DNA of 59,809 nucleotides, filler included, from Sphacelaria rigidula (taxonomy: Eukaryota): the NCBI GenBank assembly GCA_964200075.2. It is 5 parts of 5 records of this genome, joined end to end, with 100 filler letters (N's around TTAATTAATTAA, not from the genome) between each part and the next. Parts side by side here need not be neighbours in the genome. Positions count along the whole stretch, not along the records: positions 11,984 to 23,865 come from CAXNAA020004381.1; 4 more parts are not named here. One strand, given 5' to 3'. Position 1 is the first letter of the stretch. The number at the start of each line of letters is the position of its first letter. Shown here piece after piece: positions 1 to 59,809 of the stretch. The notes beneath the pieces were generated by a model that did not search any database, had not been told where the DNA came from, and saw only the letters and a program-made list of their open reading frames with translations. The translations under genes and the position numbers were made by a program.

Positions 1-256
1 CCCCCCCCCCTTCCGAAAGGGATGCTTGGGCAAGGGTCAAAAAAAAAAGGGAAAAAACAAATGGGTCCCCCCCCCCCCCCCCCCGCGCGCGCGCTCCCTT
101 TCATCCATAAAAACGTTGGTGGTGAACGCGATAGTTGGAGTTGGCCGTGCTCGGCTCAAACCATTCAAGAGAAGTGATTCCGACGGAAAGGAGACTCACC
201 TACAGCCCATGCAGAGCATGCACACCAGCATTCACGAAGAAAAAAGCGCGATTTAA

Positions 257-1804
257 GGCCAAACAGCACCGCGGGGTACAAGGGCCTCGCAGAATACCCT
301 CCGTTGTTCAATAATGGGGGTAGACCCCTCGCCACCTACGTTTATCTTTCACCCTTCTTCTGTCCAAATTGTCATCCTCTTTGATCCAAAGTGTACACAA
401 ATTGTACAAACACGTTTCGCCACCATCAGTCATTCACAGTCACCGTACGACCCACCACACGGCAAGAATCTCGAACGCGTCTTTTACTCTCTTCCTACGA
501 CCTGGAGCCTGGAGACCCGGCCGCCGGTCTTTTCTACCCTACGAAAATGGAACCCCTGCGGTCTGATTGACAAACAGCACGATAGTCGAGCGCGCGCATA
601 AACGGCACAACGAGTTGCCACATTATGGAACATATTTCGAAAGTTCTCCGGGTAAATCCGTTCAAAGTTTATTCAGATATGATGACTTGTGTCAGGCGGG
701 CGCCGTAGCATACCCACAAACGGCCAATGACTCCGTCTTGAGCAACTCTTGTGGCACATACACGGCTGGTTATTTTCCAATGACGATGGGATTGCCGTGA
801 CCAGGCTGTGTATGGATGAGCAAGAGGTAGCACTACGCGTGATGCGCTTCTGCTTCGGGTGTCTGTGCATGCTTGTTCCGGCTGGGTAGTGTTTCACTCG
901 TGTGCTTCAGTCGCACCCGTTGAGATTTCAATACTTGTTTTCCACTACGTCCAGTACCCAAACAAACAGCGCTCTTCCAAGAAACTCTAGATTGTGTTTC
1001 CCCCGTAGAGTTCAAAGTGATCATTTCAAGTAGGCAAGCTGCTTTGCTCGCGCGTGTTCTTCACATGTTTTATTTTGTCCCGGTCAGACACGGCATAGCA
1101 ATCGTCACGAACAATCCAGGCGGCCATTTGTGTGTTGTCGGAACGGACAGGAACCTCCCAACGAATGTGGTAACACTCGGTATCATCGCGATTCACAATT
1201 GAATTGCTCCCGTATCCTCCAAAATGTCGCTTTTGCGTGGTGAAGTGTCTTGTTCGCATATCTTTCCGTCGCTCTACGATTGCTACATGCGCCTCTACTA
1301 TTCCTACAATCGCTTTGTGCATTGCCAGCGCGCTGTACGGGCGCATTGCCTCGGCATGCTTGCGCGCCACGCCGTTGGATTATGTGTGGGTCGTGGAGGG
1401 GTTCAGCTACCGTGTTCCGTGATTGGCAACTTGGTGTGCCGTTTTGCGCGCGCGCGCGCACAACGGCCGGGCAGTGTGTCAATCACCCCGTAGGAGTCTC
1501 ATCTTTGTGGGGTGGAAAAGACCGGCGGCAAAGTTTCGAGGCTTCAAACCGTAGGAAGAGGTGAAAAGAAGCGTTGAAGACGTCCTTTGGCCGTTTAATT
1601 TTTGCCGTGTGGTGGGTGGGACGTCGGCTGTGAAAAGCTGATGGTGGTGAAACGTGTGTATGGTTTGGACCAAAGTGGGCGAACATTTGAACAGAAAGAG
1701 AGTGGAAGATAGACATAGTAGGTGGCCAGGGGTATACCCACCTCATTATCGGGCAAAAGAGGGTATACTGAGAGGCCACTGTGCCCCACGGTGGTGTCTG
1801 GCTC
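257..1804. mobile_element. Non-autonomous DNA transposon with long (~370 bp) imperfect TIRs, PIF/Harbinger-like
   Basis: 257-~620 is the diverged reverse complement of ~1423-1804 (ggccaaacagcaccgcggggtaca vs revcomp gagccagacaccaccgtggggcaca). TAA flanks both sides (254-256, 1805-1807). No intact transposase seen inside. Confidence 0.65.
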
Positions 1805-3128
1805 TAAATCGATATTTGTTTTCGCGGAAACTGGTGTGCATGCTCAGGACCAGCTCTAGGCATGTCGCTTTGCGTCGGGATTGTGTTTTTTTAGTGGTTC
1901 CGGCTTAGCAAGGGCAGCTCCAACTGTCGCGTTCACCACCACCCTCCTTGTGGCTGAAAAGGGGCAAGGTGTACCTACTTTTGTATATTGCCCGAAACAG
2001 TTGTCGGAATTTCACCGGGTTTCCGCGCCCCTCTGCGATGGCCCCGATACTTGTGCGATGATATGACTGAAGCGCTTGGTTCGTGCTTTTGTGGAGCATT
2101 CCTGTGCTGTAACCACGATATGTGTCATTACCGGCAGTTGCACGATACCACATTACACACCTACGACTACGATGTACAAACGGAAATACGTTTTCTTGTA
2201 CGGGACGTTTCTCCAATCTCATGCACACCACACGAAATCCTTGTTGCCTAGGAACAGGACATGCCATATCGTACCCACGCGGGATACGAGATACGATATA
2301 GTACCGGAATATCGCATTTTTCAGGCGATATCGGCACGATATATCCCCCATGTATCGGGGTAGATATATCGGGATCGGGACACGATACCGACCGCTGACC
2401 CCACTGAATTCTGGACTCTCAGAACAGTTGTCCAAGTGTTTGATTGGTCAATGTGTAAGTCGTTTATCCCTTTTTCCGAACGTAGATGATGACGATAGAC
2501 TCCAGTATTTATGATCAAACTGTTGCTTGTTGCTGACTTCCAAGCGGACAACCTATCCGCCTTGTCACGGCAGCGGGAACGGCAGATGCCGCTCCTGCAC
2601 AAAAATGGAATTGAAATATCACGAGACTATCTCAACTTCGATTGCCACCCAATATGGACAGTTTCGAAGCATCACCGAGGGTATTTTGTGCGAAATATTG
2701 CTCGTGGAACCCTGCACCCCAAGTCCTCGACTTGAGTTTCATTTTTCAATTTATTTCACGTGGTTGGAATAGTGAGCTTGGATGCACCTTCACGCCCCTG
2801 CCGGCAGCTTATTTTAACCGCAGTGATGGGGTATGGACCCGGGAACAGGGGTCGAGATCGCTGTAGGGATCGACGCCGGAGCCGGGGGTGGGCGCCGCAA
2901 CGCACGGCAATCGTTGCACGCGCCTCATAATTACCTCCTACGCTCTAGAAACGACGCGTAAAGTCCCCATCATCGGATGATTTGCACAACCTTTGCCACT
3001 CCCCGCCATCCTACATCTTTTACAACACCCCTTCACTCCCAACTCCTCAACTTTTCAATGCCTGACCCCTCAAACTCTACCCCCGTCACCCGTTTCCATT
3101 ACACACGGTGTTTATTCCCGACTGACAG

Positions 3129-6100
3129 GACGCTATTTTGATTAGGGTGGCTACAACAATCAAACAGTCGGCGCAAAATCACAAAGAAACGCGGAAGCTC
3201 ATGAAGAGGATGCAGGAGCACATTTCACCCCCCCAGGGCAGCCGCGACTGTGGCGCCGGTGGTGGTGGGTACGGGGGAGGTTTTTTTGATGAAGATGCAG
3301 GGGTACACGGGGACCCACAATACGGCACGCCAGGCCTCGTGAAGGCAATCTCCGAAGATGTGACCACCGAGATCCAGCGCCTGTGTGCGGGTGCGGCGGG
3401 GAAGGAGAACGATCGCTGCGCGGAGTTGGACGGTCTGCTCCAGGAGGCCTATCGTCAGGTAAATGTTTGAGAAGAAGATGAAACAAAAGACTTGTGAGCG
3501 ACTGTGGGCGACACGCGTACTCCCCGCAGATTTGGATGGGTAAAACTCGCAGTTTTCCACTGTCAGATTCTGATTATATCGGCCGTGAACAGACGGCGTC
3601 TTGCATGATATATGCATGACCAAATATTGAGACCGGGTGTCTACAATTGATGTCTGATAACTCCCGCGCCCCAGTGGTTTAATTGGCACAACGGCGACCG
3701 GTTAGGGTCCAAAGCCGTGGATTCGAATCCTGACGAATGCATGTGCTTCTTGGCAAAAGCTGGTTCCACCGCTGAAAGCGTGAAGACGTGACTAGTAAAA
3801 CCTTCATTTGATGAGAGTGGACGTGGCGCGGGAGTGTTAATCCGACCCTCCATACCGAGATGTATGACAACTACCAGGCGGGGAAGGGGGGGGTGTAATC
3901 GTGATCATGCATGCCTTAGTCACAAGACCATTGACCTCCCATCCCTACAAAGCCGAGACGGAGCCCGCCGCGTTTTCGCCGGACCAGACTCGCAATCAAT
4001 CACCAAGCGCGAAGCGCCGTGATGTGTTCGGCGAGTCGCGTGAAGGGTGAGCTGCAATCAAAGCTTGTTCGACTCGAAGCGTACTACTTGTCTTGAGTAT
4101 GGATGACAGCCTCGAATGAACTGATCTAATTTTTGGTATCGCCACCTCCAGACTTACCCACGTGTTGCACTGCCTCATGGATGTCTTCCCATTCGAACAC
4201 TGCGTGGTATGATAATCCCCTTTGGTCGGAGATGGGTTCTCCATCCCGCACAATTTGACCTAGTTCGATCACCATCATCGTTACCGGAAAAAAACGCAAG
4301 CGGGAAAGGAACGGGAACCTGGTTGCCCAGCTTACGCAGTGAGCGGCGTGTTTGACAGCGTCATAACCAACCGACGCCAACCCTTACCACGTGGGGGGTG
4401 GGGGTGGGCGTACTCATTTGTTGCTTGCCTTAGTCCTTTGACCATTGACCACGCTTCCCTTTCGAGACGGAGCACGTGGGGGGGTGGAGTTGGGATGAGT
4501 TTATCCGTTGAAAATACGGACTATTCCCAAGGAAAAGGAGGGTTTGAAAGTACAACAAAACAAAACCCGAACCCAGTTGACACCAATTCGTGCGAATTCT
4601 GCTTATATTATATAGGTCAGAGACTGTGAATAGCTTAGTTCTGTTTGTGGATGGTCTACCTCTGTTCTAAGGGCTTCGCCTTTTATGACGCACAGATGAC
4701 ATGAAGTATAAGTTTCCACACGTCGGACGAGTCATTACTCGTCGAAAAGAGTGCACTCGTGGATGTTTTTTAAAACGCAACGAGCATAACTCGTGTGCTC
4801 GAGTCATTACTTTTTTTTTCAACGAGTAATGGCTCGAGTGCTCACCCTATTAGTTTGTCTCCACAACGAGCAATGACTCGAGTGCTCGCCCTATTAGTTT
4901 GTTTCCACAACGAGCAATGACTCGAGTGCTCGCCCTATTAGTTTGTTTCCACAACGCGCAATGACTCGAGTGCTCGCCCTATTAGTTTGTTTCCACAACG
5001 AGAAATGACTCGAGTGCTCGCCCTATTAGTTTGTTTCCACAGCGAGCAATGACTCGAGTGCTCGCCTTATCGAACCCTTTCGGGACCGACTCCCCACTAA
5101 CACGGGGTTGACCACGTGTTACTGAAATAATAAAAAATATGTCGGTGAGCGACCTACCCAATCACGGCGAGGCAAAATGTATTGACCAGAACCGAACGAT
5201 CAGCGCGGAGACTGTTGTCGAGTGTAATGTCACTGCAAAGATCGTGTGGGGCCTAGAGAAGCCTTCCCAGGTTTTTAAAGCCAGGATACTCGGAGCATGG
5301 CTTATCGTATTATTGCATTCAGTATAATGTAGCGTTCCCAGGATTTCACAGGAGTTTTCTTGGGTCGTCAGCCTATCCTCAAACGTAATAATTACACTAA
5401 CAGTGAGTGGGAAACCCGGGAAGGAGTGTACATGCCACAATGTCGTCATTTTCACGAGGCACCAAGCTCAGGTGGACCGTGGAAAGACGAAAGGAGCTAC
5501 CGTCATGGATTCTGCTTCTCCCTCTGCCGATGACTTGCAGAACACTGTGAACATGTGTGTAGTGGGCGGACATGATCAGCCTGTGTATAAGCAGCTGATC
5601 TCCGTCGCTGAGAACTGCCCAGAACATGCAGGGGAGTATGCAGCGGCAGCTGCTGCTCCAGTCGGAGAGGCGTACTGCACTGTGCTGTACTTCATGTATA
5701 TGCGCCGTAATGCCCATACCCTTCGAAGAGAATTTGTCGCATGCAACAAAGAGGGAAATGGCGGCTCACCCCGACCACAAAGGGCTGTGCGGCAAGGTGA
5801 TGGGGACGATAACATCATCCAAAGCCACAAGTGGCGGGCGGTCCGCCACTCACCGCATCCTGTTGAAAGCTGTCTACGGCGACACATACCGCTTCCTAAA
5901 TCAGATGTACGTTACCTAATGCGCACCCTGCACCCGAAAATAGATTGGATAAAACTTTCGGTATTCCTGATAATCCTGCGCTTACATACGCGGATTTTCA
6001 GCAACATTCCTTTGTTTCGTGCAGACGCCAGACACGTCATTCCTAACTACCCTCATTGGTCGTTCTGGAGGCCCGGTCCCAAAGGGGTTAATTTTTCCAC

Positions 6101-9100
6101 AGCGAGGAATGACTCGAGTGCTCGCCCTATCGTTTTTTTCCCACAACGACGAATGACTCGAGGGCTCGCCCTATTGATTTTTTTCCACAACGAGCAATGA
6201 CTCGAGTGCTCGCCCGATTGATTTTTTTCCACAGCGAGCAATGACTCGAGTGCTCGCTCTATTGTTTTTTTTCCACAACGAGCAGCCCAACCGGTGCGAG
6301 TTTCAGGAGTCACACTCGTGCTTACCCGACGTGTGCAAGTTTCGGAAATCTTCTCAAATCATTTTTTTATACTGGCAAATATTACAGGGTATATAATATG
6401 AGTTGGTACACTGATATTGTGGTAACAGTACAGCGGCATCGAAGTCGGTAATGTCGGGGCCGCGAATTGAGACCCCTCAATTTTGAGCGTAAATGTTTAC
6501 CAACGGGAGGCAGAGACAAGTCGTGTTACCGTCGTGATTACATTGTGTACGAATATTTTTGATTGACTGCCCAATATCACGGTGTTGCTGTCTTCGACTA
6601 TGGAAACAGGGTTGCCAGGTTACCCGGAAGCTCTGACCATACTGCAAAACGGAGGCTGTGGCACTCTCTGTGCCGTCCATTTGAAGTTGTTCGAGGCCTG
6701 CAATAAATCTGAACAGGGACTTATTGTTTTGCTGCGAGCTTCACTGGATCACTATTATTCTGATGAAGGTTGGCTGAGGCGTTAGGAACGGAAGAATGAG
6801 GGCGAGAACTAGAGGCGAGAACAGAAGTATACGGGAAATACTGTTTTTCCTCTGCGACCCCGCATGCTTCGCACTTCAGCCGGTGACATGTATTTTTGAA
6901 CCCGAATAATGTGATGTGAATGTGCGTTTTCCCGCCACTTTTCCAATCCGCCTTGTCGCCCGCCGCCGCCGCTATCGCTGACTGAGAATGGTTCAGGTCA
7001 GCGTGCTTGAGGGCATCATTTCTCACAGAGACGACGAAGTTTCTCGATTGAACGGCGAGCTGGCGGCGGCCATGGAAGCCATCACCACTGCCGCTGTCGC
7101 CCCTCCAGCGGTAGCAGCTCCGCGCGAGGCCTTACATCCGAACGCAATGACATCCGACGCCGGGACTCAGTCCGAACAGCAAGAAACCGTCATCACCACG
7201 GCTCCAACGGCCACGACGGCAACGGGGACCGTTCCACGCACCGCTGGTCGAACCGCCGCACCCCTTGGAGATATAAGAACCGCCCCGAACGATTTCGCCG
7301 AACCAGCCGCAGCCGCCGATTGCCGAGGTGGGACGGGCGCCGGTGTGGGAATCCGGGGGGTCGGGTCTGTGCAGCAGGCGCTAGGATTGCTGCAGGTGTC
7401 CGAGACTGGTGAAGAGTTGGCCACGTTACCCACGGGAACTATGGTGGAGCATTTGAGGGTCGTGAGCGAGTGCCGCCTTCGCTTGGAGGAGATGGAAGGA
7501 AGGGTTAGGGAGGCGCAGGCGGTCACCCAGGTGTGGATGGACGATGGTTTAGGATGGGGAAGGCTAGGCTTTAGTTACGTATGCGCTTTTTTTTGCTTGG
7601 AATTTAGCTTCTGAGAAAAAAATTATAGGATTTTTTAGCGCAAATTGGGCGCGCTCTATGCGCCTTCTTCTTGTCCTTGTTGAAGCGTTGTGGCAGTATT
7701 CCCTCACAAGGCGCGCCTTCTAGCATGAGGACAAGACACAACAAGTTAGGCATTCGAAGTTTTCATCTTCATTTTTAATTGAAAAATGAAGCTTTTCATC
7801 AGTCATTCAATTTGAGGGCCATAACCTGCACACCTACACCCTAACCCACGTACGGAAACAACAGATGCCACTATAGTAATGATACAGGAGTAGGGTATCG
7901 TAGCCTCTGGACACAGGGCATTGCAGCCTTTGGCCTCTCACCCGGCAAGCTACAAGCTACAGGCTTCCTCCCCTCCCCCCATCATCTACGGTCAGTCGAC
8001 ATTGGTAAATCTTGTCGAACTACCGGTACCGATCGTACGCTGTACGTACAAAATGTACTAGTCTCTTGTCACATTTTTGAAAACAACAAAGTACCATGTA
8101 TGGAGAATCAGACCCGCAACAAAGTAGGAAAACGAAGCACTACCATGGAAGCTTGGAGTATTGAAGCCTGAAGCCAGTCGGCCTGTCTGGTGACGAGTCA
8201 CGCCATATAGAAGGCTTGCGGGTAGCTTGCTGCAGGAGGCGCGTAAAAAGTTATCGAATTTTATGCGCGTTTTATGCGCGTTTCAAGCATGTTAAGCTCG
8301 TTTGAAGCAAATGAAACTAATTGTAAGAATTGCGATAAAAGGCCTACTTAAGCTCAAAACCCCCAAATGAAGCTAAGCGTTATGCGCGCATACGGAACTA
8401 AAGCGTAGGGAAGGCGAGGGGAGTGATTGATGGTTGGTCCGTTGTTTGCCTGGACTGGGTAGGAACGAGAATCGATTATAGTGGTGGTTGTGGTGATAGG
8501 TGGGGTTCTGTGTGATGGGCGCCGGAAAAAAGTGTATTTCTGTTTTGGGTACAATTTTCTTTTTCTCTCTTCAGGTATTCGTCATACTCGTTACCCGTGA
8601 CCCTACAATATACTATAGTGTTCATGTGATTCGCTGTAGAGTGGACACGATAGCGGCATAGAATTCGCTCGTGTATATTGATGCTGTGTTCGATTGTGGA
8701 GAGGAAAGCCGGTCAACGCTTCAGAGAAATGGCAACAGCGTGCGACTCCGTTGGCACCTTGATCTGATGTCAGAATATACTGCCTCAATGACTATACTCG
8801 CGGCTAGGCCTGCTGGTATACCATGTCGCGCACGGTTTGGAAATCAAGCTGCCTTATCCGAAGGAGTCTAACTCAATAGCTGCTTGATGAAATTAGGCAG
8901 TTTTTTGGGGTGCGTCTCTCCATTTGCATGGAAAGAACGCCGTCTTTTCAAAATCGAAAACGAATACGTTGCTGTGATTTCGGAAGATCACAGCGATTTC
9001 GACGGTGGGCTGGTCTATGGTGCGTGCCGTTTACGTGTAAACCCTGGGACCTGACGTCATCACTTCTCTCAAAAATAGACAACAGCCGTGAAATAAGATC

Positions 9101-9719
9101 CACACACCCGCTGCCACACGTACCAACAAATGCACACAAACATGCCATTGACGAGCAGGAAGCTGAAGCCAGAACCAAGGATCTGTCCCAACAGCTGCAA
9201 GACGTAGGGGAAACGTTCAGGAAGGCCGCACGGGCTTCTTCCTCCACAATCGGCGCCAACAATACCAAGACCGGCGATGGCACTAACAGCGCCAACATCA
9301 AGAGCGATGCCGCAGAAGAACCGGCTACCCCCCACCCGACGACAACCGCTACCGCTACCGATGACGCCTATCAGCAGCAGCAGGACGGTCACCACAACCA
9401 GCAAGCTGACATTGCCCCGTCACACGCGCCGCGGCTATCGCCGCCGCAGCCGCGACGCAATTTCGAGGCGACGGCCTCGAGCGAGATGGCACCGCGCGCA
9501 ACGGTTCGAGGTGTCGGACAGCCCCAGCTCCAGTCTCGGGAGCGACAGCAACAGCAGCAGTCCGCCGATGACGCTGGGTCTACCTCTTCGCTGACCAACG
9601 ATGGTGGTGGGTGGACTGAAGACAGCGGTTCGGTGAAGTGTACGGACCAGGTTAACGGTGGTCCTGGGGATGAGAACGGTGACGCTATTGCTGCACTGGC
9701 AGCTGTACCTGAGGGGCGG
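3129..9719 (+). CDS. Partial multi-exon gene, unknown coiled-coil/low-complexity protein; exons 3129-3458, 6997-7530, 9159-9719
   Basis: Three GC-rich stop-free exons with AG/GT borders, all phase 0, join in frame (..QEAYRQ|VSVLEG..AVTQ|EAEARTKDLSQQLQ..PEGR). Start and stop exons not identified. Confidence 0.7.
3665..3850 (+). mobile_element. tRNA-derived SINE, 5' part
   Basis: A-box-like agtggtttaattgg and B-box ggattcgaatcc, followed by a body similar to the SINE at 16860-17280. Confidence 0.55.
3879..4380 (-). mobile_element. Long form of poly(C)-tailed retroposon (3' fragment of a LINE-like element)
   Basis: Homologous to 37823-38100 and 38295-38750. G-run at the left end. Shares tgccttagtc..gaccattgacc..catccct..cgagacggagc with the short form. 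Confidence 0.6.
4388..4487 (-). mobile_element. Short poly(C)-tailed retroposon with TSD
   Basis: Core gtactcatttgttgcttgccttagtc..gaccacgcttccctttcgagacggagcac flanked by direct repeats cacgtgggggg(g)tgg. Confidence 0.7.
4790..5070 (+). repeat. ~40-bp tandem repeat array, left half
   Basis: Unit ttagtttgtttccacaacgagcaatgactcgagtgctcgcccta repeated about 6 times with no spacers. Confidence 0.9.
5075..6087. mobile_element. piggyBac-like element nested in the tandem array
   Basis: Ends CCCTTTCGGGACCG and CGGTCCCAAAGGGG. TTAA on the right (6088-6091), CGAA on the left. Right end is homologous to 23591-23865. Confidence 0.6.
6092..6283 (+). repeat. ~40-bp tandem repeat array, right half
   Basis: The same unit resumes in register after the insertion, about 5 copies. 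Confidence 0.9.
7565..8407. mobile_element. hAT-like MITE in intron
   Basis: TIRs TAGGCTTTAGTTACGTATGCGC and GCGCATACGGAACTAAAGCGTA. Perfect 8-bp TSD gggaaggc (7557-7564, 8408-8415). Confidence 0.8.
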
Positions 9720-10084
9720 GTGAGTGTGTAGGGTGATGGCGTAGGGAGACGAAACAAGTGTGCGGGGTGATGAAAAGAGTACACTTGGTTTGTGAACCAG
9801 AGTGTTCGGTGAAAAACGTGGCAAGGTGAGAGCACCATTCCGTGGGTTTTGGGCGAGTACTTCGCAGCGATAAACCAGGGAGTATGTGTGTGGGTGTGTG
9901 CAAACGGATAGATTGGTGGGCATAGAACCATGCTTTCTGGTCTGCATGTACGGTACATGCAGCAGTAGCGCGCCTCGGTAGGTGTTACCGGTAGAACTAA
10001 ACGCGTGAGGGTGGAATAATCTGGGCTTTGAATCCTGGCGGGTGTACCATGTTGTGGATTTTTACCTTCACACAAGTTAGCTTT

Positions 10085-10270
10085 TTTCAGCCTCTGGAAA
10101 CGTGAGGATGTGACCAGCCGAGAAAATCAATTCATCTGACGACAGTCGATCCGGTGCAGGAGGTGCAGGAGGGCTTATCCAATCCGCAATACCACATTGA
10201 AGGGCCGTGCACCGGGGCAGAGATCGGGCGATCCCTGAACAGATCTCAGATCTGTCCCGAGGAAGGCGAA
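10085..10270 (+). mobile_element. SINE body fragment
   Basis: Shares aaacgtgag..atccaatccgc..gatccct..gtcccgaggaagg with 16860-17280 (-) and 55740-55920. Confidence 0.5.
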
Positions 10271-11800
10271 AATGCACCGGGAATTTGTCTTTGGCGGTCC
10301 AGCTAGAACGAATCTCGTTTGTTTTGAGCCCAGACTGAAACGTTACCCCGTAGCTTCACCTTAAATATATGTTCCGTTTGTCTAATATATAAGAATCAGC
10401 ACATGGCCGAATATTCAGGGCGATTTTGTCGGACCCCATGTCTTTCCTCATCCGACACGTTCGGTCTACCACATTCACAAGTTCATTCAGCTTTTGAGGG
10501 TGCCGCATCTGTATGCGCTGTGACGTCGCAGCTGCCACGGAGAACCTCGCGCCGCAGGGGAGTGATACACGACACCAATCGTGAAACGAAATATCTGGGG
10601 GGTCATAGAAATGGTAACTAGGGATATGGTCATCATAAAAACAGGGGGTATTGGGAACGGAAGTGTGTACCGCATTCCTCTGGCAAGCGGCTTCGACCCC
10701 TCGCGGGGAGCGGTGACGCCTGCGAGACCCTCCAAGTCCTCATATATTTAAACGACACGTCATTGGAGAAGTATTCAGGATGATCATCGTTACGCTCTAC
10801 TCGAAAGCCATACCGCAGTGCACAATTAAAATACGTCCACCGAAGTCCAACGCGGGCGAATTCTGGACAGAAAGAAGACACACAAAAATACAATGTGATG
10901 AAATGACTCGCGAGTAAAAAGGCGACGCCTATTCAAGCACACATGCACATGACTTCATGTGTATATAGAGCATCGGGTGCAGGTCTATTGTAGAAGACGA
11001 GTCGTCGACACGTTTGGTGAAGTCTAAAGGGTGCATGATTTGTTGGTCTGAGAACAAGTATCCCAAACAGGAAAATCTCGGACGAGTCTTGACAACAAAT
11101 TCGACATATTTTATGCGCACTGATCAATCAGGGAGACTTTGAATAATCTTGATGAGCTGGTAATGCAAGTAATATTTGCCGGAAACGGGGTTCTGCCATT
11201 ACACAAGCATAGGACCTGCGTTGGACGAGTGTGAGAGCGGACATGCTGTGCAATCTGAGCGCGAGTTTAGCGCGGGTTGGGCGTCATGCTTCCGCCCCAA
11301 CCTGTTAGCATCCGCTCGCTGGCTTCGGGTTAAAACGTTGACCGAAAAGCTGTCAGTATCGCTTTTTGAGTGTAATAATGTCTATGAAGAGCAGGGTCCG
11401 CCATTGCAGAGGCTGCCAGTCCATTTGATCGCATTAATAGTCGTCTGCTGAGTATCTGTCGAGGATCGGGACATGCGGTCGAAATTTTACACGAAGATAT
11501 CGCAGACGGGTGGGCAGAGGGTATCATTCTAACTTTTCTTGGAAGCACACGAAATTCAGCTGTTTTTGGATGACCGCTCGTAACACGGAATGCGAAACCG
11601 GAAAGTTAGAACCCGCCTCAAATCTGCACAGTAGATACCTTCTACATCATGATACGTTTGATCGTGGGAATGTTTTCCCAGCACCACCGACACTCTCTTG
11701 CACTTGGTTCAGTTTTCATTGATGTGGCCCCGATGAAAAAAACACAACATACATGAAAAACACATGATGATGGATCCTTCTCGATATCCTTGACGTTACC

Positions 11801-11883
11801 GCCGCCCCCCCCCCCCCTCTGTGCTCCGTCTCGAAAGGGATGCGTGGTCAATGGTCAAATGACTAAGGCAAGCAACAAATGAG
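11801..11883 (+). mobile_element. Short poly(C)-tailed retroposon cut by contig end
   Basis: C-run followed by gtgctccgtctcgaaagggatgcgtggtcaatggtcaaatgactaaggcaagcaacaaatgag. Confidence 0.7.
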
Positions 11884-11983
11884 NNNNNNNNNNNNNNNNN
11901 NNNNNNNNNNNNNNNNNNNNNNNNNNNTTAATTAATTAANNNNNNNNNNNNNNNNNNNNNNNNNNNNNNNNNNNNNNNNNNNN
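11884..11983. other. Artificial contig linker
   Basis: 100 bp of N with a central TTAATTAATTAA (stops in six frames). Confidence 0.97.
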
Positions 11984-12989
11984 GTAAAAATAAATAAAAC
12001 AAACCTGGGGTTTAAGCGTAAACAATCCAGTCGCTCTTGCTTTTATCCCTGAGTTCTGATTTTTCTTTCCGAAACTCTCTATTATGTCAAGCCTTTCGTA
12101 GCGAAACGCTGATAAGCCCAACATTACGGCAGTCGCCCCCGTGAATAGAAAAGCTCACGGGTGGTTGAACATCAAAGCGTTTTTTAAGCCTCGATCCCTC
12201 GTCTCCCATCACCCGATTCCCTCCTTTGATGGGACAGGTTGTCTTTCTCAGAACCAGTTGTGCTCGCTGAGCGCTACAGTTTCGCGTGATGAAATGGAGG
12301 TCAAATGTGCAAACTCTAGCTCCACAGACCTGTGACGTTCGTTACCATACATAGGACTACAGAGGGGACTCAAAACCGTTTGAAAGAGAGAGAAATGTCC
12401 GGCGAAACACTGTAGCAGAATTTGAAAATCTGAGAGGAAAATACACGGGCGTGCCTTTAGTACCGATAACGGCGCCACGCTGTTTTCCACGTCAATATGC
12501 ACCTAACAGTGTTGCGCCAGAAGTAAAAAAGAGTCAAGTGTGTGTCGATTTTCGCATATAAGAATCATTGTATACATTATCAGCAGGGATCATCCTCGAA
12601 GTAGATGTAGTCCACATGAGCCAGGTACCCCAAAGGGAGGAGCTGCGACCCAACACGCGGCATATCTGAAAAGCTATGAAGGCTGTATCGTCGGCACAAG
12701 TTGCAGGCTGAGAATGTGATTATGTCTAGCGTTCGGTAGTGTGCATGGTGTTGCTTGGTACCGGTGCCTTGCGGGCCCCATGGTACGACGATAGGTGGCA
12801 ACCACTACAAATGTTCCAGCGTATCACCACGCCTAGGGCGTAGTATATGGAGTGTGCAATTCGCCTGCAAGAACAAGCATTTCAATTGCTCTCCAAGAAA
12901 ACAAGAACGGCACGATCGTTTGCATGCATATCTGGCGGCGCAGGTGATGACTTTGAGATTTGAAAGCTCCTTCATGACCACTATAACGA

Positions 12990-13660
12990 CAGTACCCGTA
13001 CCGTAACACTGCGTAACCGCATCTGATATGTGGCGTAACCAGGGCGTAACCGCGTCTCGTGTTTATTTGGATCATTTCCTACCGTAAACTCTCAATTTCC
13101 AGTGCAACTTTGCAAGGTTGTGTTTTGTAGGATACGGTTTTCTGTATACCCGGGGTATTTTTCCGGGTATTACCGTACCCGACACTTTTATACCGGTACC
13201 GGACAGTTCTGTAGAGTCTGTAAGACTTTCATACCCTTACCCGATAGTTCTGTGAGTTCTGTAAGCCTCCCGTACCATTACCGGGGGCACGGGTATTGCC
13301 TTGATAAAGTACCCGGCTGCGGGCACGGTTTTATGTGCAGCCTCCATACCCTGCCCGACAGTTTCTGTGAGTTTTGTACGCCTCCCATACCCTTGCCCGA
13401 CAGTCCTGTGAGTTCTGTACATAATGTATGCCAGTACCCGGAGCGCGAGTATGCCCTTGAAGAAATACCCGGTTGCCGGTACGGTTTTCTGTAAGCCTCC
13501 CGTACCTTACCCGACAAGTTTTTTCAAAAAGTGTGAGACTTTCAAACCGGTGCCCGAGAGTTGTGTAATTTCTGTAAGCCTCTCAGACCTTTACCCGATA
13601 TATCTGTAGATTCTGTACGAATCCCATACCCTGGAGAACATAGCCGTACCCCACAGAAGA
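12990..13660. repeat. Degenerate short-unit repeat block, probable non-autonomous transposon
   Basis: Recurring ttctgtgagttctgtaagcctcccgtacc and cccgacag motifs. Confidence 0.5.
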
Positions 13661-14682
13661 CAACCTTGCAACTTTGCTTGTGGATTTCTCGCCTGCGACA
13701 GCGTGTTCCATAATGAAACTTTGCACCCTAGTCGGACACAACACAGACAGCATACGCGCAAAGCGCCTGCACGATTGGGCCCCATACTTTCTCGGGGACT
13801 ACCGTCGATGCGCCCTCAGATCGGCTATCCCGCAGCCCAGACTTCGTGCACTACAGACGGATGCATATATGCACGCCCAGATGCACAAACTTCGACATGT
13901 TGAGCGGCTGGGCGGCCGATGTGGTGGCAAACTGACACCGGTCTGCACTGCAACCCTTTCTCGATAATGACCATCTTCAGTGTACCGATCGGCATACAGC
14001 CTGTAGAGCTGCGCAGTTCATGGCGCACGGCCCTACGCGCGCTGTAGCCGCCTCGAGACGCTGAAACTTCGCTCATATGTTGTGCGAACCACAGTCGACA
14101 GTTCCACGTCGCTATATCTGGTGCTGTGCGCTGCAGCAGTGCGCACCAGAGGGAAAAGCGGTCAGATTCTGTTCCGATGTTTACTCTCTTTTTTTTTGCT
14201 TTTGGCGCAACACTGTTAGTAGACAGGTAGTGCTGTGCAGTAAATTCGCGGTGGCACAGCAGAAGGCGCCAATGAGTGCGGATGACAGCCACGCAGGTTT
14301 AGCATCCCCTCATCTTGAGGTTTTGCGCCGTGTTATCATGGATGTGTTGCTCTACGGAGAGAGGGCTTACGTCTCTTTGCGTAGGTTGAGCGAGACTCTT
14401 TGCCATTCAGCGTTCAATGGTTGAAGGACATGGGAAGGATCAACTACGGGGGAGGTTACAGACTCGAAGGACTCCAAAAGTTGGATACGATACTTGAGGG
14501 TACTGAACTTTTTCATATATTCAGTGTTCTTACATCATGATGAATCTTGCTCGGTGTAATGTTTTGTTACATGAAACTGAAGTCATCTACAGAAGGACAT
14601 CGCGAAACGTTAACCACTGGCTCGTGCAGTATTTCACGTAGTTTAACTTCAGAGTATTATCCTATCGCCTTATACTGCTGTG

Positions 14683-17600
14683 ATGTATCTGCAGCTGGAT
14701 GGAGTTGGTGCTGCTGCTTGGCACGGGCAAAGCGACATTAGCCCCTGGCACATGCAGTTTTCACCTATCGGGCGAACCTCCTTCGGGGCGACTGTAGGTC
14801 CAGTGGGATCGAGCGACCGAGACGTCGTATGGGGGTCAACGCCAGGGGAGGACTGTCAGGAAAGGTTCTTCGCGCAGACGGTAAGATGAACGGGGATATT
14901 TCCAGCACATTGTGGACTTGCCTCACCGACTCACCCCTGACAGAATGAGGACTGGCCACGAGAAGAATGAAACGAACCAGGGTCATGATCCAAATCACAC
15001 CCTCCTAGAGGAGGAATTGTTGAAGTCACCTCAACAGTTTGTGCTAGAGAAGTTGGCGTGTCTGCGTGCAGGGATGCCATAGCGTTGTGTACTGACATGT
15101 CTATTTTTCGTGTCGAATAAAAATGGATCTGGAGCGTGGACGGCAGCTCCTGTATACGCCCTTGCGCCGCCCACATCAGCTGATATTCAAAATGCTCATG
15201 CGTGTGTCATCGCCCACCCCAGACACACAACACACACAACCTCGAGAGTTTGTGCCAGAGAAGTTGGCGTGTCTGCGTGCAGAGATGCCATAGTGTTGTG
15301 TACTGATATACCTATTTTTCGTGTCGAATAAAAATGGGTCTGAAGCATGGACGGCAGCTCCTGTATACGCCCTTACGCCGCCCACCCCCGACATCCCAAA
15401 ACACCGGTCGTATCATTCAGCTTGATCACTTCCGCCATGTGCCTGGAGCATCCGAGCCGACGTTCCAGCAACGATACTTTCTGTGTGACGAGTTCTGGCG
15501 CCCGGCGAGAGGAGACGGGACAGATGGAAGTGAAGCGGATGGGCGCGGCGGAGAGCGTGCCCCGCGGGGCGCCAAGGGTCCAATATTTTTTTACGTGAGC
15601 AATCGTAGCGAGTTTGAGGAGAGACCACGCTGTACATCTGTGGTGTTCGCTGCCTTCCTCATGTCAAAAACCGCCACCTTTGTTAATTGGTCCAGGAAGA
15701 ACTCGCCATGAACGGCGTGTCACAATTACACGGATACGCGTCCCTTCCAGGTAGAGGTTGTGTTGTTACATTCTTACCCATCTTGTCTTGTCCCATTCTT
15801 ACTCGCCGCGTGTTGTTGCCGTTGCAGTGGTCACTGTCCATACGTTTTACGGTTAGGACGAATCATCACGGGTTCGAATCACCAAATACACGATTTCTTC
15901 GGCCTGATTGCCGAAAAGGGAGAAAAAAATTGACCGCTGGTCCAAGGGGTATTTCACCCAACCTTTTTGCGCCCTTCCTCGTGTCTGGGCTGCATGTACC
16001 TGGGTTGCAACGCTGAGAACAAAGCCTAGGGATTGATTCGTGCGATTCGAATCAATGACACTAAAACCAAGTAATTTCCAGGCGAATCATTGATTTGTCC
16101 GACCCTTGATACGTCTCGTCGAATTCCACTATCTTGATCTTTGACCGATAAATTTAAGTCATTTGCACTCGAACAATCGAAATCACAGGCTGGAAACGAG
16201 GCGGACGTATCGCTGTACCTCTCAGCCACTGGTCTGATGTGGGAGAACGCTAAATCCTTCAACGCTCTGTTGGTGTTTGCGGAGCATCGGTTTTACGGAG
16301 AGTCGCTCCCTTTCGGCGCTCCTGATGAGGGCCGAGAGTACCTCAGGTGAGGTCCAGTAAGTGACCTTTTCAATCGTCCCCAAAGCGCCGCATTGGGATG
16401 CTAGGTTCTGGTCACCCAACTGTACGCTTTGACGCTTTGTCCACGGACACCGTCTGCATATTTCGGCATACTCTCATCATGACACACACGAGCGCCAACT
16501 GTAGGTGGTGTTGAATAGCTATATTGGATGGCCTTGCCGACCGACTGAAAACACAGCGAGCACAGAAACAGCTAGGAACTGTTCCTGTTTCACGTTGTAG
16601 GTAATTCAGCAGAGATCAACGTCAACCCGTGCTGCACATCAAATCATCGGGATTTCCCACACTCGAAAATTCTCGGGCGCCCGAACTCTTTCTAGCCGGA
16701 CTGGGGGAACTACTACGGCATCCTTTCTGGAGATACCCAAGATAAGGTTCCGAAGGTGCACGGTGTTTTCGGCAAATTTGGGGTGTGTGCCGATTGTGCA
16801 GACTAAAACAGGACTGCCGCGCCGCAATGGAGTGCACGCCCTGGGCACAATATTTTATCTTACATTTTGTGTTATTATTTTTATCATCATTATTATTATC
16901 ATTATTATAATAATAATTATTATTATTATTTTTATTTTTTTATTATTTTTATTATTTTTATTTATTTATTTATTTATTTATTTATTTTATTTGTTGCACT
17001 GTGAACCCCTTCCCTTCCTCGGGACGAGTCCGTGGTCTCAAGGGATCATAACCCATCTCTCCCCGGTACACGCCTTACATTTTGGTGTCGCGGATTGGGT
17101 CAGCGCTCCCGCACCGCGTCAACTCACGCCAAGCACACTGAGTCAACTACTTTGTTTTCTCACGTTCTCACGTTTGCCACGGTGGGAAGCAGATACTACG
17201 AAGAAAAAGCCCAACGCATCGGGAATCGAGCCCTCGTTCTCTCCACCCTAATGGCGACAGTCGGACCATTACACCACCAATATATATATATATATATATA
17301 AGACAGGCTGTCTTCGGTGTTGGCAGGCACGTTCCCCTGGGACGGTTTACTCGAGAGGTGTGCGTAACAGCGCGGTTGCGGAGCGTGTTCAGCGAAAGTA
17401 ATGATACAGCTGGAGGAAGCGGAAAGTATCGACAGATGTAGGCAATCCCGTCAGCATCAACCGAACACTCCGTACAGACGAGATTAGGCTGGGAGCGATA
17501 CACAGCCGCAGCAGCCAAGGACCATACCGAGCGAAGAAAACGCTGTCGCAGCCGTATCGTAAACTCCAGGGTGAAAGCATTCGAGACTCCTGGAAGAAGG

Positions 17601-20600
17601 GACGCGGTGGATAGCCGCAGATTGACGCATATCTATGCAAAACTCGTTGCGGCTACACGCGCAAAGCACCAGTGTGTGCGCTCTCTCCGCCGCAAGCGCC
17701 CACCCCGTTACTTCGCGCAGGAAGAGATGCGCTCTGGGGCACTGTTCCATCACAGCTATCTCAAGCTTCCATACCACGGGGAGAAAGAACGGAAGTTATC
17801 GATAGGTGTGCACCCTTCGCCTCCAAGTAGTCGCCCTATACGCGGCAATATATACCCACAGCTTGGCGCACAGCTACGGGGCAATAAGCTTCACGGATGC
17901 AAGAACAAAGCAGCGACGCCGATGTACAAAAAACGTGTAGATATGGTATATCGCCAAACGCATTCAACTCATTTTCGGTACGCATGCACTGTTCATTTTT
18001 TTTGGTATGTTCGCAGCACACCGCAGGCACTTGCTGACTACGCCTTGTTGATAGGAGCTCTGAAAAAGGAACTAGGTGCAGAAGACTCTCCCGTGATTGC
18101 ATTCGGGGGCAGCTACGGTGGTATGCTCGGTGCGTAGGGGGGGGGGGGGGGGGGGGTCCTGTTTTGTTGTTTGCTTTGGTTGTTTGACTGTTGACCACGC
18201 ATCCCTTTCGAGACGGTGCGTAGGGGGGGGAGTCCAGTCATGTTTTGCGTTCGATTTGGCTTCTATATTGTGGATATATTGGTGATATTACGGAATTTTG
18301 AGGTTTTGACACGTGGATAGGACTGTCTACAGAGAACGGTCACTTGATTTTTAACGCTGCAAGAGTCAGCGAGTACACTTTGAGGATACGTTTTTGTGCG
18401 GTGGAAAAGTACCTGAATGCACTTTGAGGGCGCAGTGGTATTTTACTCACGGTTCATTCCCTGCCTTGTCCGTAAACCCGCTTCGAAAACCTGAACCAAA
18501 CCCCGCGCCCCCAGCTTCGTGGCTCAGGTTAAAGTACCCGCACGTCATCCACGGAGCTGTCGCAGCTTCGGCACCTGTTTTGGCGTTGGAAGGCGAACTC
18601 CGGCCTCCACCAGACCCTGAATCCTTCGCTGAAACTGTCACTCGCGCTGCGGGACCCGCGGGTGGCGCGGCGGAGGCTTGTGCAGCAAATGTTCGACGCG
18701 CATTTTCAACGGTATTGTCTTCGGAGCGACCAGAGGTGAGACATCCACAGGGCTGCTAAGCAGCGTCTCGTAGGACTCCATACTTTCAAGCAACGGTACC
18801 GTGACATATGTTTTCTAGACCCCATCAAACGATGACGCAACATCGAATTCAGTCGTTGAGGGTCAGCGTTGCATAAGGGATATCGCGCGATGCAGTCATG
18901 TTTTTCAGTTTCACGGAAAGCCATGGCCAAAATAAAACCGGATGACTATCTTGTTTTGCTAACAGAACGGGAGACATTGCAATTCTACTACACGACTGCA
19001 CCGCTTCCTCCCTTTCATCCCCTCCGATACAGACGACGACACCAGAGGATATTGCACGGTGGTTGCGTGTGTGTCCGGGCGAGGAGCCAGAGGAAGAAGG
19101 CAAGTACCCCCAAACGGTCGGATTTGGGACCAGTCGCATCAGCATCAGGGCTTGAGGTTTTGGACTAGGCACATCGTCGTGTCCTTGATGCTGCACGGAT
19201 TGCAGTGGCGCAGCTTTGGGAGGAGGCTGCGCCGCAACGGATAATACGTTGTGCCGTACCACCCTTAGCCCTGGTGCTCCCTATGAGAGCACACACAGAA
19301 AACAACGCGCACTGCACTTTACTGCACCAGAATGAACGGGGAAGCGGGAGTTTCACCTTCAGCTGTCGTTTGTGTATCGGTCATCCGATAGGACGACTCT
19401 GGACAAAGCACATGTGGGTCACTCCCCTAGTCCAGAATACGCTCATTGCAAGCCGCTTTTGCTGCTGATGCTGCTCAAGTGTTGAATAAATGCTGGTCGC
19501 TCGGACTCTCGTTTTATTCGTCGTTGTACGCGCATGGACTCGCGACACCGCAGGCGCGCGCCTCGAATTGGCATGGTGGGCGCGGTCAGCTTTCGACTAC
19601 CTGGCAATGGGTAACTATCCGTACGCAACAGGTTACATCCTCAACGATGGCGACGGGCTCGTAACGCTGCCACCTTGGCCACTGAGAGAGGCGTGCGCTC
19701 ACATGGCAGATGCTGAGGTAGGTTGTTTACTGAAATTCACTTGCTGCCATCCTCATGGTGGGATGATCGTTGCATCGTAGCTACGCCTGCGGTATTGATC
19801 GCTTCTGTGTCGCGGTCAAGTGGTACAGATTGCCCCGCAATAATGAAAATGTTCTGCCGCTGTCACCTTCCTCCGCCCTTTCTGCCCCCCTGATAACACA
19901 AGTTAATCCGTGGTGAGACGATGAAACGGCATGGTATAGGCATCGGTTGTCGCGCGACCCTGACATCATTCCCTATGCCTCTCCCCTCCCCTTGGTATCA
20001 CTGGAGTGATGCGCGTTGACGCGATGAAACAACACTAAATGCGTCCCTTTAAAGTGGCAGATCTCATGTTGTCTCGCACACACACACACACCACGTTGCA
20101 AGTCTCAGGATGGTAGATTCATATTTGTACTGAGGTATATGCCCATTTGTTGCCCTCCCCTCCTCTTCGGATGTGATTCACCACTTGCAATACATCAGGT
20201 GCACCCGTCTCCTCTCGTTCGGTCTCGCTCGCTGTAGTGTCCCCGACCTGTTTCCCACCTCCCCGCCGCGCCATACAGAACCTTCCTGATGTAGTCAGCA
20301 GTTGCAACACACCATCCACGTGACCCGAGCTGTGCCTTGCTAGCTTCGTCTCGGTTGCCACAAACATTGCCATGGCGGCGGCACCACGCTGCTCTGTCAA
20401 TCCCAATACTGAGTTACCTCACGAATCGCTCTCTGGGGCCCTACCGCTTTTGGCCGTCTTTGTAGTGCAAATAGTCTCGTCCCGCATTGATTGCACGCGA
20501 GACGGGATTCAAGCCGTCAATCACGGTAGACTTGTCAATCGTTGTTTTCCCCCCGTTACTGCCCGCCCATCCCCCGACCTCAGATGGATGGATACGTAGA

Positions 20601-22742
20601 CAGTTGGGTGGGCGGATAGGCAGGTAACAAGGCAGGTGGGAGGAGATACGCGAGGCAGATGGACAGAGATCGGTGGTTTTTTGGATACGTCCCGGCTCCT
20701 GCACCCCTGATTCATCCCCCCTGCCATATCGGCCCCATCTGTACCCCCCCCCCTAAAAATTTTACTTTGTACTAATAATGAGAGCACATCATCGAGGGTA
20801 GTGACTTCACGGGTGCTTCCTGGTCCCTTCGAGCGTCGAGGGAGCGGCAACGTTGTGAAATGTCAAACATAGCGACTTTCATCTTGATCCAGTAATCACC
20901 CTCTTGCGCTGTTATTACATGAACACCGTATTCATTTTGCACAAGATGAGCGGCGAGGAAGCTCTGGTGAGCGCTCTTGCCGATGCCATCGGGGTGTTCT
21001 ACAACGCCACCGGAGACTTGGAGTGTTTTTCCCCTGCTGCCGGAGCCAACAATGAAACCACAGTAGATGGGAACAACTGGAACTGGCAGGTGACTGATTA
21101 TTCTTGGGCGATCTCATCTGCTGACCTGTTATGTCTTTTTTTTCCTGATTTGAGCGACTGGTCAGTGTCGCGAGTAGCGATTTCTGCTGTGCTGCATCAA
21201 GTCTCGCAAGGAGTGTCTACAGTGATACTCGGGGTGATCCGAAAAATCGGTACCTTGTCAAAGTCACAACTATATTATATGATATAAGAATAATGACACT
21301 TCGCCTTCTCCATCTCCTGCATGCTCACGTCCAATTATGTGAACATCGTGTACTGAGCGTCCGTCCAAACGCGCGTTCGAGAAGGAGGTAAAACCACTCC
21401 GATGATGTGGCCTCAATAACAACGCTGATTTTTGTCGCCCCGCCCTTCTCCCGCTTTCGTCGACCATGTTGATATTCTCACACCAAAATCTTCCCTCGGG
21501 TGTACGCCCGGATTCAGGCATGCACCGAGATGTCGATGCCGATGTCAACCGACGGTGTTCGTGATATGTTCTGGAGCGCGCCGTGGAATCAACTGGAGCA
21601 AGACGCTAGTTGCATGGAGCAATTCGGCGTGTCTCCCCACGAAGGCTGGGGAGCGGTAGAGTACGGGGGATACGACGCGTGGTCTCAAGGTAAGTCTGGG
21701 TAAAGATATGTGGTTGTGAAACAGAATGCATTGTGCAAGTTTCCTCGGTCTTGCAGGCCGGTAGCGTAACACCTGGTTCCTCTACGTGATATATTGTTGA
21801 TACCAATAGTGAGACTACTCATGTTGTATTGGACTTGACCGTTTTGTGCCTCCCCCGGAATACGGAACTCTGTCACGTTTTCTTCCATCGACCCCTGATA
21901 ATTGTGATGCTCATGATAATTGTGATGCTTAGATATGATGAAAACATGAACAACGTTTTTCAATCCGCCGCTTTTCGCGTAGTAAGTTGCTCACGTGCTC
22001 CCCGCGCCGTTTTTGTGTTGCCGCGCACAAATAGTAACGAATGTGGTCTTCAGCAACGGGAAGCTGGATCCTTGGTCCGGCATGGGGGTGCTGGACGCAA
22101 AGCAGGCAAGTACGTGACATGTCGCATTTCCATGTGTCCACCAAAGCTCAACATTGATGCGATGTTCTTGCCGCAGACTTCACTGGTCGTAGACGAGACG
22201 TGCTCTGCTGTGCATGCGACGAGCTCGCATCGAGAAGTTGCCCCTCGGTGTGGAGCGTGCTGGGTCGACATGAAAATGCCAGTGGCTGACACGGCAGGGT
22301 AAATATATTTCGTACGGGGCGTTGCACGAGATTCCGCCCCCGAGGTTACTGCAGTGCCATGCTTGCGCGCATTCTTGTTATATAGTCCTCTGTATTCCAA
22401 AAGCGCTGGTTGAGTTGGCCACCTTTATGTAGTGACTTTACGATCAATTGATTATCAATCTTTCTGTGTTTTTTCCCATTTCAGGCTGGTCCTGGCATCG
22501 ACATCATCATCATGGACCAAGCCGCACACCATCTGGACTTGTTTTTCCAGCACGACTTGGATCCCGAAGAAGTTCTTCAGGCACGCCTGAAAGAAATGGA
22601 TCTGGTGGAGGACTGGGTGCGAGATGGATACGCTGCCGCTGCTGCTGCGAGGAGCGAGAATGGCGACAAACGGAAGCGGCCGTGGAACCCGACTGTGCAG
22701 AGCCTTGACCGTGGAAACATGGGGTTATTGATGAACGGGTAG
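14683..22742 (+). CDS. PRCP: Serine carboxypeptidase S28 (lysosomal Pro-X carboxypeptidase/DPP7-like); exons 14683-14880, 15421-15594, 16189-16346, 18017-18129, 18515-18735, 19033-19099, 19554-19717, 20946-21089, 21518-21689, 22035-22105, 22485-22742 (~579 aa; start uncertain)
   Basis: Spliced frame gives [39 protein letters not shown], catalytic GGSYGG, RLKYPH, AMGNYPY, WQACTE, NGKLDPW and AAHHLDL. All intron phases are compatible. Confidence 0.92.
15035..15385 (+). repeat. Direct duplication of ~140 bp (period ~210 bp) in intron
   Basis: gtttgtgc(t/c)agagaagttggcgtgtctgcgtgcag..cgccgcccac occurs at ~15037 and ~15248. Confidence 0.85.
16860..17280 (-). mobile_element. Full-length tRNA-derived SINE with (AAT)n/(AAAT)n tail
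   Basis: Minus strand reads A-box tggtgtaatgg, B-box-like ggctcgattcc, ~250-bp body, then an A-rich microsatellite tail (16860-16990). (AT)n at the 5' side. Confidence 0.7.
18128..18230 (-). mobile_element. Short poly(C)-tailed retroposon with TSD at an intron donor
   Basis: cggtgcgtagggggggg occurs on both sides (18128.. and 18214-18230). G20 tract at 18137-18156. Core ttgaccacgcatccctttcgaga. Confidence 0.8.
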
Positions 22743-23590
22743 TTGTTTTAATCTATTTCAAGTTTTGGGGGCTTTTTTCTGGGGAGTTACGTAGTTGTGG
22801 TGTGTATGGTAGTGGCGTCTCAACGGGGTTTTTTTTCCTGGAGGGCTTTGAAGTTATGGTGTGTCCACTGGCGGCGGCTCATTACATCAGTCATTGAGGG
22901 TTATAGCTTTTTGTACATAAAAGAACCGCAGACGAAAGAGATTCGTTTGCGATGCGCCCTCCGTATGCCATGATGTGAGATCTAAATAATGCGTAGTAGA
23001 TGTGGAAGTGCACGGCCTTTGTTACCCCGCGTGGTTGCGGTTGGATCCTCCGTTCTTCGGGGATTGATGGATGCAGCGCGCCACCCACTTGACATGTCGT
23101 CTCGACCCGAAGAAGTATCCATATATATATATATATATATATATATTGCATATTTGCGCATATTTGCTCCCAACAACCATTTCGCCACATCAAGTGTCTA
23201 GCAGTTGATTGAGAGTGAGCTTGTCAGCCCATTACCACTTGGAAAAAAAATGATGCTGATTCCGCAAACGGACATGGAGCGTCGAAGGGTGCGTGACCCA
23301 AATTGCGAACGTTGGCGGTCAAACCGCTAACATTCCGAAGCGTTTGTCGTTGGGATATCATTCGAAAGCAGACAGACACCAACATACGACTCTTTGGGAT
23401 CGCGATGGGTCAACACCCGACACTCGCGTCCAATGTATCAACCGGAAGAAAAAATATCGGGATGCATGCCATTATGTGCGACGTTGTTAGGGAACCTGAT
23501 CACTGTACGACAGCGCGTTAATGAGAGGAATGCACGATGGTTGATATCCTCCCTTGTTTTAGTGTTGAACAAATCGCATCGGTTCCTATG

Positions 23591-23865
23591 AACCCTTTCG
23601 GGACTAGACCTCCAGAACGACCAACGAGGCTGGTAGGAAATGATGTGTCTTGCATATGCATGAAACAGCGCTGGCTTCATCTTTGCTAGGAACCAACGTA
23701 TGTATGTAACGGCAGGGTTAGATGAAGACCGAAAGTTTCATCCAATCTATTTTCAGGTGCAGGTACAACCTGTCTGTACTATAATTCGGGTGTTGTGTGC
23801 ATCAGGCAATGTACAGATGTATCAAGCAGTATCAGTCGCAGTGGAGAGCTTTCAGCAGGATGTGG
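23591..23865 (-). mobile_element. End of piggyBac-like element (family of 5075-6087), cut by contig end
   Basis: aaccctttcgggactagacctccagaacgacca.. aligns to the reverse complement of ~5855-6089. Confidence 0.6.
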
Positions 23866-23965
23866 NNNNNNNNNNNNNNNNNNNNNNNNNNNNNNNNNNN
23901 NNNNNNNNNTTAATTAATTAANNNNNNNNNNNNNNNNNNNNNNNNNNNNNNNNNNNNNNNNNNNN
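23866..23965. other. Artificial contig linker
   Basis: N run with TTAATTAATTAA. Confidence 0.97.
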
Positions 23966-25119
23966 CCCCGAAAAGGAGGGGGGGTCACAGGTCAAAACCC
24001 AAAGGCAAAAAAAAAAAAGGACCCCCCCCCCCCCCCCCCAGAGCGCAAAACACCTTATTTTTGTACGTTTGGGTTCGTTGCGGCTCAGTATCACGCTCAA
24101 ACAAGAACGTGAAATGAGTTGACCTAGCTTAGGTGCGTGGGAAGCGCACGCAAGAAATCGCAGTCCAATCCTCTGCTTAGTCACCGAGTTCTACGCGTTG
24201 CGCGATTGACACTTTTGAGTTGAGGATTAGTCGCGCTATTATAATAGAGGCCCAACATAGCAAATTAAAAAACAATCGGTGCGCATATATTGTTTCCTTG
24301 CTGCAAGCAAGTTGTCACGACATAAATTTTAGTTGCATGCCGCCAGGCACTGCTCCTTATAATTCTGTGCGGCTGTGCACCAAAGGCAATCCCGCCTTTC
24401 AACAGCGAGTATCCATTCAAGTGTCAAATTTCAGAGGGGGGATTAACAGAAGAAAGACAAAGCTAGCGGCTGCTTCGTGTCAGGGCTCCAGGGCAGAAGC
24501 CGAGGCGTCTAGAGCGATTGAAGTACGTGCACTACCTTACATCTGCTGGCGACACATTTTTGGTTGTTTCTGACACGCACGCGGCCGCCATTCGTCCAAT
24601 ACAGAACGGATCTCCGTCAAACAAAGACTGCCATGTGTAGATTAGCGAGGGCTAGCAGTAAAACTAATGCGCGTGAGTGATGGGTGTCGGTCCGTCTTTT
24701 TCGTGGATGGGTGTGTAGGTGTTGTGTTTCCTTGTTGCGTGATGTCTGTACCATTACACAGACCTTGGCCCTGCTTGGACTAACGACCACTTCCACACCC
24801 GCCTCATTTTCACTACTCGTGCCGCCACTTGGATCGCCTGTACAGCACACAGCCACAACTGTGTACAGACAGCGTGGTGTCTTTACAACAGCAGTGCAGC
24901 AACAGCATAATATGGCGGCATTCTCTATTCTCGATGGCAAGCAGCTGATGCATACTGTATACAGTCCGTGTCGTCAGAGTATCCATACAATCGAGCATGC
25001 GTGTACTATACACGGCCGTATAGCAAGTAGGGACACTTGTGAAATCACACCATCAATGTACTACAAGTACCGTTGTCTGCTGTCTGCTGTGCAGAAATAC
25101 TATGTGCAGCGGACAACAG

Positions 25120-25839
25120 TGTGGTGAGCCAAGCTCTCGGAGGCTTTATGGTTTTGAACTGAACCAGTTCTAGTCTGAAAATATGAATGTAGGCATCGGG
25201 AGATCGGGGTAAAACGTGATAAAATAATCCTTGTCTAGGGTACAGAGATGGTTTTGTGGTGTTTGAAGGCTCAGCGGGAATTCTGGCTACGGACAATAAG
25301 CACGCTGACGTATTCTATGTTGAAGTAGTAAAAGTAAGGAAAAACTTGCATCCCGGATCCGAAGGTCAGAGCAGAAGAGGTATGTTGAAGGGTAGATTCA
25401 CGAAATAGGGCGTCATTCAAGCATGTTTTGGACTTCATGCAGCACAAACCAGCTGTTGAGTGTGTTTGACGACTGAAGATTGGGTCCTTTTAGAGTTAAC
25501 ATCACAGGTTAGGTGGGCAAGTACGATTGAAGAGATGAAGAGACACAGAGGTGAAGACCTAAAGATTTTCTGTCTTCACCCCCGCGAGTCACTCTCTCAC
25601 TTTACGGTCCTTAGTTTCTTGTTTGATTATTGGTTTTGAGTACTTTTTGTGGTATTATAGTGCAACGACATCGGGGCGTCACCAGTAATATACTCGAGGA
25701 AGAAACAAAAAGCCTATTTTCTCATCTTGGCATATCAGTGCCCGCATCTCTCTTGGATTGTGTTTGGACAAGATGTCTGACCTTCATAAAGACAGTCGAA
25801 CCTATATTTGGGAATAGAGCGCAGACTTCTACCCTGACA
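25120..25839 (+). repeat. 5' LTR (720 bp)
   Basis: tgtggtgagcc..ccctgaca, about 99% identical to the 3' LTR by eye. Confidence 0.95.
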
Positions 25840-25840
25840 G

Positions 25841-25855
25841 TGGCGATCGACGGCA
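25841..25855 (+). promoter_or_regulatory. Primer binding site (tRNA-Ser-like)
   Basis: TGGCGATCGACGGCA lies 1 nt after the LTR and complements a ..TGCCGTCGA(T)CG-CCA tRNA 3' end. Confidence 0.6.
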
Positions 25856-27079
25856 CTCTGTGGAAGACGTTCAGCACAGTCTGCGCAGCACAGGTCTTCA
25901 GTTTGACACTCCGACTACCGACATGTCTGGTAAGAGCGATCGCTCCGTGTGTGATGTGGCAGTTACGAGCAGGGTCCGAACAAGGTCACAACGTAAGGCA
26001 GCAGATGAAATGTCACGTGGTACGAACTTGACTGTCGTGGCCAGTTCGAGCCTGTCGGGTGTATCAGAGACAAGAGAAGGACATATTGAGGAGTCAGTTT
26101 AAAGCGCGTCGGACTCAGAACCGAGGCTTCCAGCAAATTCAGGGATAAGCACCGGGGGGGAAAGAAGCATTACCGAGAAACTTTCGGCCCTTCGCCCTCA
26201 TCGGGACAATGACAGGACAAGCGTACAGAGTAATTAGCTAACAGATGATGAAAATAACTCGCGTCGCGTACCAGATGTAGAATCAGTGTTTACCCCTGAA
26301 GGGGGTCGAAGCCCCACCGATAAAACAACGTCGGCGCTTCACGCCTCCAACACAGACGACATGGAATGTGTTGAGAGCCTGACTGTAGCAGGGGCGAGTA
26401 CTCGCATTACAAATGTTGTCGACAAAGATGGACAAAAGCAGACCGTAGAAATGCCGTATGTCCCAGCCTCTGTTGAATCGGACAGTGATATGTCCACTGT
26501 GTCACGCCATTATATTAAAAGTTCACAACTGCCCAGTGCTGTGTATGACACGCTGGTGGGTAGCAATGTGAGGGCGCCCACCGATAGAAATGAAATGCTT
26601 GCTGGTGTTAGAGTTGAATCACCCGGTGATGTGAACAACATGCTTGCTGGTAGCAATTTGCAGTCACCCACGAACACGGAAGACATGGTTGTGGGGAACC
26701 AGGCGAAATTTGGTGGCGATGCAGAAATGATAGAAGTTACCCAGATGCCACTGTCAAAATTTCATGATAAACAGGATGGAAACAACGAGCAGAACAGCGA
26801 AACATGATCAGACTCGAGGGAACCTCAGGGTGACTCAGTGGCCCACTTTCACACGTCAGGAGTAGAACAAGGTAGTCGAAAATCGACTGCATCGGGAGTG
26901 GTTCAACAGATTGTGCTACTCCACAAAACAGAGTCACAACTACGATCAATGCTGTCTGATATTGAATGTAGCGGTGATAGCATGGCACGTTCGAGTCAAG
27001 AACAGAGGAAATGTATTGGAACGCAGGGTGCAGATGCTGCTTCAGTAAAAGCAGAACAAACAAACCGCACAGATCAGGG

Positions 27080-27175
27080 TTAGACCGCGAGATTAGTCTT
27101 CCTGGATCATGCATACTATTTTTTCACTTGAAATTGATGCCGATTCAACAGAAGACTAACCTCGCGGTCTAGGGG
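27080..27175. mobile_element. ~98-bp piggyBac-like MITE inside the gypsy element
   Basis: Nearly identical to 56105-56202. TIRs tagaccgcgagattagtctt and aagactaacctcgcggtcta. TTAA on the right only. Confidence 0.75.
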
Positions 27176-28446
27176 TTAAGCCGGTTGGTTGTTTTTCGTT
27201 GCCCCCACAACACCCTGAAATGTCACCAGAACCGTTAATGGCCATGTGCGCTACCTCCGTTGATGGTAATGTACATGCCTCTGCAGACATTGATGCTTGC
27301 ACGGTCGTTGACGGCAAATCGCCGAACTCGTCGGTGGTCGGACTGCCGGGGGTGATGGTTCCAAGCACCACGCGCCCCGAGGAGGCCCGTTCCGCCAGTC
27401 CAGCAAACACGATGACTACTCCGGCTGCGACGGCCATCGAGGTAACGAAACCGTGTACGGTGGTGGCAAATGAGTGTGCACTTTTTGAAAACACCTCTGT
27501 AAGGGTTGACAAACCTTGTGCAGTAGTCTTTGATGTGGTGGAACATATCCGTCGACTATCGGACTCCTGTCGCATGCGAATAGATGCCGAGTGTTGGGAT
27601 TTGACGCCCATGAGGGAGGTCGCTCATGCAAGACGGTCGCGGCGCCGGGGGGGGGGGTCTACACCCCCATTCCGTCGGTTCTGACGAGGCCCATGTTGGC
27701 TGATGAAGAAAGCAGAGAGGGTAAATCCATCCTCGGCACAGTGGCTGCTGTAGCTGGAGTTGATAAAGGGCGCGCGACTTGCGTTGAGCGGTCAAATCCT
27801 GCAAGTAGTCCGTCCTCCCTAGACGGTCAGGACACGGACGGAGACGAGACCCTCGCTCGGGGGTTGCATAAGGCCGAACTCCGTGCGGCGGCTCGTAGGA
27901 GCAGACAGTTAGCAGCGACAGTAAAGAAGGATGAAGCCCTGGCTAAACGGCTTTCTGAAATTCCAGCTGTCGAGACCGCTCGGGCAGCCAACCCCGCCAA
28001 GCCTGTCGCAGTAGTTAAACAGGAGGCTGACAGAGAGGGGCAGTTGGGAGGAAAGACATCGCGGTTATATGCGCAGGCAGTGAAGTCAACCCCCGCTGCA
28101 GCCAGCAAACCAACTCCTGTGTCTTTGCTTCCAATGTTTGCGTTCCCCGAATTACTGTCTCATACTGCAAGACGCGAGTTACGTGCGGGCGGATACAACT
28201 TTCATGCGACTAGAGGTGGCGGGAGAACTGGTGGGGGGTCGGAAGGACCTTTAACACGGGGCCGCCGAGATCAAAGTCGGGCGCACCCTTGTGGGAGTGG
28301 CTTTTATAAAACGACAAGGTACGACTCGGAAAAAGCTGGTGTCATGGGTTTGTTGGTGAATTTTACGGTGGAACCGGGAACCACTTTTGCAACCTATTCA
28401 TCTGAGCTGAGACTGTTAGTGGCGAACGTGCAAAGATTGGTCTTTC

Positions 28447-28732
28447 CTGTCTTCACCCCCGCGAGTCACTCTCTCACCTTATGGTCCTTAGTTTCTCGTT
28501 TGATGATTGGTTTTGAGTACTTTTTGTGGTATTATAGTGCAACGACATCGGGGCGTCACTAGCAATATACTCAAGGAAGAATCAAAAAGCCTATTTTCTC
28601 ATCTTGGCATATCAGTGCTCTCATCTCTCTTGGATTGTGTTTGGAAAAGATGTCTGACCTTCATGAAAACAGTCGAACCTATATTTGGGAATAGAGCGCA
28701 GACTTCTACCCTGACAGTGGCGTCGACGGCAG
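28447..28732 (+). repeat. Internal copy of the last ~270 bp of the LTR plus PBS
   Basis: Matches 25570-25839 and is followed by gTGGCGTCGACGGCAG. Confidence 0.92.
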
Positions 28733-31700
28733 TACCAGCGACAATATCTAGTCAGGTAGCGCGAGGAAAGAAAGGTAGGTACTTGGAAGAAATTAACCAA
28801 GTACTGAGAGGGGAAGTGAGTTTAAACCGCAAAGAAAGTTCGACTATGGCGCAAATATTTTCTGGCCCAAAGGCAACAAGAACATTAGGGGTAAAGGCTT
28901 TGGTGGACACAGGGAGCCCGGCAACGTTTATTCATTACTTAATATGGAAGAAAATGGTTGACGTTGGAGCAGCCACCATTGAAGGCTTCCGAGAGATAGA
29001 CCCGGTATCCTGGGGTGGTTTTAATGGTGCCCCGTTGTGTATTTCTTCACAGGTGCGGTTGAATATCAGACTGTGGCCTCGAAGACCCAACTCACGAATG
29101 TCAGTTCAGAACGGGCGAGCATGTTTAGCAATTTACGCCCATGTGGTACCTGATGGAACAATGAATTATGACATTCCAGTAGGACGTGATGGCCTCGGAT
29201 TATTTCCGGTCAGAACGTATCGTGATATAAACCGGCGAGAAACAGGAATGACCTTGCAAGGAAACAACAGTGACTCTGTTGATCGTGCGTTTGTGGAACA
29301 AGTCCGCACGGCTGGTGGTTTTATGGAGCAGAAATCGGCAGTTATGGTAGTATACAATGGGTCTCATGATATGATACAACCGGATACATTGTCATGGATT
29401 CAGGTAAAACTATGTAACATGGACGGAACGCCCACCAAAAGTGGCTGTTATTATGTATCTCTGGATCCAGATTGGTCCCCACATGAGATTATCGTAGAAG
29501 CAGGTGAATCCATTATCCCTATCCGTTATACCGGTTTAGAAGGACAGATGTTGCATCCGAACCACTCTAGGTTCAGCGGGGGCACCTTTGGTACCATGCT
29601 CTCTGGAGGATGTTAAGATTTCTGAAACAAAGAATCTGAAACCCGAGGCGATATTGTTAACCAAAATTTAGAGGAACCTCCGGTTTTGGCAGGTTTGACA
29701 AATGAACAAAAACGAGCATTCAAAGATATGTGGGTGAAGCTTCCCGTATATATGCGAAAAATAAAGTTCGGGTTGGAAGGCGCACATTGGCCAGTTGAGG
29801 ACATTGAAAATTTGGGTGAATGTTTGTGCAAATATTGCACACCTTGGACAATATATGGTCAAAAGTTGCAATAGACAAGAAACATATTGCATAAAGTATA
29901 GGCCTGTTGCATCTATTGACCATATATTGGCCAAGGTGTGCAATATTCACATCGATTTTCAAAGGACAAGATGGATTTTGGGTATTGCACGGTGGATCCG
30001 TTTAGGATTGGCTCAAACCGGGGACAAGGCCTGTCAAACAGCGCCCGTATCGTCACAACCCGGCGGTTCAAAAGCAAGTACAAGTGGAAATTGACCGCAT
30101 GCTCGCAGCAGACATTGTAAGGAGATCATATTCCAACTGGAGTAGTCCGCTCGTGGTTGTGAACAGAGCGGATGGGTCCATTCGAATCACGTGCAACTAC
30201 AAGAAGCTAAATGACAGCACAATAATTCCGGTGTTGCCCATTCCGATTATTGAGGAACTTTTGGATGAATTAGGGGGTGCCAAAATATTTTCATGTTTGG
30301 ACATCACTTCGGGTTACTTTAATGTGGCTATACATCAAGACTCAATCCTGTTGACGGCGATTTGTACGCAGAGCGATCTCTATGAATGGTTAGTTATGCC
30401 GATGGGGTGCAGTGGAAGTCCAGGTTGGTTTCAGGCAATCATGGCGAGAATATGTGATGGGTTGAAACGATGTCCTCTATATATTGATGATGTGTGTACG
30501 TTCAGTGGAACAGGTAGACAACATGTAGATGACTTGGAGGGTCTGTTTCAACGACTGACCAAGTACAACCTCAAGTTGGCATCGAAAAAAGCACATGTTG
30601 GGATGAAATAAACAAAATTTCTAGGACATCACATATCGGCTGAGGGAATTTCTGCTGATCAGGACGAAGTGCAGGCTTTAATCAAGATGCCAATGCCAGC
30701 CGATGTATCTCAGCTCAGATCGCTTCTGGGAGGATTGGGGTACTACCGTAAATTCATTCCGAGAATGGCTGCGAGACTCAAACCTCCCACGAAATTGTTG
30801 AAGAAGGGGGTTAGGTTTCAGTTTACTCAAGAACACGAGACGATAGTCAAGGAGATGCTATCATCCTTGACCAGTATGAACGTTTTAGCATTTCCGAACT
30901 ACGAAGATGCGGCGTTGGGGGAACGCCCATTTATGCTCACCACGGGTGCATCTCTGGATGGTCTGGGCGCGGTGGTGGAACAACGCCAAGAGGTGACACA
31001 GTTCGACCTCTTATTTTTCTTAGTCGAGGAACACTCCCGAACGAAAGAAATTGGAGTGTGTCCGAATTAGGGGCAGCGGCTATTGTGTGGGCTATCAAAA
31101 AGAACAGACTACTTTTCTAAGGAGTGCAGTTTGAAATCTATACTGATCACCAACTTTTGCGAAATTTATTGAGCCTTGCAGAAAAGGTTCCGAGAGTTCA
31201 GCGCTGGCACGACTTTTTAAGTGCGTACACTTATGAAATGAAGTACAAGCCAGGACGCGTGAACGCGAATGCGGATATGTTGTCTCGTTTACCACAGCCG
31301 CCGAATGATAATGATATGTCTGGGGATGCCCGAATAACGGACCCGGGAGACACGGATGTCTATTTGATTGGCGCTGTTGGAATATGACCGAGAGTTATTC
31401 AAAACTCGACCAGGGATGGACATGTAGGGTCGGTAGTGAGTACCTATGATTCAAACTTGAATGGGCTAGACCCTGGATCGTTTTTTCAAAATGAAGAAAA
31501 AGAAGGAAGTGCAGTACCGCTCACGATCTCTGAAAAAGTTGACATAAAATGGATCGAGCTACACAGAGCGAGGGATAGTATTAGTACACGGGTGGAAAGT
31601 GGAAAAGTGAACAAGTCTTCGTACGTGAACAAGTCTTCGTACGTGGTACAGGATGATACACCATTAATTTCTCCACAGATTAGTGACATGACCAGAGGAC

Positions 31701-34080
31701 AATGGGAACAAGGATTGACTTTGAATGCATGTCCGATCACGGAAGTTGGAAGAAGGCTGCTACAACCTCAAGAGCATAGAGCCGTGTTGGTCATTGAATC
31801 CACGACCAATGAAGGAAGTAGTAGTGCGGGGCCAATAACAACGGAACCACCGACTCTGGAAGCAGAAGAAGCCTGTCATTTTGGGGAACGTTTATGTCAG
31901 AAATCGGCAAACGATTGGGCTCAAATACAGTAAGAAGTTGTCACGTCGAGAACAGCCATCGAATATTTAAAAAACAAGTGACAGTGTTGACTAGGGATCA
32001 AGAAAAGGGGCTTCCCACACGAACTGACCTATCCGAGTCCAACAGATTACTGAAACAGGGAACACTTTTGGAAGTGTCGGACGGAGGTGTATTATTAGTA
32101 AAAAAGCAGACACCAATGCCCAGTCAACTGGACCGAAACCCGGGACAATATGAGAGGTATTTGGAAGAAGAGCCAACCAGAACGTATGTGTCACTGCTTT
32201 CGAGGCCTTGGGTAATGGATCAAAATCACATAGAAGCAATTCATTTGGGCGAAGGTATCACGTTATCTTTGTTGAAACGGTATTACTGCTGGATTGGGAT
32301 GAAGGACAGTGTTGAATTTTGGATCAGGAGATGTTATACATGTCAAGCTCGGAAAAATCCAAGAGACACAGTAAGGTGGCCACTTATTTCCTTACCACTG
32401 CCGAGTCAACCAGGGCAGATGGTTTCGTTTGATTTGTTGGGCCCGTTACCAAAATCAACGAGGGGAAATACATGCATTCTTTTGATGGCGGATCTGTTTA
32501 GTAGACATGCGGAAGCGTATGCTCTTACCAAAGAAGAGAAAACAACGGAAGGTTGTGCGAATATCTTAGCGCACGATTACATCCCGAGATGGGGATGTCC
32601 TCACACTTTATTGTCGGATCGAGGAACGGAATTTACAGCAAAAGTGGCAAGAATAGTCCATGAGGTATTGGGAGTCGTGAAACGATACACGAGCGCGTAT
32701 TATCCACAAACTAACGGGATGGTGGAGCGACTGAAACATATGCTATGTCAGATGCTGTCGTACCTAGTGGCAGATGACCAGAAAGACTGGGACAAGCTAT
32801 TGTTACACGCAATTTCTGCACATAACAACAATGTAAGTAGAGGAATAGGGTTAGCGCCGAACGAGGTGCATATCGGAAGATATATCCAAGGTTACCCATG
32901 ACCATCCTAGAAAGAAGGGGTGTGGTAGGACACCAAGGACTGAAAGCGGACCAACTCGAATATTTGCAGTTGATGAAGGATTGTAAAACCAAAGCATACG
33001 ATCTTGTGACACAAGAGGACTTTCTGATAAAATCCAAACACGAGGCAAATAATGAGCAGGTGGAAGAAGTTCTAAATCGAAAGCCAAAGTGGGAGGTAGG
33101 AAATTGAGTTTTTGTGTATGACACCATGGGTACTATCATGTCAGGGGGAACTGCGGTACGCGAAGGCGGAAAAACAGCTTTATCGTCGAAACTGTCACAT
33201 TCCTGGCGAGGGCCATATCAAATCTTGGTGATGGGACCAGGTAGTTCGGAAAAGGGTGAGCTAGTGGGAGAAAAACTACTGTTACTTGAACTCCGGAAAA
33301 ATGAGCCAGGAGTAATCATGAGTCCCCGAGTTTCTCTGTTGAGATATAAGCGGTGCTTCAATCCAAAAGATGAACCGGAGCCGCCGAAGTCCCTACCCTG
33401 GGGTTTGAAGCCAGTATGTCTTGAATCAATATTCGGAACTATCACCTCCGCTACATTCAAGAGAGGAAGATGTGTCGACACAGCTGGACACGTATAGGCT
33501 GAAGCCAAGAAAAGATTGCGAGTCACCGTGTATATCGTGGTTTGGGGGGGGAAACTCTCAGTTCAGTATCTATTATATTGGGAGAATTTGGAGAGGCCCA
33601 GGTGGGAACATGAGGAGGACATGAAACAATATGGACGAGTAATTTTGACGTACTGGATAGAAATCCCAGAATGAAGAAGCCAGACAACTCGAAGTACCGA
33701 AACTACTGCATAAATTTGTCAAGACGAACGGAGGCTAGAGAACGGGGAGAGATGTTTGTGGCTCAAGGCTATGAGTTGAAAAGCAATGTCACTGCTGGTC
33801 ATCATGTGTATGACCCGCAAATTTTCGGTTGTAATATATTATCGAATGCAGACAACAGGATGGCTTCTAGCCCAGATGATGGGTCTGCAAGAGGATGCGG
33901 TGTTAGAGGGGCGCCCGCACACTTCGAGGATGTTGGATCTGGGAAAGACGTACAACGTTCACCTCTCACCAGAGAATTTGAACGCATCGAGGAATCAAGT
34001 GGGGGATTGGTGCTGGCATGTTCATGTGCAGCGCGGGACTTCAAAATTCTTTGCGCATACGCTGTTGCTGGAACGCTGGA
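28733..34080 (+). pseudogene. pol: Degenerate gypsy pol: protease, RT, RNase H, integrase, chromodomain-like C-terminus
   Basis: LVDTGS; WSSPLVVV..NYKKLN, LDITSGY, MPMG, YIDD; YTDHQ, NANADMLSR; C-x2-C, DLLGPLP, SDRGTEF, PQTNGMVERL; WRGPY. Many stops and frameshifts. Confidence 0.92.
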
Positions 34081-34479
34081 GGAGACCATCGACTATCATC
34101 AGAATTGAAGGCGGACATCACAAGCTTCTAGATAGTTGGGGGTGGTTTTGGCATCGGTACACGACGACGAGAAGGAGTTGAAGCTGCGCCAGGAGAACCA
34201 TGAATTGGCTTGACTAACTTTCTTTGAGGAAGTTGAAACACAGGCAGCATCTTTGAGGAAGGGGGCCGATTTGTGGAGTTTTGGGTAAAGAAATCAAGGT
34301 AAAATAGTGAATGTTGCATTTCTTGGGAGTCTATTTTGTCGTACTCAAGGATTTGGGGAAGCTGGTTTGAGTATCAATTGGAAATATTGAGGCTCACCAG
34401 AGTTTTGGCGCTTTTAATTAGTTTGTCCACCGAATTCATCTAAACAAAATATGAATTTTAGGTTCACAGACTGCGCTGA

Positions 34480-35198
34480 TGTGGTGAGCCAAGCTCTCGG
34501 AGGCTTTATGGTTTTGAACTGAACCAGTTCTAGTTTGAAAATATTAATGTAGCCATCGGGAGATCGGGGTAAAACGTGATAAAATAATCCTTGTCTAGGG
34601 TACAGAGATGGTTTTGTGGTGTTTGAAGGCTCAGCGGGAATTCTGGCTACGGACAATAGCACGCTGACGTATTCTATGTTGAAGTAGTAAAAGTAAGGAA
34701 AAACTTGCATCCCGGATCCGAAGGTCAGAGCAGAAGAGGTATGTTGAAGGGTAGATTCACGAAATAGGGCGTCATTCAAGCATGTTTTGGACTTCATGCA
34801 GCACAAACCAGCTGTTGAGTGTGTTTGACGACTGAAGATTGGGTTCTTTTAGAGTTAACATCACAGGTTAGGTGGGCAAGTACGATTGAAGAGATGAAGA
34901 GACACAGAGGTGAAGACCGAAAGATTTTCTGTCTTCACCCCCGCGAGTCACTCTCTCACTTTACGGTCCTTAGTTTCTTGTTTGATTATTGGTTTCGAGT
35001 ACTTTTTGTGGTATTATAGTGCAACGACATCGGGGCGTCACCAGTAATATACTCGAGGAAGAAACAAAAAGCCTATTTTCTCATTTTGGCATATCAGTGC
35101 CCGCATCTCTCTTGGATTGTGTTTGGACAAGATGTCTGACCTTCATAAAGACAGTCGAACCTATATTTGGGAATAGAGCGCAGACTTCTACCCTGACA
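34480..35198 (+). repeat. 3' LTR (719 bp)
   Basis: Direct repeat of 25120-25839, followed by ACAG. Confidence 0.95.
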
Positions 35199-35847
35199 AC
35201 AGACAACAGACAACAGACAACTGTTTGCAGACAGCGTGATATCTTGTACAACAGCAGTGCAACAACAGTATGATATGGCGGTATTCTCTATTCTCGATGG
35301 CAAGCAGCTGATGCATACTGTATACAGTCCGTGTTCAGCTTCTAAAACGTTCTAATAACAACGTAGGACTTTTGTGTTGTGTTCAGTGTATCACTCTGTA
35401 CTACTATATATACTGTACAGTAGTGGGCGGTCTAACTATTTATGTTGTGGCATTTTGTGATTTTTCGCAATTGGCGATTTTCTTGGGCTCTTTTTGCTTG
35501 CCATCGCTCATCACATTGGGGATCTGACGATATTTGTATCCGTTCCATGCTCCAAGAAAAAAAAATCACGTGTACTCAATATTGATTGACTTACGGGCTG
35601 ACCGATCATCGGTGGTCCTGCCACGTTTCAGCCCAGATAATTACTCCTCTGTACTCTCGATCGATCTAGCCTATCCCGATCATCTTCATGAAGAAATGTA
35701 CAGTTTTACATTTTTAGATTTCTACCTACTCATTTTACTAGAGCCGAAAAAACGTGTTTCACGGTCGATAACACTCTCCTGATAAGAGAAAACAGCCGGT
35801 TTCATATTTTGGGGTTCATACAAAATATGGGGCTGAAGTGGCATATC

Positions 35848-35947
35848 NNNNNNNNNNNNNNNNNNNNNNNNNNNNNNNNNNNNNNNNNNNNTTAATTAAT
35901 TAANNNNNNNNNNNNNNNNNNNNNNNNNNNNNNNNNNNNNNNNNNNN
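35848..35947. other. Artificial contig linker
   Basis: N run with TTAATTAATTAA. Confidence 0.97.
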
Positions 35948-37814
35948 CAAAAACCAACAAACACACACATACCCCCCCCCCCCCCCCCCCGAAAGTGGCT
36001 GGTTTTGCGAGGCAAACAGCACAAGTAAATTGGCATGAAAGAAGCCGAGCACAACTAGCAGCTGGGAATTCCCATGCTTGGGTTCGTTTCCGCCAATGTT
36101 GCGCATATGAGACGCTTTAAGCAGCCTGAAACGAAACACCAGGCGCTGTATCATGACTTTTTTCTTCATGACAGTTTTGAGCTGGTTTTTGGGGAGGCTA
36201 TCGTAGAAAGTGTCGCTCGGTATTCCCATCTGGGATGGACATGTCCATATGGGGTCTCACGTCCTCTGGGACGTGGACACCCACCTGGAATCCATCTATA
36301 TCAATCTGGGATGTCCCCGATGCTCATCCAACGTGAATGATGTCAAGATCCACCTGGGACCTGCCGCTCGCTCATCGAGACCGTGTCTTAACCAGAGTTT
36401 CGGTAATATTTTGTGAGTGAGGAATACGTAAACGACAATATCCTAGCAGACCGTTCATTGAGAGAGCAGAAAACCTCTTTTTCTTTCCATAATTCCTCTC
36501 CCGACGCTGCCTGCGAATCTGTGAGGATGCCAAAACCCATCCTCAATAGGTCCAAGACAAGAACCGGGCCGGTGAACGGGTACATCGGGGGTGTCATGGC
36601 GGTTTTATATAAGCCATGTGGTGCGGCTAGGTGCGTCAGGCCAGGATGTACACCACACTACACCTATGGTGTACGAGTACCTACAGCTCGTGATGCAATA
36701 TCACGCACACCGATATCTCACTCTTGGGTTGACTGAGCACGACGGTGTACTGTATCTCATGTTGGATCCCGTACGAAGTGAAGAAAACCCGAGGTGTTTA
36801 CGAGATGCGACACAATCGATATAAGCAGAGACGGTGCGCAAATATGGGCGTTTCTCTTTGATATGCCGCGCGTCTTGGTGGTGCTCATCCCTGCTGGAAC
36901 AATTCATGTGAACCTGAGCTTCTTTTGTGTAGCTGAGGAGTGGGCTGTCGTTATATCACGTGCGCCGGTCCTTGGGTGCTTCGTGTGCGCTGACAAGCGC
37001 GTGGCTGCAAAGCGAGGAATCTCGACATCTGCATGGGCCCGCAGAACGTCACAAGACTACAATCTCTGTGTAACGTGAGCAAGGTCCGGCGATGTGGTAC
37101 CTTGCTCGGCGACGTCACCGTTTGTTCCTTCGCTCATGTTTCCGTGTGGAGCCAGACCTGCCCGAAACAAAAATCGGAGTGAGATGACTCAGCAATCATT
37201 TCACCTAAATTTGGGTCGAGACGCGACCTCAGACCACTTCGCCTCGTCTTCTATATTTCCTGGGCGGAGGGCTCCGCTAACATCCCAACCTGACGCCAAG
37301 CCCCAACCGTGGCCGATATCCTGACCGGAAAACGTGGACAAGTTGTGTGCTGGTGACCATACCTCTGAGATGGCGCGCGCTGGTAAAAAACAGTGCAGGG
37401 CGCGCCAAACACGCTGAAATGCACGCACACACCCATGCTCAAGTCGATTTTCAAAACGAGAAACAATCGAGGTAAACGCATGTCAACGGAAACCCAGGCT
37501 CTGACAACTGTGCGTCGTATTTACAGAATTTAGGTGTACAACACCATGTCACGCAACATCACGCCTGCGAGCGGCGGAAACTGGCTTTAACCACCGCACA
37601 GAAGTCGCGGCCCTGTGTCGACCGCACCCCGGGAGACCGTGCGTGCTCTTTCCTGATAGGAGCACGACCTTCACCGTGACGTCATGCTTAACCGTGACGC
37701 ACGCCCGCGGCAATTATGAGGTTTCCCTCCGTGAAAAGCACGCTGTTTACGAATAATCACGCCCGGTACAGATCGCGAAAAACGAAAGAGGCGTTCGCGG
37801 GATGGGGGTGGGGA

Positions 37815-39000
37815 GGAGGACGAGGGGGGGGGGGGTGTACTGATGACCTTGCGTGTCGTAGTCATGTGGCCATTGATCTCGCATCCCTATTAAGCCGTGA
37901 TGGAGCACGCTGGGTCTTCGCCGGACCAGTGTTGCAATTAAGTACCAAGCGTGGAGCGCCGTGATGTGCTTGGCGAGTCGCATGAGGGGTGAGCTGTATC
38001 CTGCGAAGATAATTTGGTCTGAGGTCTACCCATTGTCTTGCATATGGATGGCAGCCTCGAGTGTGTCGCTTCATTTTTTTGGTATTCCTAGTTTACGGAG
38101 GACGGAGGGGAGGGGGGGGGGAGGCGTACTCATGCGATGTTTGCCTGAGTCATTTGACCATGCATCCCTTTCGAGACGGGGCATCGTCCCTACTCAAAAA
38201 AGAAAAAAATTCAACCTCTGGGCGCGCGCATTACGTTTCTTCCGCACATAATACAAAAACCGGTTTGAATGTTATTTTCCGTGCGAGGTGTACGTGGGGG
38301 GGGCGAGGGTGGTAAGTGTACTCATGCTCTCGCATGCCGTCGTCATAAGGTCATTGAGTTTGAATCCTCACAAAGCCGGACCAGGCTCGCAATGAACCAC
38401 CACGCGCGAAGCGCCGTGATGAGTTCGGTCTGACACGTACTCTCTGTCTTACATATGGATGACAGCCTCGAGTGTGTTGCTTCATTTTCTAGTATCGTCA
38501 TTTCCAGAGACAGCCACGGTTACACACTACCCCATGGGTGCCCCAACATTTGAACACTACGTAGTACAATCATCCCGTTCGCGCAGAGTTGAGGTTCTCC
38601 ACCCCGCACAATGGGGTCTAACTCCACAGTAGCCATCATGATTACCGCGAAAAAAAAAGGCAAGCGAGATAAAAACGGTCACCTGGTTACCTAGCTTACG
38701 TCGCGAATGGAGTGTTTTACAGCGTCGCTGCCAACCGACGCCAAGTCTTCAAGGGTGAGGTGGAGGGCGGGAGGAATGGGGGGGAGGACCTGCAGTATGC
38801 TTTTTCCAAAGTCAAAATCATACAATGTTTCCAGGATTTTTGGTGACTTTACGCACAACAAGAACCATGTTCGTGCACCGATGCACTTCGCCGTGTCCAG
38901 CATGAAATGAAAACGGTGCACTCGGGACCACGGGTCGAACCATCTTGGGAGAATGACCGCAGCAAGACACCTTCAGGTGTAGGGAGTGCACTACAGGGGT
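37815..39000 (-). mobile_element. Cluster of poly(C)-tailed retroposon copies: long 37823-38100, short ~38105-38184, long 38295-~39000
   Basis: Each copy starts with a G-run plus gtact on + and is homologous to 3879-4487. ggaggacg(g)agggg flanks the first copy on both sides. Right boundary approximate. Confidence 0.65.
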
Positions 39001-39166
39001 GTCAATGTGCATAGAGAGAGAATTTTATGCTGAAAAAAGTAAGTATGAGCCCGACACACAAACGCATACTGACAAAAATGTCATTAGCTACGTGTGAGGC
39101 AAAGGACACGTGCGGATACATGGGTGTGTCTCCGTCCAACACGGTAAGATGGTGTCGTTACTTGTC

Positions 39167-42100
39167 TCATCTATGCACCCGGGTATTTTGAGTCCAGAAT
39201 GTGTGCACCGGGCCGTGACCCGAATCGGCTTCCGCTGACGACCGCAGCTTCGGTTTTTTACTCGGAGCTGGGCCGCTGCGCGCCTTGGGCACCTTCCACA
39301 GCATGACCGAGTTATCTTTCCTCCCGCTTGCGAGCGCGGAACCCTCCTGGACGAAAAAATACATTATGGGCGAAGAGATTGGAAGGGACGGCAAGTGACA
39401 GGAGGAGGAGGGGGATCGGCACATCGGACACACAAGGTAGGGAGAATGCGTAATCAAAATACTGGGGAGGGGAGAGGAGGGCAGCAGCAGGTCAGACCAA
39501 CCCAACGGTCAGCCACTGGTGACTGACAGCGACAACACCACCTCCTGGAAAGGCGGCGCGTACCAACAAACAGCAGCAGCATCCCACGTCTTGTACAAAT
39601 CCCTCCGTGTGCAAGCTGCAACAGACTCAGGGCTGAGCAACGATTTCGACGTCGATGCAGATAAGAACGATTGCATCCCAAAAACAATGGCATGGAGGGG
39701 ATAGTTATCATCCAGTAATGCATACGCCGCTGCTGAATTTGTTCCAAAGGCTGCTGGGTGAGTGTATGATACGCATCACTTCTTCCTGCGTTTTTCACCA
39801 GAGTTGCCAACTTTCAAGGTAGAAAGCCGCAGATAGTTAGGGTATTCTGGAATGAATATACTGAGTCTTGCATGAATTTCGGACGCTTTCGTCAATGTGT
39901 TACATAGAAGGGTGCTGAGCAGAAAATCCCACGCGGTTTTGTTATCGCACGATCGACCCATTTCCGTATGTCGTCAATGTCCTCTGCACTCACCACGGTG
40001 AACGCGACGCTGTCGACATCAGCAGTGTGACCCGTGAGTACGTGTACCGCGTGTCCTGTCGTGATTTCCCACACTCGAATTGAGTAATCGGCAGATCCAC
40101 TGGGAATCTGTGCGCGACGCGTTTCATAAACGAAGCGAGGGGGCGTACTCATTTGATCCTTGCGTTACATTTTGTTGTTGTTGTTGGTGTCGTCGTCGTT
40201 GTTGCTGCTGCTGTCTTACCATTGAAAGCCGTTGCGATATCTGCGTAGTGCTCTGTACTGGGCATCTGATGCGACGCCTGTTTTCCGTTGTCACTGGCTA
40301 ACTACCCCAAGCTAGGGTATAAGTAAATAATACAAAATATAATCGGTCGCTACCGAAACTTTGGTCAGCGATTCCCCCACACTTTGTACTAGCTCCTATC
40401 CTTCACAATCTCAAGATATCTGCGTAGAGCGAAGCGGGGGGCGGGAGGTGTTTTCCCATCTTCATATCTCGCCAAGCATCCGTTGTGGGGTATACGGTAC
40501 GTACCACGCACCCTGTGTCAACGACTTGGAGGATGACGCACAGAGTGTCGGAGACAAGCCGCGTCTCGTCTCCACAAGCGTTACAAAAAGTGGGAATCTA
40601 CCTTGTAGATCATGGGCAAGCAATGATGTGCCCAGGAACTTGTTCATCATGAATGATGTGCGTAGGTACCACCCTCGGAAAGTGGTGAAGCCAGGACAAC
40701 TGTCGAGACACAGTGGAATGGTTGGTTGACTGTCGCGCATTGATTGATCTTCGGGAATCCAGCCACGGTCACGAGGTGGACGTCCTCGAGGCACAGCAGA
40801 CGAAGACGGAAACACCCGCTGAAAGGAAGCTCGAGACAGGGGCGCAAATTAAGATAGAGAACAACGGAAAACAGAACTAGACCAAAACTACTTGATGATC
40901 ATGAACTCTTATTTACTTTGAGGCCAATCTGATGACACGCGCGCGGCTGTCCTTGCCACTGAGACTCCTGGTATCACACGTCGTCGAACCTATGGAACGC
41001 TCATCCACAACTTGTGCATCCAAACACCACCGTAGCACACACCACACGCCTCCAGAAAGAAATAACGGGTGTGCGCGGCTGCCATGTTTCACCAACGCCA
41101 CCACCACACGTATTGACACGTACCACATGCACAAAAAACCACAGCAACCACGTTGTGGGGACGCACCCATCCGCATGATTTCGCACACTCGAGCATCAAC
41201 CACGCGCATGGGCACCTCGAACAAACAATTGGCCATACTGTGTCACGATACATCATTCTACACCAGGCTCTAATGCTGTCCGTGCTACGTACGCTATCAT
41301 TGCGTCGAATTCTCGCCAAAAGCAAGGCTGCTGGCTGCCTTGTCGCTCGAACACGCACGCTGTACGTCCGTGTACGGCATAGAATGAAATGCCACGTCGA
41401 TGAGACAGCATTATCAGTGTGTGGAAGAGATGTGTTCAAAACGCCCCAGAATCCACCACTACAATACGTAGTGCTGCAGGATTTCATATAAGAGCGGAAA
41501 TGAACTCCTCTCAACAGCAACACTGATTGGTTGGTTGATCGGTTGATTGACTGACTTACTGACTGCCTGGTTCATTGATTGATTCATTGGCTGGTTTATT
41601 GATGGATTGATCGCCGAACCCTGTTGACCGACCCCGAAGACAATCAGTCGTGCTCACAACGTTGACGTACTTGAGGCACGCAAAACGGAAACAGCCATAA
41701 TGCCTCAGCAGCACTGCCTCAGCAGCACTTGGTCTGTGCATCAGGGGTACGGGTGGCTCCATCACATGGCTACGTTCCAGTCACGTAACGCGTCAAAAAT
41801 TGAGCTGTAGCATGCGGCGGCTTCGATCGGTCCTCAAGTACGGGATGGGGCGAACGTTACGAACGCGGTTGAGACAGGGTGCCGGAATTCGGCGTACCCT
41901 CCGCCTCTAGCGTACTTGCAGTGTCGGGTACTCCAGATTATATCTACAGTATTATGGCACTTGGTACTCCAAGGCAGCGGAAGTACCAGCCGCCAAAGAC
42001 ACGCAGTATTTATTCAAGGGCACCTAGCGTATCGAGAGGAAAAACACCGAGTATTTCGGGATGTCGTCGATGCTGGGCCACGCTTATGCCCTGCCCAATC

Positions 42101-42753
42101 CTCACTGCCTTTTGGACGTTGCATAGGCACTCGCTCAATAGCTCCTTGACTATACGAGGTATGTTGAATCTTTATCGGAGGAGAGCTCGTGCATTAGCCT
42201 CAGCCCGCAGACGTTCGCGATGACGCCCGTCGATGGACTCACTAGAAAATGGCAATACTACCTTGTTATTCAAGGGGTAAGGTCGCTGAGGCAGTCGGCC
42301 AGAGAGTTACAGACTGAACGACGTACTGTGCTACGGCCTAGATCGTGTAAACCCTGCACAGCGGTCATCCGCGCATTTAGTTTTAGATCGCAGCGGCAAA
42401 GGCAGGACGAAAGCCGTATAGATCTCGTGAGAGAGCTGCACGCGAACTTTCTCGCGCCGTTTGCTTTTGCTGTTGTGATGAAGAATACCGTGGTACCAAT
42501 TCAAGACGCTGTTATTCTCTTCTTATCTTGGTCTTTACTCTATATTGTGCTTCGCAAATTGGTCGTTCCTCGCTGCTTGTCATCGGCACATTGGCACACA
42601 CTCACATGGCGGCCAGAGAGGGACACGGCAATGCAGGTGATGGCTCCCGCGTGGCCCACGAGCAGCCGCACGCATTTACCGTTCTGCATATCCCACACCC
42701 TGACGGTCTTATCCATACTCCCCGTTACCATGTAGTCACACTTGGGATGGAAT
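39167..42753 (-). pseudogene. TAF5: TAF5-like WD40 gene, 3' exons 42606-42753, 39994-40107, 39167-39346; probably degenerate
   Basis: FHPKCDYMVTGSMDKTVRVWD..CVRLLVGH; SGSADYSIRVWE..LTGHTADVDSVAF; GSALASGRKDNSVMLW. These match the last TAF5 WD repeats. Splice phases are compatible, but the stop falls before the usual C-terminal strand. Confidence 0.7.
40131..40443 (-). mobile_element. Insertion bearing the poly(C)-retroposon 3' terminus, with TSD
   Basis: cgaagcgagggggcg and cgaagcggggggcg flank ~285 bp that begins tactcatttg. Confidence 0.45.
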
Positions 42754-43071
42754 CTGATTTTGTTCGTTGAAACACGAGGGGGGCGGGGGATGGGGGGGGG
42801 GGGCGTTATGCAGAGACAACTACAGCGGACAAGTATAGCCGAAACGTGAAACTTTTCTCTGACAAAATGCACACGACGAGGGTTGGGGTGGGGAAGAATT
42901 TTCCCGAATATTTGAAACGTGCTTCAAGTAGGGTAGGGTACACAATACCCGTGAGGACTCTCGTATACTGCAAATTCTATCTGCCGATAGTCGGTCCGGC
43001 ACTGGGTAGATACCCTGGCACCCTGGAGTATACTCCGTGGCCCGTGGCGAAGGATAGATAGTTTTATCTTT

Positions 43072-45195
43072 TGTATTATTGGAGAGTGCCTTGACGGAGT
43101 CGATCCTATGACAGAGGGATCAGATGTGGAGTAAACTCAGACGGCAGAGTCGCAGTCAGGCTGAGCACGGTACTGTAGTCACACACACTTGACTATCAGT
43201 ACCCGTGCGTCAGCATAAATCTATCTGCACATGTGCATGTTCACTCAGTGTACACGTTCACATGAACACTCTCTCTGAACCGGTACATCAATCGTGGTGG
43301 CCATCTCTCTCCCTAAAAAAACAAGTTATAAGGGGGGAAACCCGGCCATTCGAGCAAAAACTCCCTCCCCTCAACAGCTTGTGCTCCATCTAGATAATCC
43401 ATGGACGCCGGTCAAGGCAGATATACGTCATGTCAGGAAACGCCCTATAAAACCCACGCCCCTCAAAGTAGTGTGAGTGGCTTAACCCAAAATGCGCAAA
43501 AATCCATCACTAAAACCTGGAATGCCCGGAGCTAGCACAAGGATACACACAAAAAACGTACCTACTTGTCACCTTCTTCCAAGTTCATACAAAAACGTCT
43601 GTGCCTCGTACACAGGTTGATCGAGAGAGGGTTCGTCAAAATATCAGCATGGTGCCATCCTGAACCTACATGCACAACCCTGATTTTTCCCGTCCCCACC
43701 AGCTCTCGAATGAAGCGATATCTTACCTCGATGTGCTTACTCCTCTCGGAACTGAGGGGATTTTTCGGCCAGAGCTCTTGCTCCCTTGTTGTCTTCGTAC
43801 AAAACAATACCTTGGTCCTCCCCGCATCCCGACACGGTCTGAGGTCGCAGGAACGTCAACACTGCCTTTAGAAACAGTCCCTCATTGGCCCCCTTGGCCA
43901 TCGCTACGTACTTTGCCTCCGTAGTTGACAAAGTCACACAGTGTTGCGTGCGGCTCGTTGCCGACACTACCACACTACCGTATATTACGGCTACCCCTGA
44001 TACCGAACGCCGATCCGTTTCCTTTTTGGCGTAGTCTGCATAGCAGTAAACTGAAAGTCCATCATATCCTTTCTTGAACGTAAGTCCGAACTCCTTCGTC
44101 TCATTGAGATACTTCAGCACTTTCACCACAGCTTCCCAGTGCCTCTCGCACGGATCATGCGACTGGCGAGCGAGCGCTCGTACTGAATTTGCGATGTCGA
44201 GTCTAGTGACTGTTGTCAGCCACATCAGCCCCCCCACTGCGTTACGGTATGGGCGATTCACCTTTGTGTCTTCGCCCGTTGTCGGCCCCAACTTTACAGA
44301 AACAGACGCAGGGATTTCCGAGTACCCCCTCACCTCAAAACGCTTTAGGAGCGTGTCCGTGAACATGGTTTGCGTCACGGACAGCGTGCCTCCATCCCAG
44401 TGTCTATCCACTGCGCACCCCATGTACCATGTGGCCTCTCCGAGATTGTTCGTGGGGAACTTTTTGTTTAGGGTTTTGCCCACCTTTCCCACGTTTTTCT
44501 CAGTACCACTGATAAAAATGTCGTCCACATGGACAACTAAAATCACATGCGTATCTCCTGCATCCTCCATCCTGGAAACACATGGGTCAGCCTCACACTG
44601 CACCATCCCGACATCCTCTAGGAAAGTTGGCACACAAGACGAGACCACTGCCTGCCCGCTTGCTTGATCCCGTGGAAAGGTTTCTCCAGCTTCACGGTCA
44701 CGTCTGTTAAAACGGAGCAACCTTCAGGCAACCTCATGTACACGTCGGTATCCATTTCTGCTTGAACGAAAGCCTGTGTCACGTCGAAATGATACAGCGG
44801 CCACTCTTCCTGAACTGCCACTGCCATGACCAGGTTGATGGAGGCCATGGAGGGCGTTGCCGCGAAAGTCTCGAAATAGTCGACTGCAAAACGTTGTCCG
44901 AACTCTCGTGCTACCAACACTGCCTTTGCCTTTGTGGTAGTACCATCTGCGTCAATTTTCCAACTGAGAGCCCACTTCGCTGAAATCACGGTTACTCCTT
45001 CCGGTACAGGGCCTGTCGAAAATGTTCCAGCCTTTTCATGACCTCCTAGTTCGGCCTGCATCGCGTCTAGCCATGCCTCTCGAAACTCTGATTTTGCTAT
45101 GTCATCCATACTGGTGGGTGCTACCTCTATTTCGCTTACATGTAGGCCAACCGGTGAACGCAAACCGAATTCAGGCTGCCCTACTCTGTTTTCCG
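43072..45195 (-). mobile_element. Ty1/copia remnant: RT-RNase H with probable PPT and 3' LTR (~43072-43456)
   Basis: W-x2-AM-x2-E, KAKAVLVAR, DVTQAFVQA, GIKQAGRQW, VHVDD, RRSVSG, STTEAKY, SKHIEVRY. Two frameshifts. gaggggcg precedes TG. Confidence 0.88.
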
Positions 45196-45619
45196 CAGCA
45201 ACAAAACAAAAAAACTCGTTTTCGGCTACTCGTTTTGGATGGAGGTGATTGCGTCATGTCCTGCCACCTGTTCTGCTGCCGCGGCGATCATCTCCATGGT
45301 CGAGCATTTGTCGTCGGCCATTCCTGCCAGCACCATCTCCGCTTCCTCTGCTCTCCTCCGCTCCACTAGCCACCAGCGTTTCGCCTCGTGTGTGTGCCGA
45401 CCCCATGGCCTCGCGCGTTTGGCTCCTCGTACGCCCCGCCCATGGTGTTGGTAACCGGTCGGCCCACGCGAGATGGCGTTGCTCGCACTGCCACGCTCAC
45501 ATCGGCATCGGATACTCCGTCGTCGCCCGCACTGTCACCCTCTTCCACGGGTCCCTTGCAAGACGGCGAGGGGGGCGGCGACGCTCCTCAACTCCTGAGG
45601 ACCGAGCAACGCCATCTTG

Positions 45620-45785
45620 CGTGGAAAACAGAGTAGGGCAGCCTGAATTCGGTTTGCGTTCACCGGTTGGCCTACATGTAAGCGAAATAGAGGCAGCACC
45701 CACCAGTATGGATGGCATAGCAAAACCAGAGTTTCGAAAGGCAGGGCTAAACGCGATGCAGGCCGAACTAGGAGGTCATGAAAAT
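45620..45785 (+). repeat. Inverted duplicate of copia segment 45033-45195
   Basis: About 160 bp reverse-complement match (..LRSPVGLHVSEIE..AMQAELGGHE). Confidence 0.9.
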
Positions 45786-47320
45786 GGTCCAGCCTTCCCT
45801 CGTTTTTCGAATGAACCCGATGTAAGCATCCCACTACGAAGTGCAGACCAAGCTGGTAACACGTGGCACCGCCGCTGAATGAAAAACAAGAATGAAAAAA
45901 ATGCACTGCATAATTTATGACCTCAACGGTGGGCGAAAAATAAAGAGATGTCGGGATTCGAACTCATGACCTCCATCATTGGAGTCTCCCATCACTTGAA
46001 TCATAGGAATGCAGCAGCGTCACGCAAACTGTTGCACGCACGGCCCAATTCGAGGCATCTTGAGCTGAAATTTCAGGAAGACCTTCTGCACCCAAGGGAA
46101 TGATACATCACGTGAGCAGCTGCGGATTCTCATTTTTCTCCTGGACGTACGCCATTATCTTGTTTTTGCTAAAATTATGAATCCCCATAAGTTCCTTATT
46201 ATTCATTTTTTTTCTTTGCTGCTTCCGTGATCTTCTGCATTTTGATAATAAAAAGCTGCTGTCAAAATTTCAGCGTCCAACTCCTAATATCACGCCCCGT
46301 GTCGCCTGAGCGAGATTCACACCGACTCTTGGCTGGCCCAGCTCGTATGACCAAAGCGTTCTGGAGCAAGGCATACGTGTACATAGGTGGATACTTTGCA
46401 ACACCCTCGGGACGCCTTCTGAAGGTAGAGACCCTGTGGCGACCCTCCACAAGGTAAATAACCCTCTTCAAGACCCTCTCGCGACCCTCTACAAGGTATA
46501 TAGAACCCCCTGTGGCGACCCTCTACACGCTCTCTACAATGTGCCGCCTTCACGTACCTACCCTGCGGCAAGAAGAGCAAAATGTCCACCTGTGCAGCGT
46601 GGAGATACAGATCGTGAAGAAGCAAGGCCGTGTAGGTATACTGATTTGATATGGTGAAGCTCATTGCTTGCTGGCGTGGAGAGCCCTCCAGCCATAGTTC
46701 GCTTCCCACGCTTCTTACGATCCAAATTGTCAACGTGAAACTACGATCAATCGTCGGTATATCTGCATATTGCTGCCTCCTGCTACCTCTGCGCCACCTG
46801 GCGAGCGAATATAGCTTGATGGAATTTGGATGCATCAAGACGAGAAGGAGATACTGTATCTTGCCCTCAGCACGTGGTCCACCCAAAAACACGAAAAAGT
46901 CGGCTGTGCAGTGCACACTACAAGAAGGATGGGAGCTGCTACCGTAGAGCTTTTACCGTGGAGAGGAGTAATAAAGCGTCGGTGATCTATGCGACCCTTG
47001 AATGCTGCACGGTTTTCTGTGAGACAGTAAGTGCTACAGCATGTGATTTCACTGCGTGCGACGTTCTTGTGCAAGCTTTCACCAACACCGAAACGGTATG
47101 AAACTTTGTTTAGACGGTAGCGATAGAACCACCCGGTTGAATTGTACAGAACTCCGACGTGACGTCAAAAACAGTGTGCGCCTGGGAGACTTTACCTCAA
47201 CAGTAAAATATGTATAATGGGGACTGGACGGAGAGATACGCCACCCGTTTGATCACACAATTAATTTCGTGTATGACGCCTTCAGGTAAGGTTCCAAATA
47301 GTGGATGCATGAAAATATAT

Positions 47321-47525
47321 CAAGGGCAGGCCAACTAGAGTCTACTCCATTGCGGGGTATTTTGAAAGTCGTACTTGAAGTACAGAAATTGAGGGTAGGG
47401 TTTCAGGGACCGATTTCCAGTGGTTTTTCGGGTACAACTCCCAACACTCTACCCTAATTTGAGTACCCCGAGTACGTCTTCCAAAATACCCTGCAATTGA
47501 GTATACTCTACTCGATTTGCCCTGG
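47321..47525. mobile_element. MITE with ~55-bp imperfect TIRs
   Basis: agggca..tagagtctactccattgcggggtattttgaaagtcgtact vs agtacgtcttccaaaataccctgcaattgagtatactcta..tgccctg, flanked by gaaa(a)tatat. Confidence 0.55.
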
Positions 47526-47669
47526 AAATATATATATATATATAAGACGCATGCATGAAGAGTTAAGAACAACGGAGTTCCTCTCTCTACTCCCCCTTCC
47601 CTTCTTCGAAATTGAACAAGTACCGAGCGTCACACTCACTTGCCATGTTTACTGCACTCGCGCGTGCAG

Positions 47670-47793
47670 TGGACCAGTTTGGGCGGTAGCCTTCAGCCAC
47701 ACCTGCTACTTCTTCGCTACCGCTGCGTCGGATGGTACGGTTCTCCTGTGGAAAACCGACTACCCTCAACCTTTGAGGATATTTGTCGGACAT
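47670..47793 (+). pseudogene. TAF5: TAF5-like WD40 exon, inverted and 3'-truncated
   Basis: GPVWAVAFSHTCYFFATAASDGTVLLWKTDYPQPLRIFVGH is the repeat immediately upstream of the 42753 exon in TAF5. Acceptor present, no donor. Confidence 0.7.
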
Positions 47794-47828
47794 CGCGACA
47801 ACTTTCGCGCAAATATCCTCAAAGGTTG

Positions 47829-47928
47829 NNNNNNNNNNNNNNNNNNNNNNNNNNNNNNNNNNNNNNNNNNNNTTAATTAATTAANNNNNNNNNNNNNNNN
47901 NNNNNNNNNNNNNNNNNNNNNNNNNNNN
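47829..47928. other. Artificial contig linker
   Basis: N run with TTAATTAATTAA. Confidence 0.97.
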
Positions 47929-49586
47929 CGTGTTTTCGAGGTATTAGGCCAGCGTGCAGCGCCGCGCCCCAAAGCGAAAAATGCGCCCTTTTTTGCTCCA
48001 AAAGCATAAGGGTGCACCCTTTTTTGTATATTGCCCTTGATTGATTGTCGCACTTTGAACCGACCCCCCGGGGATTCATATCTGTCCGGATCGAACCTCA
48101 CCCAATCGCGCTCGCTACGAAGCACGAACAAAAAAAAAGGCATAAAAATATTTAATTTTGCACCTTAAAAAAAAAAACTCGGAAAACATCGATTCGCGAC
48201 GCTGTCACCAACTGAAAGTCGCACCACACCCGTCTCCCGGATCTCATAAACCTCGACTTAAACCCAGACGCCGTTGTTGTCACTTCACCGTGGATGAACT
48301 TGCCCTTGTACCTCACTGCTTCCCCCACACTGAACTGACTCACCTGGCTCAACGCACAAGCAATCTCGCAGGTCAATCTGTTCTGAAATGGCTTCTAGAT
48401 ACTGCAACCACTGTAAACATCTGGAAAAATTCTTCCCGCTTCTGCACAAAACATCGATTCTTCCCGAACACATAGTCGAGCCTTTTTTGCGTCCATCATT
48501 TCTCCATCTTCATGGACTTTGCGGGAAATTTCACACAAAGTATCGGCTACGCGATCAAGACTCCTCAGTTTTCCTCACGCAAAGTATGGCAATACCCATC
48601 ATGCCGTACGTACTCCTACACACACAGACGCACGCGCACCGCATCTGCTTCGTGTCAATCTTTCTGTACAAGTGCTATCCGCCCAGGAAACACCACCCGA
48701 AAAACGCACCAATACCCCTCTACAAAATGTACCGTACGCTGCGATGACCAGACTTGCCCGCTTGCAAGTGGTACTCCTCCGTGTATTCCTGCCTTACTGC
48801 TGCGAATTAGACACGAAATACTGGCACCATCACCATGCTATCTTTGTAATTGCGAAAAGCGCGCGTGTATCCGCCGCGCCGACGTAATACAACCGGTGCT
48901 TTTTTTGTGCGCGCACGTCTACCACCCTCCCAGCCAGAATGTGATGGCAGTGGCCAAGGCGGATTTCTTCTCTTCTCCGAGAGAGATGACGAGAAAACCA
49001 ACTGTACCGTCATCTACAGCCTGCATTGGACCCGTTTGACGGTGCAGGAGTAACACTAGACAGCTGGGACCAACTTGACAGGCTTCGTCACCAACGGCAA
49101 ACACAAAACCATTGAGTTCTATACATGGCTGCCCTCCAAAGCGACTCCACTAGAACAGCCCCACACATATCAACATTAAAAAAATCCCAATTTGATTTAA
49201 AAATGTGCGTCACAAGTCCAGCAAGTGCTCATTTTTTTGGTCCCCTGGAAGTCGCGTGCAGCAGAGCGAAAAATGCCAAACCAGTCAAGCGAGGCGAAGT
49301 TTAACATTTCCAATTCCTCTGAGAACCGAAAACATATGACCTGGCAATTTATCGAAAAACCCGCAATTCTACTGCATGTTGCCTGCGATAAAGGCGCTGG
49401 AGTAGAGCATCCTCATTTACCGGATACGGGTAGTCACGACAGCAATGATGGCGAAAACGAATGGGTCCATATCACAGCTTAGTATCGCAGGGAAGCGGGT
49501 TGATGGACAATGGTAGAAACACAGCTTGTGCTCCCCTCTCTTCCGCTCCCTTGTCGAAAATCCATCGACCGCGATCGAGGACACGG

Positions 49587-52500
49587 TCAAACGACCTTGC
49601 CCTCTTCCAACCCTTCCGGAATGGGGTCCAGCGTGTATTTGACGCTGACGGAATTTACACAGTGTCTCTCATTTGTTGATGTCATCCTCTCGCCCTCGAA
49701 CTGAAGAGCAACGAGACAAAGGGACAGCGCCCGACAGGGTAAATCAGGCACGGCGTGCGCGTGGGAGAGGGGCGAGGTCAACACATTCACGTGTACGACT
49801 ACCTTCTGACCACGGGTGGATTATAACTCGTACCGGGGCAATTTAATTCGAGCCAATCAAATACTGTAAGCAATCGTTCAGGCAGTCTATCGCTCGATCG
49901 ATATGCGCAGCTCAGGAACTTCGAATCGCCGTTGGCGTTGCAACGCCAGAAGTGGTCCTGCTCAATGCACAGGAACAATGGGAGGGCGTGGAGGTGGGGG
50001 CTGATTGCACTGCAACACCGAAAAAACGACCATTCGGATACGTCGTGCTTTCGCAAAAACTGAACCAGAAGCTCTCAAATTCGTGAGAAACGTGGCTTGG
50101 CTGAACGACAGCAGTGCGGTCAAGCAGGTGACAACGATCGCTGTCCGACCGGTATGACTATCTTAGTACATTCCGTGACGGCACTTGCCCGTGCGAGCAG
50201 CGTTCAGTCGACGCTTGATACAACGCGAGTCTGGGGGATGATGACCTGAAAACGACAAGCAACAACACCCCGGGTTCAGTGGGCATATGGCTTTCGATAA
50301 ACGAACATCCGCTCGCCACCCGTTTAACGCGTTTGTTGTTTGGAGACCGCTGTGGAGAGCCGGATGTGGACCGAGACGAATTGATGATACCGGGTACCCA
50401 CAGTATTTCCCCGCATGTACTGTAACGTGCCGCCCACATGACAGTGCGTCATGCGGTCAAAGTTTACGGGATTCGACCACCCAAACCTCTTCGAGGCGAG
50501 GAGACATACTCACCACGTGTCCCAAGTGGCCTCCGCACGAGCTGCACATGATCTCTACTCGCCGCATACCGTGGGATGAGTCTACTTCCGTCACCACCGA
50601 CCCCTTGAAGCACTTGTCGAACGCTGGCCACCCGCAGCCGCTGGCACACAATCAAAGACGTTCGAACCACAGCGCAAAAGCGAAGCGAAGTGGATGCAGC
50701 GTTCCGAGGGTTTGTTGGGGAGTTTATGAAAAAATACGAGGCCGCACCAATTCTCAGCGAATAATCTGAAGACCGAACTATTTTTATTAGTGGCGCACAC
50801 ATGAAAATCGGGGCCACCTACCCATCAACGACATTGTGGCGGCAAATAGCATTTTACATAGTATATATGAATCGTCATACGTTAACTTGAAATACGGCAC
50901 AAGCTAGGGGTCAAGCTTTTTGTAGCATAATTTTGTGTCAACGTATGACACAACATGCACTATCCTCTTCAAACCGCTTGGCATGCGCAGACTCAGACAT
51001 TAATTTGACCATCTCGGTGACAATGACCCTCCCACAGTACAGTGACCTGGTTCCTGCTGTCACTTCTTGAGATACGATACAGCACCCGTGGTTTAATTTG
51101 CTTCCTCCCGTGTTATCAATAATACATACAAAATAGGGGTTCTGCCTTCCTTGCCTTGAAGATTAAAAAAAAAAGTGTGCCGTGAGTGTGGAAAAGGGCT
51201 ACTGACAATCGTCGACTGCAAGAAACGGTGCATGTGTACATGACCGGTGCATGTGTACATGCGTGCCGACTTGGCGTGCGATCACCACTGAAATGCACCA
51301 TGCGAGACAGGGAAAGTATCCATAATCAAAGGTGGGAAGCACCAAGGGTCTGCCAGGAGAAACGTTCTGGACACGTAGGCCCCGACATCGGAAATTTGAG
51401 TTTTTGAGGTGGGCGCCGGGGGTTGGGGGGGAGGGCGGGGACACCCAGCCTGCTATCCTCTAGTTTATAGCCGAGGCGTTGGCGGATGCGGTCAGCTGCT
51501 GTGTACACAGACCCTTGGCATGGAAACCGCCACATAAGGCCAACATTCGCCACATGGATGGCTCCAGATGAGTACATTCATAGGACCATGTTTCGTGTCG
51601 AGTCTCTCGAGTACGTACCAGCAGCCCGGGCAAGTTCGGCATGGCATAAGATAATGCTGCTACTTTGGCTACTACAGGCTGTCGCTATCGTGCGGTCTTG
51701 TACATACATGTGTATGAGCGTGGCAGGCATCTGAGATCATTGGGACAGATTGGGCAAGGAGCAGAAGCAAATGTATGAACGTCGCAAGGCAAAACAGACG
51801 TTTCGGTTCTTGTCAGTATTTCTTGATCAATTTCTCCTGCAATGTTGAACAAAAAATCACGAAAAATCTTGACAATTTTGGAAAAAATGCCCTCCCGGAG
51901 GGGGGAATGGGTACGTATCCAGAACGTTTCGCCCGGCGGACCCCTGGAAACACCCAAAAAATCGCAAATGTCTACGAATACCACGTGGCATGCTTGTGAT
52001 CACCATTGGAGTAGTTCACACCTTTTGAATTTAGCTTCCGCGCTGTAGAGCGGATGCTTGCACGCCTTGCAAGCGAAGTACCCCTCGCCCTTCTTTGGAT
52101 AGAAGCTGTCATATTCGCCTGATCCAGCCCGTTCAGTGCCCTACGATCATACCGTCCACCCACGGCACAAGAAGGAGCCAAAGGGGGGAATGTGAATCGT
52201 AGGCGCTTCGCATGCGCATCACGTAGCAAAAGAGGAGCGTTCTGATCCGGGGCACTCGCGCAGCACCAACGATGGTGCTCAGAGAGGGCAAATATCGGCG
52301 AAAATGCCCAAGGTGGGTTGAAGCACCCTTGCCGAGCTTAACCGACATATCAACAGCCACGTTTGATGCACAATGGCCATCTTTTGGAACGCATAGAGCA
52401 GTAAAAACACACGGGCACCTCGCCTTGGCCGCCTTTCATTCCCATGAAATGGTTCAACGGTCGGACGAATTAATGATTTGCCTGGAAACTACTTCATTTT

Positions 52501-53440
52501 AGTTAATTGATGCGTACCCTACGAAACAATCCTTCGAGTTTGTTTTCAGCGTTGTAACCCAGGCACGCGCAACCCAGGCACGTGGAATGTCGCGGGAAAA
52601 AAAGCGTGGAAAAATTTGTAATCGGCGGTCGACTTTTTCCCTCTCTGTCGAGCAATCAGCCCTAAGAAATCGTGGATTTGGTGATACTTGCATGAACCGG
52701 TGATGATTCGTCGGAACTGTCAAAAGGTTCAGTCGAGTGCTCGGCCGCAAGCACAGGTCTGTGAACTCGCATTTGAACAAGGGCCGCAAAAACTCCTTTC
52801 GCATCCTAAATCCCCCCCCGGGGGGTAGGGGAGTGGGAGCTACGGCTCCTGTGACAAAAAAATCGAGCCCGTCTGCCCTACCCGCTGCTTTTTCGTGAGG
52901 GGGGGTGGTATCGCGACGACAGGCCACCATGCTTTCGGAATTATTTTGGAGAGCTTCTGCTTTCGTCAAGGTGATCGCAGCAGTATTCGCTACCTTGTGC
53001 ACAGAGTGAAGTCGTCGCAAAAGCGCAAAATGCGACTTACTCAAAGCTTGAACGCGGGTTCGATATTAACCCATTCCGACCTGACGCACAGTCGGATATT
53101 TATACGCCCATGGCGCAGCAGTCGTACATGATCCAGCACGCAGCGTGACACGTGTGCATCATACGTGAACCAAAACGGGAACTTCAACTGCCCTCCGCTG
53201 AGTAATGTGTACAATAATGTGCAGTACGCGTAACCACACTGACTGTGGGTATCTACATCGTGTCTGCTTTTTGCAGGGTCCATGAAAAACAGCAGGTAAC
53301 TCTCTGTCTCGCGCGCACGAAATCCCGCAACCCACCTTGTTGCGCAGGACGCGGTAGTCTTCGGGCGACAGATCCGCCCTCCACTGCTCCTCCGTCTTCT
53401 GGACGGCGAACGTCTTGGGCACGGGAAACTTGGACGCCAT
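49587..53440 (-). CDS. msrB: Peptide methionine-R-sulfoxide reductase B; exons 53336-53440, 52022-52140, 50514-50640, 49587-49700 (154 aa)
   Basis: [65 protein letters not shown] introns in compatible phases. Confidence 0.95.
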
Positions 53441-55739
53441 CTTGTTGCTTTTATTCCCTATCTTGTCTAGATGAACTCTCAGTAAATCGAGAACTTAATC
53501 TCAAAGCTGGATAATACTCTCTGTTCCTGACGGGTTAGTGTTGTTGTGGGTAAGGAGATTAGTCAGGTATTGCCGTGGGTGCTGACAAGCTGACAGAGGT
53601 TCAAGTCGTTTGACCAGTACACGGGACTGTCAGATTGGTGTATAGGTGAGATGGTACATCGGAACGATACGACTGCTTCGGTATAATACCCTTCCCGTGT
53701 TTTACCGAATATTTGCGTTTTGCAATCATGCTCTAAATCTCGATAAAATGTCGTCATCTGCGATCATCCTCGTCGGATATCAGCCGCGTAGGCCTTGATA
53801 TACGTTCTCTGCTTACTTAGCTGCGGTGGCTACGCTTTCGAGGCGACGGATATCTGGAGATATGAGAAGGTGATGTGTGTGAATTCCTGATGTGAAAGCG
53901 ATAACGGGTTCCCATTGGCTAAAATATGTATGTCGAGCAGTAGAAGCACATGCTCGCCGACTCGGCTTGAGAGGCAACGCGGTTTCGTTTGTGACGCGGG
54001 AAGTTGACCCAGCGGGTGGCAGCTGGTTGCATCGTATCTACATATATGCGGCGCGATGCAAAGATCAGACGCTTGAGAAGGGTGCGTCCGTTTCACAATT
54101 CAAAGCATGAGCTGTAGTGCGTTTGCTGTCCCCACGCTCGTGGTGTTTGCACTTGAGTTGCACCCGAGCACAGTAGCCAAAGGCAAAAGGAGCATAGCGG
54201 AGAATCTTCCATAACTCACACATCACAATACTCACGACCCGCCTATGATACACCTGATTCATGTGATCGCGGATGTGTCCACCAGAACCACGACAGTACA
54301 GGACAGTATTAGCGGTGGTGGATGTAGTGCATCCGCAATAACCATATGTGCGTTCTGACAAGCCAAAATCATCCGCCTTGCTGCTAAACCCGCCCAACCC
54401 ATCAGATAATTAGGCGGGAATCGACTTGTTGTGGGTCACCGCGCGCGACGATGTATGATATCACACCGGATAGGAGAGCTCCAGACTTGAGCGTGTGCAA
54501 GAGCAAGTAGAGCCGATTCTCATAGGCCCACCCCAGCACCCGTACATCGCCGCGTTGTCTCGTTGATATGTATTATGTTTAGTGGAGATTACCCGAACCC
54601 GTCGCCACCTTTCATGGTTGTCAGTTGTAGGTTTTCATGTTGGTTTCGTATTCATATTCGGATCTTTTTGCAAACAACAGCTCGCCAGCATGATGTATGT
54701 GCACGCATTTTTGCTCAAACCTTCGCCTGCCTTCGAGGCGAGCTCTGCCAATGCACACGTTGTCTAGGACACTCTCTGCGTCTGCCTTGTCCAATTATTT
54801 TCGGTTTGCCTCGGGTTGGCGACGGTGGTAGGGCTGGCCTTAAGAATCGGCGAAAATAAACATGTGTGTCAACCATGTACTCCGATGATGGGTGGAGGTA
54901 AATGGGTATCATCTTTCTGGTTCTGCCCTGTACCTTCCGAGTTCAGTTGGTCTACCTTGCGAGTTGTTCAACCCCGTATACGCCTCTTGTTTCTGATGGA
55001 CTTCACGCGAAAAGAGAATCTTGCATACACCTCCCGTAGAAGTACCCAGTACCGAAAGATAGTTAGGGCGCAACTTCGAGCTTCATGTCATATTTCCATA
55101 AAGAACTGCATGCCCTATGATGTGGTCGACTATTGAAAAAAAAAACTGTGCTCAAGATCCACTGTTGTAGCGGCAGCCGAAATATGAACACCACACCCAT
55201 GACGGGGATCCAGGAGGAAAAGGGAAGGGCTATGATGAATATCTGCACGATAGACAATGATCACCGAATGTTCAACCCCTTGATTCCCGAGAAGGGCGAT
55301 CTGGCTATCAGGAAGAATTTTCAAGTGAAATGGATGTCGATGCAACATATGGTCTGCCCTGCTGGTGAAGGGGTTAAATCAAGGAAAGAATGGTCCATCT
55401 AGTATTCCGCAAGACCAACGACACACAAAAAGACCTACGGCGACTGATGCCACAGGAATACTCCCTCCTCGTATGTCACCACCCGCCACGGCAAGGCCGA
55501 TAAAAAAAAGCGCTTTCTATGGCTTGAGGACCTCGTGGTGGGTAGTTTTTGCGTGCGCTTGTGCGTTTACGGGTGGATGAGCTTGTTCGAACATAAAATA
55601 TTACACGCGAGGTTATGGTGCAGCAATAGTGTGCATATGTCGTGCCCCAGCGGCAGAACTGGTGCATCATGAGCGGGTTTAAACGTATGGTTGTGCGTAG
55701 GAATGCCTAAGTACATTTTTTTCAACCTAAAATGACATT

Positions 55740-55920
55740 TCCGTTGTTGAAAGCGTGAGGACAGGAGAGGTGAAGAAAATTCGACGAAGGTTGGTTCGGT
55801 ACGGGAATGCTGATCCAATCCTTGATATCACTTTTGTAGGGCAGGTGATGGGGACGTAGGGGAGACGGGTGGATCCCTTGATATCACAGACTCGTCCCGA
55901 GAGAAGGAAGGGATTGGAAA
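55740..55920 (+). mobile_element. SINE body fragment
   Basis: Shares gaaagcgtgag..ccaatcc..gatcccttga..gactcgtcccgag..aaggg with the 16860-17280 SINE. Confidence 0.55.
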
Positions 55921-56104
55921 TATGACGACAAAAAATGGGAAATGAAATCACCTTCCCGGGCAGAAAGACGCGACGAAGCTAAACCCAGTGGGACTGCCAA
56001 CCAATGTCAGGTCGCGTCTTGATTCTTAGATCCAAAAACAAAATATCCCAAATAACTGCTTTTTTGGTACTTCTGCGTCGTCTTACGCCCGAAATGAAGG
56101 TTAA

Positions 56105-56202
56105 CCCTTAGACCACGAGATTAGTCTTTCTGGATCATGCATACTTTTTTTCACTTGAAATTGATGCCGATTCAACAGAAGACTAACCTCGCGGTCTAAG
56201 GA
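56105..56202. mobile_element. 98-bp piggyBac-like MITE
   Basis: TTAA on both sides (56101-56104, 56203-56206). ~25-bp TIRs starting CCCTTAGACC. Confidence 0.8.
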
Positions 56203-57092
56203 TTAATAGGCGGGTTTGACACCTCGGGATGACTTGCTGCTGCATTTTGAGACGGTTCCGGGCTACCTTGAGTTTTTCCGGTGACCGGGGTAACATTTCC
56301 CGCTAGTTCAAAAACACTTGGAATTCTGGTAAGTTCCCGCGCGAATGAATTTTGCTTTTTTTTGCGGAGGAATAGTTCAGAAAACCCTCAATCCGCCCTG
56401 AGATAAAATTGTGTGCACCGAAAAACGCAACAGCATCCCCTCTGATAGTAGACCATATCATTCCGAGATGGAAAAATCCGCTTATCCCTTTGCGCGGACG
56501 AAAAACGTCACGGGAGGGTCAAGAAGGCACTTCGCCGATATATGAATCTTCCGGACTATAGCAAGCGACTCCACCGGGTGCCGTCTCACTGCGGGCTCAA
56601 GTGTTTCGCCTGTTGTGTATGTATATTCGTAGTACGGCATACCGTCGCGACAGCAAACCGCCGCACTATCCGGCCATTGTCCAATATATTTCCCGCTCTT
56701 GACTAAATTCCACTTATTTGTTTGTATTCTTCTGCACATTCAAACCAAATCCTTCTCTCTCGCGTACCACCATCGCATTAGGATGCCAAACAAGGAACTC
56801 CTATTATTTTAGTCTGTTAGACCATATTTTATGGCAACCAATCTCGATTTGTACAAATGCTTGCACGTATAGCTGTCCCTAGAGAGGTCGAAGGATGGAA
56901 CCTTGCGATTCTTAGTTCTTTGGTTGGTGGTATTTGGGGCCTTGAGTCTCGCCCATAGTCGCACCCTACGTTCACTTCTACTTGGCCTCGCGCGTCGAGT
57001 TGGAAAGCCGGGTGCCACCCGCTAAAGTCCGAATGGCCACCTGCGGCACCGGATCTTCTGAGGTCAGCCATTTGTATTCTCTTCCTTCTTAA

Positions 57093-57200
57093 CCCTTTCG
57101 TAACCGATTGACGGTTTTTGTTTGTGTGAATCGACATCATTTTCAGTCATTTCCAAGTCAAAATGATGTCGATTCACACAAACAAAACCGTCAATCGGTT
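57093..57200. repeat. Near-perfect ~41-bp hairpin, probable piggyBac-like MITE
   Basis: aaccgattgacggttttt gtttgtgtgaatcgacatcatttt and its reverse complement around a ~16-nt loop, preceded by TTAA CCCTTTCG. Confidence 0.7.
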
Positions 57201-57410
57201 CCCAAATCCCTGTTTTGCTTGTATCGCGTTTTGTGAGTTTTAATCTAGGTCAATTTTGTTTTTGTAGTTTTTTGCATTTCCCCATACCTTATTATAGGTA
57301 GCTAGCCTGTGACCACGGAAGCCCTCCGCATCAGATGCCCGGTATGAAAATACCGCGCAGATATTGGAACGGTTTTTAATATGAAGACAACAACAACAAC
57401 AACAACAACA

Positions 57411-58046
57411 ACAAATGTGATGATTTCAGCCCATCTACAGGCGATTTTCTCCCGTGGGTTGATTTTTCGGACCCCAGTCCGTTGGACAATGTTTTTCGGC
57501 TAACTGTGAGTATTTCCCCCAAAACATCGGTGTAGATATGGGAGTGTCCCGATTTGAGCAGAAATGTAGTGAACCAAAAGTCAACGTCCAGAGAATCGGA
57601 GAATTGATCTGATTTGCTCTCAGCTAGCCGAACAACATTGCCCAACGGATTGGGGTCCGAAAAATCAATCCACGGGAGAAAACCGCCTGTAGACGGGCTG
57701 AAATCCTCATATTTGCACAAATCGAGATTAGTTGCCATACAGGCTGGGCCAGCCGACAAGCGGATTTGTACTTTGCCGGCGAATTCGCAATTTTTTTCTT
57801 GCAGTTGGAAAGTGAAAGTTGGTATGGACAATCAACAGGGCATGAAGAAAAGCTGTCTGTGAGGTCCCAACGTCTTTTTTTTCCGTGAGTTGAGAGCATT
57901 TTACTGAAACCTCAAAACTGATTTTTGCCCTTAACTCACGAAAAAAAAAATCGCTGGGACCTCACAGACAGCCTTTCTTCATGCCCTCCCTGTTGATTGT
58001 CCGTACCAAATCTCACTTTCCAACTCCAAGAAGAAAACTGCGGATT
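57411..58046. repeat. Two inverted-repeat pairs (~57411-57510 / 57617-57715; ~57781-57889 / 57935-58046)
   Basis: About 100-110 bp imperfect reverse-complement arms. The second pair ends at cgtgag|ttga and ttaa|ctcacg. Confidence 0.75.
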
Positions 58047-59710
58047 TACACTTGAAAAATCGAGGCGGCGGAAATTCGGAACAGTATTTTGCACGCCGTT
58101 TATCGGCCCACGTTTGATGTTTGTGGGTTGAAACTCTGTGCGGGACCTTGCTAGGTCGGGATGAACCAAGAAATATGGGTGAGGTTGGGTTTTATTATCT
58201 TTTTCACTGATTGAGGGCGTTTTAGTGTGGTAACGATGATTTTTTTACGAGAACGCCCGAACCTCTCATGAAGAAACAAAAAAATCAAGACCCATTTTGT
58301 TTTTGCTCAGCATGTCTCTGTCGTTCTCCATGCCAAGTTTCAAATCACAATTCTAAAAATTGAGCTGGAAAATTGAGTCAAGGCCCAAGAGCAATGTTCA
58401 TTTCTCTTCAAAACACCCCTTAAAACACGAAAAAAAAAAAAAAACGAAACAAAAACGGGAAAGCTGTGTTTTTTATTTCATTATGCGCTAGTGGTTCTCC
58501 ATACCAAATTTCATAGCACAGCTCTCAAAAACTGAGACGCGATATCCAGATTTAGGTCATCTAGTGCCTCTGCTCGTAATACACTGATTTTAGTATGGAG
58601 AATTATGTGCGCCATTTCTCGAGATAGAGAACGAATTAGGTGAAAGTGAGGGTATCTATCGTCTCCCCGTGCTCCAGGGAAGGTCCACACCAAAAATTGT
58701 CATCATCCGCTTGATCGATCGTTCGGGGTTTCATATAGATTTTAGTGTGGACGCTATCTCCGCTAGGTATTGGAATTACTATACATGGAGTTTACTCGAC
58801 GAGAAAAAATTGGCCCAGATTTTTGAGCAGATGGGCACCTTCCCCTTGGTTAGACGATTAGTACAATGTGCGGATCACGGCCCAACTCGTCTGTGTCGTT
58901 GAGATATCGCTTTTAGAGCTTAAATCCGTTTTTAGGCTGGCCCAGCTCGTAAAATATGGTCCAACAGCGCGTGTGTGGAAATCCTCAGCCTACAGCATTC
59001 CAATACACTGAACCCGTTGCAGACACCAACGCAAAATGTGCACGGTAAACGCTAGTCCAGAATGATCGAGTAACGCGGAAACGCACAGCACGAAACACGA
59101 CAGACTATAACACAGCCCAACAACGCGACAACAATACAGCACAGTACATTTACTACGAAATTGGGGAGTTTTTTCATGGTCGGTCGCAACAATGACACTC
59201 GTAATGCAGTCTTTAGCTTGCAACAATGCGCGAGTCAGTCTCTAACTTCGTGTGGTATTTTCACAGGGTAAATTCCAAGGGTCTGTCGAGAGAAAGTTTT
59301 CGGACACGAAGGCCCGTCAGGCTTTGCGAGGTTTGTATATTTGCTTCTGCTCCTTGCCCGCCCTGTCCTGATGACCTCGGATGCCGGTAATGCTCACACA
59401 CTTCTGTGTACAAAACACGAGCGCACGATAGCGACAGCCTGTAGCCAAGGTATACATTATAATAATAGCAGGATTATCTCATGCCTCGCCAAATTTGCTC
59501 GGACTACGAGTGGTAGGTAATCGAGGTACACGACACGGAACATGATCCCATAAATGTAGTCATGGTAGGTGATGAGCTTGGAGGGGCGGTGTGTCCGTCA
59601 TCTCAGCGGTCTCCATGCCAAGGATCTCTATACACGGCAGCTGACCGCATCCGTCAACATCTCAGCAATAAACTAGGGGACAGCAGGCTGGGTGTCCAAC
59701 ACCCATTTAC

Positions 59711-59809
59711 CCGCCCCCCCCCGTCAAAAACTGCTCCGTGCTCCGTCTCGAAAGGGATGCGTGGTCAATGGTCACACGACCAAGGCAAGCAACAAAGAGT
59801 ACCCCCCCC
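59711..59809 (+). mobile_element. Short poly(C)-tailed retroposon at contig end
   Basis: C-run, ~14 nt, then gtgctccgtctcgaaagggatgcgtggtcaatggtca..gagtacccccccc. Confidence 0.75.

Follow-up and report, generated by a model that had tools for sequence, protein, structure and literature searches.

Short C-tailed repeats at C/G runs in Sphacelaria rigidula are probably insertions of an autonomous non-LTR retrotransposon and its non-autonomous relatives

Introduction

Which kind of mobile element ends in a run of C and lies between direct repeats that merge with this run? The question is raised by positions 18128-18230 of a stretch of DNA from Sphacelaria rigidula, which the initial annotation had described as a retroposon of about 70 nt with a poly(C) tail, inserted at C/G runs by a non-LTR machinery. 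Human L1 and Alu are copied by target-primed reverse transcription (TPRT) with an AP-type endonuclease, and their homopolymer tail merges with the target-site duplication; the poly(A) of L1 is added after transcription. To our knowledge, no comparable addition of poly(C) exists, and a C tail must therefore be encoded in the template or made by slippage.

In the following, we describe the copies of this repeat, the autonomous long interspersed element (LINE) from which they derive, their flanking duplications and C runs, and the copying mechanism that would explain them.

Materials and methods

The window, i.e., the whole stretch of DNA analyzed (59,809 nt; assembly GCA_964200075.2), consists of five contigs of approximately 11.88 kb with N linkers between them. 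The sample is small and comprises this one 59.8-kb window and four external contigs (L001-L004). Public sequencing runs were compared as assembled contigs with the N-free contig at positions 11984-23865; the three runs X1, X3, and X4 stem from two studies, with X4 from the separate one. A 23-nt core of the repeat was searched in the window and in 100 shuffled versions with up to 3 mismatches allowed.

Results

Structure of the copy at 18128-18230

The coordinates and sequences reported previously for this copy were confirmed, and the following parts were distinguished:

18128..18144, no strand: 3′-side copy of the 17-nt target-site duplication, CGGTGCGTAGGGGGGGG (plus-strand reading)
18145..18156, minus strand: tail beyond the flanking repeat, 12 surplus C (18156->18145)
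18157..18213, minus strand: body, 5′-truncated LINE 3′ end
18214..18230, no strand: 5′-side copy of the 17-nt duplication, 100% identical

The two 17-mers (18128-18144 and 18214-18230) form an exact direct repeat with 100% identity and enclose a body of 57 nt, which reads 18213->18157 on the minus strand. On the 3′ side 20 C were counted, versus 8 on the 5′ side. The body codes for the final 19 codons of the LINE ORF, 16 of which are identical, while its stop codon and the following GTACG are changed with respect to the LINE. Within the 36 nt adjoining the C run there are 10 differences from the consensus; contigs of the public runs break in the same 36-nt stretch, which may contain assembly errors. 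Included in the duplication at 18128..18144 are the last bases of a Peptidase_S28 exon and the GTGCGT splice donor of that exon.

The autonomous element in external contigs

The full-length element was found in the external contigs L001 and L004, its domains thus lying outside the window. It has a size of approximately 4.6 kb and a single long ORF for an AP-type endonuclease, a reverse transcriptase, and a C-terminal Cys/His knuckle. Open frames comprise 1253 codons in L001 and 1382 codons in L004, the full-length ORF having about 1330-1380 codons; in the best tblastn segment, the L004 frame is 95% identical to that of L001. The non-LTR reverse transcriptase is evident from RVT_1 (E 7.7e-33 in P0035 and 6.7e-32 in the L004 ORF), and its best solved relatives are R2 and L1 ORF2p. 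At the N-terminus, the AP-type endonuclease of APE-type LINEs was detected by Exo_endo_phos (E 3.1e-11) and Exo_endo_phos_2 (E 9.2e-07), both passing the curated cut-offs. In the ESM Atlas, the search led to generic RVT/Exo_endo_phos clusters, and no clade was found. One distant match bears the name 'Craniofacial development protein 2', which we take to be linked to RTE-type elements.

At the 3′ end, the ORF is followed by TGA, the 5 nt GTACG, and a C run, a 3′ UTR being nearly absent. The runs after GTACG are C8, C11, CCT-C7, and C13 in L001-L004, respectively, and the flanks beyond them are unrelated. The copy in L004 is full-length and lacks a C run at the 5′ junction, where an inverted 3′-end fragment adjoins; its tail is followed by the head of the long form described below, i.e., by an adjacent insertion. 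In the genome bin of L004, only one copy is present.

A tblastn comparison of the last 19 codons with the window gave 84-100% identity at 4 sites. As judged from these sequence comparisons, the '70-nt retroposon' is the extreme 3′ end of the autonomous LINE and not a separate family: the retroposition proposed for it is supported, its status as a family of its own is not. The proposed non-LTR machinery using oligo(C) at G/C runs gained support, as a LINE with endonuclease and reverse transcriptase ends in just these 19 codons, a stop codon, 5 nt, and the C run. Since the direction of the ORF fixes the sense strand, the run is a 3′ oligo(C), and the opposite orientation with a 5′ oligo(G) was ruled out.

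Copies in the window

Altogether, 12 copies were detected in the window. In addition to that at 18128-18230, these are:

1..84, plus strand: short copy rich in errors at a contig start (C10, body, C18)
3886..4385, minus strand: long-form copy (~500 nt), end ...GATTACA-C8
4388..4487, minus strand: short LINE 3′-end copy (body 4472->4409) with C-rich tail and 13/14-nt duplication
11805..11883, plus strand: C13 run, 6 nt, then short LINE 3′-end copy, cut by the contig end
23966..24039, plus strand: short copy rich in errors at a contig start, C18 tail
35948..35990, plus strand: final ~24 nt of a copy and C19 tail at a contig start, weak assignment
37815..38110, minus strand: 5′-truncated long-form copy (body 38096->37836) with C12 tail and 13/14-nt duplication
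38112..38283, minus strand: longer 5′-truncated LINE 3′ end (~160 nt; 5′ limit approximate) with C10 tail at 38112-38121
38296..38771, minus strand: long-form copy (~470 nt, non-coding), end ...GAGTACAC..C8
40131..40441, minus strand: internally deleted derivative with 12-nt flanking duplication
59714..59809, plus strand: C9 run, ~18 nt, short LINE 3′-end copy and start of the C tail, cut by the contig end

They fall into short 5′-truncated ends (57-88 nt), a single longer one of about 160 nt, a non-coding relative of about 500 nt ('long form'), and an internally deleted derivative with both the 5′ and the 3′ end of the LINE. A C run terminates all 11 copies whose 3′ end lies in the window, the twelfth being interrupted by a contig end. 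The 23-nt core matched 5 times, each time with at most 1 mismatch, and gave 0 matches in each of the 100 shuffles. At 11821-11883, the sequence is identical to L004 (63/63 nt). The long form, which carries an internal T7 run near its head, shares 71-75% identity with the short copies across the last ~90 nt. In the derivative at 40131..40441, the first 80 nt correspond to the LINE 5′ end (82.5% identity to positions 527-606 of L004), and the final 27 nt with the C run to the LINE 3′ end (89% identity to the short copies).

The architecture of the 18128 copy had also been claimed for 4388-4487, 37815-38110, and 40131, and repeats of 12-14 nt reaching 5-10 nt past the homopolymer were indeed present at all three sites. 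Thereby, the duplication and C tail at 37815-38110 were upheld, but the inserted sequence is a diverged copy of the ~500-nt long form rather than a short copy; for 40131-40443, the 12-nt duplication holds, whereas only the last 27 nt and the C run are common to the short copies. The C runs noted upstream of the copies at 11801 and 59711 are the C13 and C9 runs at 6 and ~18 nt from the shared sequence, with the 3′ flanks cut by contig ends. The noisier copies at 1-84, 23966-24039, and 35948-35990 exist, but they lie exactly at contig starts of the concatenated draft and are probably low-quality contig ends.

Target-site duplications and origin of the C run

For four copies, flanking duplications of 17, 13/14, 13/14, and 12 nt were found, which start in C runs, merge with the tail, and include non-homopolymer parts of 9, 5, 9-10, and 6 nt. 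Besides the 17-mer at 18128, the repeats read CACGTG-G6/G7-TG (4388..4487; 13 vs 14 nt), GGAGGACG(G)AGGGG (37815..38110; 13 vs 14 nt), and CGAAGCG(A/G)GGGG (40131..40441; 12 nt, 1 mismatch). Around the three older copies (3886, 38296, and 38112), no convincing duplication was observed. Terminal inverted repeats (TIRs) were absent from the 4 copies examined for them. The expectation of duplications of variable length (12-17 nt) that extend beyond the G runs and come without TIRs was thus borne out, fixed lengths or TIRs having been named as evidence against it. A DNA transposon was ruled out by the absent TIRs, the variable duplication lengths, and the encoded reverse transcriptase. The copies have the 3′ end in common and differ at the 5′ end, with bodies from 57 to ~285 nt and the full-length form of ~4.6 kb. 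Their tails are C5-C20, and neither a poly(A) tail nor an A/T-rich nick site as in L1 was found.

C runs in excess of the duplication amount to CCCACCCCC ahead of the repeat at 4388 and to C12 at 37824, while at 40131 only ~1 C exceeds it, which means that part of the 'tail' there is target sequence; judging from this copy, very few element-derived C may suffice. The variable surplus (~1 to 12 C), the 12-nt duplication accounting for nearly the whole C run at 40131, and the proneness of homopolymers to slippage would also suit a tailless LINE specific for C runs. Its RNA would end in ...GAGTACG plus at most 1-2 C, its endonuclease would target C/G runs, and the C would be duplicated target lengthened by slippage of reverse transcriptase or replication. 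However, the surplus C is on the 3′ side only in 3 of the 4 copies with clear duplications, all 4 external LINE copies have at least 7 C directly after GTACG at unrelated sites, and a donor transcript reading through its own tail would carry these C anyway. We therefore regard a tailless LINE as improbable and prefer a C run carried by the RNA.

C/G runs of at least 8 nt adjoin a copy on the correct strand in 13 of 18 cases in the window, the sequence near copy ends making up about 1.2% of it. Insertions are also nested in or adjacent to the tails or 5′ C runs of others (4388/3886 and 38296/38112/37815): the copy at 4388..4487 sits in a C run immediately upstream of the long form at 3886-4385, that at 37815..38110 has inserted where the copy at 38112-38283 has its tail, and a C-rich stretch is located upstream of the 5′ end of the copy at 38296..38771.

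Public sequencing runs

The right junction of the 18128 insertion was recovered in contigs of X1, X3, and X4. Among the contigs listed, none spans the whole element, and among the 15 joints listed, with 353 further joints existing, none represents the empty (pre-insertion) site. In the bin of the copy, the summed word depth is ~3,000x that of neighboring bins in X1, X3, and X4, a value which is not a copy number. In further copies from the public contigs, the same 5′ end is found with a G run 6-8 nt further out. Contigs of X4 leave 17542-17938 uncovered. Two other repeats of the contig at 11984-23865 (up to 16106/16108 and 17047/17048) join onto a 21-letter G run; these joins could be artefacts or other C-run junctions.

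With 5 of the 10 contig ends located inside copies, error-laden copies at contig starts, and some high-copy repeats in public contigs joined to 21-letter G runs that are possibly artefacts, the C/G homopolymers might have arisen as read artefacts of the poly-G type or from chimeric joining at repeats. Such an origin is extremely improbable, as the order of ORF end, GTACG, C run, and unique flank recurs in the window and in four contigs of other assemblies, the duplications contain unique sequence on both sides, and the 18128 junctions occur in contigs of three runs from two studies.

Conserved 3′ end and short copies

In most copies, the sequence breaks off at a distance of ~57-88 nt from the 3′ end, immediately 5′ of a small hairpin with a GAAA loop. 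This hairpin is part of the best-conserved segment, which codes for G-C-V-V-N-G in distant relatives; even at ~38% identity, relatives still carry the C-terminal peptide G(C/R)VVNG followed by 6-9 residues. The relatives from Ectocarpus and metagenomes range from 38 to 77% identity. The consensus fold of ten 3′ ends is a weak hairpin (-3.95 kcal/mol) of 8 pairs, 2 of them with compensatory changes. The hairpin is probably the signal by which the reverse transcriptase recognizes its template.

No Rfam match was obtained at gathering score for the window or at E<=1 for 3800-4600 and 37700-38900, and L004 gave only a sub-threshold Ocean-VII match; a ribozyme or a tRNA, 5S, or 7SL part was not found in these searches. 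ARAGORN detected 0 tRNAs in the window. Viral contigs gave no match by DNA pattern, protein, or alignment.

The copies of ~60-90 nt could, instead of being independent truncations, represent a self-propagating mini-SINE with master copies that are transcribed by read-through and recognized via the 3′ hairpin. Such a unit would account for 5′ ends within ~25 nt of each other in 4 of the 5 well-read LINE-derived copies of the window, the same clustering in two more copy classes of the public contigs, the GAAA hairpin kept in all these copies, and the very high summed depth of the stretch. Against it, the 5′ ends start at separate bases of GTGCTCCGTCTCG, as expected for independent truncations, the short copies are plain ORF sequence, and the pol III head of a SINE (tRNA, 5S, or 7SL) is absent, in line with the missing Rfam match. 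A mini-SINE is hence rather unlikely in our judgment, and it would alter only the source of the template, the mechanism being unchanged.

Discussion

Taken together, the repeats are likely to be insertions of an autonomous non-LTR retrotransposon and its non-autonomous relatives with a C-run tail, as the TPRT account has it. With a C run replacing the usual A run and insertion into C/G runs, this is an unusual variant of a well-known copying mechanism. All observations are compatible with TPRT in which a nicked G run pairs with an RNA ending in oligo(C), where we infer this RNA end and the position of the nick. According to this mechanism, the transcript would end in a template-encoded oligo(C) derived from the donor's own tail and the target C run, and the endonuclease would nick the opposite strand within or at the edge of the G run. 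The freed oligo(G) 3′ end would pair with the oligo(C) and prime reverse transcription, a second nick 12-17 nt away would create the duplication, and slippage may add extra C. C runs would thereby remain on both sides of every insertion and turn old copies into new targets, which would explain the head-to-tail clusters.

The element resembles L1/Alu in combining an AP-type endonuclease with a reverse transcriptase, in its variable duplications merging with the tail, in frequent 5′ truncation, and in a target homopolymer complementary to the tail. It differs in that the homopolymer is C/G instead of A/T and that a single ORF is followed by a 3′ UTR of 5 nt; kinship to L1 ORF2p is limited to the reverse transcriptase core (E 3.6e-21, similar to R2).

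Tails that equal the target are known from LINEs inserting into microsatellites, such as Waldo and Mino of the R1 clade and Kibi and Koshi of the Tx1 clade. As in these, tail and target are the same simple sequence and insertions cluster in it and extend it, whereas the target here is a homopolymer that can be as short as 6-8 nt, dispersed in genes and introns and not a long microsatellite array. Simple-repeat tails occur in stringent-type LINEs and their SINE partners (eel UnaL2/UnaSINE1, zebrafish L2, CR1, I factor). Shared with them are a non-A tail, a variable tail length as slippage would give, and a conserved 3′ end common to the LINE and its partners (here the ~500-nt long form and the 40131 derivative); different are the mononucleotide C tail, the 3′ signal inside coding sequence, and a 3′ stem-loop that is weakly supported. 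RTE elements have very short 3′ UTRs, AT-rich short-repeat tails, and a habit of spawning SINEs. One long ORF for endonuclease and reverse transcriptase, an almost absent 3′ UTR, pronounced 5′ truncation, and abundance in brown algae are likenesses to RTE/RTEX, in contrast to the longer ORF (about 1330-1380 codons) and its C-terminal Cys/His knuckle. The near-absent 3′ UTR and one match name offer a lead to RTE/RTEX membership, to be taken as a lead only.

RTE and RTEX are listed among the LINEs of kelp and Ectocarpus in PMC4421812. PMC4176376 relates to stringent-type LINE/SINE partners, PMC5381506 treats internal 3′ UTR tracts, and PMC3145265 names an unclassified Ectocarpus repeat, 'Sower', a candidate counterpart of the present element. 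Our literature search found no LINE with a poly(C) tail, although bracketed 'poly(C)' is unsearchable and a description in print was possibly missed.

More tentatively, and with odds somewhat below even, a farther-reaching reading can be proposed. A LINE lineage widespread in brown algae and marine eukaryote DNA would have transferred the entire scheme of L1 from A/T to C/G, with a template-encoded oligo(C) pairing with the nicked oligo(G) and this pairing largely setting the target. The cis signal for the reverse transcriptase would reside in the last ~20 codons, and the resulting minimal mobile unit of ~60-70 nt would have multiplied hugely, given rise to the majority of long C/G homopolymers in the genome, and be able to duplicate splice donors in introns.

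The element offers a natural control for TPRT: if pairing of tail and target, and not endonuclease specificity, picks the site, insertions of a C-tailed LINE are expected in G runs, where they are indeed located. Most long C/G homopolymers of the window and half of its contig breaks trace back to this element, which would form head-to-tail clusters by inserting again into its own tails; with the insertion at 18128 it has duplicated the splice donor of a Peptidase_S28 exon. Repeats of ~70 nt that are 'unclassified' in brown-algal assemblies may likewise be the 3′ end of this LINE.

The flagged copy and its flanking duplications

The window consists of 59,809 bases in five contigs of 11,881-11,883 nt each, joined by linkers of the form N44-TTAATTAATTAA-N44, and has a GC content of ~50%. 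At the copy flagged in the initial annotation (18128-18230), the sequence CGGTGCGTAGGGGGGGG at 18128-18144 recurs identically at 18214-18230 (plus strand). Read on the minus strand, both repeats enclose a 57-nt body and 12 C surplus to the repeat, with C counts of 20 on the 3′ side vs 8 on the 5′ side. The described architecture of identical 17-nt repeats, body, and surplus C was thus confirmed, and flanking repeats were also found at the three further copies named there (4388, 37815, and 40131; 13/14, 13/14, and 12 nt, respectively). Their non-homopolymer parts (5, 9-10, and 6 nt) adjoin the element ends, so that the duplications extend beyond the G runs themselves. As had been claimed, the duplications are of variable length (12-17 nt), and terminal inverted repeats were absent from all four copies with flanking repeats. 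The duplications begin in the C run and merge with it, surplus C is located on the 3′ side in three of the four copies with clear duplications, and the 5′ ends of the copies vary. At 4388, the duplication appears to begin 2-3 nt ahead of the C run (CCA-C7), indicating that the nick would not be strictly at the edge of the run. Three older copies have no clear duplication.

Within 18120-18230, the flagged copy is intronic and in antisense orientation, 8 nt past the end of a Peptidase_S28 exon. Its 17-nt duplication contains the exon end and the splice donor, resulting in two identical donors 86 nt apart.

The LINE behind the repeat

A 23-nt core of the repeat occurs five times in the window with at most one mismatch each (search tolerance up to 3) and was not found in 100 shuffles. 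Scanning metagenome contigs with this 23-mer yielded three loci, and a protein-guided scan of genome contigs added a fourth (external contigs L001-L004). In L001 the motif is located at the end of an open frame of 1253 codons, while the frame in L004 has 1382 open codons. In both frames, Exo_endo_phos / Exo_endo_phos_2 and RVT_1 scored above the Pfam cut-offs, and the translations show a Cys/His motif at the C-terminus. The frame end is followed by TGA, GTACG, and then the C run (C8, C11, CCT-C7, and C13 at L001-L004), behind which unrelated sequence begins in each case. The C-terminal peptide was detected by tblastn at four window sites (84-100% identity), and all 63 nt of 11821-11883 are identical to L004. 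Judged from these matches, the supposed 70-nt retroposon consists of the final 19 codons and the stop codon of a LINE; repeat and C tail hold, but not its status as a family of its own. Since the direction of the ORF sets the sense strand, the homopolymer is a 3′ oligo(C).

Every feature of APE-type LINEs that was tested was present, while the poly(A) of L1-type retroposition and the pol III head of SINEs were lacking. As a lead only, the RTE/RTEX clade is suggested by the name of one hit and by the almost complete lack of a 3′ UTR. The closest named relatives of the LINE and of the window's gypsy-type integrase are from Ectocarpus (58-71% identity). Together with the label 'algae metagenome' of one public run containing the locus, this points to a stramenopile, probably a brown alga, as the source. 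Other elements in the window are a Ty3/gypsy-type element with RVT_1 and integrase (27500-33000, plus strand) and a copia-type RVT_2 fragment (43700-45300, minus strand).

At the 5′ junction of the full-length copy in L004, an inverted 3′-end fragment takes the place of a C run. This fragment, resembling the LINE 3′ end (445-527), directly adjoins the 5′ terminus, and the G-rich strings at ~421-432 and 5168-5180 are alike. The arrangement may reflect an inversion-type insertion or a nested copy.

Compared with the LINE consensus, the 5′ 24 nt of the flagged copy are identical, while the 3′ 36 nt next to the tail (18157-18192) have 10 differences, namely seven transitions (4 G>A, 3 T>C) and three transversions. 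It is exactly here that public contigs break (at 18154 and 18193, 34 letters not matching); assembly error, editing, or old mutation may be the cause.

Copies, subfamilies, and C/G runs in the window

Copies of the LINE end and related forms in the window
4388, 11805, 18128 (minus strand), and 59714: short LINE ends with bodies of 57-88 nt
1, 23966, and 35948: error-laden short LINE ends at contig starts
38112-38283: longer truncated LINE end, ~160 nt
3886-4385 and 38296-38771: long form, ~500 nt, non-coding
37815-38110: long form, 5′-truncated copy
40131-40441: internally deleted derivative, framed by a 12-nt duplication

The copies described as noisy (1-84, 23966-24039, and 35948-35990) are indeed copies, but they sit exactly at contig starts and resemble low-quality ends. 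Over its last ~90 nt, the long form shares 71-75% identity with the LINE end, and it likewise terminates in ..TACA-C(n); the C tail is therefore common to subfamilies diverged by ~25%. The internally deleted derivative corresponds at one end (its last 27 nt and the C run) to the LINE 3′ end and at the other (its first 80 nt) to L004 527-606 (82.5%), which locates the LINE 5′ terminus there. Its 5′-terminal motif (GATATCTGCGTAG.GC, plus strand) is repeated internally at 40236-40251 and 40415-40430, and its body is in part similar to 57297-57413; template switching may have produced this derivative as a composite.

Sequence near copy ends makes up ~1.2% of the window, and 13 of the 18 C/G runs of at least 8 nt lie directly behind a copy or at most 25 nt from its 5′ end, on the correct strand. 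Five of the ten contig ends (1, 11883, 23966, 35948, and 59809) fall inside copies, so the element contributes heavily to the fragmentation of this draft assembly. Copies are also clustered: 38296-38771, 38112-38283, and 37815-38110 are arranged head to tail, each beginning at the preceding tail, the short copy at 4388 occupies the C run just 5′ of the long form at 3886, and a long-form head comes after the LINE tail in L004. Such clustering is expected if C runs serve as the target and every insertion ends up with one on either side.

Ahead of a C12 run at 42792-42803 (within 42780-42900, minus strand) lie ~66 nt that have no relation to the LINE end, and similar C-rich strings (CCCTCGT(C)GTGT / CCCTCGTGTTT) are present on both sides. 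The same machinery may here have mobilised a different RNA or a different LINE family. Further runs to which no copy was assigned are C10 at 20744 and G11 at 27647.

Public sequencing runs

The evidence from public runs consists of assembled contigs. In run X1, summed word depth, which is not a copy number, was ~219,600 in the bin of the flagged copy vs ~65 in neighbouring bins, with similar ratios in X3 and X4. The sequence of the flagged copy is thus very highly repeated. For the 18128 insertion, the junction on the right (comprising the element 5′ end, the duplication, and unique flank) was found in contigs of X1, X3, and X4, the latter from a different study and with many single-letter differences, and the left junction in X1 and X3. 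Full coverage of the element by a single public contig was not seen, and the joints listed include no empty site. Two more copy classes in these contigs have a G run 6-8 letters past the same 5′ end.

Two other repeats of very high depth were observed. The element at 16860-17270 (minus strand) carries an (AAAT)n/(AAT)n tail (16860-16990) and has a head that is tRNA-like by eye, though ARAGORN and Rfam made no call; should this element be genuine, the C-tailed LINE would occur alongside a retroposon whose tail is rich in A. Some public-contig copies of the repeat at 15850-16110 (plus strand) join a 21-letter G run at 16106/16108, which may be an artefact or another C/G-run junction.

Clustered 5′ ends and a putative signal in the ORF end

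The 5′ ends of the short copies lie within ~25 nt of one another and fall on different bases of GTGCTCCGTCTCG; a small GAAA-loop hairpin follows shortly downstream. That these ends are not identical favours independent truncations, whereas their tight clustering favours a discrete unit, i.e. a self-propagating mini-element. The hairpin is the only structure supported, weakly, by the alignment fold. The peptide encoded by this stretch, G(C/R)VVNG, recurs close to the C-terminus in LINE-protein relatives (P0036-P0071) down to ~38% identity, the ORF ending 6-9 codons further on. We infer that an RNA signal may be embedded in the end of the LINE ORF, and the recurrence suggests that such a 3′-terminal signal could be deeply conserved within the ORF across this LINE group.

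Proposed mechanism and relation to known systems

Observed were a LINE with APE and RT whose ORF is directly followed by a C run, duplications of 12-17 nt, variable 5′ ends, and surplus 3′ C. In the mechanism proposed on this basis, the LINE transcript would read into its own genomic C run and thereby acquire an oligo(C) end. The endonuclease would nick the opposite strand inside a G run or at its border, and the oligo(G) 3′ end would pair with the oligo(C) and prime cDNA synthesis. A second nick would follow 12-17 nt away, and slippage could vary the tail length.

The proposed mechanism parallels L1/Alu insertion, with C/G in place of A/T. Stringent LINE/SINE partners share a common 3′ end and have non-A simple-repeat tails, and the C-tailed LINE resembles them; in microsatellite-targeting LINEs the tail equals the target, and the C-tailed LINE is similar to these in that its tail matches its target. 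In the literature, searched with spellings other than the bracketed 'poly(C)', nothing relevant was found on a poly-C tail of a retrotransposon. For kelp and Ectocarpus, Jockey, RTE, RTEX, L1, and CRE LINEs are described in the accessible part of PMC4421812, which makes no mention of their tails. 'Sower', the most abundant unclassified Ectocarpus repeat (PMC3145265), could be related to the C-tailed LINE.

In the sample of one window and four external contigs, the machinery of the C-tailed LINE is ordinary; unusual are the homopolymer C tail together with a matching G/C-run target, the ORF that ends no more than 5 nt ahead of the tail, and the dominant copy class of ~60-70 nt.
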